Shown here: positions 1 to 64,000 of the stretch, one piece after another
Layout of the letters: each line of letters begins with the position of its first letter
How positions within the stretch are numbered: position 1 is the stretch's first letter
DNA from: an uncultured candidate division Zixibacteria bacterium
GTDB lineage: Bacteria; Zixibacteria; MSB-5A5; RBG-16-43-9
Assembly (NCBI GenBank): GCA_963713865.1
Contig: OY970208.1
Location: 32,001 to 96,000, forward strand
Direction of reading: 5' to 3'
Length of the DNA stretch: 64,000 bases
The notes under the pieces: model-generated
The model's database searches: none
Told to the model about the DNA's origin: nothing
What the model saw: only the letters and a program-made list of their open reading frames with translations
Translations under genes and position numbers: made by a program

Positions 1-277
1 TTTTATACAATATCTACCTTATATATAAATGATAGAATCCACTTGTCAAGGAAAAAATTAAGTTTTTCGAATATTTAAGATTGATTTTGCCCTGTTTTTG
101 TAGTTAATAGAAATAAACTAAAGGAGAAAAGTTCAAAATTCCGAAAGGTGACTTTTCTCTTTATTGAATCTTTTGAAATTTTATTTTCTTATTATGATGG
201 TCTGCAAAAAGGTGGGTTCTTTATAACTGTTTATTAACAAATCTATCTTAGGCTTTAAAGATTTTTCAATCTTAAAT

Positions 278-650
278 GTGACCGTCGGGTCCCCCGGCCC
301 AACTCACCAGAGGCGAACCAGGCCAGTCCTATTTAGGCGGATGGCAAACACTTTAGTGGGGCTGGGAGCCCCACCTACGAATGTTGGAGTGTAAAGTTTT
401 AGCTTTACATTTTCAACTTAGGTGGTTTGAATAGTAAAAGAATTAGTTTCGGCAAACCTATCCGAGAAGCAGAGACTACGTCTGGCGCCCTACGGGCGGG
501 CTGGCTCGTAGCCACCGTAGGAAAGATTCGCACTCCAAAACGGTAATCACATCTTGCCTTCAAGGTGGGATTAATTTATAAACGTAACCGTCGGATCTTC
601 TGACCCGACGGAAAATAAACTTGCCAGGTCAGGGGACCTGGCAAGCACAA
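278..650. repeat. Cluster of mixed REP-like palindromes
   Basis: GTCGGG..CCCGAC-type (285, 589), GCCAGGTCAGGGGACCTGGC (623), GTGGGGCTGGGAGCCCCACCTAC (356), GGTAATC..CTTG..CAAGG-type (541). Confidence 0.8.
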
Positions 651-681
651 AACTTATACTCTTTAAGCAAGAAAAATCTAT

Positions 682-3141
682 CTAAGGCTTTAAAGATTTT
701 TTAATCTCCCCTTCCTCTCTAACCTTTATCTCAAAATGGAGATTATCCTCTTCTCTCTGGTCCACAACTACGTGGCAATTTTTAACAAATTGACCCCTCA
801 AAATCTCCTCAGCCAGAGGATCTTCTAAATATTTCTGAATAGCCCTTTTCAAAGGTCTGGCTCCAAATGTTGGATTGTAACCTTTTTCCGCCAAAAACTC
901 CTTAGCTTTATCCGTTAGCTCAAAGGTGATACTTTTTTCAGATAACCTTTTAGCCACATCCATTAAGAGAATATCGATTATCTGCATTATCTCGTTCATC
1001 CCCAGGGGTTTGAAGATAATCACTTCATCAATCCGGTTTAAAAGCTCAGGATTAAAAGTCCTTTTAAGCTCATCTGTTATCTTCTGCTTCATCTGTTCAA
1101 AGGAGGAGATTATGTCATCTTTTTGAAACCCTAAGGCTTTTCCAGATTTTATCTCCCTTGTGCCCATATTGGAAGTCATAATTACTACGCTATTTTTGAA
1201 ATCAACCTTTCGACCGAAACTATCAGTTAAAGCTCCATCATCCAACATCTGCAAAAGAATATTAAACACCTCTGGATGAGCCTTCTCAATCTCATCTAAG
1301 AGCACAACTGAATACGGTTTCCGTCTGACTTTCTCGGTTAATTGTCCACCTTCCTCATAACCCACATATCCAGGAGGAGCACCTATTAATCTTGAGACTG
1401 AGAACTTCTCCATATACTCGGACATATCTATGCGGATCAAAGAATCCTCATCCTCAAATAAGAAGGTGGCTAAACAGCGTGCTAATTCAGTTTTTCCTAC
1501 TCCTGTAGGACCCAAGAAAATAAAAGAGCCAATGGGCCTTCTCGGATCTCCCAAACCTGCTCTGGACCTGCGTATGGCTTTAGTTATAGCTGTAACTGCC
1601 TCATCCTGGCCTACCAGCCTTTTCTTTATCTCCTCTTCCATCCTCAAAAGCTTTTTGGATTCTTTCTCCTCTAATCTGAAAACCGGGATACCGGTCATCT
1701 TGGAAACAATCTGAGCAATATCCTCTGCCGTTAGAATCACTACCTCTTTGCTTTTTTCCTCTTCCCATTTCCTCTTAAGAGATTCCAACTCCTCTTTTTT
1801 AAATTTCAATTCATCCCTTAACTGGGCTGCTTTTTCAAACTCCTGGTTTTTAACTGCTAAATCCTTTTCTTTCTGGAGCTGGTTAATCACCTGCTCGAAT
1901 TCTCCAAATTCAGGTGGTTTAGTATAGGTGGAAAGATGTGCACGTGAGCCAGCCTCGTCTATTACATCTAACGCTTTGTCCGGTTGGAACTTACCAGAAA
2001 CATATCTATCGGATAGTTTCACCGCAGCTTCAACTGCCTCATCTATAATTTTTATCTTGTGATGTTCTTCATACTTCTGCTTTAAGCCATTCAAAATTTT
2101 AATGGTATCTTGTGTGCTTGGAGGATCAACCATCACAATTTGAAACCTTCTTTCCAATGCACCATCTTTCTCTATATATTTTCTATATTCATTCAGAGTA
2201 GTTGCACCTATGCACTGGATCTCACCTCTGGAAAGAGTAGGCTTGAATATATTGGAAGCATCTAAAGAACCTTCAGCTCCACCTGCCCCTACAATGGTAT
2301 GAAGCTCATCAATAAATATGATAACATCCTTGGAGTTGATGATCTCATTCATTACCGCTTTCATCCTCTCCTCAAATTGACCTCGATATTTTGTGCCAGC
2401 GACCAAGGAAGCCATATCCAGGGTTACGATCCTTTTATTCTCTAAGGTCTGTGGCACCTTTCCTTCTACTATCTTTTGAGCTAACCCCTCGGCAATAGCT
2501 GTTTTGCCCACTCCTGGTTCCCCGATTAAAACTGGATTGTTCTTCTTTCTGCGGGAAAGTATTTGAGAGACCCTCTCGATCTCATTTTCCCTTCCAATTA
2601 TCGGATCTAATTTACCTTTACGAGCCAGTTCGGTTAGATCTCTGCCAAAGTGGTCTAAGGCTGGAGTTTTACTTTTTTTCCTTTTCTTTCCATATGAAGA
2701 AGGTTTTCCGGATTGAATATTTTTGAGTTCTTCATAAGCTTCTTTATAATCTATATCATACATCGAAAGGACCTGTGCCGCAACCCCTTCCTCATCTCTA
2801 AGCAAAGCTAACAGTATATGTTCAGCATCTATCTCTTTAGCTTTCAAAGCCCTGGCTTCCTGACCGGAGACCTCTAAGGTCTTTTTTGCACGAGCAGTTA
2901 AAGGAAGCTGTCCCATAGTCAGAGTTCCGCCTGAAGGCTGGACCACATCTTCTATCGACTGCCTGAGCTCTGAAAGGTCTATCCCTATATTGGTAAGGGT
3001 CTCAACTGCCCTTCCCTCCCCCAGTCTGACTATACCTAAGAGGAGATGTTCTGTTCCAATATAGTCATGCCTCAGCCGGGAGGCTTCATCCCTGGCATAC
3101 TCTATTACCTTTCTGGCTTTTTCCGAGAACATCTCATTCAT
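682..3141 (-). CDS. clpC: ATP-dependent Clp protease ATP-binding subunit ClpC
   Basis: Clp_N repeats, two AAA+ modules ([16 protein letters not shown]), UVR-type middle domain; downstream of mcsA/mcsB. Confidence 0.96.
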
Positions 3142-3204
3142 AAATTTACTCCATCTATTTTAAATACGCTGTCTTCTGATAATTTAAGTGTAACCCAAAG
3201 AAAG

Positions 3205-4271
3205 TCAAAGACTATTTTTACCCTTTTCTCCAAGCTTTTTTCTGATAAACTCTGCTCTCAGAACATCCCGTTCGTTTGGCTCCATCTCTTTATTAAAATA
3301 TTTCTGGAGATGGGCTGGAAAAGAGATAAGTAAAATCTGATTGATGGTGCCCAGAGAGATTTCAGTAAGAGTTCCCATCCCCAATCCCAGTCGAATGGCA
3401 GATAAAAGATTGGTCACTTCATTCGAGGTTATTACCCGTGCATTTTGTAAAATGCCAAATGCTCTCCAGATTTTGTCTTCGATCTGCTCTTTTGCTTCCC
3501 GGTAAAGGGTTTTACGCGAATTATTTCTCATACTCTATAATCTGTTGAGTCACCTTTTCTAAACTTTCGATCAAATCCTCTTCTGATTTCCCCAAGGTGG
3601 TTCTGGTTAGAAATCTGAATGAGATTACCCAGAACTTCTGAACCTTCGCCGTAGAATCCTCTTGCCGTCAAACCTAACTTGGTCACCTGGGAAATTACAT
3701 TTTCTATCTCTTTAGTTAAAACCAGTCCTGGAAGATGGATTAAAACCGAAGCCCGCATTCCGGTTCCCACATTAGTAGGACAAGAGGTCAGATAGCCGAA
3801 ATCCGGGTCGAAATCGAATTCTAAAGTGGAGGATAATTCAGTATCAACTTTATCTGCCAGCTCAAAGGCACCTTTTATTTCCAGTCCAGATTTAAGGGAT
3901 TGAATTCTAAGATGATCCTCTTCGTTTATCATCAAGCTTATCGTCTCTCCCTCACCAATATATAAGGCTTTACTATCACCTTCTCTCACAAACTCAGGAC
4001 TAACCAGATGTCTTTCGATCAGAAAGGTCTTGTCCAGAGGGAAAAACTCGGATGAAGCATAGAATTTACCAGAGTTAAGCATAGAGCTTTTCTGGATAGC
4101 TTTTTGCGCAAAAGAAACAACTTTCCCCCGATCCAAAGCCTTAGCTATTGAAGGAAAAGGGATATTAGAGATATTACGGGCTAACCTAACCCGGCTGGAT
4201 AAAACTATCTCTGAGTTATTCCCTTCGCCAGTTAACCAGGAAGCAGGCTTTCCGGCTAACTCCTCAAACAT
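3205..4271 (-). CDS. mcsB: Protein arginine kinase McsB, split by two single-base insertions (~3601, ~3525)
   Basis: SSRVRLARN, INEEDHLRIQ and LTSCPTNVGTG motifs; removing one A at each site gives ...ISNQTTLGKSEEDLIESLEKVTQQIIEYENNSRKTLY... and joins ORFs 3528..4271 and 3205..3531. Confidence 0.9.
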
Positions 4272-4272
4272 A

Positions 4273-4785
4273 TTATTTTTTCTCCTGTATATTTTTGATT
4301 TTATCCCTTATCTGGGCAGCCATTTCGAAATTCTCTTCATGAATAGCTTTCTTCAACTCTTCCTGAAGTTTTCTTTCTTCTTTTAAGTGTTCCATCTCCA
4401 CACCTGGAAGATTAGGTATTTTACCCCGATGACGATCTGAACCATGGATTTTCCTTAAAAGGTCTTTAAGTTGAGTTCTAAATGATTTATAACAGTTTCC
4501 ACACCCTAACCTGCCTTTGCTCGCAAATTGAGAGAAACTCATCCCGCAGTTAGCGCATTTGATTTCTTTCTCTGTCCTGGCAATAGGTTTTTTCCCTATA
4601 TCCGATAGAGGTGTAATCATACTGGATAAAAACTCGGCTAAGGGAAAAGGGACTCCCTCAAACGGGCTATGAAAACCTCTTTTATCCGCACAGCTTTGGC
4701 AGAGGTTCAAAGTCATCTTCTCCTTGTTGATTATCTGAGTAAGCTGGATAGTAGCTTCTTTTTTTCCGCAGTCATCACACAACAT
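4273..4785 (-). CDS. mcsA: McsA, protein-arginine kinase activator (CXXC motifs + UVR domain)
   Basis: Four CXXC motifs, C-terminal ENFEMAAQIRD UVR motif, adjacent to mcsB. Confidence 0.92.
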   Translation of the reverse strand: MLCDDCGKKEATIQLTQIINKEKMTLNLCQSCADKRGFHSPFEGVPFPLAEFLSSMITPLSDIGKKPIARTEKEIKCANCGMSFSQFASKGRLGCGNCYKSFRTQLKDLLRKIHGSDRHRGKIPNLPGVEMEHLKEERKLQEELKKAIHEENFEMAAQIRDKIKNIQEKK

Positions 4786-4806
4786 CTTTTCCTCTCCAAA
4801 ATGACT

Positions 4807-5499
4807 CTAAAATTTATATAGTTCTATTTGACCGTCTTTCAATCTAAATATACGATGGGCTCTTTGAGCCAGTTCTAAATTATGGGTGGCTAAGACAAAA
4901 GTCTGGTTTCTATTACGATTGAGTTCGATCATCAGATTGTGCAAACTTTCAGCCGAATTTCTATCTAAATTGCCTGAAGGTTCATCCGCAATCACTAACT
5001 TTGGGTCATTGATTAAAGCCCTGGCAACTGCCACCCTCTGCTGCTCACCACCAGAAAGCTCTCCTGGTTTATGGTGAGCTCTATCAGAAAGACCGACCTC
5101 ATTTAAAATTCTTAAACTTTTTTCTTTTATTTCTTCAGTTTTTTCCCTGGCAATCATCTTAGGTAACATCACATTTTCTAAAGCAGAAAACTCAGGAAGA
5201 AGGTGATGGAACTGGAAAATAAATCCAACTGTTCTGTTTCTAAGATGGGCTAACTCCTTGTCATTCAACGAGAAAATTTCGGTAGAGTTAAGGCTTATTG
5301 AGCCTGAATCAGGTCGGTCAAGCGCACCTAAGATATAAAGCAAAGTACTTTTTCCTGAACCCGAAGGTCCAATTATCGCCACAATTTCTCCCTGAAATAT
5401 CTCTAAATCTATCCCTTTTAATACGTTAAGAATTACCGAACCTGTTTGAAAGCTTCGAAAGATCCCCTCTGCTTTTAAAATCGACTTTTGATTAATCAA
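4807..5499 (-). CDS. lolD: Lipoprotein-releasing ABC transporter ATP-binding protein
   Basis: GPSGSGKST, GFIFQFHHLL, LSGGEQQRVA; follows a lolC/E-type permease. Confidence 0.9.
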   Translation of the reverse strand: MINQKSILKAEGIFRSFQTGSVILNVLKGIDLEIFQGEIVAIIGPSGSGKSTLLYILGALDRPDSGSISLNSTEIFSLNDKELAHLRNRTVGFIFQFHHLLPEFSALENVMLPKMIAREKTEEIKEKSLRILNEVGLSDRAHHKPGELSGGEQQRVAVARALINDPKLVIADEPSGNLDRNSAESLHNLMIELNRNRNQTFVLATHNLELAQRAHRIFRLKDGQIELYKF

Positions 5500-5569
5500 T
5501 TATCTTTCCCTTATATATATTTTCGCCAGTTTTCCAGATATATTTAATTTTTTTCTTTTGTCTCTCAAT

Positions 5570-5632
5570 CATCCCGCCTTGAGGGCAAGGCGGGATTACC
5601 AATTGGTAGAATAGGCATCTTGCCTGTATTGA
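5570..5632. repeat. Composite palindrome ATCCCGCCTTG-AGGG-CAAGGCGGGAT-TACC + GGTAGAA.AG.CATCTTG.CTG
   Basis: Same two-part unit at ~54806-54867; first part also at ~54987, ~62800, ~63022. Confidence 0.85.
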
Positions 5633-5643
5633 ACCAGTAATTT

Positions 5644-6873
5644 TTATTCATACCTAATCGCCTCTACCGGTAGAAGTTTTGAAGCTCTATAAGCTGGATA
5701 AAGGGTGGCTAAGAAGGTTATGCCCACCGCAGCCAAGGCTACTATAAAGAAATCAAAAAATCGCATATCTATAGGGAGAGTAGCGATGAAATATATCTCC
5801 GAAGGTAAAGACACGACTTTGAAAGTCTTTTGAATCCAGCACAGGACAAAGCCTAAGACACTCCCCAAAACCGTACCAGTCACACCTGCTACCAACCCTT
5901 CAAACATAAAAATTTTCATTATGGAAGGAGAATTAGCTCCCATAGATTTTAAAATCCCTATTTCCTTTCTCTTCTCAATCACCACCATAATCAAGGTGCT
6001 GATAATGTTAAAGGATGCTACGGCCACGATCAGGCTCAAGACGATGAACATCGCATATTTTTCCAGTGTCATCCAGGAAAAAAGATTTTTATGCAGGTGC
6101 ATCCAGTCAGTAGCATAATAATCCGGTCCTAATTTAGAATCAAGCTCCCCTGCTACTCTCTGGGCTTTATAGAAATCTGAAATCTTTACCTGCAATCCAG
6201 TTACCACATTTCCTGAGTTCAATATTTTCTGGGCAGATGAAAGTAAGATATAAGCTAAATTGGAATCATATTCATACATCCCGCTCTCGAAAATTCCTAC
6301 TACTTTAAACTTGGTTGCTTTAGGAGAAAGGAAACCTGCAGAGACAGTTTCCTTATTTATGCTAAACAGGATTACGTTATCCCCCATCTTTACCCTTAGC
6401 CTATCGGCTAAAGTTACTCCTAAGACGATTCCCGGTGGCTCCCCCTGAATCTCTTTTAAATCAAAAGAACCAGCTATCAGGTATTTCTCAATCTCGGTTA
6501 CTTTTTTTTCCTGTTCCGGTTCAATCCCACGGATGACAATCCCGTCTGATTCCTCCTTTGAGGCAATTGCCCCCTTAAAATAGATGAATGGAGCAATTCC
6601 TTTAACCTGAGAATTGGATTTAATCAAAGGGAAAAGCTTCTGATAATCCTCAATCCCTTCACCCTCAGAGGAAAGGATAGTGACATGAGCAGTGGTGCCT
6701 ATAATACGGGAACGGACTTCTTTTTCAAACCCGTTCATCATCGAAAGAACAAAGGTCAAAGCCGCAACCCCGATTAAAACCCCACCGATAGAGATCAAGG
6801 TAATAACCGAAAGATATTTAGACTTCCTTTTCGATCTTAGATATCTTTTGGCGATGAAAAATTCGTATGACAT
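5644..6873 (-). CDS. lolE: Lipoprotein-releasing ABC transporter permease (LolC/E family)
   Basis: IAKRYLRS...VLSMMNGF N-terminus, FtsX-like C-terminal TMs ending YPAYRASKLLPVEAIRYE. Confidence 0.88.
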   Translation of the reverse strand: MSYEFFIAKRYLRSKRKSKYLSVITLISIGGVLIGVAALTFVLSMMNGFEKEVRSRIIGTTAHVTILSSEGEGIEDYQKLFPLIKSNSQVKGIAPFIYFKGAIASKEESDGIVIRGIEPEQEKKVTEIEKYLIAGSFDLKEIQGEPPGIVLGVTLADRLRVKMGDNVILFSINKETVSAGFLSPKATKFKVVGIFESGMYEYDSNLAYILLSSAQKILNSGNVVTGLQVKISDFYKAQRVAGELDSKLGPDYYATDWMHLHKNLFSWMTLEKYAMFIVLSLIVAVASFNIISTLIMVVIEKRKEIGILKSMGANSPSIMKIFMFEGLVAGVTGTVLGSVLGFVLCWIQKTFKVVSLPSEIYFIATLPIDMRFFDFFIVALAAVGITFLATLYPAYRASKLLPVEAIRYE

Positions 6874-6894
6874 AATTTACTTTTAGTATTTTAG

Positions 6895-7082
6895 GTAGCC
6901 GCAGGTATGAACTACATGGTTCATACCGCAGACTTTAGTCTGCTCTTTTGTTGGAGTGCCTTAATCGTGTTAATTCTGAATATTGCTACATTCAAGATGC
7001 ACTCCAAATAATTTCCTTAAGATGGACAGAACACTGTTCTGTACCTACAAAATCCTCGTCGGGTATAAAACCCAACGCTACT
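6895..7082. repeat. REP cluster (GTAGCCGCAG.., GGACAGAACACTGTTCTGT.CCTAC, CGTCGGG..CCCAACGCTAC)
   Basis: Each family recurs elsewhere (12660, 14555, 24730, 14470). Confidence 0.85.
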
Positions 7083-7112
7083 TTCTTTTCCCTATCTACT
7101 ATATGCTGTCTA

Positions 7113-10037
7113 CTATCTACTTTTCAGCTTCCTCAACCTCTCCTTCGCATCCTCCACTTCCTTTATCCCCGGGTCAGCATTTTTCCAGATATCCAGAAAC
7201 TCCTCATATTTCTCAATCGCTTTCTTGTTCCAGCCGGATTTCTCATAAGCCAAGCCTAAAAGATAATAAGCTTTCACTGCTGTGGTACTCCATACTCTAT
7301 AATCATCATATCTTGAAAGTGCCGTTTCTAATTGAGTCACTGCCTCGTCCAGTCTGCCTATCTTCAAGTAAATTTCCGCAAGACGAAAACGAAGATAAAA
7401 AGAGGGAGTTGGTGAGTCCTTATATACTCTTGCTAAATAGATCAATGCGATGTTTGTGTCCCCCTTAGCTAACTCGATTTCGCCCAAAGTACTCCAGTAA
7501 GAAGACATCAAGGTTGAATCCTTTCCTTCAAGGTCCTTTTTCAGAGCCCGGGCAACCTCCTCAGCTTCGGCAATTTTTCCACTCTTGGCCAGAAGATAAG
7601 CGTAAGCATCCCTCCCATATACCGGGTCATCAGCTTTAGCCGTTTTGATAATTTCCATGCCTATTTTTGTTTCCTTTAGTGCTAAAGCCATCCTCTTCTG
7701 CTCTTCATAGATAGATGCCTTATAGAAATGCTTATAGGATTTCATCTCTCCTTCGACCTGTTCCATTCTGTCTCCGGCAATGCCGTCGTCTAAGACCTTG
7801 AGGGCGTCTTCGAATTTTCCCTGGTATAGGGGAACTAAAAACAAACATAATCTTCCAGTTGACCTCCAAGACCACTCATTGCTGGAAGAAAGCGCCTCAA
7901 AACAACTTTCTACTTTAACATAATCCTCTTTGAAAAGATACATACACCCCAGTTTGTACCTAGACTGATAGAAGTCTGGCTTTATATCCAACGCCTTTTT
8001 GTAAGACTCAATTGCTTGCTCAAGTTTGCCATTGTAGGCATAGAGGTCAGCTCTGGAATCATAAGGATTGGCTTCATCCGGTGCTAAGGAGATATATTTA
8101 TTGATAGCCCAGATGGATTTATCAAAATCTCCAACATCATTGTAGGCATAGGCAAGCCCATTATATGCATCCTTATAAAGAGAATCGATCTCAACGGCTT
8201 TACTAAGATAATGAATAGCTTCTTCAAACTTTCGCAATTTCTGATGAATTCCCCCTAACCTTAGAAATGCCTCCTTCTCATCCGGATAACTTTCTACTAA
8301 CTTTTGCAGTTCTTTAATCGACTGAGAATAATTACGTGATATATATGATTCAAGGGTTTTAATCTTAAGTTTCTCCTTCTGGGTCACCCTATCTGAATAT
8401 TTCGTGGCTTTAGTTAGCAATTCCTTAGCTGCCCTGTTATCGCCGTCATAATTTTTAATTATAGCCAACCTATGATATGCCATTGCAAAAGTGGAATCAT
8501 ATTCCAGAGCTTTCTTGAAACTTTTCTCTGCCTCTGTCCAGTAATATTTATTATAGTAGTCCATACCCTCCAGATAGTAACGATATGCCTCCTGCGAGCG
8601 GGTGGTAACATCTGCTACCGGTTTTTCCTCTTTCTGCTCGGCTGCAGTAGGGGGCGAAAGGTTTTTCCTGATCTCAACCGTTAGTTTATCAACTAAAGAA
8701 AATACATCCTCACTTTTCTCACCGGTGATTTTTTGCGACCCCCTTAGCTGCCCGCTTTTCACATCTACCAGTTGTGCAGTTACCACCATCCGCGGCTTGA
8801 CCTGGAGTATGCTCCCCAAAAGCATCCATCTGGCTCCTGCCCTTGTGGCTACTTCTGTCGCTACATTTCTGTCAATTAATTTAATTCCTTCTTTTCCCAA
8901 TAACTTCAGTATGTCATATAATCTCTGGCTGGAAACCACCTGCGCGGTTTGAGAAAGGTCTGCGATCAAAAGATTAGTTACTATCTCCCCTAATCTGTCC
9001 TTATCCTCTCTGTCCACAAGATTCTCAAAATACATAATGGCTAAAGAATTTTCCTTAGCTACTGCCCCCTTTTCCGGCGCAATCTCAAATTTGAAAGGTC
9101 TGAGAATCAAGAAAAGCAAAACCAGGATGAAAACCACTGAGGCAGGAATAACAATCGGAAGAACTTTCCTTTTGGGCTTGGGTGCAATCGCTTCTTTAGG
9201 AATCTGACCGGTCTTCAGATATTCCAGACTCTTTCTTTCCCTTCTCAAATCCGCTAACAATTCATCAGCGTGCTGATACCTCTCCTCTTTATCCTTGGCC
9301 AAGGCTTTGAAGACTATTCGTTCCAATTCTGCAGATACCTGGTTGTTAAACCTAACTGCTGGTTGTGGCTCCTCGTTAATTATTGAGTAGATAACAGCGG
9401 CTTGATGTTCTCCTGCGAAAGGCAATTTCCCGGTCAAAAGCTCATACAAAACCACTCCAAAGGAGAAAATATCGCTCCTCGAATCCACCTCTTCACCCTG
9501 AGCTTGTTCTGGTGACATATAGGCAAGGGTTCCTAAGGTTGAGCGAGTCTTGGTCAGCTTGGTGGCTCTCTTTAGTTTCGCCAAACCGAAATCCATTATC
9601 TTTACCTGCCCTCGGGGAGTAAGCATTATATTGTCCGATTTGATATCCCTGTGAACTATTCCCTTCTCATGAGCTATAGCTAAACCCTCACAAACCTGAA
9701 TACCGATATCTAAAACCTTCTTTACAGAAAGTGTCTCTTTTTCAATTATCTGTTTTAAAGTCTTACCTTCACAATATTCCATCACTATAAACATCTGCCC
9801 TTCAAATTCATCGATCTCGTGGATGGTAGTGATATTAGTATGACTTAAAGCTGAAGCTGCTTTGGCTTCGTGGATGAATCGTTCCTTCTCAACGGGCTCA
9901 GAGGTCAGATGCGGAGGTAAAAACTTCAAAGCCACCAAACGATCCAGTTTGGTATCTTGAGCTTTATAGACCACACCCATCCCACCTTCGCCCAGCTTCT
10001 CCAGAATTTTATAATGTGATATAACTTTACCAATCAT
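7113..10037 (-). CDS. Membrane Ser/Thr protein kinase with TolB_N/FlgO-like domain and TPR array
   Basis: GEGGMGVVY, VALK, HRDIKSDN, DFGLA, one TM helix, then SLAIMYFEN domain and TPRs. Confidence 0.9.
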   Translation of the reverse strand: MIGKVISHYKILEKLGEGGMGVVYKAQDTKLDRLVALKFLPPHLTSEPVEKERFIHEAKAASALSHTNITTIHEIDEFEGQMFIVMEYCEGKTLKQIIEKETLSVKKVLDIGIQVCEGLAIAHEKGIVHRDIKSDNIMLTPRGQVKIMDFGLAKLKRATKLTKTRSTLGTLAYMSPEQAQGEEVDSRSDIFSFGVVLYELLTGKLPFAGEHQAAVIYSIINEEPQPAVRFNNQVSAELERIVFKALAKDKEERYQHADELLADLRRERKSLEYLKTGQIPKEAIAPKPKRKVLPIVIPASVVFILVLLFLILRPFKFEIAPEKGAVAKENSLAIMYFENLVDREDKDRLGEIVTNLLIADLSQTAQVVSSQRLYDILKLLGKEGIKLIDRNVATEVATRAGARWMLLGSILQVKPRMVVTAQLVDVKSGQLRGSQKITGEKSEDVFSLVDKLTVEIRKNLSPPTAAEQKEEKPVADVTTRSQEAYRYYLEGMDYYNKYYWTEAEKSFKKALEYDSTFAMAYHRLAIIKNYDGDNRAAKELLTKATKYSDRVTQKEKLKIKTLESYISRNYSQSIKELQKLVESYPDEKEAFLRLGGIHQKLRKFEEAIHYLSKAVEIDSLYKDAYNGLAYAYNDVGDFDKSIWAINKYISLAPDEANPYDSRADLYAYNGKLEQAIESYKKALDIKPDFYQSRYKLGCMYLFKEDYVKVESCFEALSSSNEWSWRSTGRLCLFLVPLYQGKFEDALKVLDDGIAGDRMEQVEGEMKSYKHFYKASIYEEQKRMALALKETKIGMEIIKTAKADDPVYGRDAYAYLLAKSGKIAEAEEVARALKKDLEGKDSTLMSSYWSTLGEIELAKGDTNIALIYLARVYKDSPTPSFYLRFRLAEIYLKIGRLDEAVTQLETALSRYDDYRVWSTTAVKAYYLLGLAYEKSGWNKKAIEKYEEFLDIWKNADPGIKEVEDAKERLRKLKSR

Positions 10038-10040
10038 TTT

Positions 10041-12647
10041 TTATTTTGTTTTTTCTTTTATTAATTCCTCAAACGCTGGATAACCAGTTAAATTCTTGTA
10101 CCAAGGGTGCAATTTTATGTATGCAGGACTGTAATAATTAATTTTCACCAAAAAATCCAGCATTTGCACTGCCTCTTCTTTTTGTCCGGTGAGCGAATAA
10201 ACGAAACTAAGAGGTAGAACAATGTCCCGCCCATATGCCCATTCAACAGTGAGCAGGAATTTCCCCAAACTCCTCCTCACTGTCTCTGCTTGCTCTAGAG
10301 CTTTTCTGGATTCTCCTTTTAATGCATAGGCTAAGGCTATTCTTAACCACTGATATATTCATTGGGCAGACCTTGAAATTCCTTGATTAAAGGTTGATTG
10401 AACTGGATACAGGAATCCAAATATATCTCCGCCTGATTCTTATCTCCTCTCATAAGTGCCAGGTAAGCCATTTCCTCAAAGTAATCTGATTCCGGGTTTT
10501 CACGGCGAGCTTCATTTAAGTAAAAAGAGGAACTGTCCTCCTTTCCTGACAACATAAAAATTTGCAGCCAAGTTCTCCAGTGCCCAACTCGAGTGCGGAT
10601 TTGTATTCAGCGCTTTATAGGCCATTCCTTTTGCTTGCTCCAACTCACCCCAGCGTATGTAGCAATCACTCATCTCAGAGTATGTAAACATATTGGGAGG
10701 TTGAACCTCCAATGCTTTGTTAAAATATTCCTCCGCCTTCTTCCTGTCTCCCCATAGTGAGTATAAATTTATCATATCCTCGAATAAGTAGGGTTCAGTA
10801 GGTTTCACCTCTAACGCTTTCACCAAAGCGCTTTCAGCTTTGGGATATTGACCAGTATTAATATACCAATGTCCCAAGGTCCTCCAGGCTTCTCCATAGT
10901 TGGGATTGGCTTTGACCGCTTTTTCTGCCTTTTGTATGGCTTTTTCGGTTTTCCCCTCGGTCCAGTATAGCCTGGAGAGAGCGCGATGAGCCTCAGCTAA
11001 ATTCGGGTCAAGAGCTAATGCCCTTAATCCAGATTTTTCAGCTTTCTCAAACCAGGATTTCTTGGGGTCGACAAGGGCCCCCACATAGCTGGAATAGCAG
11101 TCCGATAAACCGGCGTAGGCCAACGCAAAATTGGAATCAGTTTCCAAAGCTTTCTCAAACATCCTGGTTGATAGCTCAAGACCTTCTGCGTTAGACCATC
11201 CACTCCAATATTCTTCACGTCCCTGCAAATAATAGTTGTAGGCTTGCACATTCTGAGTGGGTTTTTTTTCAATCCTTTCCACTTCAATCGGAGCAAGGGC
11301 GACCTTCAATGCTTGAGCTACTGCCTTGGCTACATCTGCCTGAATGGCAAACAAATCCTCCATCTGCCTATCATAACTTTCTGCCCAAACGTGGAATCCA
11401 TCACTGGCTTTAATCAACTGGCAGGCGATCCTAATCTTTTCTCCGTATTTGCGGACAGATCCTTCCATTACGTAGTTAACCTTTAACTTGTCCGCTACCT
11501 CTCTAAGCTTGACCGTTTTACCCTTGAACTCCTCAACATCACTTCTGGAAAGTACTCGCAAACCCCCTATTTTGGATAACTGGGTGATAATATCTTCAGT
11601 CATTCCAGCCGCAAAATATTCATCCTCTTTGTTCTCGGAGAGATTCTGTAAATAAAGCACTGCTATAGAAGGTTTGCCAGAAACAGTAGGCGGCTCTTTT
11701 TGTTTCAGAAATGCAAAGTAAACTATTATCAGAATCAAAATTCCCAATACCCCAATCAACAATGGAATAGTCTTCCTTTTAACTACCTTTGGAGGCTCGG
11801 CTGGTTTTGTTGTTACGCCAGTTTTAACATACTCCAAATTCTTCCTCTCTTTTCTCAAATCTGCTAACAATTCATCAGCGTGTTGATACCTCTCCTCTTC
11901 ATCCTTGGCTAAGGCTTTGAAGACCATATCCTCTAACTTGGTGGAAACCTGATTGTTGAAACGGGCTATTGGCTGTGGTTCTTCGTTAATGATGGAATAG
12001 ATAACGGCTGCCTGATGCTCACCAGCAAAAGGCAATTTCCCGGTCAAAAGCTCATATAGAACAACTCCAAAAGAAAAAATATCGCTTCTCTGATCTACTT
12101 CTTCACCTTGAGCCTGCTCAGGTGACATATAGGCAAGAGTTCCTAAGGTCGATCGAGTCTTGGTCAGCTTAGTAGCTCCCTTTAGTTTCGCCAGCCCGAA
12201 ATCCATTATCTTCACCTGACCACGAGGTGTAAGCATTATGTTGTCTGATTTTATATCACGATGGACTATCTCCTTCTTGTGAGCGGCGGTTAAACCTTCA
12301 CAAACCTGAATTCCGATGTCTAAAACCTTCTTTATAGAAAGTGTCTCTTTTTCAATCATCTGTTTTAAAGTTCTACCTTCGCAGTATTCCATCACTATAA
12401 ACATCTGCCCTTCGAATTCATCAATCTCGTGGATGGTGGTGATGTTAGGATGATTCAAGGCAGAAGCAGACTGAGCCTCGTGGATAAAGCGTTCTTTTTC
12501 TTCTCCACTTTCGGAAATGTGAGGAGGCAGAAATTTCAAAGCCACGGTGCGTTTTAGCTTGGTGTCCTCTGCCTTGTAGACCACACCCATACCACCCTCA
12601 CCTAACTTTTCTAAAATCTTATAATGTGAGATTGTTTTACCTATCAT
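10041..12647 (-). CDS. Second Ser/Thr kinase-TM-TolB_N-like-TPR protein, C-terminus broken by two single-base indels (~10562, ~10347)
   Basis: Hanks kinase motifs, TM, SIAVLYLQNLS...YFAAGMTEDII domain, TPRs; ORFs 10343..10555 and 10041..10280 continue it after one-base shifts. Confidence 0.85.
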
Positions 12648-12659
12648 CTTTTATCCTTG

Positions 12660-12729
12660 GTAGCCGCAGACTTTAGTCTGCACTTTTATTTCTTTCAATA
12701 ACCAAACGCAAGCTAAAGCTTGCGGCTAC
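12660..12729. repeat. REP doublet (REPIN-like)
   Basis: GTAGCCGCAGACTTTAGTCTGC ... CGCAAGCTAAAGCTTGCGGCTAC in inverted orientation. Confidence 0.85.
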
Positions 12730-12734
12730 AGTGC

Positions 12735-14219
12735 TTATCCTTCCGGCTTCATCTGAGGGAAAAATATTACATCCCGTATAGAGGTGGAATTGGTAAAGAG
12801 CATTACTAATCTGTCAATCCCGACACCCAGTCCACCCGTAGGTGGCATTCCATATTCCATAGCTTTCAGGAAATCCTCATCTAATACCTGCGCCTCTTCA
12901 TCTCCCATCTGCTTGAACTTAGCCTGTTGTTCAAACCTTTCCCTTTGGTCCAGAGGGTCATTCAATTCAGAAAAAGCATTCATCAGCTCAAATCCGGCAA
13001 TAAAACCTTCAAACCTCTCAGTCAAGCCTTCTTTTTCACGATGTTTTTTAGCAAAAGGAGACATCTCCAAAGGATAATCTAATATAAAAGTCGGCTGAAT
13101 CAGATTTGGCTGAACTTTTTCATCGAAGATCGACTCTATAACCTTACCAATCCGGATAGAAGGCTCGCTTTTCAACCCTAAATCCTGGGCAAATTCCCTT
13201 ATCTTTTTTTCTTCTTCTCCAATGAGATTTTCTCCAGTAAACTTCTCAATCGATTCCCAGAAGGAAATCCTTCTCCAGGGAGGAGATAAATCGATTTCGT
13301 TATCTTGAAATTTTATCTTACTGGACTGAAAATTTTCCTGCGAGATGAAGTTGAAAAGCTTCTCGCAGAGCTCCATTATATCATTATAATCCGCATAAGC
13401 CTGATACAATTCCAGCATCGAGAATTCAGGGTTATGATTTTTATCCATCCCTTCGTTCCTGAAATCCTTGCAAACCTCATACACCTTTTCAAGTCCACCA
13501 ATGATTAACCTTTTCAAGTAAAGCTCATCTGCAATCCTTAAATACAAATCTATATCTAAGGCATTATGATGGGTGATAAAAGGTCTGGCAAAAGCACCAC
13601 CATAGATTGGCTGTAAAATTGGAGTCTCAACTTCTAAAAATCCCTGGTTGTCTAAAAATTTTCTCATCGAGGTTAAGATTTTAGTCCTCAGAACAAAAGT
13701 GTTTTTCACGTCAGGATTAGTAATCAAGTCCAAATACCTCTGTCTGTATCGAAGTTCTTTATCTTGTAATCCATGCCATTTTTCAGGAAGAGGATGTAAA
13801 GATTTTGAGAGAAGCTGAAAATCCTTTGCCCGGATAGTTTTCTCACCGGTTTTGGTCAGGAAAACTTTCCCTGTAACCCCGATAAAATCCCCAAGATCGA
13901 AAAGCTCAAACAGCTTATATTTCTCCTCCCCCACCTCATCTAACTTAACATATACCTGAATCTTTCCCTCACTGTCCAGCAGGTGAAAGAAAAGACTCTT
14001 ACCATGAGATCTTAAGGAGATTATCCTGCCACAAGCTTTAACTTCCCTATCTTCAGTTTGCAGTTTCTCAAAATTATCCAGGATTTCTTTAGAGATATGT
14101 GTTCTTTTAAAGAGATAAGGATATGGATTGATATTCTTCTCTTTCAGGGTTTTGAGTTTTTCCCGTCGATGTAAAAGTAGTTCGCTTAACTCTTGTTCTG
14201 ATTTAGGTTGTTCGGACAA
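12735..14219 (-). CDS. lysS: Lysine--tRNA ligase (class II)
   Basis: RYRQRYLDL, FRNEG, HNPEF, YGMPPTGGLGVGIDRL; TTG start with AGGAG RBS. Confidence 0.97.
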   Translation of the reverse strand: MSEQPKSEQELSELLLHRREKLKTLKEKNINPYPYLFKRTHISKEILDNFEKLQTEDREVKACGRIISLRSHGKSLFFHLLDSEGKIQVYVKLDEVGEEKYKLFELFDLGDFIGVTGKVFLTKTGEKTIRAKDFQLLSKSLHPLPEKWHGLQDKELRYRQRYLDLITNPDVKNTFVLRTKILTSMRKFLDNQGFLEVETPILQPIYGGAFARPFITHHNALDIDLYLRIADELYLKRLIIGGLEKVYEVCKDFRNEGMDKNHNPEFSMLELYQAYADYNDIMELCEKLFNFISQENFQSSKIKFQDNEIDLSPPWRRISFWESIEKFTGENLIGEEEKKIREFAQDLGLKSEPSIRIGKVIESIFDEKVQPNLIQPTFILDYPLEMSPFAKKHREKEGLTERFEGFIAGFELMNAFSELNDPLDQRERFEQQAKFKQMGDEEAQVLDEDFLKAMEYGMPPTGGLGVGIDRLVMLFTNSTSIRDVIFFPQMKPEG

Positions 14220-14379
14220 TTTTCATTCTCCTTTATGATAAATTCTTAATAATTAATCTTCTGTTGAAATATAAAGAAAAGGGAATGAGGTGTCAAGGGG
14301 GACAGAAAATAATGACAAATAACAAATGACAGATGACGAATAAAAGATTAAAAATGATGGATGATGGATTAAAAATAGA

Positions 14380-14612
14380 TCCCCTCTCCTTCAGGAGATG
14401 GTCAGGTTGAAAATCCCGCCATAGGCGGGGGTGAGGTCAATTTGTAGCGTCCATCTGGACGAAAAAAAACGTTTGGGATAAACCCAGACGCTACATTTTT
14501 GCGACTCTTAAAGAGTCTGGCTGGAGCAGGAGTTCAACTCCTGCTCCAAGATGTGGACAGAACACTGTTCTGTCCCTACAAATATTCTTGCGACCTTAAA
14601 AGGTCGCACTAC
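14380..14612. repeat. Mosaic of at least five palindrome families
   Basis: CCCTCTCC-type, GTAGCGTC-type, GGAGCAGGAGTTCAACTCCTGCTCC, GGACAGAACACTGTTCTGTCCCTAC, TGCGACCTTAAAAGGTCGCACTAC. Confidence 0.85.
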
Positions 14613-14621
14613 AAATTATGG

Positions 14622-15317
14622 CTAATACTTCTTAAACACCGTCTTCATCTTCAACCGGGCAATGGCGCCGCTCGGATCTAAATCCTTGGGACAAACCTTC
14701 TGGCAGTTAAAGACGGTATGGCATCTAAAGACCCCGTTTTCTCTGGCGACAACCGCAATCCTTTCTTTTGCACCTCCATCCCTGGAATCATCCACAAATC
14801 TCAAAGCTTTTAGCAGAGCATGAGGTCCTAAATAGTTTTCATCTTTCCCCGCAACGGGGCAGGAGCCATAACAGGCACCGCATAAAATACAATCCAGCCA
14901 GGCATCGATCCTTTTCCTCTGTTCGATCGACTGAATATACTCCTTCTGGGGTGGGGTTTCCTTAGGGATAAAATATGGCTTGATCTCATTGAAATGCTCA
15001 AAAAAAGGACCTAAATCTGCTACTAAATCTTTCAAGATCGGAAGATGAGATAAAGGTCTTAAAGTGATCTTATCTCCCATTACCGAGATCTGGGTTTTGC
15101 AGGCTAAGCGGTACATATCATTTATGTGCATAGCGCAGGAGCCGCATACCGCTTCCCGGCAGGAAGCCCGGTAAGCTACGGACGGATCCATGTTCTCATT
15201 TATATAGATCAATCCTTCTAAGATCGTCATCCCTTTCTCTGGCTCAAATTTATAATTCTGAAAATAAGGCTCCCCCCCTTTATCCGGATCGTATCTAAAG
15301 ATATTGAATTCAACCAT
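14622..15317 (-). CDS. sdhB: Succinate dehydrogenase/fumarate reductase iron-sulfur subunit
   Basis: CREAVCGSC, CILCGACYGSCP and CHTVFNCQKVCP cluster motifs. Confidence 0.93.
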   Translation of the reverse strand: MVEFNIFRYDPDKGGEPYFQNYKFEPEKGMTILEGLIYINENMDPSVAYRASCREAVCGSCAMHINDMYRLACKTQISVMGDKITLRPLSHLPILKDLVADLGPFFEHFNEIKPYFIPKETPPQKEYIQSIEQRKRIDAWLDCILCGACYGSCPVAGKDENYLGPHALLKALRFVDDSRDGGAKERIAVVARENGVFRCHTVFNCQKVCPKDLDPSGAIARLKMKTVFKKY

Positions 15318-15318
15318 A

Positions 15319-17019
15319 TTAATATTTCCTCTCCTCGGGTTTATATTTGGTTATCTTGACCGGTGAATAATCCAAACGCGGTCCGGTCTCGGCGAAATAG
15401 GTTAAAGTATGTTTGAGCCAGTTGGCATCATCCCTGGTCTTGAAATCGCTTCGGAAATGAGAACCACGGCTCTCCTTGCGGGTCAAAGCCCCTGAAGCAA
15501 TCGCTTCAGCCACATCCAGGTTCCCTTTCATATCATAAAAACCTATGATATCGTAATTATACCTTTTACCGTTAAAAGCCGGTTTGAGCTTTTTTGATCT
15601 TTCTTTAAGTTCTTTGACCTGCTCCAGGCCTTTAGCCATATCCTGTTCATTTCTGAAAATCCCCAATTTATCCACCATCACCTGTGAGAGCTCACTTTTA
15701 ATCTTATAAGGATTCCCCTCACCCGTTCCTTTTTTCCACTGGGCAACCCGGCTTTCCTCTCTTCTCGAAGCCTCTTCCAACACCTTTATTTTTGGTCCCT
15801 TCTCTTTATCCTTCACATATTCGGAAGCTTTCTTACCAGCTCTGGAACCATAGACGATAGTATCTAAAAGGGAGTTCCCACCCAAGCGGTTTGCCCCGTG
15901 CATACTCACACAGGCACATTCACCAGCTGCATATAACCCTTTCATCCTGCAGGCACCATCGATATCCGTGTCTATTCCACCCATACTGTAATGCGTGCCT
16001 GGAGTTATAGGTATAGGCTCATCGATTGGATCTATCCCGATGAAGTTTAAACATATATCCCTTATCCCGGGCAGCCTCTCCATAATCTTGGCAGCACCTA
16101 AATGCCGTAAATCTAAATGGATTGAGCCATCCGGAAATCCTCTCCCCTGGAGTATCTCTGTCTGGATCGACCGCGAAACTATGTCTCTGGGACCTAACTC
16201 CATCACCGTCTCCGAAACATAATTTTTCATAAACCTTTCACCCTTATTATTGATCAGATAACCACCCTCTCCCCGGCAACCTTCAGTCATAAGAATATGA
16301 GATTTGGCTAAACTGGTAGGATGAAACTGCACGAACTCCATATCTTTTAAAGGGACGCCTGCCCAGTAAGGGGCTGCCATTGCCAGACCGGTATTGGTCA
16401 GGGCATTGGTGGTATTTGAATAGATTCTGCCGATACCTCCAGTACCGAAGATAACCGCATTAGCACCCATTGGAACCAACTCTCCGGAATCAGGATCATA
16501 AGCTATAACTCCATAACAATTATCTCCGTCCGCACCTAAAGCAAAGACCACCCATTCCTCATAAACCCTGACCTTCTCCTTGATAATCTGTTCATATAGA
16601 GTCTGCAGCAAATATAAACCGGTTTTATCGGTCGCATAACAGGTACGGGGGTATCCTGCACCTCCAAAGGGTCGCTGTGCGACTTTCCCTTCAGGGGTTC
16701 GGCTAAAAGGACAACCCCAGTGCTCCATCTCAAAAATAGTCTCAGGTCCTTGATAAGTCAAATACTCTGATGCATCCTGATCAGCTAAGAAATCGCTTCC
16801 TTTTATCGTGTCAAAGGCATGTTTGTCAATCGTATCATCCTTTCCCTTCTCCACATTGGCTAAAGCCGCATTTATTCCGCCTTGTGCTTCGCCCGAATGC
16901 GATCTCATCGGATGGACCCGGGATATTATAGCCACATCCTTGACCTTCTTGGCCGCTTCTATTGCCGCTCTCATCCCGGCTAACCCCCCACCTACTATTA
17001 ATATTTCATGAAATATCAT
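15319..17019 (-). CDS. sdhA: Succinate dehydrogenase/fumarate reductase flavoprotein subunit (likely start MIFHEIL at 17019)
   Basis: GGGLAG, RSHSGEAQGG (FAD-binding His), QFHPT, HGANRLGGNSL. Confidence 0.94.
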   Translation of the reverse strand: MIFHEILIVGGGLAGMRAAIEAAKKVKDVAIISRVHPMRSHSGEAQGGINAALANVEKGKDDTIDKHAFDTIKGSDFLADQDASEYLTYQGPETIFEMEHWGCPFSRTPEGKVAQRPFGGAGYPRTCYATDKTGLYLLQTLYEQIIKEKVRVYEEWVVFALGADGDNCYGVIAYDPDSGELVPMGANAVIFGTGGIGRIYSNTTNALTNTGLAMAAPYWAGVPLKDMEFVQFHPTSLAKSHILMTEGCRGEGGYLINNKGERFMKNYVSETVMELGPRDIVSRSIQTEILQGRGFPDGSIHLDLRHLGAAKIMERLPGIRDICLNFIGIDPIDEPIPITPGTHYSMGGIDTDIDGACRMKGLYAAGECACVSMHGANRLGGNSLLDTIVYGSRAGKKASEYVKDKEKGPKIKVLEEASRREESRVAQWKKGTGEGNPYKIKSELSQVMVDKLGIFRNEQDMAKGLEQVKELKERSKKLKPAFNGKRYNYDIIGFYDMKGNLDVAEAIASGALTRKESRGSHFRSDFKTRDDANWLKHTLTYFAETGPRLDYSPVKITKYKPEERKY

Positions 17020-17035
17020 CTTTCCTCTCTCCTTT

Positions 17036-17440
17036 TTAGTGTGCCAGAACCCTGGGGACAAATACGACCACCGTGATCACCATCACCAGTAAAAATATTA
17101 TCATTGCCACCCATAAAAGCCCTTTATGCTGTTTGGTCATAAAGAAAAAGTCAGCTATGGTTATCCTTAATCCATTCAACAGATGAAAAGCCACTGCCCC
17201 GACCAAGAAGATCTCCAGAAAATGAAACAGGGGAGTCTGAACGGATTTAGTCCAGAAGTCAAACTTTTCAGTTGAGCCGGTTAGAAAATAAGAGCTGGTG
17301 ACTAAGAAATGAGGAAAAAGATATAAGAAAAGCACTACCCCGGCTATCCGGTGTAAAAACCAGGACCAGGTACCCACATTCGGGTTTAAGTTAATCTCTT
17401 TGAAATAATGCCCTATTAAACCAGGTTTTTTATTATACAT
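17036..17440 (-). CDS. sdhC: Succinate dehydrogenase cytochrome b556 subunit
   Basis: HRIAG and FHLLNGLRI motifs, three TMs. Confidence 0.85.
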   Translation of the reverse strand: MYNKKPGLIGHYFKEINLNPNVGTWSWFLHRIAGVVLFLYLFPHFLVTSSYFLTGSTEKFDFWTKSVQTPLFHFLEIFLVGAVAFHLLNGLRITIADFFFMTKQHKGLLWVAMIIFLLVMVITVVVFVPRVLAH

Positions 17441-17442
17441 CT

Positions 17443-17805
17443 TCAGGCTCCTTTTCTCAAAAGTTGATTAACTGCCAGATACCCATAGATGCACATAAAT
17501 ATACCCACTATCCAGAGCAGAACTTTAATCCCTTTGCCTGCACCTTTAGAAGGGCGGTAATCTTCAATTATCCCCCAGAAACCGTTAAAACCGTGAAAAA
17601 TCGCAACCGGCACAAAAAATAGGTAGAAGATCTGCCACCAGGTACTGGAATGAAGCCTGTCTGTTACCACCTGAAAATCCAGGTGCCATTTATCCGTCAG
17701 GTGAAGCACCTTAAGGTGCATAATCAGGAAGAAAGCCAGGAAAAGCCCGGTGATCCTCTGAAGGAACCATCCATAAGCCCCGCCTGAACTTACCCTTTCA
17801 TCCAT
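17443..17805 (-). CDS. sdhD: Succinate dehydrogenase hydrophobic anchor subunit
   Basis: WFLQRITG and FHGFNGFWGIIEDY motifs, three TMs. Confidence 0.82.
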   Translation of the reverse strand: MDERVSSGGAYGWFLQRITGLFLAFFLIMHLKVLHLTDKWHLDFQVVTDRLHSSTWWQIFYLFFVPVAIFHGFNGFWGIIEDYRPSKGAGKGIKVLLWIVGIFMCIYGYLAVNQLLRKGA

Positions 17806-17827
17806 AGAGGAACTCCTTTTTAAAAGT

Positions 17828-17845
17828 TTGTTACTTTTATCACAA
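17828..17845. promoter_or_regulatory. Rex/CRP-like operator in the sdh leader
   Basis: TTGTTACTTTTATCACAA versus Rex consensus TTGTGAAnnnnTTCACAA; lies between a minus-strand TTGACT..TAAATT promoter and the sdhD RBS. Confidence 0.5.
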
Positions 17846-17899
17846 ATTGTCTTAATTTACATTTTTCCTTTTCCAAAAGTCAACAAAAAAATAAAAAAA

Positions 17900-19346
17900 T
17901 GTTATAGCAAGATTAAAATGTCCTAATTTCTACAAAGTTAAAATGTCCTGTTTTCATGTTTTAGTTAATAGTAGCTTTTGTTCTTTTTGTTCATAAGGTC
18001 TATATTGTGAATTAACCTTAAACTTCCGCCAGGGATGATCCACTGGAGGTATATAAGCCGTTTTGAGTTTTAATATGGGTAGTTTTGGAGTTTCTTTTTC
18101 TCTCTTAGGCCTGATGATAATCTCTTTAAACTTCAAGATGGTATCTTTATAGGTAATTAGCATAGAGCCATCTATCATATCTTCTACTATCACATTGTTA
18201 GTTCTTACATTATCCTTTATCTGATAGAGCCTGTTATTATGCGCTACCGTGAAGTCGTTCCTTAAAGCCCTTTCGGTCTTAAAGCATAGTATTCGATCCA
18301 GGTTAAGAGCTATGGGAACAGGTCTATGAAGATCAAGCTCTTCTGCCGCCCTAAAGCTGAATCGCTTATTATATATGGGCAGGTAGTATCTTAAGAGTCG
18401 ATTGGCTTCTTCTATGGTCTTAATACCTCTTAGCCTCATCTCCTTTATTAGGCGATCCTGGAAAGTCCTGAATTGTCTCTCTATCCTCCCCTTAGCCTGA
18501 GGAGAATGGGCATAGATAATCTTAACTCCCAATTCCTTAAAAGCTCTGGCAACCTCACTCAACGGCTCTATTCCCTTAAGCTGGTCTTCTATAGAAGGCT
18601 TCTTAGTTGATTTATATGTGGTATGCTTGTCTAAATATATGCTCAGCGGAATACCATATTTTTTGATATAACGTTTAAAACTGTCCATAGCTGGAATGGT
18701 GCCTTCATAAGGATAAAATCTTGCAAAGACATTACCGGTAGCGTCATCCACATAACCCATAAGAACACATTCCGGACCCCTGCTCTCCAGCCAATCATGA
18801 TGAGAACCGTCCAGCTGGATCATCTCGCCAAAATAACGCCTCCTCTGACGCCACTGACGATGAGCCTTTCTCTTTCGACCCCGGTACTCTATCCCTTTCT
18901 CCTTGAGCCAGTTCCTTAAGGTCTCTCGACTTAAACCTATCTTGTCTATCTCTAAAAGCTTCTCTGTCGCTAAGGTCGGACCAAATCCTGCATATCTCTC
19001 CTCATAAAGCTCAAGAACCCTTGTCTTTATCATATCCGGTGTCATATTATGCGATGGTTTTCCTCGAGATCTGTGGACTATACCTCGGTCGCCTTCTTCT
19101 ATCACCCGCTTTATTATTCTTCTGACCTGCCTATCGCTTAAACCTAATATCCCAGCTGCCTCTACTTGAGTTAAACCCTTGTCAATTGCCTGGTGAATCA
19201 CATTTATCCTCTTTAGCTCCTCCTGGCTCATCTTTATTATGTCCTTCCCTGCCATAATATCCTCCTTTGGAAAAAGATACTATGGCAATCTCTAAATAGG
19301 ACATTTCTGCTTTGCTAAAACAGGACATTATTATATTGCGATTACA
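17900..19346 (-). mobile_element. IS1202-family (ISNCY) insertion sequence
   Basis: Ends TGT...ACA, repeated subterminal AATGTCCT / AGGACATT motifs at both ends, flanked by direct repeat CAAAAAAATAAAAAAA (17884..17899 and 19347..19362). Confidence 0.9.
17954..19255 (-). CDS. ISNCY/IS1202-family DDE transposase
   Basis: N-terminal HTH, GEMIQLDGSHHDW, VDDATG, YLDKH, SPQAKGRIER, HPWR tail. Confidence 0.93.
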   Translation of the reverse strand: MAGKDIIKMSQEELKRINVIHQAIDKGLTQVEAAGILGLSDRQVRRIIKRVIEEGDRGIVHRSRGKPSHNMTPDMIKTRVLELYEERYAGFGPTLATEKLLEIDKIGLSRETLRNWLKEKGIEYRGRKRKAHRQWRQRRRYFGEMIQLDGSHHDWLESRGPECVLMGYVDDATGNVFARFYPYEGTIPAMDSFKRYIKKYGIPLSIYLDKHTTYKSTKKPSIEDQLKGIEPLSEVARAFKELGVKIIYAHSPQAKGRIERQFRTFQDRLIKEMRLRGIKTIEEANRLLRYYLPIYNKRFSFRAAEELDLHRPVPIALNLDRILCFKTERALRNDFTVAHNNRLYQIKDNVRTNNVIVEDMIDGSMLITYKDTILKFKEIIIRPKREKETPKLPILKLKTAYIPPVDHPWRKFKVNSQYRPYEQKEQKLLLTKT

Positions 19347-19640
19347 CAAAAAAATAAAAAAACTGTAGGAACAGAATCCGCCTGAGGTGGATTCTGTCCT
19401 TACTCTTTTTTGCGACCCTGTTCTACGGTGGTTACGAGCCCGCCCGAAGGGCACCAGACGTAGTCTCCGTTATTAGGAAAAGGGCCCGCACTACGATTTA
19501 ATCAGATTCGATTTAATGAACCCAACTCTTTTTTATCGAACAGCCAATAGCTAACCGCGAATCGCGAACCAACAAACCCCTTGTATTTTCAGCCATCTGA
19601 AGTTAAATTGATTTGATTTATTTTTATTTTGAGGTAATTA

Positions 19641-21422
19641 ATGTACGATTTAATTTTGCTCCATCCGCCTAGCGTATATGACTTTCGTAAACGCTCGATT
19701 ATGTTCGGGCCCATAAGTGATGTTATCCCTTCTACTCCGGTATTCGATATGTATCCACTCGGATTTGTCTCCCTTTACTCCTATTTAACTCGCAAGAAAT
19801 TAAAGGTCAGGATAATAAATTTAGCTGTGAAGATGCTTTCCAGCCCGGATTATGATGTAGAGCAAGAGATAAAAAATTTAAAGAGCTTAGCCTTCGGAAT
19901 AGATTTACACTGGCTCCCTCATTCTCAAGGAGGACTGGAAATTGCAAAGCTTATAAAAAAATATCACCCAGATTCAAAAGTAATTTTCGGGGGACTATCT
20001 GCCACCTATTTTCATAAAGAGCTTATTCTTTATCCGCAGGTCGATTTTGTGATAAGAGGTGACTCTGCAGAGAACCCTCTTTACAGATTAATTCAGGCAC
20101 TAAAAGGAAAAGAAGGGTTATTCTCCGTGCCAAATCTCACTTACAAGGATAAAATAAATGAGGTTCGGATAAACTCCTTGACTTTCATCCCCGAAAACTT
20201 AAACGGCATTGGGCTGGATTACCCTCATCTGATAAGAGCAATTTTAAGAGACAAAGACCTCTTAGGTTATTTCCCGTTTTATGATTGGGGAAGATACCCT
20301 ATCACCGCTATCTTTACCTGCAAGGGGTGTACTCAAAACTGCACCTCCTGCGGCGGCTCTTCCTTTGCCTATTCTAATTTCTGCCTGAGAGATAAGCCAG
20401 CTTTTAGAGATCCGGAGTTAGTGGTTAAAGACCTACAGAAGACCACTTTTTTCTTCAAGGGACCGATTTTCCTCTTAGGAGACCTGCTTCAGCCAGGAGA
20501 AAGCTATGCTTACCAGATTTTGAGCCTGCTCAAAAAAACGAAGATAAAAAATCAGGTGGTGATAGAATTCTTTGACATCCCCCCTGATAAATTTTTGTAC
20601 CAGGTAGCTCAAGCCATCCCGAATTTCAATATCCAGATCTCAGCCGAATCCCACGACCCGCTGGTCCGATCTTCTTTTCAGAGAAATTATGATAATTCTG
20701 CTCTGGAAAAATTTATTGAACATTCTTTAAAAGCTAACTGTAGAAAATTCGACCTTTTCTTTATGATCGGGCTTCCCCATCAGACCTATGACTCTGTGTT
20801 AGAGACTATAAAATACTGCGATTATCTTCTGGATAAATTTAATTCTCAAAAAAGGCTTTTTCCTTATATCTCGCCTTTAGCTCCCTTTCTTGACCCGGGC
20901 AGTCTGATTTTTGAAAATCCTGAAAAATACGGCTATAAGCTTATATTCCGGACATTGGAGGAACATAGAAAAGCCTTAGAAAGCCCCAGCTGGAGATATA
21001 TGCTCAATTACCAGACTGAATGGATGAGCCGGGAGGAGATAGTCTCTTGCACCTATGATGCCGCATCTAAGATGAATCATATTAAATATAAACACAATCT
21101 GCTTGATGAGAGAACCTATAAAAAGATAGAAAATAGAATAAGAACAGCGGTTCTGGTGATGAGGAAAATCGACCGGATGATCGAGGAGGGGAATAACGTA
21201 CCCGACTTTGGATCCGCAGGAGATGAAGCTGAGCTTAAAAGACTCGAAGCCCGGTCAGATTTAACCTGTGATCCCACGCTCTGTGAAAAGAGCGAGTTAG
21301 AATGGCCCCTGCGCTTTTTCCAGGGGAATATGCAGAAGCGGATGTTTAAATATGCTTTTTATTTTCTAACTCTGCTTAATTTCTTACGAAGACCTTTCTC
21401 AGGACATAAAAGATTAGTCTGA
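19641..21422 (+). CDS. B12-binding domain/radical SAM protein (TIGR04190-like)
   Basis: LLHPPSVYDFR N-terminus, DLHWLPH, CTQNCTSC radical SAM motif. Confidence 0.85.
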   Translation: MYDLILLHPPSVYDFRKRSIMFGPISDVIPSTPVFDMYPLGFVSLYSYLTRKKLKVRIINLAVKMLSSPDYDVEQEIKNLKSLAFGIDLHWLPHSQGGLEIAKLIKKYHPDSKVIFGGLSATYFHKELILYPQVDFVIRGDSAENPLYRLIQALKGKEGLFSVPNLTYKDKINEVRINSLTFIPENLNGIGLDYPHLIRAILRDKDLLGYFPFYDWGRYPITAIFTCKGCTQNCTSCGGSSFAYSNFCLRDKPAFRDPELVVKDLQKTTFFFKGPIFLLGDLLQPGESYAYQILSLLKKTKIKNQVVIEFFDIPPDKFLYQVAQAIPNFNIQISAESHDPLVRSSFQRNYDNSALEKFIEHSLKANCRKFDLFFMIGLPHQTYDSVLETIKYCDYLLDKFNSQKRLFPYISPLAPFLDPGSLIFENPEKYGYKLIFRTLEEHRKALESPSWRYMLNYQTEWMSREEIVSCTYDAASKMNHIKYKHNLLDERTYKKIENRIRTAVLVMRKIDRMIEEGNNVPDFGSAGDEAELKRLEARSDLTCDPTLCEKSELEWPLRFFQGNMQKRMFKYAFYFLTLLNFLRRPFSGHKRLV

Positions 21423-22251
21423 ATAAAACAGTTAAAAGCAATACCGCTCCAGAAAAATAAACTAAAATCTTATTTAAAATCCCCTTTTTATACTTGAAAA
21501 GAAATCTGAAAAAACTCAGATGAGCAGATAATATCATTTCGGGTTTAACCTTCTGAGTCGAGCCTCCTTTATAATGAAAAGCTTTAGCCTCAGGGAAAAA
21601 ATAAAGTTTCCCTCCATTCTTTTTCATCCGGTAGCACAAATCCACGTCATTAAAATAAATGGGAAACCTTTCATCTAAAATCCCAATCCTTTCCAAAATC
21701 TTCCTGCTCAGAAGAAGGCAGGAGCCCATTGGCTGGTCAACCTCTCTGGGGGATTGAAAATCAAAATAACCCATCCTCCATCTGCCGAAAATCCTGCTTT
21801 CGGGGAAAAGATAGCTCAAGCCGGAAATCTCCCAGAGGAGGATTGAAAAATCAGGGAACTCCCTGCAGGAAGGCTGAATGGTTCCATTTAGATTCAAAAG
21901 CTGAGGTCCCAGACCATCAATATCTGTATGCTTTTCCATAAAATCAAGCATTAGTTGAAGGCATTTTTCTTTCAACTCCACATCCGGGTTTAAAAGTAAA
22001 ATATACTCGCCTCTGGCAATTTCTATCCCTTGATTATTCCCCCTGGCATACCCCAGATTTGTCTGATTGAGGACAGGTTTAACCAAAGGTTCAAATTCCT
22101 GGACAATCTTTACAGTTTCATCCTGAGATCCATTATCTATAACTATCACCTCTAACTCTATAGAGCCTTTGGTATTGAAAATAGATTGCAGGCAGTTTTT
22201 GATAAACTCTTCACTGTTCCAGGTAACGATGATAATAGAAAGTAAAGGCAT
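21376..22251 (-). CDS. Glycosyltransferase family 2
   Basis: SIIIVTWNS, VIDNGSQD, LLLNPD, DVDLCYR. Confidence 0.9.
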   Translation of the reverse strand: MPLLSIIIVTWNSEEFIKNCLQSIFNTKGSIELEVIVIDNGSQDETVKIVQEFEPLVKPVLNQTNLGYARGNNQGIEIARGEYILLLNPDVELKEKCLQLMLDFMEKHTDIDGLGPQLLNLNGTIQPSCREFPDFSILLWEISGLSYLFPESRIFGRWRMGYFDFQSPREVDQPMGSCLLLSRKILERIGILDERFPIYFNDVDLCYRMKKNGGKLYFFPEAKAFHYKGGSTQKVKPEMILSAHLSFFRFLFKYKKGILNKILVYFSGAVLLLTVLFRLIFYVLRKVFVRN

Positions 22252-22254
22252 AAT

Positions 22255-23631
22255 TTATTTTTTCACTGCTGCATCAAAGAGTTGAGCCAGTTTTGAAGTT
22301 AAATATTTTCTCTCATACTTTTTCAGTTTTTCTGGATCCGCTTTCAAAAACTGTTTCCCGCTCTCAGATTCCCTATAGTAATTCATTATTATCTCCTCTA
22401 TTCCTGAAATATTTTCCGGTGAAACGACTTTGCCGGCTGAAAGTGTCTCAATCAGCCTGCCTGCTTCTCCATTTTGGGGGACAATTCCCAGGATTGGTAT
22501 CTGAGCTCCTAAATATTCAAATATTTTACCTGTGGTTATCACCGGAGCAGATTCTGCAACACTCAGCAGGGCCAGATCTGATTTAAGTAATTCCACAATA
22601 CCTTCTTTATGAGGCAGATATCCCCTTAATTCCACGATTTCTTTTAATCCATATTCCTCTATTAATCTTTCTATGTTTATCCCTATGGAGATCCCGACAT
22701 CGATAAATTTAATTTTATCTTTATTGAGTCTCCCCTGTTGCAAAAGATTATGCAATGCCTTAAAAAAAGGCTCAGGTGGACAATCAGGGCTGAACGTGCC
22801 GAAATAGATTATCCTGAAAATGATTTTTTCTTTTTCGACTTTTATTTCAAAATCCTTTTGGTCATAGCCGTTGGGGATGAGCTCAATTTTTGGGATTCGG
22901 GGATAGAGGTCTTTAATCTCGGCTGTTATCATCTGATTTACCCCAACCAGTGCATCTGCGTTTTTCGAGAATATCTTTTGCAGATATTTTAAAAGAAACT
23001 TTTTGGAAAAGGGAACACCTTTTCTATTCTCAGTGGCTGAATAGGAGTCACGGTAATCTGCCACCCACTTAATCCGGGTGATTTTTTTCAGGAGTAAACC
23101 TACCAGATGACAGGTTAAAGGAGGAGAGGTGGAGAAAATAAGGTCAATCTTCTCCTTTCTGCAAAGCTTGATTCCATTTATCAGTGCAAAAGGTGACCAG
23201 TCAACTTTATTATCTGGGAAATAGAAAATATCAATAAATTTTAGCAAGCTCGAAGGAAAAAATTTAAATTTTTTCCTTTTTGAATTTCGTAGTTCGACCC
23301 TGCCTGTCCCGCCGCAGGCGGGATCAGGGTCGATTGTTTTTTTCCCGTAACTCTTTTTTCTTTGGAACAATTTTTTGAAAAGAAATATCATTCTTAAGGG
23401 ATCAAGTGAGCCTGTCCTTTTAATCTTTATTTCTTCAGGTAGTTCTTTCAAAAGCGAATCATCCTGGCTGAAATATTGAATATCTTTAACCGTTAGAACA
23501 ATTGGCTCCCAGCCAAAGGATGGAAGATATTTAACGAATTTAGAGACCCTCTGCACCCCTCCCATACCCAAGGGCGGGAAATAGTAAGCAATTATCAGAA
23601 CCTTTTTATTCTGGTCGTTAGTTATATTCAT
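22255..23631 (-). CDS. Glycosyltransferase family 4, containing an in-frame palindromic insertion
   Basis: IAYYFPPLGMGGVQR, STSPP, IPNGYD, GKIFEYLGA. Confidence 0.88.
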   Translation of the reverse strand: MNITNDQNKKVLIIAYYFPPLGMGGVQRVSKFVKYLPSFGWEPIVLTVKDIQYFSQDDSLLKELPEEIKIKRTGSLDPLRMIFLFKKLFQRKKSYGKKTIDPDPACGGTGRVELRNSKRKKFKFFPSSLLKFIDIFYFPDNKVDWSPFALINGIKLCRKEKIDLIFSTSPPLTCHLVGLLLKKITRIKWVADYRDSYSATENRKGVPFSKKFLLKYLQKIFSKNADALVGVNQMITAEIKDLYPRIPKIELIPNGYDQKDFEIKVEKEKIIFRIIYFGTFSPDCPPEPFFKALHNLLQQGRLNKDKIKFIDVGISIGINIERLIEEYGLKEIVELRGYLPHKEGIVELLKSDLALLSVAESAPVITTGKIFEYLGAQIPILGIVPQNGEAGRLIETLSAGKVVSPENISGIEEIIMNYYRESESGKQFLKADPEKLKKYERKYLTSKLAQLFDAAVKK

Positions 23632-24695
23632 CTTCTAAATATTTCTAAGAATTTATTTTCGATCATTTTCATGTTCTCTTCCCACAAAGCTCTTTCTTTA
23701 ATAATCTTCTGATTTTCCATCTGGAGTTTTTCTATGTTTTTGAAATCATTCATCATCCAGACAATTTTTTGAGCTAAAGCCTGGTAATCCCCTGCTGGAA
23801 ATATAAAGCCATTCTTTCCCTCTTCTATCCATTCCCGATTACCCGGAATATCCGATACCACTGGCAAAAGCCCCGAGGCCATAGCCTCTAAAAGGGAAAC
23901 TGAGGTGCTATCCGATAGAGAAGTTGAGATATATATATCCGCTTTCTGCAAACAATTTTCCAACTCCTCCCTGGATACATATCCCTTGAATTCAATATTT
24001 TTTTCTATTCCCAAATCTAAAGATAGTTTGACCAGCTCTTCTTTTTGACTCCCCTCTCCGATTATCCAGAACTTAATATTTTTATGACTCTGATAAACAA
24101 CTAATGGTATTGCCTTAATCAGGGTTTTTAAATCGTAAACCGGTTCAAGACTTCTTATGCTCAATATAATTATCTCCTCTTTATCCTTAAGATAATCTTT
24201 CCGTTCTTTTAATAATTTCTGTTCAACCCCCATCGGAGCAAGAACTATTTTATCTTTTCCCACACCTAAATCATTCAACTCCTGGAATATATTCATTCCG
24301 TCACAGGTTACCAGATCAGCTTTTGAGAGAACATATTTAGTTCTCGTCCTGTGAAAAAAAGTTTTTTTTGAGGAGATAAGAACATCGGAACCCCAGGCTG
24401 ATACCACCAAAGGCTTTCTTTTAGATAACGCTCCTAAAAACCCATAATTGGAAATAAAATGGGCATTGACCAGATTCGGCTCAATTTCTTTGATAATTTT
24501 TTTTAATTGAGGTAGCGCTAAAAGATATTTAAGAAAAGGGTATTCAGTTTTAGGAGAAATAAAAATCTCATAAGCTTTAGTCCCTTGACTTTTTTCTAAA
24601 GAGAAAAGATATGTCTCATACCCCCGATTTACAAAATAATCCACCCATCTTTTAGTATGAAAGCTTCTTGCATCTGAGAGAAATAATAACTTCAT
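23628..24695 (-). CDS. Glycosyltransferase family 4
   Basis: HTKRW, WGSDV, SVSLLEAMASGLLPVVSDIPGNREW. Confidence 0.9.
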   Translation of the reverse strand: MKLLFLSDARSFHTKRWVDYFVNRGYETYLFSLEKSQGTKAYEIFISPKTEYPFLKYLLALPQLKKIIKEIEPNLVNAHFISNYGFLGALSKRKPLVVSAWGSDVLISSKKTFFHRTRTKYVLSKADLVTCDGMNIFQELNDLGVGKDKIVLAPMGVEQKLLKERKDYLKDKEEIIILSIRSLEPVYDLKTLIKAIPLVVYQSHKNIKFWIIGEGSQKEELVKLSLDLGIEKNIEFKGYVSREELENCLQKADIYISTSLSDSTSVSLLEAMASGLLPVVSDIPGNREWIEEGKNGFIFPAGDYQALAQKIVWMMNDFKNIEKLQMENQKIIKERALWEENMKMIENKFLEIFRR

Positions 24696-24750
24696 TTAAA
24701 TTCTTTAACTATCTTCATATACAGAGTTAGGACAGAACACTGTTCTGTCC

Positions 24751-25727
24751 CTACAAAATTCTCTTTAATTTTTCCGCAGTTTTATACCAGAATCTTTTCT
24801 TAGAATAGATAAGATACTCTTTTTTTTCACCCCCCCAGGCTTCTTTGAATCTCACTAAACCCTCTGCACTTTTAGGAGAGCCTCCAAAATTATAATACCT
24901 ATATCCCTGAGAAAGCCCCCACCGGATTGCATCCGAGAATAAGGCATCATTGGGCCTGAGACTCAAAGCCTCAAGCTCGGAGGCACTTCCCAGTAATAGA
25001 GCGTATCTTTGAAAAGGAAATTTATCTGAAAAGCGATGATCTGATTCTCAATTTTAGCCACCCTCCACAAAATCTCTTTTTCAGTTTCAAGGATATTCCA
25101 GATATTTTCATATAAGCCCAGTGGATATTTAGATTTCTTTAATCCAAATCGTTTATCTCTTTTCAGAATTAGATTATAACAATCTCTGATTTTTTCAGAT
25201 GAGGAAAGAGGAACCACCTGCACCCCTTTTTTCTCTGCCTGGATTGCCCCCCGTTTAGCTTTATGCACTGGGTTATTAACGTATTTAGATAAATCCAGTA
25301 TATGTGTATATCCTTTAACTGATTTGTATCCATACTCGCTCAAGCTATTTTGGTTTCCAAAAAAATCTATCACCTCTGCGCTTACTAGCTTGAGTTCCTT
25401 AAACTCATTCTCGATTATTTCATAAAATCCTTTTTCTTTTTCTAAAGCTAAATTCTTTCCGGGTACAAACCCTCCATAGGTACCAAAAGGCATCGAATAT
25501 AACCTTTTCAACCTGTACTTATCAGAGAGGATAAAGGGGAATCCGGCGATATAATCACCTTTTTCGTCTGTACAAACCATAAAAAACGGGGTAAAATATA
25601 CAAAACTGGAAAACCAGATTTTTGCCCAGGAAGACTTATGATAAAAAGTACTGAAAGGAGAACCTGATAAAAGCTCTTCCCACTTTACCTCATCCAGCTC
25701 CCCTAAATAGAGAAGCTTACATTCCAT
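24751..25727 (-). CDS. FemAB/GNAT-like acetyltransferase domain protein, one base missing at ~24986
   Basis: TFYH...W, SMPFGTYGG; adding one G gives YYWEGASELEALSLRPNDAL...YNFGGS...LVRFKEAWG. Confidence 0.78.
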
Positions 25728-25733
25728 AATTTC

Positions 25734-27962
25734 CTATTCGCGAATAACCACGATTTTACCAGAACAGCTGCCTCGCTGGTCATCGTACAAAAGAAAAAGG
25801 TAAATCCCTGATGCCACCAATTTCCCTGCCCGATTCCTCAGATCCCATTCCTTGCCAATCCCTCCGATTTTAGATTCAGCCTCTGCTACCCAATCGCCAG
25901 CTACCGTATATATCCTGATTCTGGTTTCAAGCGGGACATCAAAAGTTACTTTTTCTTCCCCACTTCTTATAACTACCGGGTTAGGATAAGGGTGGACCTG
26001 ACAGAGATTCTCTGCTGGAACTTTATACTGATAAGAGGAAAGTCCATTCTCAGTTCCTATCCACACCCTTCCTCTTTTACCATCTATATTTATGAAATTA
26101 ATCTGGTCGTCCACCAATTTACTATTGGTCGTGGTGAATACAAAGACAAAGGAATCCAGATCGTTCATCACCCCTACACCGTTAACCGTGCCAATCCATT
26201 TGTTGTTCATCTCATCCACTGCTATACAATTCACCTGAGGACCTAAAGGCTCTGGCATCTGTACTCCTCTGAACCTGCGAATATCCGGGTCATACCTATC
26301 TAATCCTGCATTAGTCCCTACCCAGAGGCTCCCCTTCAGGTCTATTATAACAGATTTGACTTCACTTCCGGAGAGATAATCTTCTGCCTGGGTATAATAG
26401 TGTAAGGTGTCATCCCTTTTATCCTGGACTGTACCCATATAATCAAGAAAACCCAAACCGGCATTCCGGTGACAGATCCATAGATGCCCTCCTTCAGCGT
26501 AAAGTGAGTTTATCAGACTATCTCTTATCCCGTCTGAAATAAGATATGGTGTCCAGATGTTATTCTGTAAAGCCACCACGCGTCTTCCTTCTATCGCTTC
26601 CCAATTAGCTATCCATTTAGCTCCAGCCCTATCCACCACTACATCACTTACCACCGTGTATAAAGGATTAGGATGAATGGGTCTCAGCTCGCTATTGCTG
26701 GAATCAAACCTGGACCAGGTTCCCTGTGAATCTAATCTGAAAAGCCCATCCCCAAAGGAACCAAACCAAACATTTCCTTCAAGGTCTAATGCCACACATG
26801 CCATCCAGGGCCAGCGTGTAACAAGGGAATCACTAAAAAGGGTATGTAGAGTATCCTGAAATGCTATCCAGTTCACCCCATCAAAGGAAGAGCATCCTGA
26901 ATTCCAGTTTGAACACCAGAGCTTGCCACCCTCATCCACAGCTATTTTATTAAAGATATTTCCAGGAGGACCATCGATTTCGAAGTTTGTCCAGAAGGAA
27001 TTAGCATAAACTGAAATCCCGGACCCTTCGGTCCCTACCCAGATTTTATCGGAATTATCGATTCTTACTGAGTTTAGATTACCGTTCTTTAAACTATCCA
27101 TGTTAACTTGAGACCAGTTTCCATTTTCATAAACATAGACCCCCCAGCTTGTAGCGGTGAAAATTCTACCTGAGTTATAAACTAAATCGCGCACTATAAG
27201 ATTGTCCAATCCCCAAAAAGTCCAGCTTGAATCTGTGCTATTAAATTTAAAAACTCCATCTTTCGTTCCGATATAGACTTCTTCGTTAACATTTAAAATA
27301 GTAAGGATAGAATCGTTGGAAAGTCCTCTTTGACCAGCTACAAAGGAATACCAGTGAGAATAATCTAAGAGATTAGGATCGTCCTTAGGAGCAAAAGCTA
27401 CTCCTTTAGCTGACCCCACCCAAACCTTTGTGGGTGTAAGGGCAATTGAATTGACTTCGGTTTCCTCATCTATATTTCCGAAATGCCGATAAGTTTCCTT
27501 TATTTCCCCTTCGTTTCTGTAAATTAAAAAAAGGCTTACTCCTTTGTTCAACCCCACCCAGAGTTTGTCTTCATCCGGGGCAATATATTTTACATTAAGT
27601 CTTGTTCCGTCCCGGTCGATGAAATCATAAACCCGTAAGGCGAACCCTTCTGAATCGTATTTAGTTAATGTCCCATTCTTAGCTCCAAACCAGAAATTTC
27701 CGGCTGTATCAACTGCAACAGAATAAAGATAATTCCCACCCAAATCTTCCACATTGGTAATCTTCTGATAGGTGTTATCGAAAGTTTTAAATTTTATCAA
27801 CCCTCCAGTAGTAGCCACCCAGAGGAAGCTATCTTTTAAAAGGAGCTGTTTAGCATAATTCATATTAGTATAAGTAGCCCAATCCCCCACTGTAGAATAA
27901 ACCGGACTCGAAAAGATTAAAACCCAGAACCAAATATAAATTAGTCTTTTCATTTTTATCAC
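25734..27962 (-). CDS. Secreted PorZ-like/two-component-regulator-propeller beta-propeller protein with T9SS-like C-terminal domain
   Basis: Signal peptide, repeated D..G..WIGT..GL blades, C-terminal PYPNP...WDLRN..G..VASGIY...KIVVIR. Confidence 0.75.
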   Translation of the reverse strand: MIKMKRLIYIWFWVLIFSSPVYSTVGDWATYTNMNYAKQLLLKDSFLWVATTGGLIKFKTFDNTYQKITNVEDLGGNYLYSVAVDTAGNFWFGAKNGTLTKYDSEGFALRVYDFIDRDGTRLNVKYIAPDEDKLWVGLNKGVSLFLIYRNEGEIKETYRHFGNIDEETEVNSIALTPTKVWVGSAKGVAFAPKDDPNLLDYSHWYSFVAGQRGLSNDSILTILNVNEEVYIGTKDGVFKFNSTDSSWTFWGLDNLIVRDLVYNSGRIFTATSWGVYVYENGNWSQVNMDSLKNGNLNSVRIDNSDKIWVGTEGSGISVYANSFWTNFEIDGPPGNIFNKIAVDEGGKLWCSNWNSGCSSFDGVNWIAFQDTLHTLFSDSLVTRWPWMACVALDLEGNVWFGSFGDGLFRLDSQGTWSRFDSSNSELRPIHPNPLYTVVSDVVVDRAGAKWIANWEAIEGRRVVALQNNIWTPYLISDGIRDSLINSLYAEGGHLWICHRNAGLGFLDYMGTVQDKRDDTLHYYTQAEDYLSGSEVKSVIIDLKGSLWVGTNAGLDRYDPDIRRFRGVQMPEPLGPQVNCIAVDEMNNKWIGTVNGVGVMNDLDSFVFVFTTTNSKLVDDQINFINIDGKRGRVWIGTENGLSSYQYKVPAENLCQVHPYPNPVVIRSGEEKVTFDVPLETRIRIYTVAGDWVAEAESKIGGIGKEWDLRNRAGKLVASGIYLFLLYDDQRGSCSGKIVVIRE

Positions 27963-27978
27963 CTTATCGTCTCACTTC

Positions 27979-29484
27979 TCACATCTTACGTCTTACTATT
28001 CTTAAAATACTATACGCTAAAACCAAAACAGAAACCAAAGAAACCCCTTTTGCAAACCAGTCCCCATATCTGGTATAGAAAGTGACCTCTTTTCTTTTGG
28101 AAATATTCCCAGTTAATATATCCTGGACGTAGATTTTAGTTTTTTGCTTAATTCTACCATAAGGGTCAACCAACATCGAGACTCCGGTATTGGCACATCT
28201 GGCAATGCTAATCCGGTTTTCAATTGCCCTGTAAACATTTATCTGGGCATGTTGAAAAGGTCCGCTGGTCTTTCCCCACCAGCCATCATTGGTTATGTTC
28301 ACCAGGAAATCTGCTCCTCTTAACACGAATTTTCGAACTAAATCCGGGAAAACCGCTTCAAAGCAAATCAAAGAGGCAAACTTCCCTTTGGGATTATCAA
28401 AGATAACGTAATCTTTTCCCGGAGTATAATCCGAAATGCCAAATTTTATCTTATAGAGCCAGCCCAGGACATTGGTATATGGCACCCATTCGGATATCGG
28501 AACCAAATGTATTTTATTGTATACTCCGAGATTATCCTGAAAGGGAATGCTAAAACTTTCAGGTACAAAATAAAAAGCGGAGTTAAAGTAAAGATATTTC
28601 CCTTTCTCGATATATTCATAATCATTAGTCCCTAAAACCAGCGGAGTCTGCAGGGAATCAACTAAAGATTTAATCAAGGAAAAATATTTAGGCTCAGCCT
28701 TAAGATAACAGGGAGCTGCAGTCTCCGGCCATAAGATCAGGTCAACCTTTTGAGAAACCTTTTTGGTCATATCTACAAAAACTTTAAAGTTATAATCCAG
28801 AAACTTCTCATCCCATTTAATATCCTGGGGTATATTCCCCTGAATTAAGGCTACACTTATCTTTTCACTATTTTCTTTTTGATTCAAAACCGTCTTCCCG
28901 TAAAAATACGGAATTAAAAACAAAAGTAAAACCATAGCCATATAAGTTAAAACCTTCTTAGGATAACCGAAATTTTTAATAAATAAAAATATAAGCAGAT
29001 TAATCCAAACGATCCAGAAGGATACACCATAGTTCCCTATTAAAGAAGCATATTGAATTAAACTTAGATAGTAGGTCTGGGTATAAGATAGATTTAGCCA
29101 GGGAAAACCTATGTCATAGAGTGACCTTCCATATTCCATTAAAATCCATAAAAAAGGCATAAAGAAAATAGCTTTTTCTTTAAAGCTTTTTTGAACCCAG
29201 GAATAGAATAGAAAAAGTAAGGCAGTATAAAAAGATAAAGCCAAAATCGCTCCTATAACTCCCGGAAGCGTCGCCCAGGCAATCCAGAATAGAAGCAGAG
29301 AATTAGTAACCAGCCCCCAGATATAACCCAGTTTAAAAGACTCCCACCCACTCTTATCCTCTAAAGCAAAAAACAGAAAAACTAAAGCAAAATAAGCCAG
29401 AAACCCCGAAGGAAAAGGAGGAAAGGATAATGAGAATAAAATAGCGGAGATTGAAATAAAAAGAAGAGTTTTTTTAGAGGTCAT
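27979..29484 (-). CDS. lnt: Apolipoprotein N-acyltransferase
   Basis: Multi-TM N-terminus, QGNI, WPETA, KIHLVP, ICFE, TNDGWW, ANTGVS. Confidence 0.95.
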   Translation of the reverse strand: MTSKKTLLFISISAILFSLSFPPFPSGFLAYFALVFLFFALEDKSGWESFKLGYIWGLVTNSLLLFWIAWATLPGVIGAILALSFYTALLFLFYSWVQKSFKEKAIFFMPFLWILMEYGRSLYDIGFPWLNLSYTQTYYLSLIQYASLIGNYGVSFWIVWINLLIFLFIKNFGYPKKVLTYMAMVLLLFLIPYFYGKTVLNQKENSEKISVALIQGNIPQDIKWDEKFLDYNFKVFVDMTKKVSQKVDLILWPETAAPCYLKAEPKYFSLIKSLVDSLQTPLVLGTNDYEYIEKGKYLYFNSAFYFVPESFSIPFQDNLGVYNKIHLVPISEWVPYTNVLGWLYKIKFGISDYTPGKDYVIFDNPKGKFASLICFEAVFPDLVRKFVLRGADFLVNITNDGWWGKTSGPFQHAQINVYRAIENRISIARCANTGVSMLVDPYGRIKQKTKIYVQDILTGNISKRKEVTFYTRYGDWFAKGVSLVSVLVLAYSILRIVRRKM

Positions 29485-29530
29485 TAGAAACCATAAAGAC
29501 GTATCGAATGCGTCTCTTTAATTTTTTTAA

Positions 29531-30100
29531 TTACTCTTTTCTGCTTTTATTATTCTGATTTTCCTCATCCAATTGCCATTTCAATGGGTTGTATAAAATA
29601 TATTCCCTGATCTCATGCAATTCTTTTTCATTTCTGATAATATGGTCATAAAATCTGGATTGCCAGGCAAAATTAACAAATCCCTTCTTGTGAATTTTTC
29701 TGACCGTTGCTGATTTAAATCCACGAATGACGTTTGATAAATTGCTCCTTTGTAGAGATGCATTGAATGCATCTCCAAAAGGTATATGCCGGTGTAGAGA
29801 CGCATGGCCATGCGTCTCTACGTTGTTTTCGTTCTGTATTATAACAATCCCGTGCAAATGATTGGGCATTATCACCCATTCATCCAATTTCACATAACCC
29901 CTAATTTTTTCACTATTCTGCCATTCTTCAGCAACTATTTCCCCAATCTCTGACAATTGCATCTTATCACCTATAATATCACCTAAGAAATGTTTTTTGT
30001 CCTTGGTACAGATTGTAACAAAATAATACCCATAGCGAGAATAATCCCAGTCTTTTAGGCGGGTGGATTCAATGCGGTATTGGTTTTTGAATAAGGTCAT
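29531..30100 (-). CDS. REP-associated Y1 (HUH) tyrosine transposase, RAYT-like
   Basis: YFVTICT, IMPNHLHGI (HUH), WQSRFYDHIIR, YILYNP (catalytic Tyr); flanked by and containing AGAGACGCAT..ATGCGTCTCT palindromes. Confidence 0.9.
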   Translation of the reverse strand: MTLFKNQYRIESTRLKDWDYSRYGYYFVTICTKDKKHFLGDIIGDKMQLSEIGEIVAEEWQNSEKIRGYVKLDEWVIMPNHLHGIVIIQNENNVETHGHASLHRHIPFGDAFNASLQRSNLSNVIRGFKSATVRKIHKKGFVNFAWQSRFYDHIIRNEKELHEIREYILYNPLKWQLDEENQNNKSRKE

Positions 30101-30179
30101 TTAAAATTTACTTTTAAAAAGAAATTATGATTGCTTCAAAGTATAAAATATATGTCTATATAAATATTTCATTAAAGAT

Positions 30180-32141
30180 TTAACTTGTACATTTTTGTCT
30201 AAAAGAGACAGACCTAAGATATTTTTGAAAATCATTTTTGTTACCTAAATTCATTAAACCTTCTTTTTTTGTATATTTGTTAGATTCCAAATGTGCTTCT
30301 GGTAAGTAATTAAGAAAGTCATGTTCTTTTATTGATCCTCCACATTTTAACGCTGTTATGATATGGAGGCTTTTTCTAGCACGCCCCATGGCGACATAAA
30401 AAGCATTTGTTGTTGTATATTTCATATTGCAGTCATCACAACCCACTATTATTACATGGTCTGCTGATAATCCTTTTGAACTAACTATGGTCATCATCTC
30501 AATTGCATTCATTCTGCTGATTTCTCTAACATCAGCACTTATTTCTTCAATACTTTCCAGTTCTTCTTTAGCTTTCTTAATACACCAATGTTCAATGTCT
30601 TTTTTTAGGTGGTCTCTATTACTTATAGATATATGTTCTGAAAGAATATCGATCTTTTTGTCTAAAGAGATTTTGCAATTATCAAGAATCTTTTTGATAT
30701 TTTCACATTTATTCAATATGTTTTTTACCTTTTCACTGTCTATTTTACAAAAGTCTATTTCATTTTGAGTTGTCTTTATAATTAATTCATATACCTGTTT
30801 AATAGTATATTTCTCATGGTATAATACTTTTCTAAAAAGAAAATTATCCTGCGTTTGATCCACCAGTGAATAATAATCTAAAATCTTATAAAAATCTTCA
30901 GAAAATTCTCTTGTTTCAACTTTGTAGTCTGCAATAATCTGATGAATTTCTTCTTTAAACTTTCCAAAGAAATCAATCTTCTTATCTGGCGTTAAAATAA
31001 GTAAGAAAGCATCTTTTTCTTTTTCATTTTCTAAGTTTGTTTTTCTCTCATCAATCTCCCCCTTATGTTCCGCAATAAAACACTTTATATAGTGAACTGC
31101 ACTGGAAGGTGTAGCACAAGCCACTAATTGAACTTTTTGTACATTTTGGTTTATTTTGCAAGGTAAAAAAATCTTTTCGATTCGATTTGGATCACTAAAT
31201 TGCTGAATAAAATAAGCCACTGTTTTTGTAATATGAAAACTATTCCTGCTACAAAAAGGTAACATTGCTTTTGCAAAATCTTCATTTTTGTAAAGTTCTC
31301 GTATCAAAGCGGCTCTTCCGCATTTAAGTCTTTCATAAAGAACTTGGTCATCGTCTCCCACAATAAGTAATCCTTCAGAGTTTTTAACTAATTGACGAAT
31401 CAAGCTATTTTCTGCCGAGTTAAAATCTTGATATTCATCGATAATAAAAAAATTGTCTTCATTAAGTTGGCTATTTTCTTCTAAAGCAACCCTCGCTCTT
31501 ATTATTAAGTCTGCAAAACCTGTAGCATTGTAAAATTTACATAACTCAAAATATGTCTGTCTTAATCGTTGCCATTCCACTGATTGGTTAAATTCGTTAT
31601 TATATAATTGCTCCTTAAATTTCTTAAAGTTGTAATCATTCTGATCAAGTTTAGGATGAAATGCAAGCACATCTTCCCAGACAATTTTTTCCCATGTTGG
31701 TCCTGTTATTATTTTGAAATAAGTTTTAAATGGCCACTCAGATGTTCCACAATTTTTTTCGACAATACTACGCGCAAATTTGTGTAACGTAAATACTGTA
31801 ATTTGCTTTTTCTGCTTATCAGTTAGCTCCTGTTCCTTGTTTATGGCACCATTTAAATCCTCTGCCAGTTTTTTAACAAAAGTTGTGACAAAAACCTTAG
31901 CGTCTGGATTTTTCTTAAGCCAATATTTAATCCGGTCTAAAAACAGAAGTGTTTTACCTGTCCCAGGTCCTGAAACAATTAATAATTTTTGAGACTTAGT
32001 TTCTGCAATGGATTTACGATTCTTATCTCTAAAATTTTTTCGCTCTGTTTCTTCAAGTTGGTCTAATTGATTGCTTATCTTTTCTAATTCTTGTGGATTA
32101 AACGGGGTACCATCTTCTTTAATTGGAGGTTGTAGATTCAT
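30180..32141 (-). CDS. Superfamily-1 (UvrD/Rep-like) helicase, AT-rich
   Basis: SGPGTGKT, IIDEYQD, VGDDDQ, SKGLSAD, FYVAMGRARK. Confidence 0.82.
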   Translation of the reverse strand: MNLQPPIKEDGTPFNPQELEKISNQLDQLEETERKNFRDKNRKSIAETKSQKLLIVSGPGTGKTLLFLDRIKYWLKKNPDAKVFVTTFVKKLAEDLNGAINKEQELTDKQKKQITVFTLHKFARSIVEKNCGTSEWPFKTYFKIITGPTWEKIVWEDVLAFHPKLDQNDYNFKKFKEQLYNNEFNQSVEWQRLRQTYFELCKFYNATGFADLIIRARVALEENSQLNEDNFFIIDEYQDFNSAENSLIRQLVKNSEGLLIVGDDDQVLYERLKCGRAALIRELYKNEDFAKAMLPFCSRNSFHITKTVAYFIQQFSDPNRIEKIFLPCKINQNVQKVQLVACATPSSAVHYIKCFIAEHKGEIDERKTNLENEKEKDAFLLILTPDKKIDFFGKFKEEIHQIIADYKVETREFSEDFYKILDYYSLVDQTQDNFLFRKVLYHEKYTIKQVYELIIKTTQNEIDFCKIDSEKVKNILNKCENIKKILDNCKISLDKKIDILSEHISISNRDHLKKDIEHWCIKKAKEELESIEEISADVREISRMNAIEMMTIVSSKGLSADHVIIVGCDDCNMKYTTTNAFYVAMGRARKSLHIITALKCGGSIKEHDFLNYLPEAHLESNKYTKKEGLMNLGNKNDFQKYLRSVSFRQKCTS

Positions 32142-32189
32142 TCTATGTTATAATCTTTTAAATAATTAGAGACGCATGGCTATGCGTCT

Positions 32190-33716
32190 CTACGAAAGAA
32201 TCAAATTTTCCCCATCCATCTCCGCAGGTTTTTCTATCCCCATCAGATACAAAATCGTGGGAGCTACATCTGCTAATATCCCTTTTTCTCTCAATTTTCC
32301 TTTGAAATCATTTCTCACCAGTATAAAGGGAACCAAATTTGTAGTATGAGCGGTAAAAGGCTCTCCATTGCTATAATCCACCATCATCTCCGCATTACCG
32401 TGGTCTGAGGTAACCATTGCTATACCATCCACTTTTTGTACTGCCTCAACAACTCTTCCCACACAGGTATCCACTGCCTCTATTGCCTTTATAGCCGCCT
32501 CTAAGAATCCGGTATGCCCTACCATATCCGGATTTGCATAATTCAAAAGTATAAAATCATATTTTTTTGAATCAATCTCCTGAACAACTTTATCCGTCAC
32601 CTCATAAGCACTCATTTCCGGTTTTAAATCATAAGTTGGAACTTTGGGTGAATGAATCAAAATCCTATCCTCCCCTTCAAAAGGTTTCTCCTCGCCTCCA
32701 TTGAAGAAGAAAGTAACGTGAGCATATTTCTCAGTCTCCGCAATGCGTAATTGCCTCAAACCTTTTCGGGACAAAACCTCGGGCAGAATATTTTTGAGCT
32801 TAACTGGTGGAAAAGCCACATGAACTTTGAGCTTTTCATCATACTGAGTCAACGTTACCAGATAAATGGATAAATTACTTCTTTTATCAAATTCTTTGAA
32901 ATCTTTTTCAGTTAGAACATAGGAAAGTTGTCTGGCTCTATCCGCTCTGAAGTTAAAAAATATTCCCACATCATTCTCTTTTATCCTGCCTGAAAGAGGA
33001 TTAGGATCATAAGATACTACAATTGGCTTTATGAACTCATCCGTTACTCCTTCCTTATAAGACTCCTCTATTGCCTTAACCGGATCAGAGGTCAGCTTCC
33101 CTTCACCACAAACCATAGCCCGAAATGCTTTTTCTATTCTTTCCCATCTATTATCCCGGTCCATTGCATAATATCTTCCCACTATAGTCGAAAGTGTACC
33201 AATTCCAAACTTCTGAAATTTTACCAAAAGCTCCCTGATATATTCTTTCCCAGCAAAAGGAGAGGTATCCCTCCCGTCCATAAAAGCATGCAGGTAAACT
33301 TTTTCTACTCCCTTCTCCCTGGCTAACTTTAAAAGAGCATAAAGATGATTCAAAGAGCTGTGCACTCCCCCATCTGAGACCAAGCCCATCAGGTGCAAAG
33401 AGGAATTATTATCCCTGACCTTATTCATTGCCTCTAACAGAACTTTATTTTCAAAAAAAGAACCTTCCTTTATTGCTTTGTCAATTCTGGTAATCTCCTG
33501 ATATACTACTCTGCCCGCACCGAAATTCAGATGCCCCACCTCGCTGTTCCCCATCTGCCCTTCTGGAAGACCAACGTCCAGACCTGAGGCACCTAAAACT
33601 GTATTTGGATAGCTAACAAAGAGCCGGTCTAAATTTGGTTTTTTTGCCAGAGCAATGGCATTCCCCTCTTTTTTGTTATTTAAACCGTAGCCATCCATTA
33701 TCAGAAGCAGAATCAT
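32190..33716 (-). CDS. gpmI: 2,3-bisphosphoglycerate-independent phosphoglycerate mutase
   Basis: MDGYG, GQMGNSEVGH, GRYYAMDRD, ETEKYAHVT, DMVGHTG, SDHGNAE. Confidence 0.97.
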   Translation of the reverse strand: MILLLIMDGYGLNNKKEGNAIALAKKPNLDRLFVSYPNTVLGASGLDVGLPEGQMGNSEVGHLNFGAGRVVYQEITRIDKAIKEGSFFENKVLLEAMNKVRDNNSSLHLMGLVSDGGVHSSLNHLYALLKLAREKGVEKVYLHAFMDGRDTSPFAGKEYIRELLVKFQKFGIGTLSTIVGRYYAMDRDNRWERIEKAFRAMVCGEGKLTSDPVKAIEESYKEGVTDEFIKPIVVSYDPNPLSGRIKENDVGIFFNFRADRARQLSYVLTEKDFKEFDKRSNLSIYLVTLTQYDEKLKVHVAFPPVKLKNILPEVLSRKGLRQLRIAETEKYAHVTFFFNGGEEKPFEGEDRILIHSPKVPTYDLKPEMSAYEVTDKVVQEIDSKKYDFILLNYANPDMVGHTGFLEAAIKAIEAVDTCVGRVVEAVQKVDGIAMVTSDHGNAEMMVDYSNGEPFTAHTTNLVPFILVRNDFKGKLREKGILADVAPTILYLMGIEKPAEMDGENLILS

Positions 33717-34769
33717 CTTTTCACCTTTTCAAGATTAGTTAATATTACATCTCTTTCCCCCGAAACAACCTTGCCAATCTCAAAAACTTTCTCTCTACTC
33801 CTTTGTAATTCTTTTTTAATCTTTTTTATATTATTTTTAGACACAACCAGAATAAGACCAATCCCCATATTGAAAACCCTGAACATCTCTATATTTTCTA
33901 TATTCCCTAATCTCTGAATGAAATTAAAAATCGGAAGAATTCTCCAGGACGAAGCATCTATCCTTGCCTGGCAGCCTTCTGGCAATATTCTGATTAGATT
34001 ACCTGGAATCCCTCCACCGGTTATATGAGCCATCCCCTTGATTTGGTACTTCTCTAAGACCTTGAAAATTGGTCTGGCATAAGAACGATGAACTTTGAGA
34101 AGCTCTTCTCCAATTGTATTCTTTAATTCTTTCACATAATCAGCAATTCCGTATTTTCCGATTTCAAATATAATTTTGCGGGCCAATGAATAACCGTTAG
34201 TATGCAGACCATTTGAACCCAGAACCTAAAATTAAATCTCCATGAACAATTTTTGAACCATCGATTATTTTCCCCCTCTCCACTATTCCTACAATACAGC
34301 CAGCCAGATCATACTCTTCTGGTTTATAGAAATCTGGCATCTCTGCGGTCTCCCCACCGATAAGAGAGCAGTTATTTTTTTTACATCCCCGAACCAGCCC
34401 TTTGACTATTTCTTCTATAATTGACGGAGAAAGTTTACCAGTTGCGATATAGTCTAAAAAAAATAACGGTTTAGCATTATGAACCAGAATATCATTGACA
34501 CAGTGATTTACTAAGTCTTCTCCAACAGAATCATTCTTTCCCATCTTGAAAGCGATTTTTAATTTAGTCCCAACTCCATCTACACTTGACACTAAGACCG
34601 GGTCTTTATATCCCTTCTGAGGAAAAGCATAAAATCCACCAAAACTACCTATATCAGTCAAGACATTTTTACTAAAGGTTGAGCGAACTAAGTTTTTAAT
34701 TTTTTTCTTAGCCAAATCAGCCTTATCAATGTCCACCCCTGATGTTTTATAATCAATTTTCTTTTCCAT
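33713..34769 (-). CDS. purM: Phosphoribosylformylglycinamidine cyclo-ligase, one extra T at ~34223
   Basis: DGVGTK, GGETAEMP, AHITGGG, FNMGIG; removing one T restores GLGSNGLHTNGYSLARK. Confidence 0.93.
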
Positions 34770-34797
34770 ATTTTCTAAATCCTCATCTCAACAAATT

Positions 34798-34912
34798 CCC
34801 TCTCCCCTTGTGGGAGAGGGTTAGGGAGAGGGGAATAAAAATGATATCACCTCCCCCTCCTCTACGAGCCGTTCCGCCAGTGGCGGATTATCGGCTATCA
34901 AGGGAGAGGATA
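34798..34912. repeat. CCCTCTCCC...GGGAGAGGG palindrome family
   Basis: Also at ~14381, ~56718, ~62832-62897. Confidence 0.8.
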
Positions 34913-34928
34913 TAGACGTTCATCCAAT

Positions 34929-35588
34929 TTAGAGCAACCTCTGTCCATTGATTTCTAATTCAAACCTCATTTTAAGATATTCTGCTGCCCGTCTGCAAAC
35001 CACCATACGGGACAAGAAGATCTCAAAATATTCCATTACCTGGGAAACAGAGGTGTCGATTTTTATCTCTAAGGAGATAGTCTTCTTCTCTTCATCTACT
35101 CGTAAAAAAGAGCTTTTAGCCGCATAATTCACCCGGTCATGAATGTCCTGCTTTATCATCTCAAGGTTTCTAACCCTGGAGCTGTGCACATCCGATTTGT
35201 CAGCTAAAATAATTGACGCACAGATATCACTTACCGGCTGACCATCCCTTTCATCATGATTCCCAATCGCGGCTACCACCTCTATAACATCAGAATAAGG
35301 CACTCCCATATCTAAAAGTATCTGATAAGCTAAAAGGGCACCGGTTTGGGCATGATAATCCCGGTTAATCACATTCCCGATATCGTGCAGATAGGCGGCT
35401 ATAGCGGCTAAATGAGCTTCTTTTTCAGGCTTTTTCAAGCGAATCATAATATTATAAGCGATATTGGCGGATAAACTGGCATGCCTTGAACCATGCTCCG
35501 TATAGCCAATCTCCCCCAGGAACTTATCCGCTTTGGCAATCAGAGTTTTAACTTTCTCGTTCTGCTTGAGGTCTTCTATGGTTATCAT
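34929..35588 (-). CDS. HD-domain phosphohydrolase
   Basis: GYTEH, LHDIGN, GNHDE, ILADKSDV. Confidence 0.85.
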   Translation of the reverse strand: MITIEDLKQNEKVKTLIAKADKFLGEIGYTEHGSRHASLSANIAYNIMIRLKKPEKEAHLAAIAAYLHDIGNVINRDYHAQTGALLAYQILLDMGVPYSDVIEVVAAIGNHDERDGQPVSDICASIILADKSDVHSSRVRNLEMIKQDIHDRVNYAAKSSFLRVDEEKKTISLEIKIDTSVSQVMEYFEIFLSRMVVCRRAAEYLKMRFELEINGQRLL

Positions 35589-35781
35589 AATATCTACTCC
35601 TTAAAGTTTCTAACTTAACCAGATGTAAAATTTTTGTCAAGGGTAAATCACATTATTCTCTTCCTCTCAATAAGTCGCGTAACCGTCCCACCGTCTGGCG
35701 GGATTAGGGCTCGGAAGCAGAGGCCTAATCCGCCCGAGGCGGACTGCTACGCGTGCTTGATAATACGGTTTAGCTGCATAA

Positions 35782-38259
35782 TTACATTATCTCTAAAGGG
35801 TCTATATCAATAGAAATTTTCACTCCAGAATAATTCTTATCAAATCCTTTATCCAGAATCAAATCGATTTTCTGAGTAACCACTCTAACATTTCTGGTTT
35901 TTATCAAAATCTGAAAACGGTAATCATCTTTAATCTTAGCAAGAGGTGCAGGTGCAGGTCCCAAAATCTCAAACTTTAACCTGCAGCCTTTAGACTTTAG
36001 ACTGTCCGATAACTCACTCCCAAAAAACTCAGCTACCTTTTGGACTTTATTCTCCTCTTTCCCCTGAACCCGGATTAAAATCAACCTGCTGAAAGGAGGA
36101 TAGAGAAGTTCTTCTCTTTCTTTTATCTCCCTTTTATAAAAATCAAGATAATTCTGCCCAGCCGAAAGTTTAATGGTCCAATCCTCAGGATAATAAGTTT
36201 GAAAGACAACTTCACCCCCTAATTTTCCTCTCCCAGCTCTTCCCGCCACCTGAGTCAGAAGCTGAAAAGTTCTTTCTCTGGCTCTGAAATCTGGAAAATC
36301 TAAAGAAGTATCTGCTGATATCACTCCCACCAAAGTCACATCTGGAAAATCAAGCCCCTTGGTCACCATCTGAGTGCCTAAAAGAAGACTAAAATCCTTG
36401 GAAGCAAAACTCTTAAGGATCTCCCGGTGGGAATCTTTTCTATGAGTTGTATCTTGATCCATCCTGCGTATAGCAACTGTTGGAAAAAGTTTATTAATCT
36501 CCTCCTCGATTCTCTGAGTCCCCACACCTTTATAGGCAAGCCTGCTCCCTTTACATTCAGGACAGAGTGAACTTGCCTGGATTTTATAGTTGCAATAATG
36601 ACAGCGTAAAGAGAAATCGATGCGGTGAAAGTTTAAGGTTATATCGCAGTGCGGGCAGTGATAGATATAACCGCACTCCTCGCACTTGACGAAATTTGAG
36701 AATCCTCTCCGGTTTAAGAACAGGATAACCTGCTCTCCTTTTTCTATCTTTCTTTTCATCTGAGAGGAAAGCTCAGAAGAAAATATAGTGTAGTTCCCTT
36801 TTTTCCTCTCCTCTTTTAGATCCAGAATCTTCACCGGGGGAAGAGGTTTTTGATCTACCCTCTGACTCAACTGCAGAAGAGTATACTTACCTATTTTAGC
36901 ATTATAGAAGCTTTCTAAACTCGGGGTGGCTGAGCCAAGCACAACCAGAGCTTTATTCATCTTTCCTCTAACTAAAGCCAAATCACGGGCATTATACTTG
37001 GGATCTGGCTCTTTCTGCTTGTAGGAAAAATCCTGCTCCTCATCCACTACGATTACCCCTAAATTCGAAAGTGGTGAGAAAATAGCTGACCTGGTCCCAA
37101 CTACCACTTTTATCTTACCGCTTTTAACCCCTCTCCAGGCATCAAATCTTTCCCCCGGAGATAAGCTGGAATGATACGAGCCCACACTTTCCCCAAAAAC
37201 AGATTTGAAGCGGAAGATAATCTGAGGGGTCAAGGAGATCTCCGGAACTAAAACCAGAGCGGTTTTCCCTTTATCTAAACCTTTTTTTATAATCTCTATG
37301 TAGATTTGCGTTTTCCCGCTACCGGTTACTCCATACAGTAGAAAAGGATGATATTTCTCCTCATTAAAAGACTCCTCTAATTTTTCTACTACCTCTCTTT
37401 GTTCCTGATTTAGAGAAAATTCCTGGTTAAAATCTACATCCATCCCCCACTGAGGTTCTCTCAATTGTTCCCGGTATAAAGATTTAATCAATCCCTTCTT
37501 TTCCAACCGATCCAGAATCCGGGATGCTCCCTTTATCTTTTGGCTCAGTTCACTTAAAGATATTTCCCTGTTCTCTTTCATCAAAAATTCAAGAAAAAAA
37601 GCATCTCCTGGTGATTTCTTCTTGATGGTTTTGATATAGGTCTCAATAAGACTTTTTTCTTCACCAGGATCTTCTTTTAAGGAAACCATCTTCTCATATT
37701 TTGTGCTAACTCTTGGCCTGCTCAGCTCATAATAGAACTGCACTTTTCCTCTTTTCTCTAAAGAATGAAGAGCAGAATATATCCCTTTTAAGCCTACTTT
37801 TCTCTCTAAAGAAGTTAAATTCTGAGGACTTTTACTAACAAGGGCATTCAGGAGTTTTTTCTCTTTTAGAGAGAGTTTAATCTTCTCAGCTTCAGATGTT
37901 AAGAGAGGAATCTCCTTTTTGGAAATCCAGAGAAGATTTCTAACCTGCAGTTCTGAAGGTAATGCGGCTCTAAGACACTCACCCCAGGAAGCAAAATAAT
38001 ACTCTGAGGTCCATCTGGTAAGCTCCAAAATCTCCTGGTTAATTATTGGCTCTTCATCTATTAAGTCTATGATTTCCTTCGTATTTTTTACCTTTGAACT
38101 TGGGACAACATTAACCACAAACCCTAATTTCCTCTCCCTTCCGAAAGGAACTAAAACCCTTTGACCGGGATTGATTTTCTCTTTTAAATTTCCCGGAATA
38201 CTATAAGTAAAAGTTTTCCTCAAAGGGAGAGGAAAAGCTATCTCAGCAAATTCGGACAT
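35782..38259 (-). CDS. priA: Primosomal protein N'
   Basis: GVTGSGKT, VPEISLTPQ, Cys-rich Zn region, RAGR. Confidence 0.96.
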   Translation of the reverse strand: MSEFAEIAFPLPLRKTFTYSIPGNLKEKINPGQRVLVPFGRERKLGFVVNVVPSSKVKNTKEIIDLIDEEPIINQEILELTRWTSEYYFASWGECLRAALPSELQVRNLLWISKKEIPLLTSEAEKIKLSLKEKKLLNALVSKSPQNLTSLERKVGLKGIYSALHSLEKRGKVQFYYELSRPRVSTKYEKMVSLKEDPGEEKSLIETYIKTIKKKSPGDAFFLEFLMKENREISLSELSQKIKGASRILDRLEKKGLIKSLYREQLREPQWGMDVDFNQEFSLNQEQREVVEKLEESFNEEKYHPFLLYGVTGSGKTQIYIEIIKKGLDKGKTALVLVPEISLTPQIIFRFKSVFGESVGSYHSSLSPGERFDAWRGVKSGKIKVVVGTRSAIFSPLSNLGVIVVDEEQDFSYKQKEPDPKYNARDLALVRGKMNKALVVLGSATPSLESFYNAKIGKYTLLQLSQRVDQKPLPPVKILDLKEERKKGNYTIFSSELSSQMKRKIEKGEQVILFLNRRGFSNFVKCEECGYIYHCPHCDITLNFHRIDFSLRCHYCNYKIQASSLCPECKGSRLAYKGVGTQRIEEEINKLFPTVAIRRMDQDTTHRKDSHREILKSFASKDFSLLLGTQMVTKGLDFPDVTLVGVISADTSLDFPDFRARERTFQLLTQVAGRAGRGKLGGEVVFQTYYPEDWTIKLSAGQNYLDFYKREIKEREELLYPPFSRLILIRVQGKEENKVQKVAEFFGSELSDSLKSKGCRLKFEILGPAPAPLAKIKDDYRFQILIKTRNVRVVTQKIDLILDKGFDKNYSGVKISIDIDPLEIM

Positions 38260-38507
38260 GGTTTATTTTTCTAAAAATGTGTTTAATCTATAAGGAAAAT
38301 TCAATTAATCTGTGTAAAAAACAAAAACTTGATTAACCCTTTTGACAGGGTCTTGAACTTTTTCAATATAAATCAAATTAAAATCTTTTGCAAATAAAAT
38401 ACAAAGGACAGAATCCGCCTCAGGCGGATTCTGTCCCTATATTTCCATGATGGCTGAACTCCCTGATATTATTAGAAAAGAAAAAACCTCAGGGTTGAAC
38501 CCTGACG

Positions 38508-39479
38508 CTATATTTCCACAAATTCTTCCCCTAAAATCGAGGCACCAATAAAACCAGCGTCATTACCCAGTTTTGCTTTTACAATCCTCAAGTTCTTGGT
38601 GGCTGATGGGAAAGCTCTATCCTTGACTTCTGCCTTTATGAGTTTAATAAAATTTCTTCCTGAGGCAATGGCTACACCACCGCCTATCACTATGACTTCC
38701 GGATTAAATAGATTCACTGTACTTGAAAGTCCAGCACCTAAGTAGTAGGCTGTTTCCTGAACGACCCTACAAGCAACTTTATCCTTTAACTTTTCAGCAA
38801 AAAATATGTCGATAGCTTTTAATCTGTTCAAATCCCTATTAACCAATTTATAGAGAATAGAGTTTCGCTTCTCTCTTAGAAGCTCTTTTGCCCTCTTGAG
38901 CATCGCAGGCTCAGAAGCATACATTTCCAAACAGCCGTAATTTCCGCAGTTGCATTTAATCCCGTGAAAACAGATGGAGATATGACCCAATTCAGGTCCG
39001 ACAAAGGATGAGCCTCGAAAAAGTTTACCATCCAGGATTATACCACTTCCGATTCCTGTTCCCAGGGTAATGCAGATGCAATTTTTGTAACCTTTAGCTG
39101 AACCGAATTTATATTCAGCCAATGCCATTACATTGGCATCGTTATCTATAAAGACAGGATATTCAAAATATTTTTGGAGATATTTTCTTAGAGCAAAATC
39201 AGCCAGAAAAGGCAGATTTGGAGGTATTCCCACAATCTTCCCTTTTATTATATCAACTGTCCCCGGAACTCCAACTCCAACACTTGATAACTTGATCTTC
39301 CTTTTTCGAGCAAATACAAGTGAGGAATCGATAACTCTTCTTAAATTACTCAAAACCCCTTTTCTATCCAAACCAGAGGATACAAATCCTTTGTTAAGAA
39401 TCCTCCCCGAGGTGGAGACTATTCCATATTTTATATTAGTCCCCCCGATATCCACTCCAATGTTAAATTTCTTTTTCAT
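38508..39479 (-). CDS. ROK family sugar kinase (glucokinase-like)
   Basis: GVDIGGT, NDAN, GTGIGSG, ELGH, CNCGNYGCLE. Confidence 0.9.
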   Translation of the reverse strand: MKKKFNIGVDIGGTNIKYGIVSTSGRILNKGFVSSGLDRKGVLSNLRRVIDSSLVFARKRKIKLSSVGVGVPGTVDIIKGKIVGIPPNLPFLADFALRKYLQKYFEYPVFIDNDANVMALAEYKFGSAKGYKNCICITLGTGIGSGIILDGKLFRGSSFVGPELGHISICFHGIKCNCGNYGCLEMYASEPAMLKRAKELLREKRNSILYKLVNRDLNRLKAIDIFFAEKLKDKVACRVVQETAYYLGAGLSSTVNLFNPEVIVIGGGVAIASGRNFIKLIKAEVKDRAFPSATKNLRIVKAKLGNDAGFIGASILGEEFVEI

Positions 39480-39627
39480 CTAATCTTTTGAACGTAGTGG
39501 TGGTCGATAAAAGCCTTACGACGGCAACGCCGGGCTTCGCTCCCCGTAGGGAGTTTATCTCCGTCCGAAGGTTAAGGGTGGAGACAAGCTCCACCCCTAC
39601 GCGATTATTTCCAAACTTGCTTAAAGA

Positions 39628-40842
39628 TCATCCTTTGATCTTATTATACTCCTCTACCCCTTTGGCTAAAATCCTCATTGCTTTTCTCAAATCCTCTACA
39701 TTTAGAACATAGGCGATCCGGGCTTCATCCTTTCCTATCCCGGGGGTGGCGTAAAACCCCGGACCAGGTGCCACCATCGTAGTAGCTCCATTCAGAGAGA
39801 AATCTGTAAGCATCCATTTAGCGAAATCCTCAACATCTTTTACCGGAAGCTTTGCCATAATGTAAAAAGCACCTGAAGGCTTCTGGCAAATCACGCCCGG
39901 AATTTTCATCAGCTCGGTATAACAGGTATCCCTTCTCCTTTTGTACTCCTCTGCCATAGCCAGGAAATAATCCTCTGGCAGTTTTAATGCACCTATAGCC
40001 CCGTATTGTTCGATGGAAGGGGAACAAAGTCTGGACTGACCTAATTTCAACGCAGTATCCATAACCTCTTTGTTTTTGCTCACCAAACAGCCAATCCGGG
40101 CACCGCAGGCACTATACCTTTTGGAAATCGAATCCAAGAGTATTGCCCTGTCCTCTATCCCTTCTATGTTCATTATGCTGGTATGAATACCTTCATAGAT
40201 GAACTCTCGGTAGACCTCATCTGAAAGCACGAAGAGGTCATATTTTTTAGCCAGCTCCACTATAGTCTCCATCTCCTCTCTGGTATAAACCGTACCCGTA
40301 GGATTATTGGGAGAAGCAAATAGAATACCTTTTGTTTTTGAAGTTATCTTTTTCTCGATTATCTTTTTGTCAGGCAAATGGAAACCAAACTCAGCTTTAG
40401 TGGGAACCGGGACTAAATTTATATCCGCCATCCGGGCTAAGCTATTATAATTGGTATAGAAAGGCTCAAATACAATAATCTCCTCTCCCACATCCGAAAT
40501 ACAGATTATGGAGAAGATTAAAGCCTCACTCCCCCCGGTAGTTATCTGGATATTCTCCGGTTTAACCAGGATATTTTTCCGACCGTAATATTCCACCATC
40601 CCCTGGATAAGTCTTAAATCCCCTTTGGAGTTACCATATTCCAGGACCTTGTTGGGATAATTCTTAACCGCATTCATAAACTCGACCGGCGTAGGGATGT
40701 CCGGCTGACCAATGTTCAGATGGTAAACCTTAACTCCCTTCTTCTTAGCCTCATCTGATAGAGGGATAAGTTTTCTTATTGGAGAAGCAGGCATCTCCTT
40801 TCCCCTTTTGGACACCTTAAGTTTTGAAAAAGACATATACAC
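39628..40842 (-). CDS. PLP-dependent class I/II aminotransferase (aspartate aminotransferase-like)
   Basis: NIGQPD, SPNNPTG, SDEVYRE, SISKRYSACGARIG. Confidence 0.9.
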   Translation of the reverse strand: MYMSFSKLKVSKRGKEMPASPIRKLIPLSDEAKKKGVKVYHLNIGQPDIPTPVEFMNAVKNYPNKVLEYGNSKGDLRLIQGMVEYYGRKNILVKPENIQITTGGSEALIFSIICISDVGEEIIVFEPFYTNYNSLARMADINLVPVPTKAEFGFHLPDKKIIEKKITSKTKGILFASPNNPTGTVYTREEMETIVELAKKYDLFVLSDEVYREFIYEGIHTSIMNIEGIEDRAILLDSISKRYSACGARIGCLVSKNKEVMDTALKLGQSRLCSPSIEQYGAIGALKLPEDYFLAMAEEYKRRRDTCYTELMKIPGVICQKPSGAFYIMAKLPVKDVEDFAKWMLTDFSLNGATTMVAPGPGFYATPGIGKDEARIAYVLNVEDLRKAMRILAKGVEEYNKIKG

Positions 40843-40891
40843 TCCTTGCTAATCTATAGAATTCCGCATAGTGCCGGAATTTTACTTTAGA

Positions 40892-40909
40892 TTGTGAATA
40901 ATTTAACAA
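40892..40909. promoter_or_regulatory. Rex-like operator overlapping the -10 box of the aminotransferase promoter
   Basis: TTGTGAATAATTTAACAA, one mismatch to TTGTGAAnnnnTTCACAA; minus-strand TTGACA-N17-TAAATT promoter overlaps it. Confidence 0.6.
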
Positions 40910-41313
40910 ACCAATTTTTATCTGTCAATCAAAAACGGATATCCCCTATCCGTCATTGCGAGTCCGCCGAAGGCGAGACTTCATCGTCCAGATTAACTCC
41001 TCACAATGACATGGCGTAGAAACGTATTGCTATTCGTCTCTATATGACAACCACTAAATGTATTCCCTATCATTTCTCGTCTGACTTCTTACGTCTTACT
41101 TCTTACTTATTCAGGTGTCAAGGAAACATCCTTCGTCGGGTCAGGGGACTCTACGACCACATTAATTTCTACGGCATCCATTTGGATGCATTCCATATCA
41201 TTTCTCGTCTCACATCTCCCGTCTCACTTCTTACTTTTTTTTCTCACCAATTTTATTGACAAAGAAAAGTAATTATATTAATATAATCGAATAAATTTTG
41301 AAGGATTATCAAT

Positions 41314-43992
41314 ATGAGCACAGGCGAATTATCAAAACAATACAATCCCAAATCAGTAGAGGACAAATGGTATTCCTACTGGATGAGAGGTAAATTTTTC
41401 TCCCCAAATCTTTCCGACCATAAATCCTTCTATAGCTTGGTTATCCCTCCTCCAAATGTTACAGATATTTTGCATCTGGGACATGCGTTGAATAATACCC
41501 TTCAGGATATCCTGATTCGCTGGAAAAGGATGCAGGGTTTTGAGACAGAATGGCTGCCGGGAATAGATCATGCCGGTATAGCCACTCAGGTAGTTATCGA
41601 GAAAAACTTAGCTAAAGAGGGCAAGACCCGCCAGCAGATCGGAAGAGAAGCTTTTTTAAAGTTAGCCTGGGAATGGAAGGATAAAAATGGTGAGGCGATT
41701 TTAAATCAACTTAAGAAAATCGGCTGTTCCTGTGATTGGGATAGAACTCGATTTACTTTAGATGAAGGATTATCGAAAGCAGTTTTGGAGGTATTCAACC
41801 ACCTCTACAAAAAAGGATTGATCTATAAAGGTAAATATATAATCAACTGGTGTCCCAGATGTTTAACCTCCATTTCAGATGATGAAACCGAAAGAGAAGA
41901 GGAAGATGGGCATCTCTGGTATATAAAATATAAATTAAAAGGAAAAGACGATTATATATCGGTTGCCACCACCAGACCTGAGACTATGTTAGGGGACACT
42001 GCGGTTGCGGTAAATCCCAAGGATAAGAGATATAAAAAATTAGTGGGCAAATTTGCTATCCTTCCTATTCTGGATAGAGAACTTCCTATAATCGCAGATG
42101 ATTTTGTTGATCCGGAATTCGGAACCGGAGCAGTTAAGGTTACTCCTGCTCATGACTTGAATGATTTCGAATTAAGTAATCGGCATAACCTTGAACGGAT
42201 TGTGGTGATTAATCCAGACGGGAAGATGAATCAGAATGCAGGCAAGTTCGCTGGAATGGACCGTTTTAAATGCCGTAAAGCCTTAGTGGCTGAACTGAAA
42301 AAGAAAAAACTCCTGGAGAAAATCGAACCCTACAAGGTTCCGTTAGGCTTATGTTATCGCTGTAATACCATAATCGAGCCTTATCTTTCCGAACAGTGGT
42401 TTGTCAAGATGAAACCTTTGGCTGAACCCGCCATCCAGGTAGTAAAAAACGGAAAAGTTAAATTTTACCCTGAGCACTGGTCCAAAGTTTATCTCAACTG
42501 GATGGAGAATATCCGGGACTGGTGTATCTCCAGGCAGCTCTGGTGGGGACACCGCATTCCGGTATGGTATTGTTTAGACTGTCAAGAGGTTATCGTGGAT
42601 AAGACACCTCCAGTGGAATGCTCCAGATGTAAAAGCAGGAATTTAAAGCAGGAGGAGGATGTCTTGGATACCTGGTTTTCATCCTGGCTCTGGCCCTTTT
42701 CCACTTTTGGCTGGCCTGAAAAAACCGAGGAGCTGAAGAGTTTTTATCCAACCAGAGCACTTTTCACCGCTTCCGAGATAATCTTCCTCTGGGTAGCCCG
42801 GATGGTGATGGCAGGACTGGAGTTTATGGGAGAGGTTCCTTTTTATGATGTCTATATTCACGGCACAGTCCGGGATGCCAATGGGGTGAAGATGAGTAAA
42901 TCCCTGGGAAACGGAATCGACCCTCTGGAGATAATTAAAGAGTATGGGGCAGATGCCTTAAGGCTCAGTACGATTTTAGTAACGCCTGAGGGACAGGACC
43001 CTTGCATCTCCTTTAACACATTTGAGATCGGCAGAAACTTTGCTAACAAGTTGTGGAACGCATTCCGCTTTATCTGGATAAACACAAAAGATCAAAAACC
43101 CAAAATAGGCAAGATATCTACCCCTGAAAAAAGTAATCTGAGATGGGAGGACAGATGGATCTTGAGCCGGTTAAATCAGACTGTAAATGAAGTCACCAAA
43201 CAGATGGAAAGCTACCGGTTTAATTCAGCCACTAAGATTTTATACGATTTTGTCTGGCATGATTTCTGCGACTGGTATTTGGAGATGATCAAAGTCATAT
43301 TTCGCCTGTCTGAAAAAGAAACGGAAAAAGTCAACTCTAAAAAAACTGCTCTTTTTTTACTGGATAATATCTTAAGGCTTCTTCATCCCTTTATCCCCTT
43401 TGTGACCGAGGAGATCTGGCAGAACCTTTATTCTCTCTCCCCGGATGATTTTAGAAACAGTTTGATCAAAGCTTCCTGGCCTAAACCTAACCCTGTTTTA
43501 GTAGATTCAGAACTGGAAAGAACGATGGACCTGGTACAGGAGGTAGTAACCTCAGTCAGAAATATCCGCTCGGAGATGAATATCCCTCCTGCAAAAAAGT
43601 TAACCGCCTATCTAAAGGTTGAGAAAAAGGAGACGCAGAAGCTCTTGGACGAGAACAGGGAACATATCCTTACCTTGGGGAGGATTGAGAAACTCGAATT
43701 GGGTTTGAAAACAAAAAAGCCCAGTTTATCCGCATCCGCTGTAGCTAAGGATTTTGAAGTCTATATACCTCTGGAAGGGTTGATTGATGTTGAACAGGAA
43801 AGAGTAAAATTGGAGAATGAGATCACCAGATTGAAAGAGCTTTTAGTAGGAGTTGACCGCAAATTAGCCAATGAGGATTTTCTTAAAAAAGCACCACCTT
43901 CTATTGTGCAAAAGGAGAAGGCCAAAAAAGAGGATTATCAGAAACTGATTGAAAAGTTAGAGAAGAACTTGGAGGGCTTAGTTGGATGGTGA
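41314..43992 (+). CDS. valS: Valine--tRNA ligase
   Basis: PPPNVT..LHLGH, DWCISRQLWWGH, KMSKS, C-terminal coiled coil. Confidence 0.97.
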   Translation: MSTGELSKQYNPKSVEDKWYSYWMRGKFFSPNLSDHKSFYSLVIPPPNVTDILHLGHALNNTLQDILIRWKRMQGFETEWLPGIDHAGIATQVVIEKNLAKEGKTRQQIGREAFLKLAWEWKDKNGEAILNQLKKIGCSCDWDRTRFTLDEGLSKAVLEVFNHLYKKGLIYKGKYIINWCPRCLTSISDDETEREEEDGHLWYIKYKLKGKDDYISVATTRPETMLGDTAVAVNPKDKRYKKLVGKFAILPILDRELPIIADDFVDPEFGTGAVKVTPAHDLNDFELSNRHNLERIVVINPDGKMNQNAGKFAGMDRFKCRKALVAELKKKKLLEKIEPYKVPLGLCYRCNTIIEPYLSEQWFVKMKPLAEPAIQVVKNGKVKFYPEHWSKVYLNWMENIRDWCISRQLWWGHRIPVWYCLDCQEVIVDKTPPVECSRCKSRNLKQEEDVLDTWFSSWLWPFSTFGWPEKTEELKSFYPTRALFTASEIIFLWVARMVMAGLEFMGEVPFYDVYIHGTVRDANGVKMSKSLGNGIDPLEIIKEYGADALRLSTILVTPEGQDPCISFNTFEIGRNFANKLWNAFRFIWINTKDQKPKIGKISTPEKSNLRWEDRWILSRLNQTVNEVTKQMESYRFNSATKILYDFVWHDFCDWYLEMIKVIFRLSEKETEKVNSKKTALFLLDNILRLLHPFIPFVTEEIWQNLYSLSPDDFRNSLIKASWPKPNPVLVDSELERTMDLVQEVVTSVRNIRSEMNIPPAKKLTAYLKVEKKETQKLLDENREHILTLGRIEKLELGLKTKKPSLSASAVAKDFEVYIPLEGLIDVEQERVKLENEITRLKELLVGVDRKLANEDFLKKAPPSIVQKEKAKKEDYQKLIEKLEKNLEGLVGW

Positions 43993-44017
43993 AAAAAATT
44001 TACAGGAGGTAAATCCA

Positions 44018-45397
44018 ATGAGGAAAAAAATCTTTTTGAGTATGATCTTTTTTCTCCTTTTGCTTTTATCCGTATCCGTACAAGGAGAGGAAAGAAGGGT
44101 CTCCCTTACCGTATATAACCAGGACCTGGCACTGGTAAAAGATATGCGGGAACTCACTTTCGAATCCGGCAGAAACGAGATAAAATTTATCGAGGTGGCT
44201 GAGAATATAGACCCAACCTCAGTTCATTTTCAGGTTCTAAACCTTTCAGATAAGGTTTTTCTGCTGGAACAAAACTATCAATATGACCTGGTCAGCTCAG
44301 ATAAGATTCTGGAAAAATACCTGGACAAAAAGATTCAGATCTTGACCAAAGGCGGTAAATTGTATGAGGGTGAGCTTCTATCCTTCTCCTCTGATAATTT
44401 CAGCTTAAAGGAGAAGGAAGGCTCAATCCGGATCTTAAATCGAACTGAAATGATAGATTTACTTTTTCCATCCCTGCCTGAAGGGCTTATCACCCGTCCT
44501 ACCCTGGTCTGGTTATTAGACAGTAAGATAAAAGGTAAACAAAAGGCAGAGGTTAGCTACCTCACTACTGGAATAAACTGGCATGCTGAGTATGTAGCAG
44601 TAGTCGACAAAGAGGATAAAGCCTTAGAGCTTTCCGGCTGGGTTTCTATAGATAACCGTTCCGGAGCAACTTACCCGGAAGCTAAATTGAAGCTCATCGC
44701 TGGTGAGGTTCACCGGGTAGTAGAAAGAGCACCAGTAAGAACTATGTACAAAGGAGCAGAGGCTGAAATAGCTTTAGGTATGGCTCCTCCTACATTTGAG
44801 GAAAAACCATTTTTTGAATACCATCTTTACACTTTGCAATTCCCCAGCACAGTTAAGGATAACGAGATCAAGCAAATCTCCTTATTCCCCAGCACATCTG
44901 TAGGGGTCAATAAAATCTTTACTTATGACGGAGCAAGAGAAGCTAAAAAAGTAAAAGTGAATTTAGAGTTTTTGAACTCAAAAGAAGGAGGGTTGGGAAT
45001 TCCTCTGCCTAAAGGAAAGCTTAGAGTCTATAAGGAAGATGTAGATAAATCTCTTGAATTTGTGGGTGAGGACCTGATAGAGCATACCCCTAAAGATGAG
45101 AAAATAAGGGTCTATTTAGGAGATGCCTTCGACATAGTTGGAGAGAGAAGCAGGACAGATTTCAAAAGGATAAGCGATGACGTTAGCGAAGAATCCTACC
45201 AGGTAAAGCTGAGAAACCATAAAGAAGAGAAGGTTGAGGTTATCGTGGTTGAACACCTTTATTCTTATACCAACTGGGAGATTTTAGAGTCAAATTTCAA
45301 ATATGAGAAAAAAGATGCCAATACCATAGAATTCAAAATTCCAATTGATAAAAATCAGGAACAAATCGTAAATTATAAGGTGAGATATGTCAGTTGA
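44018..45397 (+). CDS. Secreted DUF4139-domain protein (start likely 44018)
   Basis: AGGAGG RBS, signal peptide, LTVYNQDLALV, SYLTTGINW.AEY, YHLYTL. Confidence 0.8.
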   Translation: MRKKIFLSMIFFLLLLLSVSVQGEERRVSLTVYNQDLALVKDMRELTFESGRNEIKFIEVAENIDPTSVHFQVLNLSDKVFLLEQNYQYDLVSSDKILEKYLDKKIQILTKGGKLYEGELLSFSSDNFSLKEKEGSIRILNRTEMIDLLFPSLPEGLITRPTLVWLLDSKIKGKQKAEVSYLTTGINWHAEYVAVVDKEDKALELSGWVSIDNRSGATYPEAKLKLIAGEVHRVVERAPVRTMYKGAEAEIALGMAPPTFEEKPFFEYHLYTLQFPSTVKDNEIKQISLFPSTSVGVNKIFTYDGAREAKKVKVNLEFLNSKEGGLGIPLPKGKLRVYKEDVDKSLEFVGEDLIEHTPKDEKIRVYLGDAFDIVGERSRTDFKRISDDVSEESYQVKLRNHKEEKVEVIVVEHLYSYTNWEILESNFKYEKKDANTIEFKIPIDKNQEQIVNYKVRYVS

Positions 45398-45432
45398 GCT
45401 TAAAAAATATTAATCTTTTAAAAGGAGTCTTT

Positions 45433-46740
45433 ATGCGGTCTTTCAACTTAGTATTAATCCTCTTGTTATTTTTTATGATAGGTGCCTGCTCACAGGCTCA
45501 ACAGATGCCCAGGAATGCTTATAAAACGTCAGTTAAGATTGAGCTCAAGCTAAAAAATCCAAACTACGATCGAGTCCTTACCCTTTTAGAGCAGGCTAAA
45601 GCCGATTACCCGGATGATGCTGAGATCTGGTTTTTATTAGGTAAGGTCTATGGAATTAAACATAGACCCAAAGATATGCTTGAAGCTTTTGCCCAGGCTA
45701 ATAAACTCTCTCCTAAAGAAAAAGATAAGGGGGATATGAAGAAAATGGTGGACAGCACCTGGGTAGTCACATTCAATCGGGGGGTAGAATACGCTAATCG
45801 AGTTCATAAAGTAGAAAGATATGCAGATGAATCTTTTGCAAATTGGTCCAATTACCCTCTATATATCGATTCTTTACAGATGCTCTCTTCAGAATTTACC
45901 GATTCCTCTTATAACTGGAAAGACTGTTCCTCAAATGCAGCCCTGGCTATACTCTTAGAAAAATTAAAACAGGCTCTGTACACAAAATCCCTTGAACTTT
46001 ATGAGCTGGCTGCGCTGGTTGATTCTACCCGTTATGAGGCTTTTATAAATGGAGCTTTTGTCGCAACCAAACTGAACCAGCTCGAAAAAGCTTTAAGCTA
46101 TTATAAAAAAGCCTACGAGTTAAAACCGGATCTACTCGAGGTTCTGAATAACTACTTTGCAGTATTATTAAATAATAAAAAATATGAGGAGGCTTTGAAG
46201 ATCTCAAAAGAGATCTTGGAGAAAAACCCTGATGATTTGAGTGCTCTCTTTAACCAGGCAGTTATCCTGGAGAACCTTGGCCGAGAGCAAGAAACTATGG
46301 AGCTTTATAACAAGATCATAGCGCAGGACCCGAACTCCAAGGATGTTTATTTCAACCGTGGCCTCCTCTTCCTGAATAAAACCAATCGAATCGCCAAAGA
46401 ATTAGTGGCACTTCGAGATTCTCTCCAGAATAACCCTAAATCTCAGACACTGATAGATAAGTCACAAAGATTAATTGAGGAACAAAAGGAGTTTTTTAGC
46501 AAAGCTGGAGCAGATTTCAAAAAGGTTTTAGAAATAGCTCCTGATGATTCGGAATCGATGAGGTTTTTAGGTTATTGTTTACTAAATCAAGGGAAAACAG
46601 ATGATGCCATAGGAGTATTGGAAACTTTAGTTCAGAAAGAACCGGACAACAAAGAAGCCTGGGGGCATCTGAGCATTCTCTATACCAAGAAGGGGCTGGC
46701 CGAAAAGGCTAAAGAAGCAGAGAAAAAAGCCCAGGAGTAA
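45433..46740 (+). CDS. TPR-repeat protein, putative lipoprotein (start likely 45433)
   Basis: AGGAG RBS, hydrophobic signal ending IGAC, multiple TPRs. Confidence 0.75.
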   Translation: MRSFNLVLILLLFFMIGACSQAQQMPRNAYKTSVKIELKLKNPNYDRVLTLLEQAKADYPDDAEIWFLLGKVYGIKHRPKDMLEAFAQANKLSPKEKDKGDMKKMVDSTWVVTFNRGVEYANRVHKVERYADESFANWSNYPLYIDSLQMLSSEFTDSSYNWKDCSSNAALAILLEKLKQALYTKSLELYELAALVDSTRYEAFINGAFVATKLNQLEKALSYYKKAYELKPDLLEVLNNYFAVLLNNKKYEEALKISKEILEKNPDDLSALFNQAVILENLGREQETMELYNKIIAQDPNSKDVYFNRGLLFLNKTNRIAKELVALRDSLQNNPKSQTLIDKSQRLIEEQKEFFSKAGADFKKVLEIAPDDSESMRFLGYCLLNQGKTDDAIGVLETLVQKEPDNKEAWGHLSILYTKKGLAEKAKEAEKKAQE

Positions 46741-46775
46741 TAAAGGGTAAAAAAATAATAGAAATGATGCTTATA

Positions 46776-46809
46776 ATAGGGACGTATTACATTGCGTCCC
46801 TATTTTTTT
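46776..46809. terminator. Hairpin between convergent genes, probable terminator (REP-derived)
   Basis: ATAGGGACG...CGTCCCTAT followed by T-tract. Confidence 0.6.
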
Positions 46810-46978
46810 ATTCTTTTATCTCGGTATATCTACAGTTGAATATTGTTTTATATTTTTGACTTATTTCTAACCCTATATTCTTCTCCATATTAAAAGTCGT
46901 AGAATTCAACTCGGATTCAGCTTTTTCCTCAATTGTTTTATTTAGCTCAATTATCTGTTTTTCTCTATCCCAACTCAT
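46808..46978 (-). CDS. Small hypothetical protein, 56 aa (MSWDREKQII...YTEIKE), not in ORF track
   Basis: ATGA overlap with the upstream stop, GAGGT RBS, open frame to TAA at 46808. Confidence 0.5.
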   Translation of the reverse strand: MSWDREKQIIELNKTIEEKAESELNSTTFNMEKNIGLEISQKYKTIFNCRYTEIKE

Positions 46979-47658
46979 TTTTTACCTCTCTTTTTAACAG
47001 AATTTGACAATAAAAACTCTTTGTTCAAAAATTTCAGACCGATTAATTCTCTCATCTGTAATGCCAGTTCCTCTTTCTGCCAGTCCAGCTTCTGGCTCAG
47101 TTTCTGCAAGGAAAATATAAGCTCTGGCTCAGAGTAAAGGCATTTTGCTAACTGTATCAATTTTGAATACTCAAAAGATAAATTTTTATCCCAGAGCAAC
47201 TCTTTCATCATCTTCACTGCCAGATTGGATGAAAAAGTTGCGATTCTTCGATCTTTACATTCGATGAACAGGTCAAAACGATTAGCCGGGTCTTGATAAC
47301 CACAGGTCAGCCCGGAGCAGGATTCCATTTGCCCCACCGTAGCTTGAAGGTCAATTATCATATGCTCGATCAAATGGGCTAAATCGGTTATCCCGCCTAC
47401 TCTCTGAAAAGGCAAATCCTTCCTTTCACGGTTGGAGACTGAACCTCCTAATAAGTTCGCCCAGCATTTATGTTTTTGAAGATTTGGGAAAAAATTTGAG
47501 ATATCTTTATGTATTTTATCGAAATCAAATCCTTTGTCCTCAGGAATGGAGATATCTAAAACCAGCTTCAATCTTAAAAAACTATGCCTGAAGAAAATGT
47601 CTAAATCTGAAAGCTCCTGAAACCTGCCAAAACTCAAGCTGACGATTTGCAATCCCAC
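46975..47658 (-). CDS. Stand-alone cyanophycin-synthetase N-terminal-like domain protein with possible C-terminal wHTH
   Basis: HKC...AHLIEHMIIDLQ...SGLT resembles the CphA N-domain HxxEH..xLQ motif. Confidence 0.55.
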   Translation of the reverse strand: MGLQIVSLSFGRFQELSDLDIFFRHSFLRLKLVLDISIPEDKGFDFDKIHKDISNFFPNLQKHKCWANLLGGSVSNRERKDLPFQRVGGITDLAHLIEHMIIDLQATVGQMESCSGLTCGYQDPANRFDLFIECKDRRIATFSSNLAVKMMKELLWDKNLSFEYSKLIQLAKCLYSEPELIFSLQKLSQKLDWQKEELALQMRELIGLKFLNKEFLLSNSVKKRGKK

Positions 47659-47943
47659 CCTCCTTTTATCTGAAGATATTTTAGCTACTTTAATTATATC
47701 GGCAGTTCCCGGCCTTTGTTCAATTACTGATTTTTAAGAAAATTAAACCCTGAGCTGAGGCTTGAAGAGATTGTTTTTCTTCGTTGATGAGGATACTTAC
47801 GAAGAATAATATACTGAGTAAACTTAGAAATTTTGAAGCTTTTTTAGAGCAAAGACCTGTGCCTGTCTTAAAGGCTCAGGCAATCGATAGTTAGTGCGGT
47901 TTGAAGTGTGACCCTTTCTGGGCGAGTTGAAAAAGTTCCCCCT

Positions 47944-48037
47944 GTCATTCTAAGGGAGTCCGCCTTTGGCGAGACGACCGAAGAATCTCTTTGGTTCGTG
48001 CGGAGATTCTTCCTCCCCTACGGGGACTCAGAATGAC
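47944..48037. repeat. GTCATTCT..GAAGAATCT / AGATTCTTC..AGAATGAC inverted doublet (CGTC/TGTC-type REP)
   Basis: Near-identical doublets at 49186..49266 and 49761..49852; related GTCATTGCGAG..GAAGCAATC at 40952 and 62551. Confidence 0.88.
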
Positions 48038-48105
48038 ATTCAGTCAATTTCGGTTTTTCAATAGTCCCTAAAGTATTGTACTACCTAAAACTATTCTTAG
48101 AACTC

Positions 48106-49023
48106 TCACATAAATCCATCCAACCTCCTGAGCCCATACTTTTTAGCCATTTTGATTGCTGAGTTGTATTCCTCTGAAGTAATCCTTCTGTCTAAAGGAT
48201 GAAATTCATTAGCTTTGTAAGCAGGGTGGTATTGGTCCATTACGTTCACATAAGAATCTTTTGAAAGCTCAGAAGAAATAAACCTCATTACCTCTTCTGT
48301 CCCAGCTAAATTCTCTGGAAGGACTAAATGCCTGATTATAAGCCCTCGCTGAGCTATTCCTCTTTTGTCAGTTACCAGAACACCTGTCTGTCTGTGCATT
48401 TCTTTTAAGGCTGATTTTACTATTTCCGGATAATCCGGAGCATTGGAAAATCTTTTAGCTACTTCAGAATCCGAATATTTAAAATCAGGCATATAGATAT
48501 CGAAAACCCCCTCTAATAATTCCAAAGTCGATACCAGATCATACCCACCGGTATTATAAACCAAAGGCAAATCCAGCCCTTTTTCTATAGCCAAAGGCAG
48601 AGCTCTTAGAATCTGAGCAATCACATACGTAGGGGTAACAAAATTGATATTATGACACCCTATCCTTTTTAATTTTAACATAGCCTCAGCTAATTCTTCA
48701 TCTGTAACTGGATACCCTTCACCCAAATGGCTGATATCATAGTTCTGGCAGAAGATACATCCTAAATTACAATGAGTGAAAAAAATCGTCCCTGAACCGT
48801 TTCTCCCCACCAAAGGAGCTTCCTCACCAAAATGCGGACTAAGGGAAGATAAATAAGCCAAATTCCCTGTCTGACAAACCCCCTTCTCATCTTTCAGACG
48901 ATTAACTTTACATCTTCTCGGACAAAGCTCACAAGAGGAAAGAGCCTGGTTTAAAATCTCAATCCGTTTGAAAAGCTCTTTTGTTTGGTAAAGTTTTAGA
49001 TAACCTGGTTGAAAATTTTCCAT
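48106..49023 (-). CDS. Radical SAM protein, PflX-like
   Basis: CELCPRRCKVNR, PHFGEE, CNLGCIFCQN, YMPDFKY. Confidence 0.88.
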   Translation of the reverse strand: MENFQPGYLKLYQTKELFKRIEILNQALSSCELCPRRCKVNRLKDEKGVCQTGNLAYLSSLSPHFGEEAPLVGRNGSGTIFFTHCNLGCIFCQNYDISHLGEGYPVTDEELAEAMLKLKRIGCHNINFVTPTYVIAQILRALPLAIEKGLDLPLVYNTGGYDLVSTLELLEGVFDIYMPDFKYSDSEVAKRFSNAPDYPEIVKSALKEMHRQTGVLVTDKRGIAQRGLIIRHLVLPENLAGTEEVMRFISSELSKDSYVNVMDQYHPAYKANEFHPLDRRITSEEYNSAIKMAKKYGLRRLDGFM

Positions 49024-49297
49024 TTTATAGTATTTTTTGGATTGTAAACCTTTAGGTTTATAAGGATAAAGCTAAAGCTTTATCCTCTAGGACTGGTTAA
49101 CAATCTATTTTAATGGCGGTAGAACAGACAGGAATGTCTGATTACCAAGAATTCTTTTTCTCTTCAAAACCGTGTAATTACCAATGTCATTCTGAGGGAG
49201 AGTAGCGACCGAAGAATCTCTTTTGTTTATGCGGAGATTCTTCCCCCCTACGGGGGTCAGAATGACAAATGACTTGTCAATTGAATTCATCCCTGAA

Positions 49298-49723
49298 TTA
49301 TTTTCTTGTAAATATCACCTCCAAAATTAGCTCATACTCCCCTTCTGAATTCGGATGCTCCATTCTCAAAACCACTTTGTTCTGACCTATTTTTTTAAAC
49401 GTTTGTTTAAGCAGGGTATCGTGCCAATTCAAAAATAAAATCTCATCACTGACGAAATTGCAAGTTGCGGTCAGGAAACTCCCTGAGCTTTCAAACCACC
49501 AGTATCGATATACCTTTGCCTTTTCATCCCAGGCAAAGATTGCATGTGCTTCTCCTTTTTGTCCTGCTACTGATGCGGAATAATCAAAATAAACATACTT
49601 ATCATCCAGCGCTCTTTTGAACGTTCCACTCCCTGAACCTGTAGCGGCTTCACTGAACCCGCTTTTTGGAACCCTGTATTCCAAATTCCAGTCTCCTATT
49701 AAAAATTCAAATTTCCCCATCAT
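49298..49723 (-). CDS. Hypothetical beta-barrel protein (DUF1579-like); start likely 49723
   Basis: AGGGAG RBS, FEFLIGDW...WWFES pattern. Confidence 0.6.
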   Translation of the reverse strand: MMGKFEFLIGDWNLEYRVPKSGFSEAATGSGSGTFKRALDDKYVYFDYSASVAGQKGEAHAIFAWDEKAKVYRYWWFESSGSFLTATCNFVSDEILFLNWHDTLLKQTFKKIGQNKVVLRMEHPNSEGEYELILEVIFTRK

Positions 49724-50083
49724 ATTTGACTCCCTTGCACCTAACTGTTCATCTACTACTGTCATTCTGAAGGAGTCCCCTACGGGGACGACTGAAGAAT
49801 CTACCTCAAGGTCAAATTCGATAGATTCTTCGTCCTAAGGACTCAGAATGACAGAACATTTAACCATACCCGCCAGGTCCCCTGACCTGGCAGGTTTCTC
49901 GTCGGGTCAGGGGACCCGATGAGCACATTAAGCATAAAGTAGGTCAACCATGTCCGAAGGACTGGTCGACAATTTATTTATATTATATGTCAAACAGTCT
50001 ACCCAAGGTGGACATGCTTGACCTATATAACTACTATAACTACATATTCCGGAAACGATTGTAAAGTGACAACAAACAATTAG

Positions 50084-50542
50084 TTAAGGATCCTCCTCTT
50101 TATACCTTTGAATAAGCTTAGTAAACTCTCTCTCATTAAAATAATCAGAAAAATTAATTTTATTATTAGCCTGCCATTTGATGAATTTCAACAATTCCTT
50201 TTTACCTATATTATCCAATTCCCACTTCTTTAAGGGGAATGGTTTTCCATGATGGGTGATAATTTCACAAACCCTTATGAGATATTTGTTCTTAGTTAAG
50301 TGAGCTGCTCCAGATTCAATCAAACCAATTATACCAGGATGTCCATTTGTTTTAAGATCTAAAACATCTACATATCTTTTGGCAATCCCTTTAATTTGTT
50401 CCTCCTTTTTATCTCTGTTCCTAATAATTAGATTTATTATTAAAAAGGATATGGTTGATAAAATAAAAACACCAATACCACCAAAAATCCATTCTTTGTT
50501 ATGCAATATCCAATCTAGTATCTCTTTTAATTTGATGTTCAT
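50084..50542 (-). CDS. AT-rich hypothetical protein with N-terminal TM (NKEWIFGGIGV)
   Basis: Open frame, single TM; the ORF-track start at 50572 lies inside a REP. Confidence 0.6.
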   Translation of the reverse strand: MNIKLKEILDWILHNKEWIFGGIGVFILSTISFLIINLIIRNRDKKEEQIKGIAKRYVDVLDLKTNGHPGIIGLIESGAAHLTKNKYLIRVCEIITHHGKPFPLKKWELDNIGKKELLKFIKWQANNKINFSDYFNEREFTKLIQRYKEEDP

Positions 50543-50581
50543 AAATAGAAGAATGTTGAGAGCAGGAGTCAAGCTTCTTAC

Positions 50582-50989
50582 CTACGCGACTTTATCTTTT
50601 AATTTTTCTAAGAAATAGTCACTGAATGCTTTGCGAAGTTCCCTCACCCACTTGACACAATTTTCACCTTTATTCATGAATTCTGTAAATCTTTTATCCA
50701 TATATTCTTTTTGAAAATGAAAAACTCCATTCCTGTACTTTTTCAACAGGGCAACATTGGGAGACTTTAATAAAGAGTCTATAGTTTGGTCTTGTAATTT
50801 TAATTCGTGCCATCCTTCGATAACAACATATAGTCCACCATACCAGTAAGACATATATAAAAAACTATCAATATTAAAATATTTAGGGTCTAATTTATTT
50901 TTATTAAGTAACACATTATCGAAGTGCAGCCTCATCCTATCAGCCCAGATGAAGTAGCGATGCAATGTCATCAATTTGTCTTTTCCCAT
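50582..50989 (-). CDS. AT-rich hypothetical protein
   Basis: 135-aa ORF (LHRYFIWA...YVVIEGW...RNGVFHFQ), helical, with an RxxxxH motif reminiscent of HEPN. Confidence 0.65.
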   Translation of the reverse strand: MGKDKLMTLHRYFIWADRMRLHFDNVLLNKNKLDPKYFNIDSFLYMSYWYGGLYVVIEGWHELKLQDQTIDSLLKSPNVALLKKYRNGVFHFQKEYMDKRFTEFMNKGENCVKWVRELRKAFSDYFLEKLKDKVA

Positions 50990-51146
50990 TATAGTATTTT
51001 TACATATAACATAGGTTTATCTATACAATTTGAATCACGACTATCTTCAAGGATAAAAACCCACTATTTATTAATTTTTAAATAATTTACCCTCCTAAGG
51101 AAGAAACCACCAACCCCTATTATAAATTACCTCTATATAACTCAAT

Positions 51147-51743
51147 TCAAACCAGCGACCCCTCAACCCTGGCTTTCCTCAAGCAGTTATCGCAGAACTT
51201 CTCATTTTTTCGGTCAGTCTCTAAAAGCGAATTGGAGAAATACATCACACACCGAGGATTGGGACAATGCTTAAACCCTATCAGATGACCCAGCTCATGC
51301 ACTGCCTCTTTGGACAAACGGGAGAAATAGAGACCCTCCTCATCTGTGGCGTCATAGTTCTCCTGTTTAAGCCGAAAAAGGGAGATCACCGCCACCTTGC
51401 TTAAAGGGTCAGCCTCTCCAAAGACGAAATTCAGGGAAGGAACGTATAGGTCTTCATCGATTACCCCCAGGATCTTCTCACGGGGATTAGCCCTTAATAA
51501 ATCCAGTTTATTCAGGATAACTGTGGAATAATACTGCCCTCTTTGCTGGTTATATGCCTCCTGGGGAATCCTGATCCCCTGAAGAATATCCACTGCGGCG
51601 TTAAAAATCGAGACCAGGCTGGTGGCTAATTTATTTACTATCCCGTAATCCACGTCCCCTAAAGGGATGACCACGATCTTGCTTTTGGTGCTGACTGCCT
51701 TTTTTTCAATCATCTCTCTTTCTGCCTTAATCAGCCATTCCAC
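51147..51743 (-). CDS. Archaemetzincin family Zn metalloprotease
   Basis: LNFVFGEA, HELGHLIGFKHC, CVM, FCDNC. Confidence 0.9.
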   Translation of the reverse strand: MEWLIKAEREMIEKKAVSTKSKIVVIPLGDVDYGIVNKLATSLVSIFNAAVDILQGIRIPQEAYNQQRGQYYSTVILNKLDLLRANPREKILGVIDEDLYVPSLNFVFGEADPLSKVAVISLFRLKQENYDATDEEGLYFSRLSKEAVHELGHLIGFKHCPNPRCVMYFSNSLLETDRKNEKFCDNCLRKARVEGSLV

Positions 51744-51929
51744 ATCGTTTCTATGTTAATCATAAGCATAAATGAAAAAATGTCAATACCTTTTTTGAAA
51801 CTTTTTCGGGTTTTCTCCAATAATATGTTGTTCGTATTGCTATATACCCATCCATAATTTTTCAAAACCTACGAAAAATGTAGGGGCAGGTTTCAAACCT
51901 GCCCCTACGACTAAAGAAAAACGTAAAAT

Positions 51930-51955
51930 AAAAAATCCCGCCAGAGACGGGATTT
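51930..51955 (-). terminator. Rho-independent terminator after the response regulator
   Basis: Minus strand AAATCCCGTC-TCT-GGCGGGATTTTTT. Confidence 0.65.
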
Positions 51956-51984
51956 CTAAAAACTACTTTTTGAAGAAGGGGGGA

Positions 51985-52419
51985 CTATTTATTCATACTC
52001 ATCAGCACAATTCTCACAATCTCTAAAAGCCGGTCGCAGCTGAAGGGCTTTTTGATATACATATCTCCCCCTACCCTGAAGCTCCTCCCTTCATCCGATT
52101 TGGCATCCTTACCGGTGAGGAATATAACCGGGATATTTTCGGTCTCTTTATTCTTCTTTAGCTCATCGCATACCTCGTAACCATCCATAAAAGGCATCAT
52201 TATATCCAAAAGGATCAGGTCCGGCTTGAAGTTCTTGGCTCTTTCGATCCCCATGACGCTGGAATTCTCTATCATTACCTGATAACCAGCATCCTTAAGA
52301 AAGGTCTCGACTATCTCGGTGATTTCCGCCTCGTCGTCTATCACCAGTATCCTGGCAGACTTAGTCTTCTTTTCAAGTTTAGTCGAGCTCATATGTAAAG
52401 CATCCTTAGAGAAATCCAT
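51985..52419 (-). CDS. Single-domain response regulator
   Basis: ILVIDDE, LLDIMMPFMDG, FLTG, KPF. Confidence 0.92.
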   Translation of the reverse strand: MDFSKDALHMSSTKLEKKTKSARILVIDDEAEITEIVETFLKDAGYQVMIENSSVMGIERAKNFKPDLILLDIMMPFMDGYEVCDELKKNKETENIPVIFLTGKDAKSDEGRSFRVGGDMYIKKPFSCDRLLEIVRIVLMSMNK

Positions 52420-52433
52420 ACTGCCCCCTTATC

Positions 52434-53234
52434 TTATTTAGTTAAAAGCCTCTGGTAAAATTCGGGCCTGCGATCTTCAAATATGAAATTATTTTCAGTA
52501 ATCTTCTTGTCCCGGGCTAAAAGAGGATTTATCTCTATTGATCCGATCTCTTCCCTACCCTGGCCTGCCCTTAAAAGGACCCTCCCCTCGGGATCAGTTA
52601 TCTGGCTCTTGCCGGTGAAGGAAAGTGTCCTCTCAGCTCTGTTTTCAGATCCAATCCGGTTACACGTGATCGTAAATACTCTATTCTCTAAACTTCGTGT
52701 GAGCATAGCCTCTTGTGCATAAGGCAAAACTAAATTCGAAGGATGACAGATAATATCTGCACCCTTTAAGGCTAAGATCCTGGACACTTCTGGAAAAAGC
52801 CAGTCAAAACAGACCATTATTCCTAACCCGAACTTACCACACTCAAAAACCTCCGGCTCTTTATCCCCGGGAGTAAAAAGAAATTTTTCCTGCTCAAAAA
52901 GATGAAGCTTGCGATATATTCCTTTTACCCCTTCAGGCGCAAGAAAAACCGCTGAGTTGTAAATCCTGTCATCATCTTCTTCGGCTATACCATATACCAG
53001 GCTGATTCTCCTTTTCTGGCAGAGACGAAACAAGAAGTCAGTAGTTTTTCCGTCCGGTACTTTCTCAGCTAAACTTTTCAACTCTGTTTTGTCTGCGAAA
53101 ATATACCCGGTATTAAAAAGTTCAGGTAAAACTAAAAGGTCTGCTTCTGCTTTTTCGATATAGCCTTCTGCCTTTTTGAGATTTTCCTCTTTTTTGCCAA
53201 AGAACGGAAAAATCTGGATAAAACCGACTTTCAA
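52434..53234 (-). CDS. Nitrilase/carbon-nitrogen hydrolase
   Basis: LPELFNTGY, YRKLHL, VCFDW (E-K-C triad). Confidence 0.92.
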   Translation of the reverse strand: MKVGFIQIFPFFGKKEENLKKAEGYIEKAEADLLVLPELFNTGYIFADKTELKSLAEKVPDGKTTDFLFRLCQKRRISLVYGIAEEDDDRIYNSAVFLAPEGVKGIYRKLHLFEQEKFLFTPGDKEPEVFECGKFGLGIMVCFDWLFPEVSRILALKGADIICHPSNLVLPYAQEAMLTRSLENRVFTITCNRIGSENRAERTLSFTGKSQITDPEGRVLLRAGQGREEIGSIEINPLLARDKKITENNFIFEDRRPEFYQRLLTK

Positions 53235-53311
53235 TTCATCCTCCTTTTTATTTTCGACTTAATTTATCAATATCTTTAGCTCAAAACGGTTTTGTAGAGC
53301 TCAAAGACGGT

Positions 53312-54703
53312 TTAAAGCACTATCTCCTCACCTCGATCCGGTATTCTAACGTTTTGTATGCCAACAGATTCGATTGACTCTTTCAAGGCTTGGGATTCTT
53401 TTTCCTCCCCATGTACCAGAAAAACTCCTTTAAGATTTTTCTGAGCTTGCTCTGCATATAGCAGAAGTTCGTTTTTGTCTGCATGGGCTGAAAAGGAATT
53501 CAACACCACTACCTCTGACTCAAGGTTATATTCTTCTCCGAATATTTTCACCACTGGATATTTCTCCACTATCCTCCTGCCCAGGGTATTTTCAGCCATA
53601 TACCCGACTACCAGGATGGTATTCCTTGGATCTTCAATATTGTTCTTGAGATGATGTAATATCCTCCCTCCTTCGCACATGCCCGAACCAGAAATAATCA
53701 TACAGGATTCATCCAGCCTGTTCAGCTTTTTTGATTCTTCGGGATCGGTAATGTAAGTAATCCTTTTCAATCCAAAAGGGTCTTCCTCTTTTTCCAGAAT
53801 CATTTTAGTTTCTTTATCAAAGCATTCCGGGTGAAGTTTAAAAACTTCAGTTACATTGACTGCTAAAGGACTATCCACATAAACCGGCAATTTCGGTATC
53901 CTGCCTTCTTTTTCCAGGAGGTGCAGGCAGTAAATAATCTCCTGGGTCCTCTCTAAGGCAAAAGCAGGAACGATTATCTTCCCTCCTCTCTGGTAAGTTC
54001 GGTTGATTGTTTGAGCCAGCCTCTCTGCTGTGGTGCTGAAATCATCGTGTAACCTGCTTCCATAGGTACTTTCCAGGATAAGATAATCTATGTCCTTAAC
54101 CTGGAACGGATCTTTCAATATGGGCATCTTCTTTCTGCCTAAATCAACTGCATATAAAATCCTGGTCTTTTTCCCATTTTCAAAAACTTCAAAATAACTC
54201 AGAGCTGAGCCTAAGATATGGCCGGCATCGTAAAAAGTCACTCTAACATTCGGGGTTATGTAGAAAAACCTGTTGTAGGCTATTCCTTTGAACTGCTCTA
54301 AAGATTTTTCTGCTTCTTCAACCGTATAAAGCGGAGATATTATTTGAACTCCTTTTTTCTTGTTTCTTTTATTAAGATATTCTGCATCTTTCTCCTGCAG
54401 ATTTGCTGAATCCCTGAGCATAAGCAGACACAGGTCCCGGGTAGCAAATGTGGAATAGATTGTATTCCTGTATCCATTTTTTACCAGGGTAGGGATATTC
54501 CCGGAATGGTCAAGATGAGCATGCGACAAAACCATACGCTCTATGGTTTGAGGCTCAAAAGGTAAGCTTTTGTTTCTCTGGTTTGATTCCTCTCTTCTTC
54601 CCTGGAAAAGCCCGCAGTCGATTAAAACCTTTTTACCCTCGGACTCTAAGATATGCATCGAGCCGGTTACCGATTTTGTCCCGCCTAAAAATTTTATCTT
54701 CAA
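53312..54703 (-). CDS. MBL-fold beta-CASP ribonuclease
   Basis: SHAHLDHSG, AGHILGS, ESTYG, SAHAD, VHGE. Confidence 0.9.
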   Translation of the reverse strand: MKIKFLGGTKSVTGSMHILESEGKKVLIDCGLFQGRREESNQRNKSLPFEPQTIERMVLSHAHLDHSGNIPTLVKNGYRNTIYSTFATRDLCLLMLRDSANLQEKDAEYLNKRNKKKGVQIISPLYTVEEAEKSLEQFKGIAYNRFFYITPNVRVTFYDAGHILGSALSYFEVFENGKKTRILYAVDLGRKKMPILKDPFQVKDIDYLILESTYGSRLHDDFSTTAERLAQTINRTYQRGGKIIVPAFALERTQEIIYCLHLLEKEGRIPKLPVYVDSPLAVNVTEVFKLHPECFDKETKMILEKEEDPFGLKRITYITDPEESKKLNRLDESCMIISGSGMCEGGRILHHLKNNIEDPRNTILVVGYMAENTLGRRIVEKYPVVKIFGEEYNLESEVVVLNSFSAHADKNELLLYAEQAQKNLKGVFLVHGEEKESQALKESIESVGIQNVRIPDRGEEIVL

Positions 54704-55116
54704 ACCAACCTCCCAATAGTAATTGACTTATTCCTCAGCCTTTTTCTAACCCTTTCAACATAATTTAAACTTCAAACACTGTCAAACTAAAATTTTTTTT
54801 AGATGACCCCACCTTGAGGACAAGGTGGGGTTACCGATTATGGTAGAACAGACATCTTGTCTGTTTATACGGATACAGAAGACTAAAATCCCGCAACGAC
54901 GCAATCGTTTCTGATAATAAGAAAGCAAGATTTCTCTTTATTTTTAATTTAAACTATTTTATTATTTAAACTCAGAATAGTAATCTTCCCGCCTTGAGGG
55001 CAAGGCGGGATTACCGTGCTACCGGAATCCGGTAGACCCAGAGCCTGCCCGTAGGGTTGCCCTCAACCTGGGCTATGATCTTATTTTTTAAAAGAATGGG
55101 GTCGTAAGGATTATAT

Positions 55117-56148
55117 ATGAAGAAAATAAATATAAAAGGTCTCTGGATAGAAGAATTAGAAGGCATACTGGATAAATTAGGTGAGAAAAAGTATAAAGCT
55201 AAGCAGTTAGTCAAGTGGATTTATAATAAAGGGTCATCGGATTTCGAGCAGATGACCGACCTGTCCAAAGAGCTTAGAAAAAAATTAGCTGGGATCGCAT
55301 TTATTGATAAATTAAAGCTTATAAAAAAACAGACCTCCAGGATCGACCAAACTGAGAAATTCCTGTTTGAGCTTTCCGATGGCAAAAAAATAGAAACTGT
55401 CCTGATGCGAGAAAAAGATAGGGTAACTCTCTGTATCTCTACCCAGGTTGGCTGTGCTTTAAACTGTATCTTCTGCGCTACTGGTTCAATGGGATTTGAA
55501 AGAAATCTCTCTGCCGGAGAAATAGTTGATCAGATCATCTGTGCAAAAGAATTCTTGAAGGAAGATGAAAGAATTACCAATTTAGTGATAATGGGGATGG
55601 GCGAGCCTTTGTTGAACTATGGCAATACGATCAAAGCTGCAAGAATTATCCAGTCGGAAATAGGTTTATCCATCTCTGCAAAAAGGATAACCCTTTCCAC
55701 AGCCGGAATCGTTCCCCAAATTTACAAATTAGCAGATGCAGGACTGAAGATAAAATTAGCCTTATCTCTAAACGCTCCGGATGACGAGCTTAGAAAAAAA
55801 CTTATGCCCATAACAAAAACATATCCTCTATCCAAAGTTATGGAGGCTTTGAAATATTATACCGAGAAAACTGACACCCGCATAACTTTTGAATATGTTC
55901 TGATAAAAGATATAAACGATTCAAAGGAACAAGCCTTAGAGCTGGCAAAACTGGTAAGAGGAATCCCCTGTAAGATAAATCTGATCCCCTATAATCCTGT
56001 TAAAAACTGTCCTTTTGAAAAACCAGATGAAGAGACTTTACAGAAATTCAGGGATATACTATATCCCCGAGCACCTGCGGTAACTTTGCGCAAAAGCAAA
56101 GGAGAGGATATTCAAGCAGCCTGTGGACAATTGAAAGGTAATAGGTAG
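55117..56148 (+). CDS. rlmN: 23S rRNA m2A2503 methyltransferase RlmN
   Basis: CISTQVGCALNCIFCATG, MGMGEPLLN, AACGQL. Confidence 0.95.
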   Translation: MKKINIKGLWIEELEGILDKLGEKKYKAKQLVKWIYNKGSSDFEQMTDLSKELRKKLAGIAFIDKLKLIKKQTSRIDQTEKFLFELSDGKKIETVLMREKDRVTLCISTQVGCALNCIFCATGSMGFERNLSAGEIVDQIICAKEFLKEDERITNLVIMGMGEPLLNYGNTIKAARIIQSEIGLSISAKRITLSTAGIVPQIYKLADAGLKIKLALSLNAPDDELRKKLMPITKTYPLSKVMEALKYYTEKTDTRITFEYVLIKDINDSKEQALELAKLVRGIPCKINLIPYNPVKNCPFEKPDEETLQKFRDILYPRAPAVTLRKSKGEDIQAACGQLKGNR

Positions 56149-56252
56149 CGTGTAGGGGCGACCCGGCGGGTCGCACCTACAGATTTTCGTAATGCAACCC
56201 TTGCAGGGTCGCCCGAGCGAGGCTGAAAGTCTTAAGACCTTGAGGCCTCGCA

Positions 56253-56675
56253 CTACAATCTTCTTCTACATTTCTTCAAATAACTTTCTAATTCTTTCAA
56301 GGAACAAAATACTTTTTTCGAGAGAAATTTCACCACCCAGTTTTCTTTTAAAGGCGAGATCGTCCAAACCGGAATTTTCTTTTGATGGCACTCCCACATT
56401 TCAACCGCAGTACCCATGCTTGCTTCTGGCAGGTAAGCAATGACTAAATCCGAGCAAAGAGCTTCTTCAATACACTTGTGGAAAACTCTCTTACCAGTTT
56501 TATAAGTGTAATAAGCTGACCTCGGATGAACCGAAACCGGATCGATAATTCTGGCTTCAGGAAAATATTTTTTCAGAATCTTTTTTAAATCTTTTCTATA
56601 ATCCTGATTATGCAAAACCTTCCCCTTTTTAGACCCCTGGATAATTCCGGCGATGAAAATGGTTTTAATCTTCAT
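56253..56675 (-). CDS. Nucleoside 2-deoxyribosyltransferase-like protein (start likely 56675)
   Basis: IFIAG, SDLVIAYL, ASMGTAVEM. Confidence 0.6.
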   Translation of the reverse strand: MKIKTIFIAGIIQGSKKGKVLHNQDYRKDLKKILKKYFPEARIIDPVSVHPRSAYYTYKTGKRVFHKCIEEALCSDLVIAYLPEASMGTAVEMWECHQKKIPVWTISPLKENWVVKFLSKKVFCSLKELESYLKKCRRRL

Positions 56676-56791
56676 AAATTTTCTTTGTCCGACAGAAACG
56701 CCGGACCTTGCAATTATCCCTCTCCTTTCCAAGGAGAGGGATAGGGAAAGGTGGGCTACCAGCTACTTGCTACACGCTACAAGCTTTTTCT

Positions 56792-57781
56792 TTATGCCAA
56801 ATTCATCGCTATTGCTACCACGTTCACAATATCCTCCACGCTGCATCCTCTGGATAAATCATTGGCTGGCTTAGCCAAACCCTGAATTATTGGACCTATC
56901 GCCTCAGCTTTGGCTAATCTCTGAACCAACTTATAGGCAATATTGCCTGCATTTAAATCCGGGAAGATTAAAACGTTAGCCTCACCTTTTAAAATACTAT
57001 CCGGACATTTTTTCTGGGCAACTTTTGGAATGATAGCCGCATCTCCCTGTAATTCCCCATCGATTTTAAAACTTGGCTCTTGTTCTCTGGCAAGTTTAGT
57101 TGCCTCCAAAACTTTATCTATCATCTCATGTTCGGCACTTCCCTTGGTGGAGAATGAGAGCATAGCCACTTTGGGCTCTTCTCCCACCAGATCCCGCATC
57201 GTCTTAGCACAGGATAAAGCAATAGAAGCTAATTGTTTTGGATCAGGGTTTGGAAGAACCGCACAATCACCAAATACAAAAATTTTATCTTTAATCCCCA
57301 AGAATTCTGGTACTACCATTATAAAAGAACTGGAAACCGTATTGATACCCGGCGCTAGCCCGATGATATGCAATCCTGCTCGCAAAACGTCTCCGGTAGT
57401 ATTAATAGAGCCAGCCACAAACCCGTCCACCTCGTTTTTCCTGACCAGCATCGCCCCATAAAATAAGGGATTTAGCATAATCTTTTTAGCCTCTTCCCTG
57501 GTCATCCCCTTTTTCTCCCTTATACGAAAATATTCCTCAGTATATTCCCCGTATTTAGGAGAAGTTGCTGGATCAATAACCTTAACTTTATTCAAATCCA
57601 AACCGAAAGTCTTACTGAGTTCCTCTATCTTTTTCTTTTCACCTAAAAGCGTTACCTCTGCAATCTTCTCAGAAACGATCTCCTTAGCCGCCTTAATCAT
57701 CCTTTCTTCAGTCCCTTCTGGCAGAACCACCCTTTTGTGCTTGGCTTTAGCCTTTTCCCTTATCTGTTTTATGATCTCCAT
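56792..57781 (-). CDS. pta: Phosphate acetyltransferase
   Basis: VLPEG, DGELQGDAA, FPDLNAGNIAYK, NDLSRGC. Confidence 0.95.
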   Translation of the reverse strand: MEIIKQIREKAKAKHKRVVLPEGTEERMIKAAKEIVSEKIAEVTLLGEKKKIEELSKTFGLDLNKVKVIDPATSPKYGEYTEEYFRIREKKGMTREEAKKIMLNPLFYGAMLVRKNEVDGFVAGSINTTGDVLRAGLHIIGLAPGINTVSSSFIMVVPEFLGIKDKIFVFGDCAVLPNPDPKQLASIALSCAKTMRDLVGEEPKVAMLSFSTKGSAEHEMIDKVLEATKLAREQEPSFKIDGELQGDAAIIPKVAQKKCPDSILKGEANVLIFPDLNAGNIAYKLVQRLAKAEAIGPIIQGLAKPANDLSRGCSVEDIVNVVAIAMNLA

Positions 57782-57881
57782 ACAGCTCCTTCAAGAATTT
57801 TGATGGTTATGGGTGTTTTATGTTTTCTCGATCCTCAGTCTATAGAGGGTTATTACAATATTTACGTTAATCCTTCGATAA

Positions 57882-58178
57882 TTATCCTTCATCTCTGAAA
57901 AGGGAATCCCATTTCTTTTTCAGATCCTCTTTGGAAAGAGGTCCATTGCTGGCAACTTTGTTTTGTTTCATCCTTGGCTCAAAGAACTCGCAGAAATTAC
58001 CTTTCTCCTTATATCTAACCCATTCAGCCTCCGGCTCGTGACATTGATGGTGAGCATCTTTATCGTAAAGCTGGCAGTTATAACAGCATTTTAAATCTAT
58101 TCCGCAGTTTGGGCAGGCATCCTTGCGACCTATCTTTTCTGGAACCTCCACCTCTTTTTTACAGCTCCAGCAAATCAT
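57882..58178 (-). CDS. Small Cys-rich (Zn-ribbon) hypothetical protein
   Basis: CWSC, CPNC, CCYNC, NFCEFF. Confidence 0.75.
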   Translation of the reverse strand: MICWSCKKEVEVPEKIGRKDACPNCGIDLKCCYNCQLYDKDAHHQCHEPEAEWVRYKEKGNFCEFFEPRMKQNKVASNGPLSKEDLKKKWDSLFRDEG

Positions 58179-58196
58179 AAAATTCTCCTCTAAACT

Positions 58197-59297
58197 TTAT
58201 TTATCTTTTAGATCGATTTCAGTCTCAACTTTTTGATAATTGGCAGAAGGATATGAAAAATAGAACTTGTTTGAATCACTCGACCATCTAAAATCTGAAA
58301 TCGGACGATCGGTTATAACCTTATAGGTTTTAATTAACTCTATCTTTTCTGGTTCTGTAAACTCATAAAAGTTGATGTATTTTCCCGAATCATTTGCTCT
58401 TAATATGGCTAAATGGCTACCATTAGGCGACCAGATGGGGTTAGAAAATTTAAGGCTATCAAAGTAGTCAAATAATAGTAAAACCCTGCTTATAACATCA
58501 AAAACCCCAAGAAAACTCAACGACTCTCCTCCAATGAGAACGATCCGATTATTATGCGGGGAAGGGGCAATCTGTGAAATATAAAAATATCTATCTTTCG
58601 CAAAATCCTGGAATTTTTTCCCTAAGCCTTCAGCAAGCTTTGGTAGGTCAGCTAATTTCAAAATTGGCTCTCTTTCAGTAGATACATATAAATCGCTAAC
58701 TCCCCAGCCTGTGTAAAAGCTCACATCAGAACTGATTGGTTCTTTAATAGTCGATAATTCCTCTAAACAAATTTTTTGTCTCCCCTGTTGAACTGGTTTC
58801 CAATAGCAGTAAACTTGATAGCAATCCGTTCCCTGAATTTTCTCCAAACTATCACCTATAGCTGCGTAAATAATGTTCTTGGATTTTAGATCTATCACTT
58901 GTATACCACCAGAAATATAATAACAATCCATTAAAATCACGAAGATAAAATCCTTTCCCCTGAATGAATTCCACAACAAGGTATCCGTACTGATCTCAAA
59001 TTTATGCAGAAAAGTCCTTTCTCTACCATCCACCTTGCAGTAGTAAACGTCCCTTCCCTCACTCTCAAAACCCAAATAATTACTGGTGGTATAAGCTACA
59101 TATTTCTCATCCGGAGAAAGGACTATGGTATTGGGTGACTGGGGTTCCCATTGCCTGACAATCTGAAATTTTTCGCCGCTTTCCAATTGTGTACAATAAT
59201 AACCATTTTCCAGTACTATTTTAACTTTACCCTCTCCTGAATAGGTAACACCCCAAGTTAAAAATAAAATTAAAAGTATGTGATTAATCCTGAACAT
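58197..59297 (-). CDS. Secreted TolB/WD40-like beta-propeller hypothetical protein
   Basis: Signal peptide, SPDEKYVAY, WSPNGSHLA and WSSDSNKFY repeats. Confidence 0.65.
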   Translation of the reverse strand: MFRINHILLILFLTWGVTYSGEGKVKIVLENGYYCTQLESGEKFQIVRQWEPQSPNTIVLSPDEKYVAYTTSNYLGFESEGRDVYYCKVDGRERTFLHKFEISTDTLLWNSFRGKDFIFVILMDCYYISGGIQVIDLKSKNIIYAAIGDSLEKIQGTDCYQVYCYWKPVQQGRQKICLEELSTIKEPISSDVSFYTGWGVSDLYVSTEREPILKLADLPKLAEGLGKKFQDFAKDRYFYISQIAPSPHNNRIVLIGGESLSFLGVFDVISRVLLLFDYFDSLKFSNPIWSPNGSHLAILRANDSGKYINFYEFTEPEKIELIKTYKVITDRPISDFRWSSDSNKFYFSYPSANYQKVETEIDLKDK

Positions 59298-59307
59298 CTA
59301 TTCAAAT

Positions 59308-60451
59308 CTATTTCTTAATTTCGTTTCTGCTTTTATCCTTTGAATCATCTTTTCCAACAGCAGAAGATTCTTTGGACTGGCTCAAGTATGACCGGATAAA
59401 ATCATCTATCTCTCCATCCATCACTGCCTGTCCATTTGAAGTCTCAAACCCGGTGCGGTGATCTTTGACCAGTATATAAGGATGAAAAACATAGGAGCGG
59501 ATCTGGCTGCCCCATTCGATCTTTTTTTTCTTCTTCTCCATCTCCTGAAGTTTTTCCTCTTCTTTTTCTTTATAGAATTGATACAGACGCGACTTCAAAA
59601 CTTTTAAGGCATTATCCTTGTTCTGGAACTGAGACCTTTCGGATTGACACTGCACCACAATCCCGGTAGGGAGATGGGTAATCCTCACCGCTGATGAGGT
59701 TTTGTTAATATGCTGCCCGCCGTGTCCTGATGCCCTGAAAGTATCTATTCTCAAATCATCCTCTTTTATTTCTACAGTGATATTATCTTCTATTTCGGGA
59801 TAAATGAAAACTGAGGCAAAAGAGGTATGTCTCCTCTTATTAGCATCAAAGGGCGATATCCTTACCAAACGATGAACCCCGCTTTCCGCTTTCAGGAATC
59901 CATAAGCATAATCACCTTTAACCTCTACCGTTGCGCTCTTTATTCCGGCTTCTTCTCCAGCTTGCAGATCGATTACCTCGCCTTTAAACCCTTTATTCTC
60001 TATCCATCTCAAATACATCCTTAAAAGCATCTGAGCCCAGTCCTGAGACTCAGTTCCTCCAGCCCCTGAATGGATTGCCAGAAGAGCGTTCTTGGGGTCA
60101 TCCTCCCCGGATAAAATAGTAGAGAATTCAAAATCCTCTATTTCTTCTTCTAATTTCTTAAACCCTTTATCCAGTTCAATTCTAAGTGCATCATCCTCCT
60201 GAGAAAGCTCATCCAATACCTGAACCTCTTCAAAATCTTTATTAAGCTTCTTCCACCTTTCGTTCAATTTCTTTATGAAGGTTATCTCTTTTAGAATCAA
60301 CTGGGCTTTTTCATTATCTTTCCAGAAGTCAGGCTCATGCGTCAACTTTTCTAAATCATCTAATTTCTTAGTCTTTTCTTTCAGGTCAAAGATACTCCCC
60401 TAATTTTTTTACCCTGTCTTTCAGTTCGTCTAAACTTTTCTCTTCAGGCAT
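59308..60451 (-). CDS. prfB: Peptide chain release factor 2 with programmed +1 frameshift
   Basis: ATG at 60451 (MPEEKSLDELKDRVKKLGEYL), then CTT TGA C shift site; SPF and GGQ motifs. Confidence 0.96.
60385..60401 (-). promoter_or_regulatory. RF2 autoregulatory frameshift signal
   Basis: AGGGGAG TAT CTT TGA C: internal SD-like sequence plus the canonical slippery stop. Confidence 0.93.
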
Positions 60452-60792
60452 AATACCTCCTTTTTCTCATAAAGTCTTAAAACTTAATATAAATTCATTT
60501 AAGCCAAAGTCAACTTCTTCTTTAAACTCAAATGGTTGTGACTTGGTAAATTCACGTTACCCTCAACGTGGATAATTTAATCCTGTCTTGATGACTAGAC
60601 AGAATTACTGAATAAAAGAAACTCAATCTAAGGTAGAACCAGTTTGCCAACAATCTAAATCAACCATCCAATTCTGTAAGCAAGATGGGGTTACTGTCAC
60701 TAATATTCTTTAAACTTGACAGTTCAAGAAAAGTAAGTAGATTAATCCTGTTTTTATGGTCCGTTTCTCGGATTTGAAAACTGTGATATTCT

Positions 60793-62541
60793 ATGTTCAT
60801 CACCTCTTCCATAATTTGTTCCTTGATTCCAGAGTTAAAGGAAAATTACCTTTTCTCTCAGATAAAAGGATTTAAACTCTCCCCTGATCAAAAAGAGCTT
60901 CTGATACTTATACGAAAAGAAAGAGAAGCGAAAACGCTGTTATTCTCAGCTGACCCTTCGCACTGCCGAATAGTTAGCTTAACCGAAGATGAATCCAGAC
61001 CTTTCCGGGGATGGGCTACAACCTCTTTGTTCTCCCGGGTTTTAGACAATACCATTTTGAATATCGAACAGGTGGATTTCGACCGGGTAATAAAGTTTTC
61101 CTGCCAGAAAGAAATTGAGTTGGAAAAAGTTGAGTACGAGATTTTCTTCGAGCTAACCGGAAGGAATGCTAATGCTATTTTGGTCCAGTCCTGCGATTCC
61201 AAATTCGGAATAAAATCGGGCATGATCCTGGATTCCTTGAAAAAAGTCAGACCTGCTCAAAGCCGGGTCCGGCAGATTTTGCCCGGGATAAAATATCTTC
61301 TTCCTCCTGCACCTAAAAAGCATAATCCTTTTAGCACCACAGAGGAACAGTTCAGAAAGATAATCCAGACCCATCCTGAAGAAAATTTAATTCAAATCTT
61401 AACCTCTCATTTTATGGGAATGGATGAGCTTACCGCCAGGAAAATTGAGGAGGAATCTCTAAATAGTTCCTCTTTAAAACCCCTTCCCCTGGATATCATC
61501 AGGAAAAACTTTCAATCGATCTTCAATCAAATATCTACGCATAAGATTTCACCTCATCTGATTTTGGATACTGCGGAAAGGCCGGTCGGAATATCCCTGT
61601 TCGATTTGAATTCTATCCCGGAATCACAAAAAACTCCTTTCTCCAGTCTGAATCAGGCTCTGAAGAAATTTTTCGCTCTGGAGATTGAAGAAAGTAAAGA
61701 AGTCACGAAGCTCCTGAATCTTTCCGGACTAATTCAAAAAGCAATTGAGAAGTGGAATAAAAGGGGGAAGAAATTAAAAGATGAACTTTCCTCCCTGCAG
61801 GAGGCTCAAGCTTATAAAAATTTTGGAGACCTGATCCTAAACCATCTCACCGAGATCAAAAGAGGGGTAGAATCCATAGAATTATCTGATTTCTCCACGC
61901 CTGAACACCAGAAAGTAAAGGTTGCACTTGACCCGTCTTTATCACCTAAGGAAAATGCGTTAGCTTATTATAAAAAATATCGAAAAGCCCAAACCGGACT
62001 TGAAAAGCTCAAAGAAATAATTGTCCAAACCGAGAATGAAATAAAATATCTCGAAAAAATAGTTATAGAACTGCAAGGAAAAGAAAAGCTCGACTATAAA
62101 AAGATCGAAGCGAAACTTTCCTCTTTTGGTTTACTTAAAGCGCCTGAGCCAAAAAGAAAAGAGAAGAAAAAAGGCAGATATGCTCTACGGGAATTCGTCT
62201 CCGCAGATGGCTGGAAGATCTTAGTGGGCAGGAATAACAGGGAAAACGACTTTTTGACCTTTAAAATAGCCCGGGCTGATGATTTGTGGTTTCACGCTCA
62301 GAACACACCTGGATCTCACGTGGTATTAAAAAAAGGGGAAAGAAAAAAACATCCAACGCCCAAAGCCATCCAGCAAGCTGCCTCTTTAGCCGCTTATTAC
62401 AGCAAGGCAAAAACGTCCAAAAAAGTCTCGGTGATTTATACCTTAGCCAAGTATGTGAAAAAGCCTAAAAACGCCCCGCCCGGCCTGGTCAAAGTGGAAA
62501 AGATGAAATCTATATTAATCGAGCCGAGATTGATAAAATAA
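60793..62541 (+). CDS. rqcH: NFACT/RqcH (FbpA-like) ribosome quality-control protein
   Basis: FDRVI, ELTGRNAN, VGRNNRENDFLT, WFHAQNTPGSHV, AAYYSK. Confidence 0.88.
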   Translation: MFITSSIICSLIPELKENYLFSQIKGFKLSPDQKELLILIRKEREAKTLLFSADPSHCRIVSLTEDESRPFRGWATTSLFSRVLDNTILNIEQVDFDRVIKFSCQKEIELEKVEYEIFFELTGRNANAILVQSCDSKFGIKSGMILDSLKKVRPAQSRVRQILPGIKYLLPPAPKKHNPFSTTEEQFRKIIQTHPEENLIQILTSHFMGMDELTARKIEEESLNSSSLKPLPLDIIRKNFQSIFNQISTHKISPHLILDTAERPVGISLFDLNSIPESQKTPFSSLNQALKKFFALEIEESKEVTKLLNLSGLIQKAIEKWNKRGKKLKDELSSLQEAQAYKNFGDLILNHLTEIKRGVESIELSDFSTPEHQKVKVALDPSLSPKENALAYYKKYRKAQTGLEKLKEIIVQTENEIKYLEKIVIELQGKEKLDYKKIEAKLSSFGLLKAPEPKRKEKKKGRYALREFVSADGWKILVGRNNRENDFLTFKIARADDLWFHAQNTPGSHVVLKKGERKKHPTPKAIQQAASLAAYYSKAKTSKKVSVIYTLAKYVKKPKNAPPGLVKVEKMKSILIEPRLIK

Positions 62542-62550
62542 TTTCATGCT

Positions 62551-63105
62551 GTCATTGCGAGTCCTACGGACGAAGCAATCCCTTTACTATTAATTTTCGT
62601 AGTGCGACCCAGCTTACCCCACAGTGGGAGGAGTTTACGTAGCGTCGGGCTTTATGCCCGACGAAGAAATTCCGTCGGGGCAGGGAACCCGACAGTCACA
62701 AGAAGTTTGTAGAATTTGTAGAGACGCATAGAATGCGTCTCTCTTTTTTCCGCGTTAGGACAGAATCCGCCTCAGGCGAGATTCTGTCCCTACAAATATC
62801 CTACCTTGTGAGCAAGGCGGATATAACGATTCCCCTCCCTTGATGGGAGGGTGAAATAATCCCCCTCTCCTTAATCCTCTCCCACAAGGGGAGAGGAAAT
62901 ATACGCAGCGTCGGGCTTTATGCCCGACGAAGAAATTCCGTCGGGTCAGGGGACCCGACGGTCACATGAGTAGTGGTCGCTTTCATAGAGACGCATAGAA
63001 TGCGTCTCTACGAGAAATAAACCCACCTTGAGAGCAAGGTGGGATTACCGTATTGGTTCGGGAAATCCAATTCCCGAACCAACGCAAGGGCAAGGCAGGA
63101 TACCG
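62551..63105. repeat. Dense BIME-like mosaic of many REP families with an internal ~266-bp-spaced duplication
   Basis: 62639..62700 is nearly identical to 62905..62966; each is followed by AGAGACGCATAGAATGCGTCTCT. Confidence 0.9.
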
Positions 63106-64000
63106 CTATTCCAAACCTTTCAAAATATCCTCTGCTTTTTTCACATACTCCTCTTTACCCTGTTTCTTAAATAGCTCTTTTGCTTTCTCGAACTCCTTTT
63201 TTACCTTCTCTTTTTTCCCCATCACAATATAAAGTAAACCGAGGTTGTAATGTGCCTCTGCTAAATCCGGGTTAAGCTTAATAACGGTTCTGTATTCTTT
63301 TTCAGCCTCCGGGTAGTTCTTTAAATCATCAAGTAGAACGCCCAGATTGTTATGTGCATCTGTATAATTCGGGTTAAGCTTAATAGCGGCTCGATATTCT
63401 TTTTCAGCCTCCGGGTAGTTTTTCAAATCATCAAGTAGAACGCCCAGATTGTTGTGTGCGTCTGCATAATCCGGGTTAAGCTTAATAGCGGTTCGATATT
63501 CTTTCTCTGCCTCCGGGTAGTTCTTCAAATCATAAAGTAGAACGCCCAGATTGTAGTGTGCATCTGCATAATCCGGGTTAATCTTAATAGCGGCTCGATA
63601 TTCTTTTTCAGCCTCCGGGTAGTTTTTCAAATCTTTAAGTAGATTACCCAGATTATTGTGTGCGACTGCATAATCCGGGTTAAGCTTAATAGCGGTTCGA
63701 TATTCTTTTTCAGCCTCCGGGTAGTTCTTCAAATCAGAAAGTAGAACGCCCAGATTGTAGTGTGCATCTGCATCATCCGGGTTAAGCTTAATAACGGTTC
63801 GATATTCTTTTTCAGCCTCCGGGTAGCTTTTCAAATCTTTAAGCAGAATGCCCAGATTGTTGTGTGCCTCTTCTAAATCCGGGTTAATATTGATTGACTT
63901 TTGATAACAATCAATACCCTCGTTAAGATTTTTTCTGTAATAAAAACTATTACCTAAATAGAATAGATTCTCAGCATCTTTTAAATTAAACAATTCATCT
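63106..64000 (-). CDS. TPR-repeat protein; frame open to the window edge, so probably N-terminally truncated
   Basis: Six near-identical 34-aa TPRs (AHxNLGxLLxDLKNYPEAEKEYRxxIKLNP). Confidence 0.85.
   Translation of the reverse strand, partial: DELFNLKDAENLFYLGNSFYYRKNLNEGIDCYQKSININPDLEEAHNNLGILLKDLKSYPEAEKEYRTVIKLNPDDADAHYNLGVLLSDLKNYPEAEKEYRTAIKLNPDYAVAHNNLGNLLKDLKNYPEAEKEYRAAIKINPDYADAHYNLGVLLYDLKNYPEAEKEYRTAIKLNPDYADAHNNLGVLLDDLKNYPEAEKEYRAAIKLNPNYTDAHNNLGVLLDDLKNYPEAEKEYRTVIKLNPDLAEAHYNLGLLYIVMGKKEKVKKEFEKAKELFKKQGKEEYVKKAEDILKGLE
63265..63876 (-). repeat. Six tandem 102-bp coding repeats
   Basis: CAGCCTCCGGGTAG...GGGTTAAGCTTAATA recurs with a 102-bp period. Confidence 0.95.

Follow-up and report, generated by a model that had tools for sequence, protein, structure and literature searches.

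The TCC...GGA hairpins in the 64,000-nt stretch of DNA analysed here (the window) can be read, with a probability of about 0.45, as a single portable module of very small size, present in many copies, that sits on the permissive apex of DNA hairpins. These mini-hairpins replace short blocks of their hosts, differ in place between related genomes, are common to different host families, genera and phyla, and have unconserved stems. The mechanism is what we infer, and neither a dedicated enzyme nor templated writing is demonstrated.

Sequence and abundance of the module

The module is a GC-rich mini-hairpin of 13-19 nt. Its core, T-C(1-4)GCC-N3-GGCG(1-4)-A, with a GC-only stem and ..CGCC beside the loop, occurs 179 times in the genome (G000), compared with 20 occurrences of the pattern with swapped arms. 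Stem usage in the genome is similarly uneven (CCGCC 68, versus CCCGC 6, CGCCC 9 and CCCCG 3), and TCCGCCNNNGGCGGA was counted 50 times and its reversed pattern not once. A second tip type, CCCC-GTA-GGGG, occurs alongside the ..CGCC core. T..A forms the outermost pair in 115 of 280 cases. Loops mostly have the form N3; 4-nt loops, variable stem lengths and bulges also occur, and one bulged variant, GGCG-A-GA, was found again in three host families. The majority of the core copies (145 of 179) are located outside ORFs of at least 120 aa, which make up 84.5% of the genome.

The initial annotation had described a general T-CC...GG-A frame. This frame does not exceed shuffled sequence: 69 TCC-N-GGA hairpins with stems of at least 3 bp were found in the window versus 55.5 +/- 6.7 in 100 dinucleotide shuffles (bare 3-bp TCC..GGA stems do not depart from chance), and with stems of at least 5 bp there were 10 versus 4.0 +/- 1.8 (maximum 11). 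The specific ..CGCC core, in contrast, lies far above chance. Every sequence that had been named was present at its position. About 13 clear copies of the module were counted in the window; several short examples of the initial annotation (TCCTAAGGA at 49833, TCCGAAGGA at 49953 and TCCTACGGA at 62562) are individually within chance. A search of the whole window against Rfam at E<=1 gave two weak unrelated matches only, and no family matched the mini-hairpin. No strand bias with respect to replication was seen for the bulged variant, repeat heads or loop types (p 0.24-1.0), a test that is void because the origin and terminus derived from GC skew are not believable: the arms measure 1.9 and 0.8 Mb, and the skew of the window is negative in the supposed 'leading' arm.

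Abundance is patchy: individual genomes of the class, 201 in all, have between 0 and 213 copies (reversed control 0-5), and those of one family between 4 and 154. The same tip is present in GTCATTGCGAG repeats of many phyla, in a survey for which the CCGCC tip was pre-selected. In distant genomes the module sits in different hosts.

Filled and empty host repeats

At least 15 distinct host contexts with the module at the apex were recognised by eye, and strict clustering by flanks gave 25 clusters of at least two members and 80 singletons. The hosts comprise GTAG-tagged REP/REPIN elements, GTCATT...AATC repeats and further repeats, as well as tRNA remnants and a terminator-like hairpin that is unique. 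The initial observation that unrelated host families share the mini-hairpin also extends to hairpins outside repeats. GTAGGGACAGAA..TTCTGTCC (109 loci) and GTAGGGGCA..TGCCCCTAC have the GTAG or similar head, short GC-rich imperfect palindrome, high copy number and location outside genes that characterise REPs. The elements of the window are given below, without strand unless one is stated.

35674..35753, inverted REP doublet (REPIN-like), both halves 'filled'
35686..35703, mini-hairpin TCCCACCGTCTGGCGGGA, at a place taken in paralogues by 5 nt of arm, AGCCT (GTAG orientation)
35729..35743, mini-hairpin TCCGCCCGAGGCGGA, carried by the doublet's second REP
38406..38436, GGACAGAA..TTCTGTCC REP with tip TCCGCCTCAGGCGGA (38414-38428)
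19377..19391, mini-hairpin TCCGCCTGAGGTGGA, one stem transition, in a GGAACAGAA REP
62766..62781, TCCGCCTCAGGCGAGA, a bulged variant of the mini-hairpin within a GGACAGAA REP
7024..7044, 'empty' REP GGACAGAA[CACTG]TTCTGT; more empty copies at 14555 and 24730
47944..47990, plus strand, SRM-like repeat GTCATTCT.AGGGAG..CGACCGAAGAATCT with tip TCCGCCTTTGGCGAGA (47959-47974)
48014-48026, tip TCCCCTACGGGGA of the inverted partner of the 47944-47990 repeat
49186..49220, plus strand, 'empty' member of the 47944-47990 family, GTCATTCTGAGGGAG[AGTAG]CGACCGAAGAATCT
49761..49797, plus strand, member of the 47944-47990 family with CCCC-type tip TCCCCTACGGGGA (49776-49788)
40963..40978, TCCGCCGAAGGCGAGA, tip of a GTCATTGCGAG repeat
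34873..34887, TCCGCCAGTGGCGGA within a CTACGAGCCG..CGGCT repeat
23307..23323, TCCCGCCGCAGGCGGGA within a GACCCTG..CAGGGTC repeat
14414..14430, TCCCGCCATAGGCGGGG within a GGTTGAAAA..GTGAGG repeat

That host repeats exist in empty and filled form, as first noticed in the window, was supported by counts of distinct loci in three families. Among the 109 loci of the GGACAGAA..TTCTGTCC family, 5-nt tips are found at 62 and mini-hairpins at 22; the corresponding numbers are 7 and 4 of 12 in the GGGGCACGTTG..TGCCCCTAC family, and 12 (short tip) and 5 (filled) of 19 in the GCGAGGCTAA..CGCACTACG family. Filled and empty copies differ by block replacement of 5 nt, rarely 6-12, and target duplication is absent. 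The idea that the module always replaces the loop was rejected, as GTAG-headed REPs lose 5 nt of the head-side arm beside the loop. No junction microhomology common to the host families was found; target flanks show a weak purine|...|pyrimidine tendency. Loop types are family-specific, the GGACAGAA family for example having TNA loops only. The REP at 38406-38436 is predicted to form a perfect 12-bp hairpin as ssDNA (-13.9 kcal/mol).

For the doublet at 35674-35753, mini-hairpins had been proposed to stand in place of ~6 nt of one arm. The paralogues GTAGCCG[AGCCT]TCAGGGCTCGG and GTAGCAG[AGGT..]TTAG.CCTCTGC, with a 5-nt arm piece at the places of the mini-hairpins, agree with the replacement; the replaced length, first given as 5-6 nt for the repeats in general, has to be corrected to mostly exactly 5 nt. 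In this doublet family empty/empty, empty/filled (two cases) and filled/filled combinations all exist. The doublet lies between priA (35782-38259, minus strand) and an HD-domain gene (34929-35588, minus strand), both named by Pfam, and its predicted fold as ssDNA has -24 kcal/mol (z = -4.0). It is present with both mini-hairpins in the congener G001, where the orthologue of 35686-35703 is TCCCGCCGTCTGGTGGGA, and wholly absent from the congener G002.

A few copies are followed by a T run, e.g. at G000:951118 and 2653477, and two form the tips of terminator-like hairpins. Most copies lie inside longer repeats and have no T run, unlike intrinsic terminators. In tRNA remnants the module stands where the D-loop or anticodon arm was, the adjoining intact tRNA representing the 'before' state.

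Comparison of congeneric genomes

The genome was compared with 743 kb of G001 (27% of G001; 640 kb aligned) and with 15 loci of G002, orthologous hosts being found by substitution-only matching of the flanks. Small indel blocks between G000 and G001 number 242, and mini-hairpins are involved in 19 of them. The orthologous hosts (30 + 34, the two directions overlapping) were identical in 27 cases, differed by substitutions in 11, had another mini-hairpin in 8 and none in the other genome in 18, some of the latter being mutated copies.

Differences between filled and empty states, exchanged tips and an in-place flip were found at orthologous loci of three congeners. The view of the initial annotation, replacement without target duplication rather than ordinary insertion, is supported. 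G002 has GCAAGGCTAA[TCCGCCTCTGGCGGA]CAAGACC where G000 and G001 both have [AGTCT], and G000 has ..CCCTGA[TCCCGCCAACGGCGGGA]CGGCTAC where G001 has [AGGCT]. The clean empty states AGGCT, AGTCT, AAGTT and ATCTT all comprise 5 nt; of these 'clean' events, two fall within low-complexity arrays of the AAAGGTT type, and the orthology of one (G000:1991580) is doubtful. For the gain in G002 a related donor exists, with 7-8 nt of left flank in common. The unique terminator-like hairpin AAAAAAGGCAG[..]CTGCCTTTTTT has three different tips in the three congeners, that of G002 being the G000 tip flipped, with one difference. At the E1 locus G000 and the outgroup genus G006 are filled and G001 is empty, which implies either precise loss or parallel gains. 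In general, the changes go in both directions or are parallel. In multi-copy families, conversion between repeat copies accounts equally well for in-place changes. Since orthologous loci change in place, hosts are unrelated and non-repeat hairpins are included, the filled forms do not represent one ancestral subfamily per host.

Stems change as fast as loops (24/344 differences, 7.0%, versus 6/91, 6.6%), and stem changes are single-sided and not compensatory. The module decays neutrally and its stems are under no purifying selection.

RAYT and GIY-YIG genes

Eight above-cut-off matches to PF01797 (RAYT, Y1/HUH) were found in the genome, with HUH-like motifs and each gene flanked by its own REPs, as is characteristic of RAYTs and their repeats. 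The bare module does not resemble such a REP: it has T..A flanks only, lacks the GTAG head and is common to REP families of different RAYTs, and none of the RAYT genes of the genome is flanked by it. All 31 relatives have PF01797 matches, 2-12 per genome, in numbers unrelated to the motif count; G005 has 5 matches and 4 motifs, G002 3 matches and 154 motifs.

The genome also contains 8 small GIY-YIG genes, five of whose proteins gave sub-threshold matches only in NCBIfam. One gene, a 103-aa ORF at G000:321436-321744, has GTCATT..AATC (GTCATTCTGAG) repeats on both sides, in the layout of SRM/Ssn loci, where the hairpins are oriented, have a head containing GTC and are followed by a C. At three further GIY-YIG loci, tRNA remnants bearing T-CC..GG-A hairpins come after the gene. 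The numbers of GIY-YIG matches and motifs correlate weakly (Spearman 0.27, kin not being independent), and 13 of 34 motif-free genomes have at least 3 matches. The expectation of a gene family whose presence tracks the motif is therefore not borne out by either family, as neither count follows it strictly. That the module always follows GIY-YIG genes was rejected, since a ..CGCC mini-hairpin adjoined the gene in none of 14 readable loci of other genera (20 fetched).

Relation to known repeat systems

The closest published analogue of the module, as far as the available parts of the literature go, are the small dispersed repeats (SDRs) of Nostoc. Elhai and co-workers are said to have described SDR4-6 of Nostocaceae in 2008 as modules of ~21-27 nt nested in other repeats and precisely placed at defined positions, SDR5 reportedly lying between bases 3 and 4 of HIP1. 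SDRs are regarded as mobile, and to our knowledge no enzyme is known for them. Judging by these accounts, both are tiny and nested in other repeats; the module also differs in presence and absence between related genomes. In contrast to the 21-27 nt of SDRs, the module has 13-19 nt, is a plain GC palindrome and differs in sequence; SDR5 inserts into a palindrome, whereas the module replaces ~5 nt of a hairpin tip. In the accessible text of PMC5861425, SDR-like repeats were not found outside Nostocaceae; the module occurs outside cyanobacteria, in one host type in many phyla.

Many hosts resemble REP/REPIN elements of RAYTs in being hairpins of 20-40 nt with a GTAG head, often as inverted doublets, and in that congeners differ by the presence of entire doublets. 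Unlike a REP, the mini-hairpin sits within the REP and partly destroys its stem. According to the portions available of Di Nocera et al. 2013 (PMC3733652), REP sub-families have alternative stems and loops, with complementary loop ends (GC, GGC/GCC or GRCG/CGYC) coexisting in one family; there the loops are family variants, and those portions contain neither a cross-family module nor orthologous gain or loss.

As far as the part seen of Chenal et al. 2025 (PMC11893778) describes them, single-domain GIY-YIG Ssn proteins are site-specific ssDNA nucleases at hairpin repeats (NTS/SRM), cutting a few nt upstream of the repeat and not at the tip; exchangeable tips are not mentioned in that part. The GTCATTGCGAG..CGAAGCAATC and GTCATTCTGAG..GAAGAATCT hosts share with the NTS given there (CGTCATTCCCGCGMAVGCGGGAATCYRG) the GTCATT head, hairpin and AATC tail, but differ from it by an additional internal loop, GAG/CGAAG, and by an apical hairpin that varies. 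The published SRM string HGTCWYN(0-2)YYVSBRHN(0-5)WNVSBRGN(0-2)RNCYNB matched none of 171 GTCATT elements and was found 4 times in the genome versus 8 in the reversed genome. The initial statement that no mechanism of this kind had been described was thus too strong, given hosts in or like known ssDNA-hairpin systems (REP/RAYT and, from what is available of PMC11893778, SRM/Ssn) and the nested SDRs of Nostocaceae. Among the literature matches listed for nested repeats, REP/REPIN, RAYT and GIY-YIG, as far as their text was available, no shared mini-hairpin tip appeared, and the matches listed for the strings CATTGCGAG and CGAAGCAATC were primers only.

MITEs and IS200-IS605-type elements have terminal inverted repeats or subterminal hairpins, a target site duplication or a fixed tetra- or pentanucleotide target, and more than 70 nt; the module is a single hairpin of 13-19 nt without duplication, and 5 nt of target are lost. 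Iterated palindromes of the HIP1 type arise through substitutions, with no indels, in genes as well as between them, whereas the module comes as blocks of 15-17 nt and mostly outside long ORFs. Quasipalindrome template switching and flip-flop inversion of hairpin loops are hairpin-guided replication errors in which several bases are altered in one step and nothing is duplicated. Loss of the module from a REP arm could be due to such errors, as could the in-place flip between G000 and G002. Both perfect imperfect palindromes from local sequence and do not import a foreign 15-nt block.

Possible origin of the mini-hairpins

According to the preferred reading of a portable module, a copy would enter by block replacement of the minimal tip, usually 5 nt formed by the closing pair and three bases, without target duplication, and the CCCC-GTA-GGGG tip type would behave like the core module. 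It would then be copied along as the host repeat multiplies, may flip in place, may be exchanged or erased between copies, and would undergo neutral decay. Its commonest homes are GTCATT...AATC repeats resembling targets of Ssn GIY-YIG proteins, and GTAG-tagged REP/REPINs of RAYT transposases. RAYT and Ssn proteins presumably recognise the hairpin at its foot, which would leave the tip free. During replication or repair, extruded single-stranded hairpins would be the substrate of writing, which could proceed by strand transfer or template switch from hairpin tip to hairpin tip without a dedicated enzyme, possibly started by hairpin nucleases encoded in the genome. Single-strandedness is deduced from the nature of the hosts alone.

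A rather unlikely alternative is a minimal non-autonomous mobile element with ends T...A, cut in by a host ssDNA-hairpin nuclease or transposase (RAYT-like HUH or small GIY-YIG) through target cuts 5 nt apart. Constant module ends and the constant 5-nt loss across unrelated hosts speak for it, as do the burst-like copy number, the eight REP-flanked Y1/HUH and eight small GIY-YIG genes, the gene between GTCATTCTGAG repeats and the three loci followed by tRNA remnants with T-CC..GG-A hairpins; the available part of PMC11893778 presents Ssn as proven ssDNA nucleases at hairpin repeats. The same part places the Ssn cut upstream of the repeat and not at the tip, and PF01797 occurs in every relative regardless of motif count, the GIY-YIG correlation is weak (rho 0.27) with 13 of 34 motif-free genomes having at least 3 matches, and the readable GIY-YIG loci of other genera lack the adjoining mini-hairpin. 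Constant ends and constant loss also count against the preferred reading of a portable module, as they resemble an enzyme of fixed geometry more than free template switching; the lack of junction microhomology across families and the states at the E1 locus likewise count against it. The further-reaching proposal of a bacterial structure-guided 'tip-for-tip' rewriting is unlikely: here the tip (closing pair and triloop) would be cut out and a GC mini-hairpin written in by a RAYT or small GIY-YIG catalyst, in many phyla and on any extruded hairpin, as a new class and the smallest known mobile DNA.

Movement between families would be unnecessary if old tip subfamilies, homologous conversion only and convergent selection for a fast-folding clamp with a C-rich 5' arm had produced the pattern. 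The alternative stems and loops of REP families and their GC-complementary loop ends, as described in the available portions of PMC3733652, fit this, together with the family-specific loop types, orthologous changes both ways or in parallel, and the related donor of the G002 gain. Within multi-copy families, ordinary conversion from a paralogue could also give every in-place change, which again weighs against the portable module. We nevertheless regard this explanation as quite improbable, for stems are unconserved with single-sided changes, one stem dominates isoenergetic ones (179 versus 20, CCGCC 68 versus CCCGC 6), an identical bulged variant recurs in three families, and tips differ in the unique hairpin and the tRNA remnants, both without a paralogous donor. 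Least probable, and indeed very doubtful, is a functional site under selection, such as a protein-binding, methylation, transcript-end or stabiliser hairpin with HIP1-like abundance. It is suggested by the strong enrichment outside genes, the two copies tipping terminator-like hairpins with T runs and the mostly fixed N3 spacing; arrival in 15-17-nt blocks instead of point substitutions, stems without purifying selection, varying stem length, bulges and 4-nt loops, 0 to 213 copies among related genomes and the missing Rfam match argue against it.

Implications

REP/REPIN and Ssn-type repeats are treated as units whose evolution consists of point mutations and transposition of the entire element. 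In the present case, a sub-module of 15 nt moves between repeat units and into unique hairpins, alters stems and turns over within a genus. Classification of repeats and searches for Ssn/RAYT targets can be misled, because the foot, which the protein reads, evolves independently of the free tip. If writing is enzymatic, no smaller mobile DNA than the module would be known outside cyanobacteria, and the process would be a natural editing of single-stranded hairpins; if it occurs by template switching, the module would provide a strong and easily scored in vivo reporter of hairpin extrusion and copy-choice.

In practical terms, module sites break metagenome assemblies. The sequencing runs nearest to the window, all DNA with no RNA run listed, have at most 0.43 of sampled words in common with it. 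Metagenome contigs from four runs (34000-51000) break at the repeats, their loose ends clustering at 34798/34833 and 49185/49220, and one contig is gapless across 34927-35787.

Core sequence and enrichment of the mini-hairpin

The source genome (G000), a single contig of 2.72 Mb with 40.4% G+C of which the window covers bases 32001-96000, has unusually many short hairpin repeats and encodes 8 Y1/HUH (RAYT-like) proteins, each with its own REPs beside it, and 8 small GIY-YIG proteins, UvrC not counted. The initial annotation had described T-CC...GG-A mini-hairpins with 3-4-nt loops inside other repeats, and at each of its coordinates we found the sequence as described. The observation was thus confirmed, but the frame proved too loose, the signal being confined to one specific core. 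In the window, such hairpins with a 3-bp stem numbered 69 versus 55.5 +/- 6.7 in 100 dinucleotide-preserving shuffles, and those with stems of at least 5 bp numbered 10 versus 4.0 +/- 1.8. Counting G/C-only stems of at least 4 bp with loops of 3-4 nt and a 5' arm ending in ...CGCC at the loop, we obtained 179 in the genome versus 20 with the arms swapped (CGCC 51, CCGCC 68, CCCGCC 45, CCCCGCC 13, CCCCCGCC 2). Stems of the same composition with a C-rich 5' arm were rare (CCCGC 6, CGCCC 9, CCCCG 3). A second type, CCCC-N3-GGGG, was moderately enriched (90 versus 51). The string TCCGCCNNNGGCGGA occurred in 50 copies, its reversed pattern in none. Although ORFs of at least 120 aa make up 84.5% of the genome, 145 of the 179 ...CGCC copies lie outside them.

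Host repeats and anatomy of the replacement

Every site was listed with its flanks, and the members of each host family were gathered by their arms. In this survey many unrelated repeats have the module at their apex in filled copies, while empty copies carry a short tip instead. Counts for the two families of the doublet discussed below and for two further families were read by eye from a loose listing.

Table. Host repeats and their tips in the source genome
GTAG-headed REP GGACAGAA[..]TTCTGTCC: 109 loci, 62 with the 5-nt tip CANTG, 22 with the module
GTAG-headed REP GGGGCACGTTG[..]TGCCCCTAC: 12 loci, 7 with CAACG, 4 with the module
GTAG-headed REP GCGAGGCTAA[..]CGCACTACG: 19 loci, 12 with (A)AGCCT, 5 with the module
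GTAGCCG[AGCCT]TCAGGGCTCGG: 8 empty, 2 filled (by eye)
GCCAGGTCA..TGGCAAGCAC: 16 copies, 12 empty, 4 filled (by eye)
AGGCTRA[AGTCT]CAAGACCTTGA: about 13 copies, all empty (by eye)

The commonest hosts were GTCATTGCGAG...CGAAGCAATC (63 loci) and GTCATTCTGAG...GAAGAATCT (108 loci). Among these 171 loci, 52 had a ..CGCC and 42 a CCC(C) tip; they frequently formed inverted pairs, with 59 successive pairs less than 120 nt apart. Strict flank clustering of the sites gave 25 clusters with at least 2 members and 80 singletons. The GTAG-headed hosts fit the definition of REPs with RAYTs.

Wherever a family has both filled and empty members, their arms match exactly as far as the junction, where a block of 15-17 nt replaces 5 nt (sometimes 6), and no sequence is duplicated. 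The replacement without target duplication claimed earlier was therefore borne out. Where the loop is tight, the 5 nt that give way consist of the closing pair and its triloop (C-ANT-G, C-GAA-G). A GTAG-headed REP instead loses the 5 nt of its head-side arm that adjoin the loop (AGCCT, CGTTG), and the opposite arm of filled copies is left partly unpaired. By hand count, the first base is complementary to the last in 9-10 of 11 consensus 5-mers, which is only a lead because several of these families are related. A purine precedes the module and mostly a pyrimidine follows it; a longer target motif was not found at the junctions.

The doublet between priA and the HD-domain gene

35674-35753, inverted REP pair (REPIN-like), intergenic, with priA on one side and an HD-domain gene on the other, each on the minus strand

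Both REPs of this doublet are filled. The two modules are near-identical palindromes predicted to be able to pair with each other in a long REPIN hairpin (-24 kcal/mol, z = -4.0). This doublet family occurs as empty/empty, empty/filled (2 cases) and filled/filled. The orthologue in the congener G001 is present and filled; in the congener G002 the whole doublet of about 119 nt (L011, window 35664-35782) is absent between flanks of 96-97% identity, so that the congeners differ cleanly by the presence or absence of one REPIN-like unit.

Orthologous loci

For comparison there were two congeneric genomes, G001 and G002, and six others from the family; filled/empty differences at orthologous loci were seen between G000, G001 and G002. 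From G001 a sample of 743 kb was used, and 640 kb of it could be aligned to G000; the alignment contains 481 indel blocks, 242 of them up to 60 nt, and 19 of the latter involve the mini-hairpin. Sites were also anchored by 12 nt of flank on each side, with up to 2 substitutions per flank. Starting from G001, the host was present in G000 for 30 of 81 sites (13 identical modules, 5 with substitutions, 4 another mini-hairpin, 8 none). Starting from G000, it was found for 34 of 259 sites (14, 6, 4 and 10, respectively), the rest lying mostly outside the 743 kb; some of the "none" cases are mutated module copies.

Clean cases include ...GAGCCCTGA[TCCCGCCAACGGCGGGA]CGGCTACGCG in G000 versus [AGGCT] in G001, and a GGACAGAA-type REP and a GTCATTGCGAG-type repeat that are each filled in G001 and, respectively, empty and unfilled in G000. 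Several tips were swapped between the ..CGCC and CCCC types, one changed from CCCC-TTAC-GGGG to CCCCGCCGTGGCGGGG, and at one site G000 has a second module in tandem. Two more empty/filled cases lie inside AAAGGTT-type arrays, and orthology is doubtful in one further case. Short AAAGGTT(C/T)AA-like tandem arrays at G000:C1:1435880-1435950 and 2601150-2601220 carry the module and differ between G000 and G001.

The comparison with G002 comprised 15 loci, among which two three-genome cases are clear. At one, G002 has GCAAGGCTAA[TCCGCCTCTGGCGGA]CAAGACC where both others have [AGTCT]; at another, G002 has TTGCCAGGTCAG[TCCGCCTTAGGCGGA]TGGCAAGCAC, G001 [GGGGGACC] and G000 the near-identical AGGGGGGACC. 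A GTAGGGGCA...TGCCCCTAC REP has three different interiors at one site in the three genomes. At the GTAGCCG locus, G006 from another genus is filled with TCCGCCTTTGGCGGA, G000 carries a module whose stem is longer and whose loop differs, and G001 is empty; either a precise loss in G001 or two gains would produce this pattern. Therefore, changes of the module run both ways or recur. In multi-copy families, conversion between paralogues can explain either direction.

Unique hairpins and tRNA remnants

Two kinds of sites have no paralogous donor. The terminator-like hairpin AAAAAAGGCAG[..]CTGCCTTTTTT is single-copy in G000, and its tip is TCCCGCCAAAGGCGGA in G000, TCCGCCTTTGGCGAGA in G002 and GCTCCCGTAGGGGA in G001. 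Apart from one difference, the G002 tip equals the G000 tip read as its reverse complement; thus, the module flipped in place, and replacement in place extends to unique hairpins. The other kind are tRNA remnants: 5 of the 8 small GIY-YIG genes have a tRNA gene just upstream and partial tRNA copies on their downstream side.

G000:C1:330723-331789 (L241, outside the window), 344-nt unit three times in tandem, 3' of an intact tRNA-Met gene
G000:C1:2706374-2706756 (L242), small GIY-YIG gene immediately 3' of tRNA-Ser(GCT), partial tRNA copies after it
G000:C1:2133349-2133728 (L243), same arrangement, tRNA-Gly(TCC)
G000:C1:1312542-1312914 (L244), same arrangement, tRNA-Ala(TGC)

Each 344-nt unit comprises a GIY-YIG ORF of 94 aa and a tRNA-Met-like copy bearing two additional hairpins; related arrangements exist in G001 and in G003 of the same family.

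Table. tRNA remnants compared with the adjoining intact tRNA
tRNA-Met-like copy: TCCGCCTGCGGCGGA replaces the D-loop piece CAGGCTG; TTCGCCAAGGCGAA in the variable region
tRNA-Ser remnant: TCCCGCCGCTGGCGGGA where the intact tRNA has GCAGCTGCCTGC
tRNA-Gly remnant: TCCATCTGGA replaces the anticodon arm

G001 shows the same states as G000, and in G003 this D-loop position is occupied by a different hairpin. The tRNA-Ser-linked GIY-YIG gene looks like a tRNA-targeting mobile element because tRNA-Ser is uninterrupted in G002. Of 20 GIY-YIG loci taken from other genera, 9 contain tRNA genes according to aragorn; these genes total 11, and 7 are for tRNA-Ser.

Decay and distribution

Orthologous copies of equal length differed at 24 of 344 stem positions (7.0%) and 6 of 91 loop positions (6.6%), in a small sample that includes a few sites inside genes. 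Stem changes were single-sided and mostly transitions. Hence the stems are not conserved, and as the orthologous copies give no sign of selection on them, module abundance would have to be sustained by new copies.

An exact 15-mer pattern occurred 50 times in G000, 71 times in G001, 154 times in G002 (an incomplete assembly of 1.6 Mb) and 4 to 103 times in other genera of the family. In 201 genomes of the phylum, all of one class, counts ranged from 0 to 213 (reversed control 0-5), with at least one copy in 167; four distant high-copy genomes carry the module in other hosts. A scan for CATTGCGAG-N0-6-CCGCCNNNGGCGG, one genome per species, gave at least 122 stretches, the matches listed being from Chloroflexota, Omnitrophota, Bacteroidota, Planctomycetota, WOR-3, Patescibacteria, Proteobacteria and others plus one archaeal MAG. 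Because the tip was pre-selected, this shows breadth, not frequency. The module is thus common to several repeat families and phyla.

Mechanism

The earlier interpretation stood as to in-place block replacement common to unrelated hosts; the dedicated process that it proposed fared less well in tests of gene content. PF01797 was present in 31 of 31 relatives irrespective of motif count. GIY-YIG hits correlated only weakly with it (Spearman 0.27, 201 related genomes), averaging 2.6 in 34 motif-free genomes versus 4.6 in 18 genomes with at least 30 copies, and 13 motif-free genomes carry at least 3 hits. In other genera, none of 14 readable loci among 20 sampled had a ..CGCC module beside the GIY-YIG gene. 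Neither RAYT nor GIY-YIG gene counts followed the motif strictly.

We tentatively favor, at a probability of about 0.45, a portable apex module that would be copied between hairpin tips on extruded single strands, needing no enzyme of its own, with resident nucleases as possible starters of the copying event. That a dedicated nuclease writes the module is argued mainly by its constant ends together with the constant loss of 5 nt; we consider it less likely. Both of these fit the data better than pure inheritance of subfamilies with convergent selection, which appears improbable, or a selected functional site, the least probable of the four.

Relation to known systems

According to PMC11893778, Ssn is a family of single-domain, ssDNA-specific GIY-YIG nucleases flanked by NTS/SRM repeats, which are cut upstream. 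Our GTCATT...AATC hosts resemble these repeats as presented there, and one 103-aa GIY-YIG gene in G000 likewise has them on both sides. Because 0 of 171 elements match the published degenerate SRM string, we suggest that these hosts may work like SRMs, without claiming membership. Di Nocera et al. 2013 (PMC3733652) describe REPs whose sub-families have alternative loops, in some cases with complementary GC termini, and the nearest concept to the module itself, as far as the accessible sources go, are the small dispersed repeats of Nostocaceae. A literature search with most subscription journals outside its reach did not return one mini-hairpin common to the tips of unrelated repeat families. 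We place the module with two known kinds of repeat, very small nested modules and tip variants of REPs; it is of fair interest, being frequent, easily scored and widespread.

Further observations

Among the matches listed, GTCATTGCGAG...CGAAGCAATC hairpin repeats (L103-L182) were present in MAGs of many bacterial phyla and in one contig with the label Bathyarchaeia; they frequently formed inverted pairs or arrays, and Chloroflexus contigs had up to five copies within 700 nt. Metagenome contigs from four public runs end or diverge at the repeats at 34798-34833 and 49185-49220, where summed depth is very high; in those samples the repeats are common to many organisms or many loci, and assemblies break at them. 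The cumulative GC skew of G000 has its minimum at 2.705 Mb and its maximum at 1.915 Mb, giving very unequal arms, and most of the genome, window included, has negative skew; the skew does not mark replichores here. AIR-synthase-related domains fall on two adjacent ORFs of the window:

34197-34769, minus strand, ORF with the N-terminal domain
33713-34186, minus strand, ORF with the C-terminal domain

This gene (33713-34769) may be frameshifted, split, or contain a stop that is read through.
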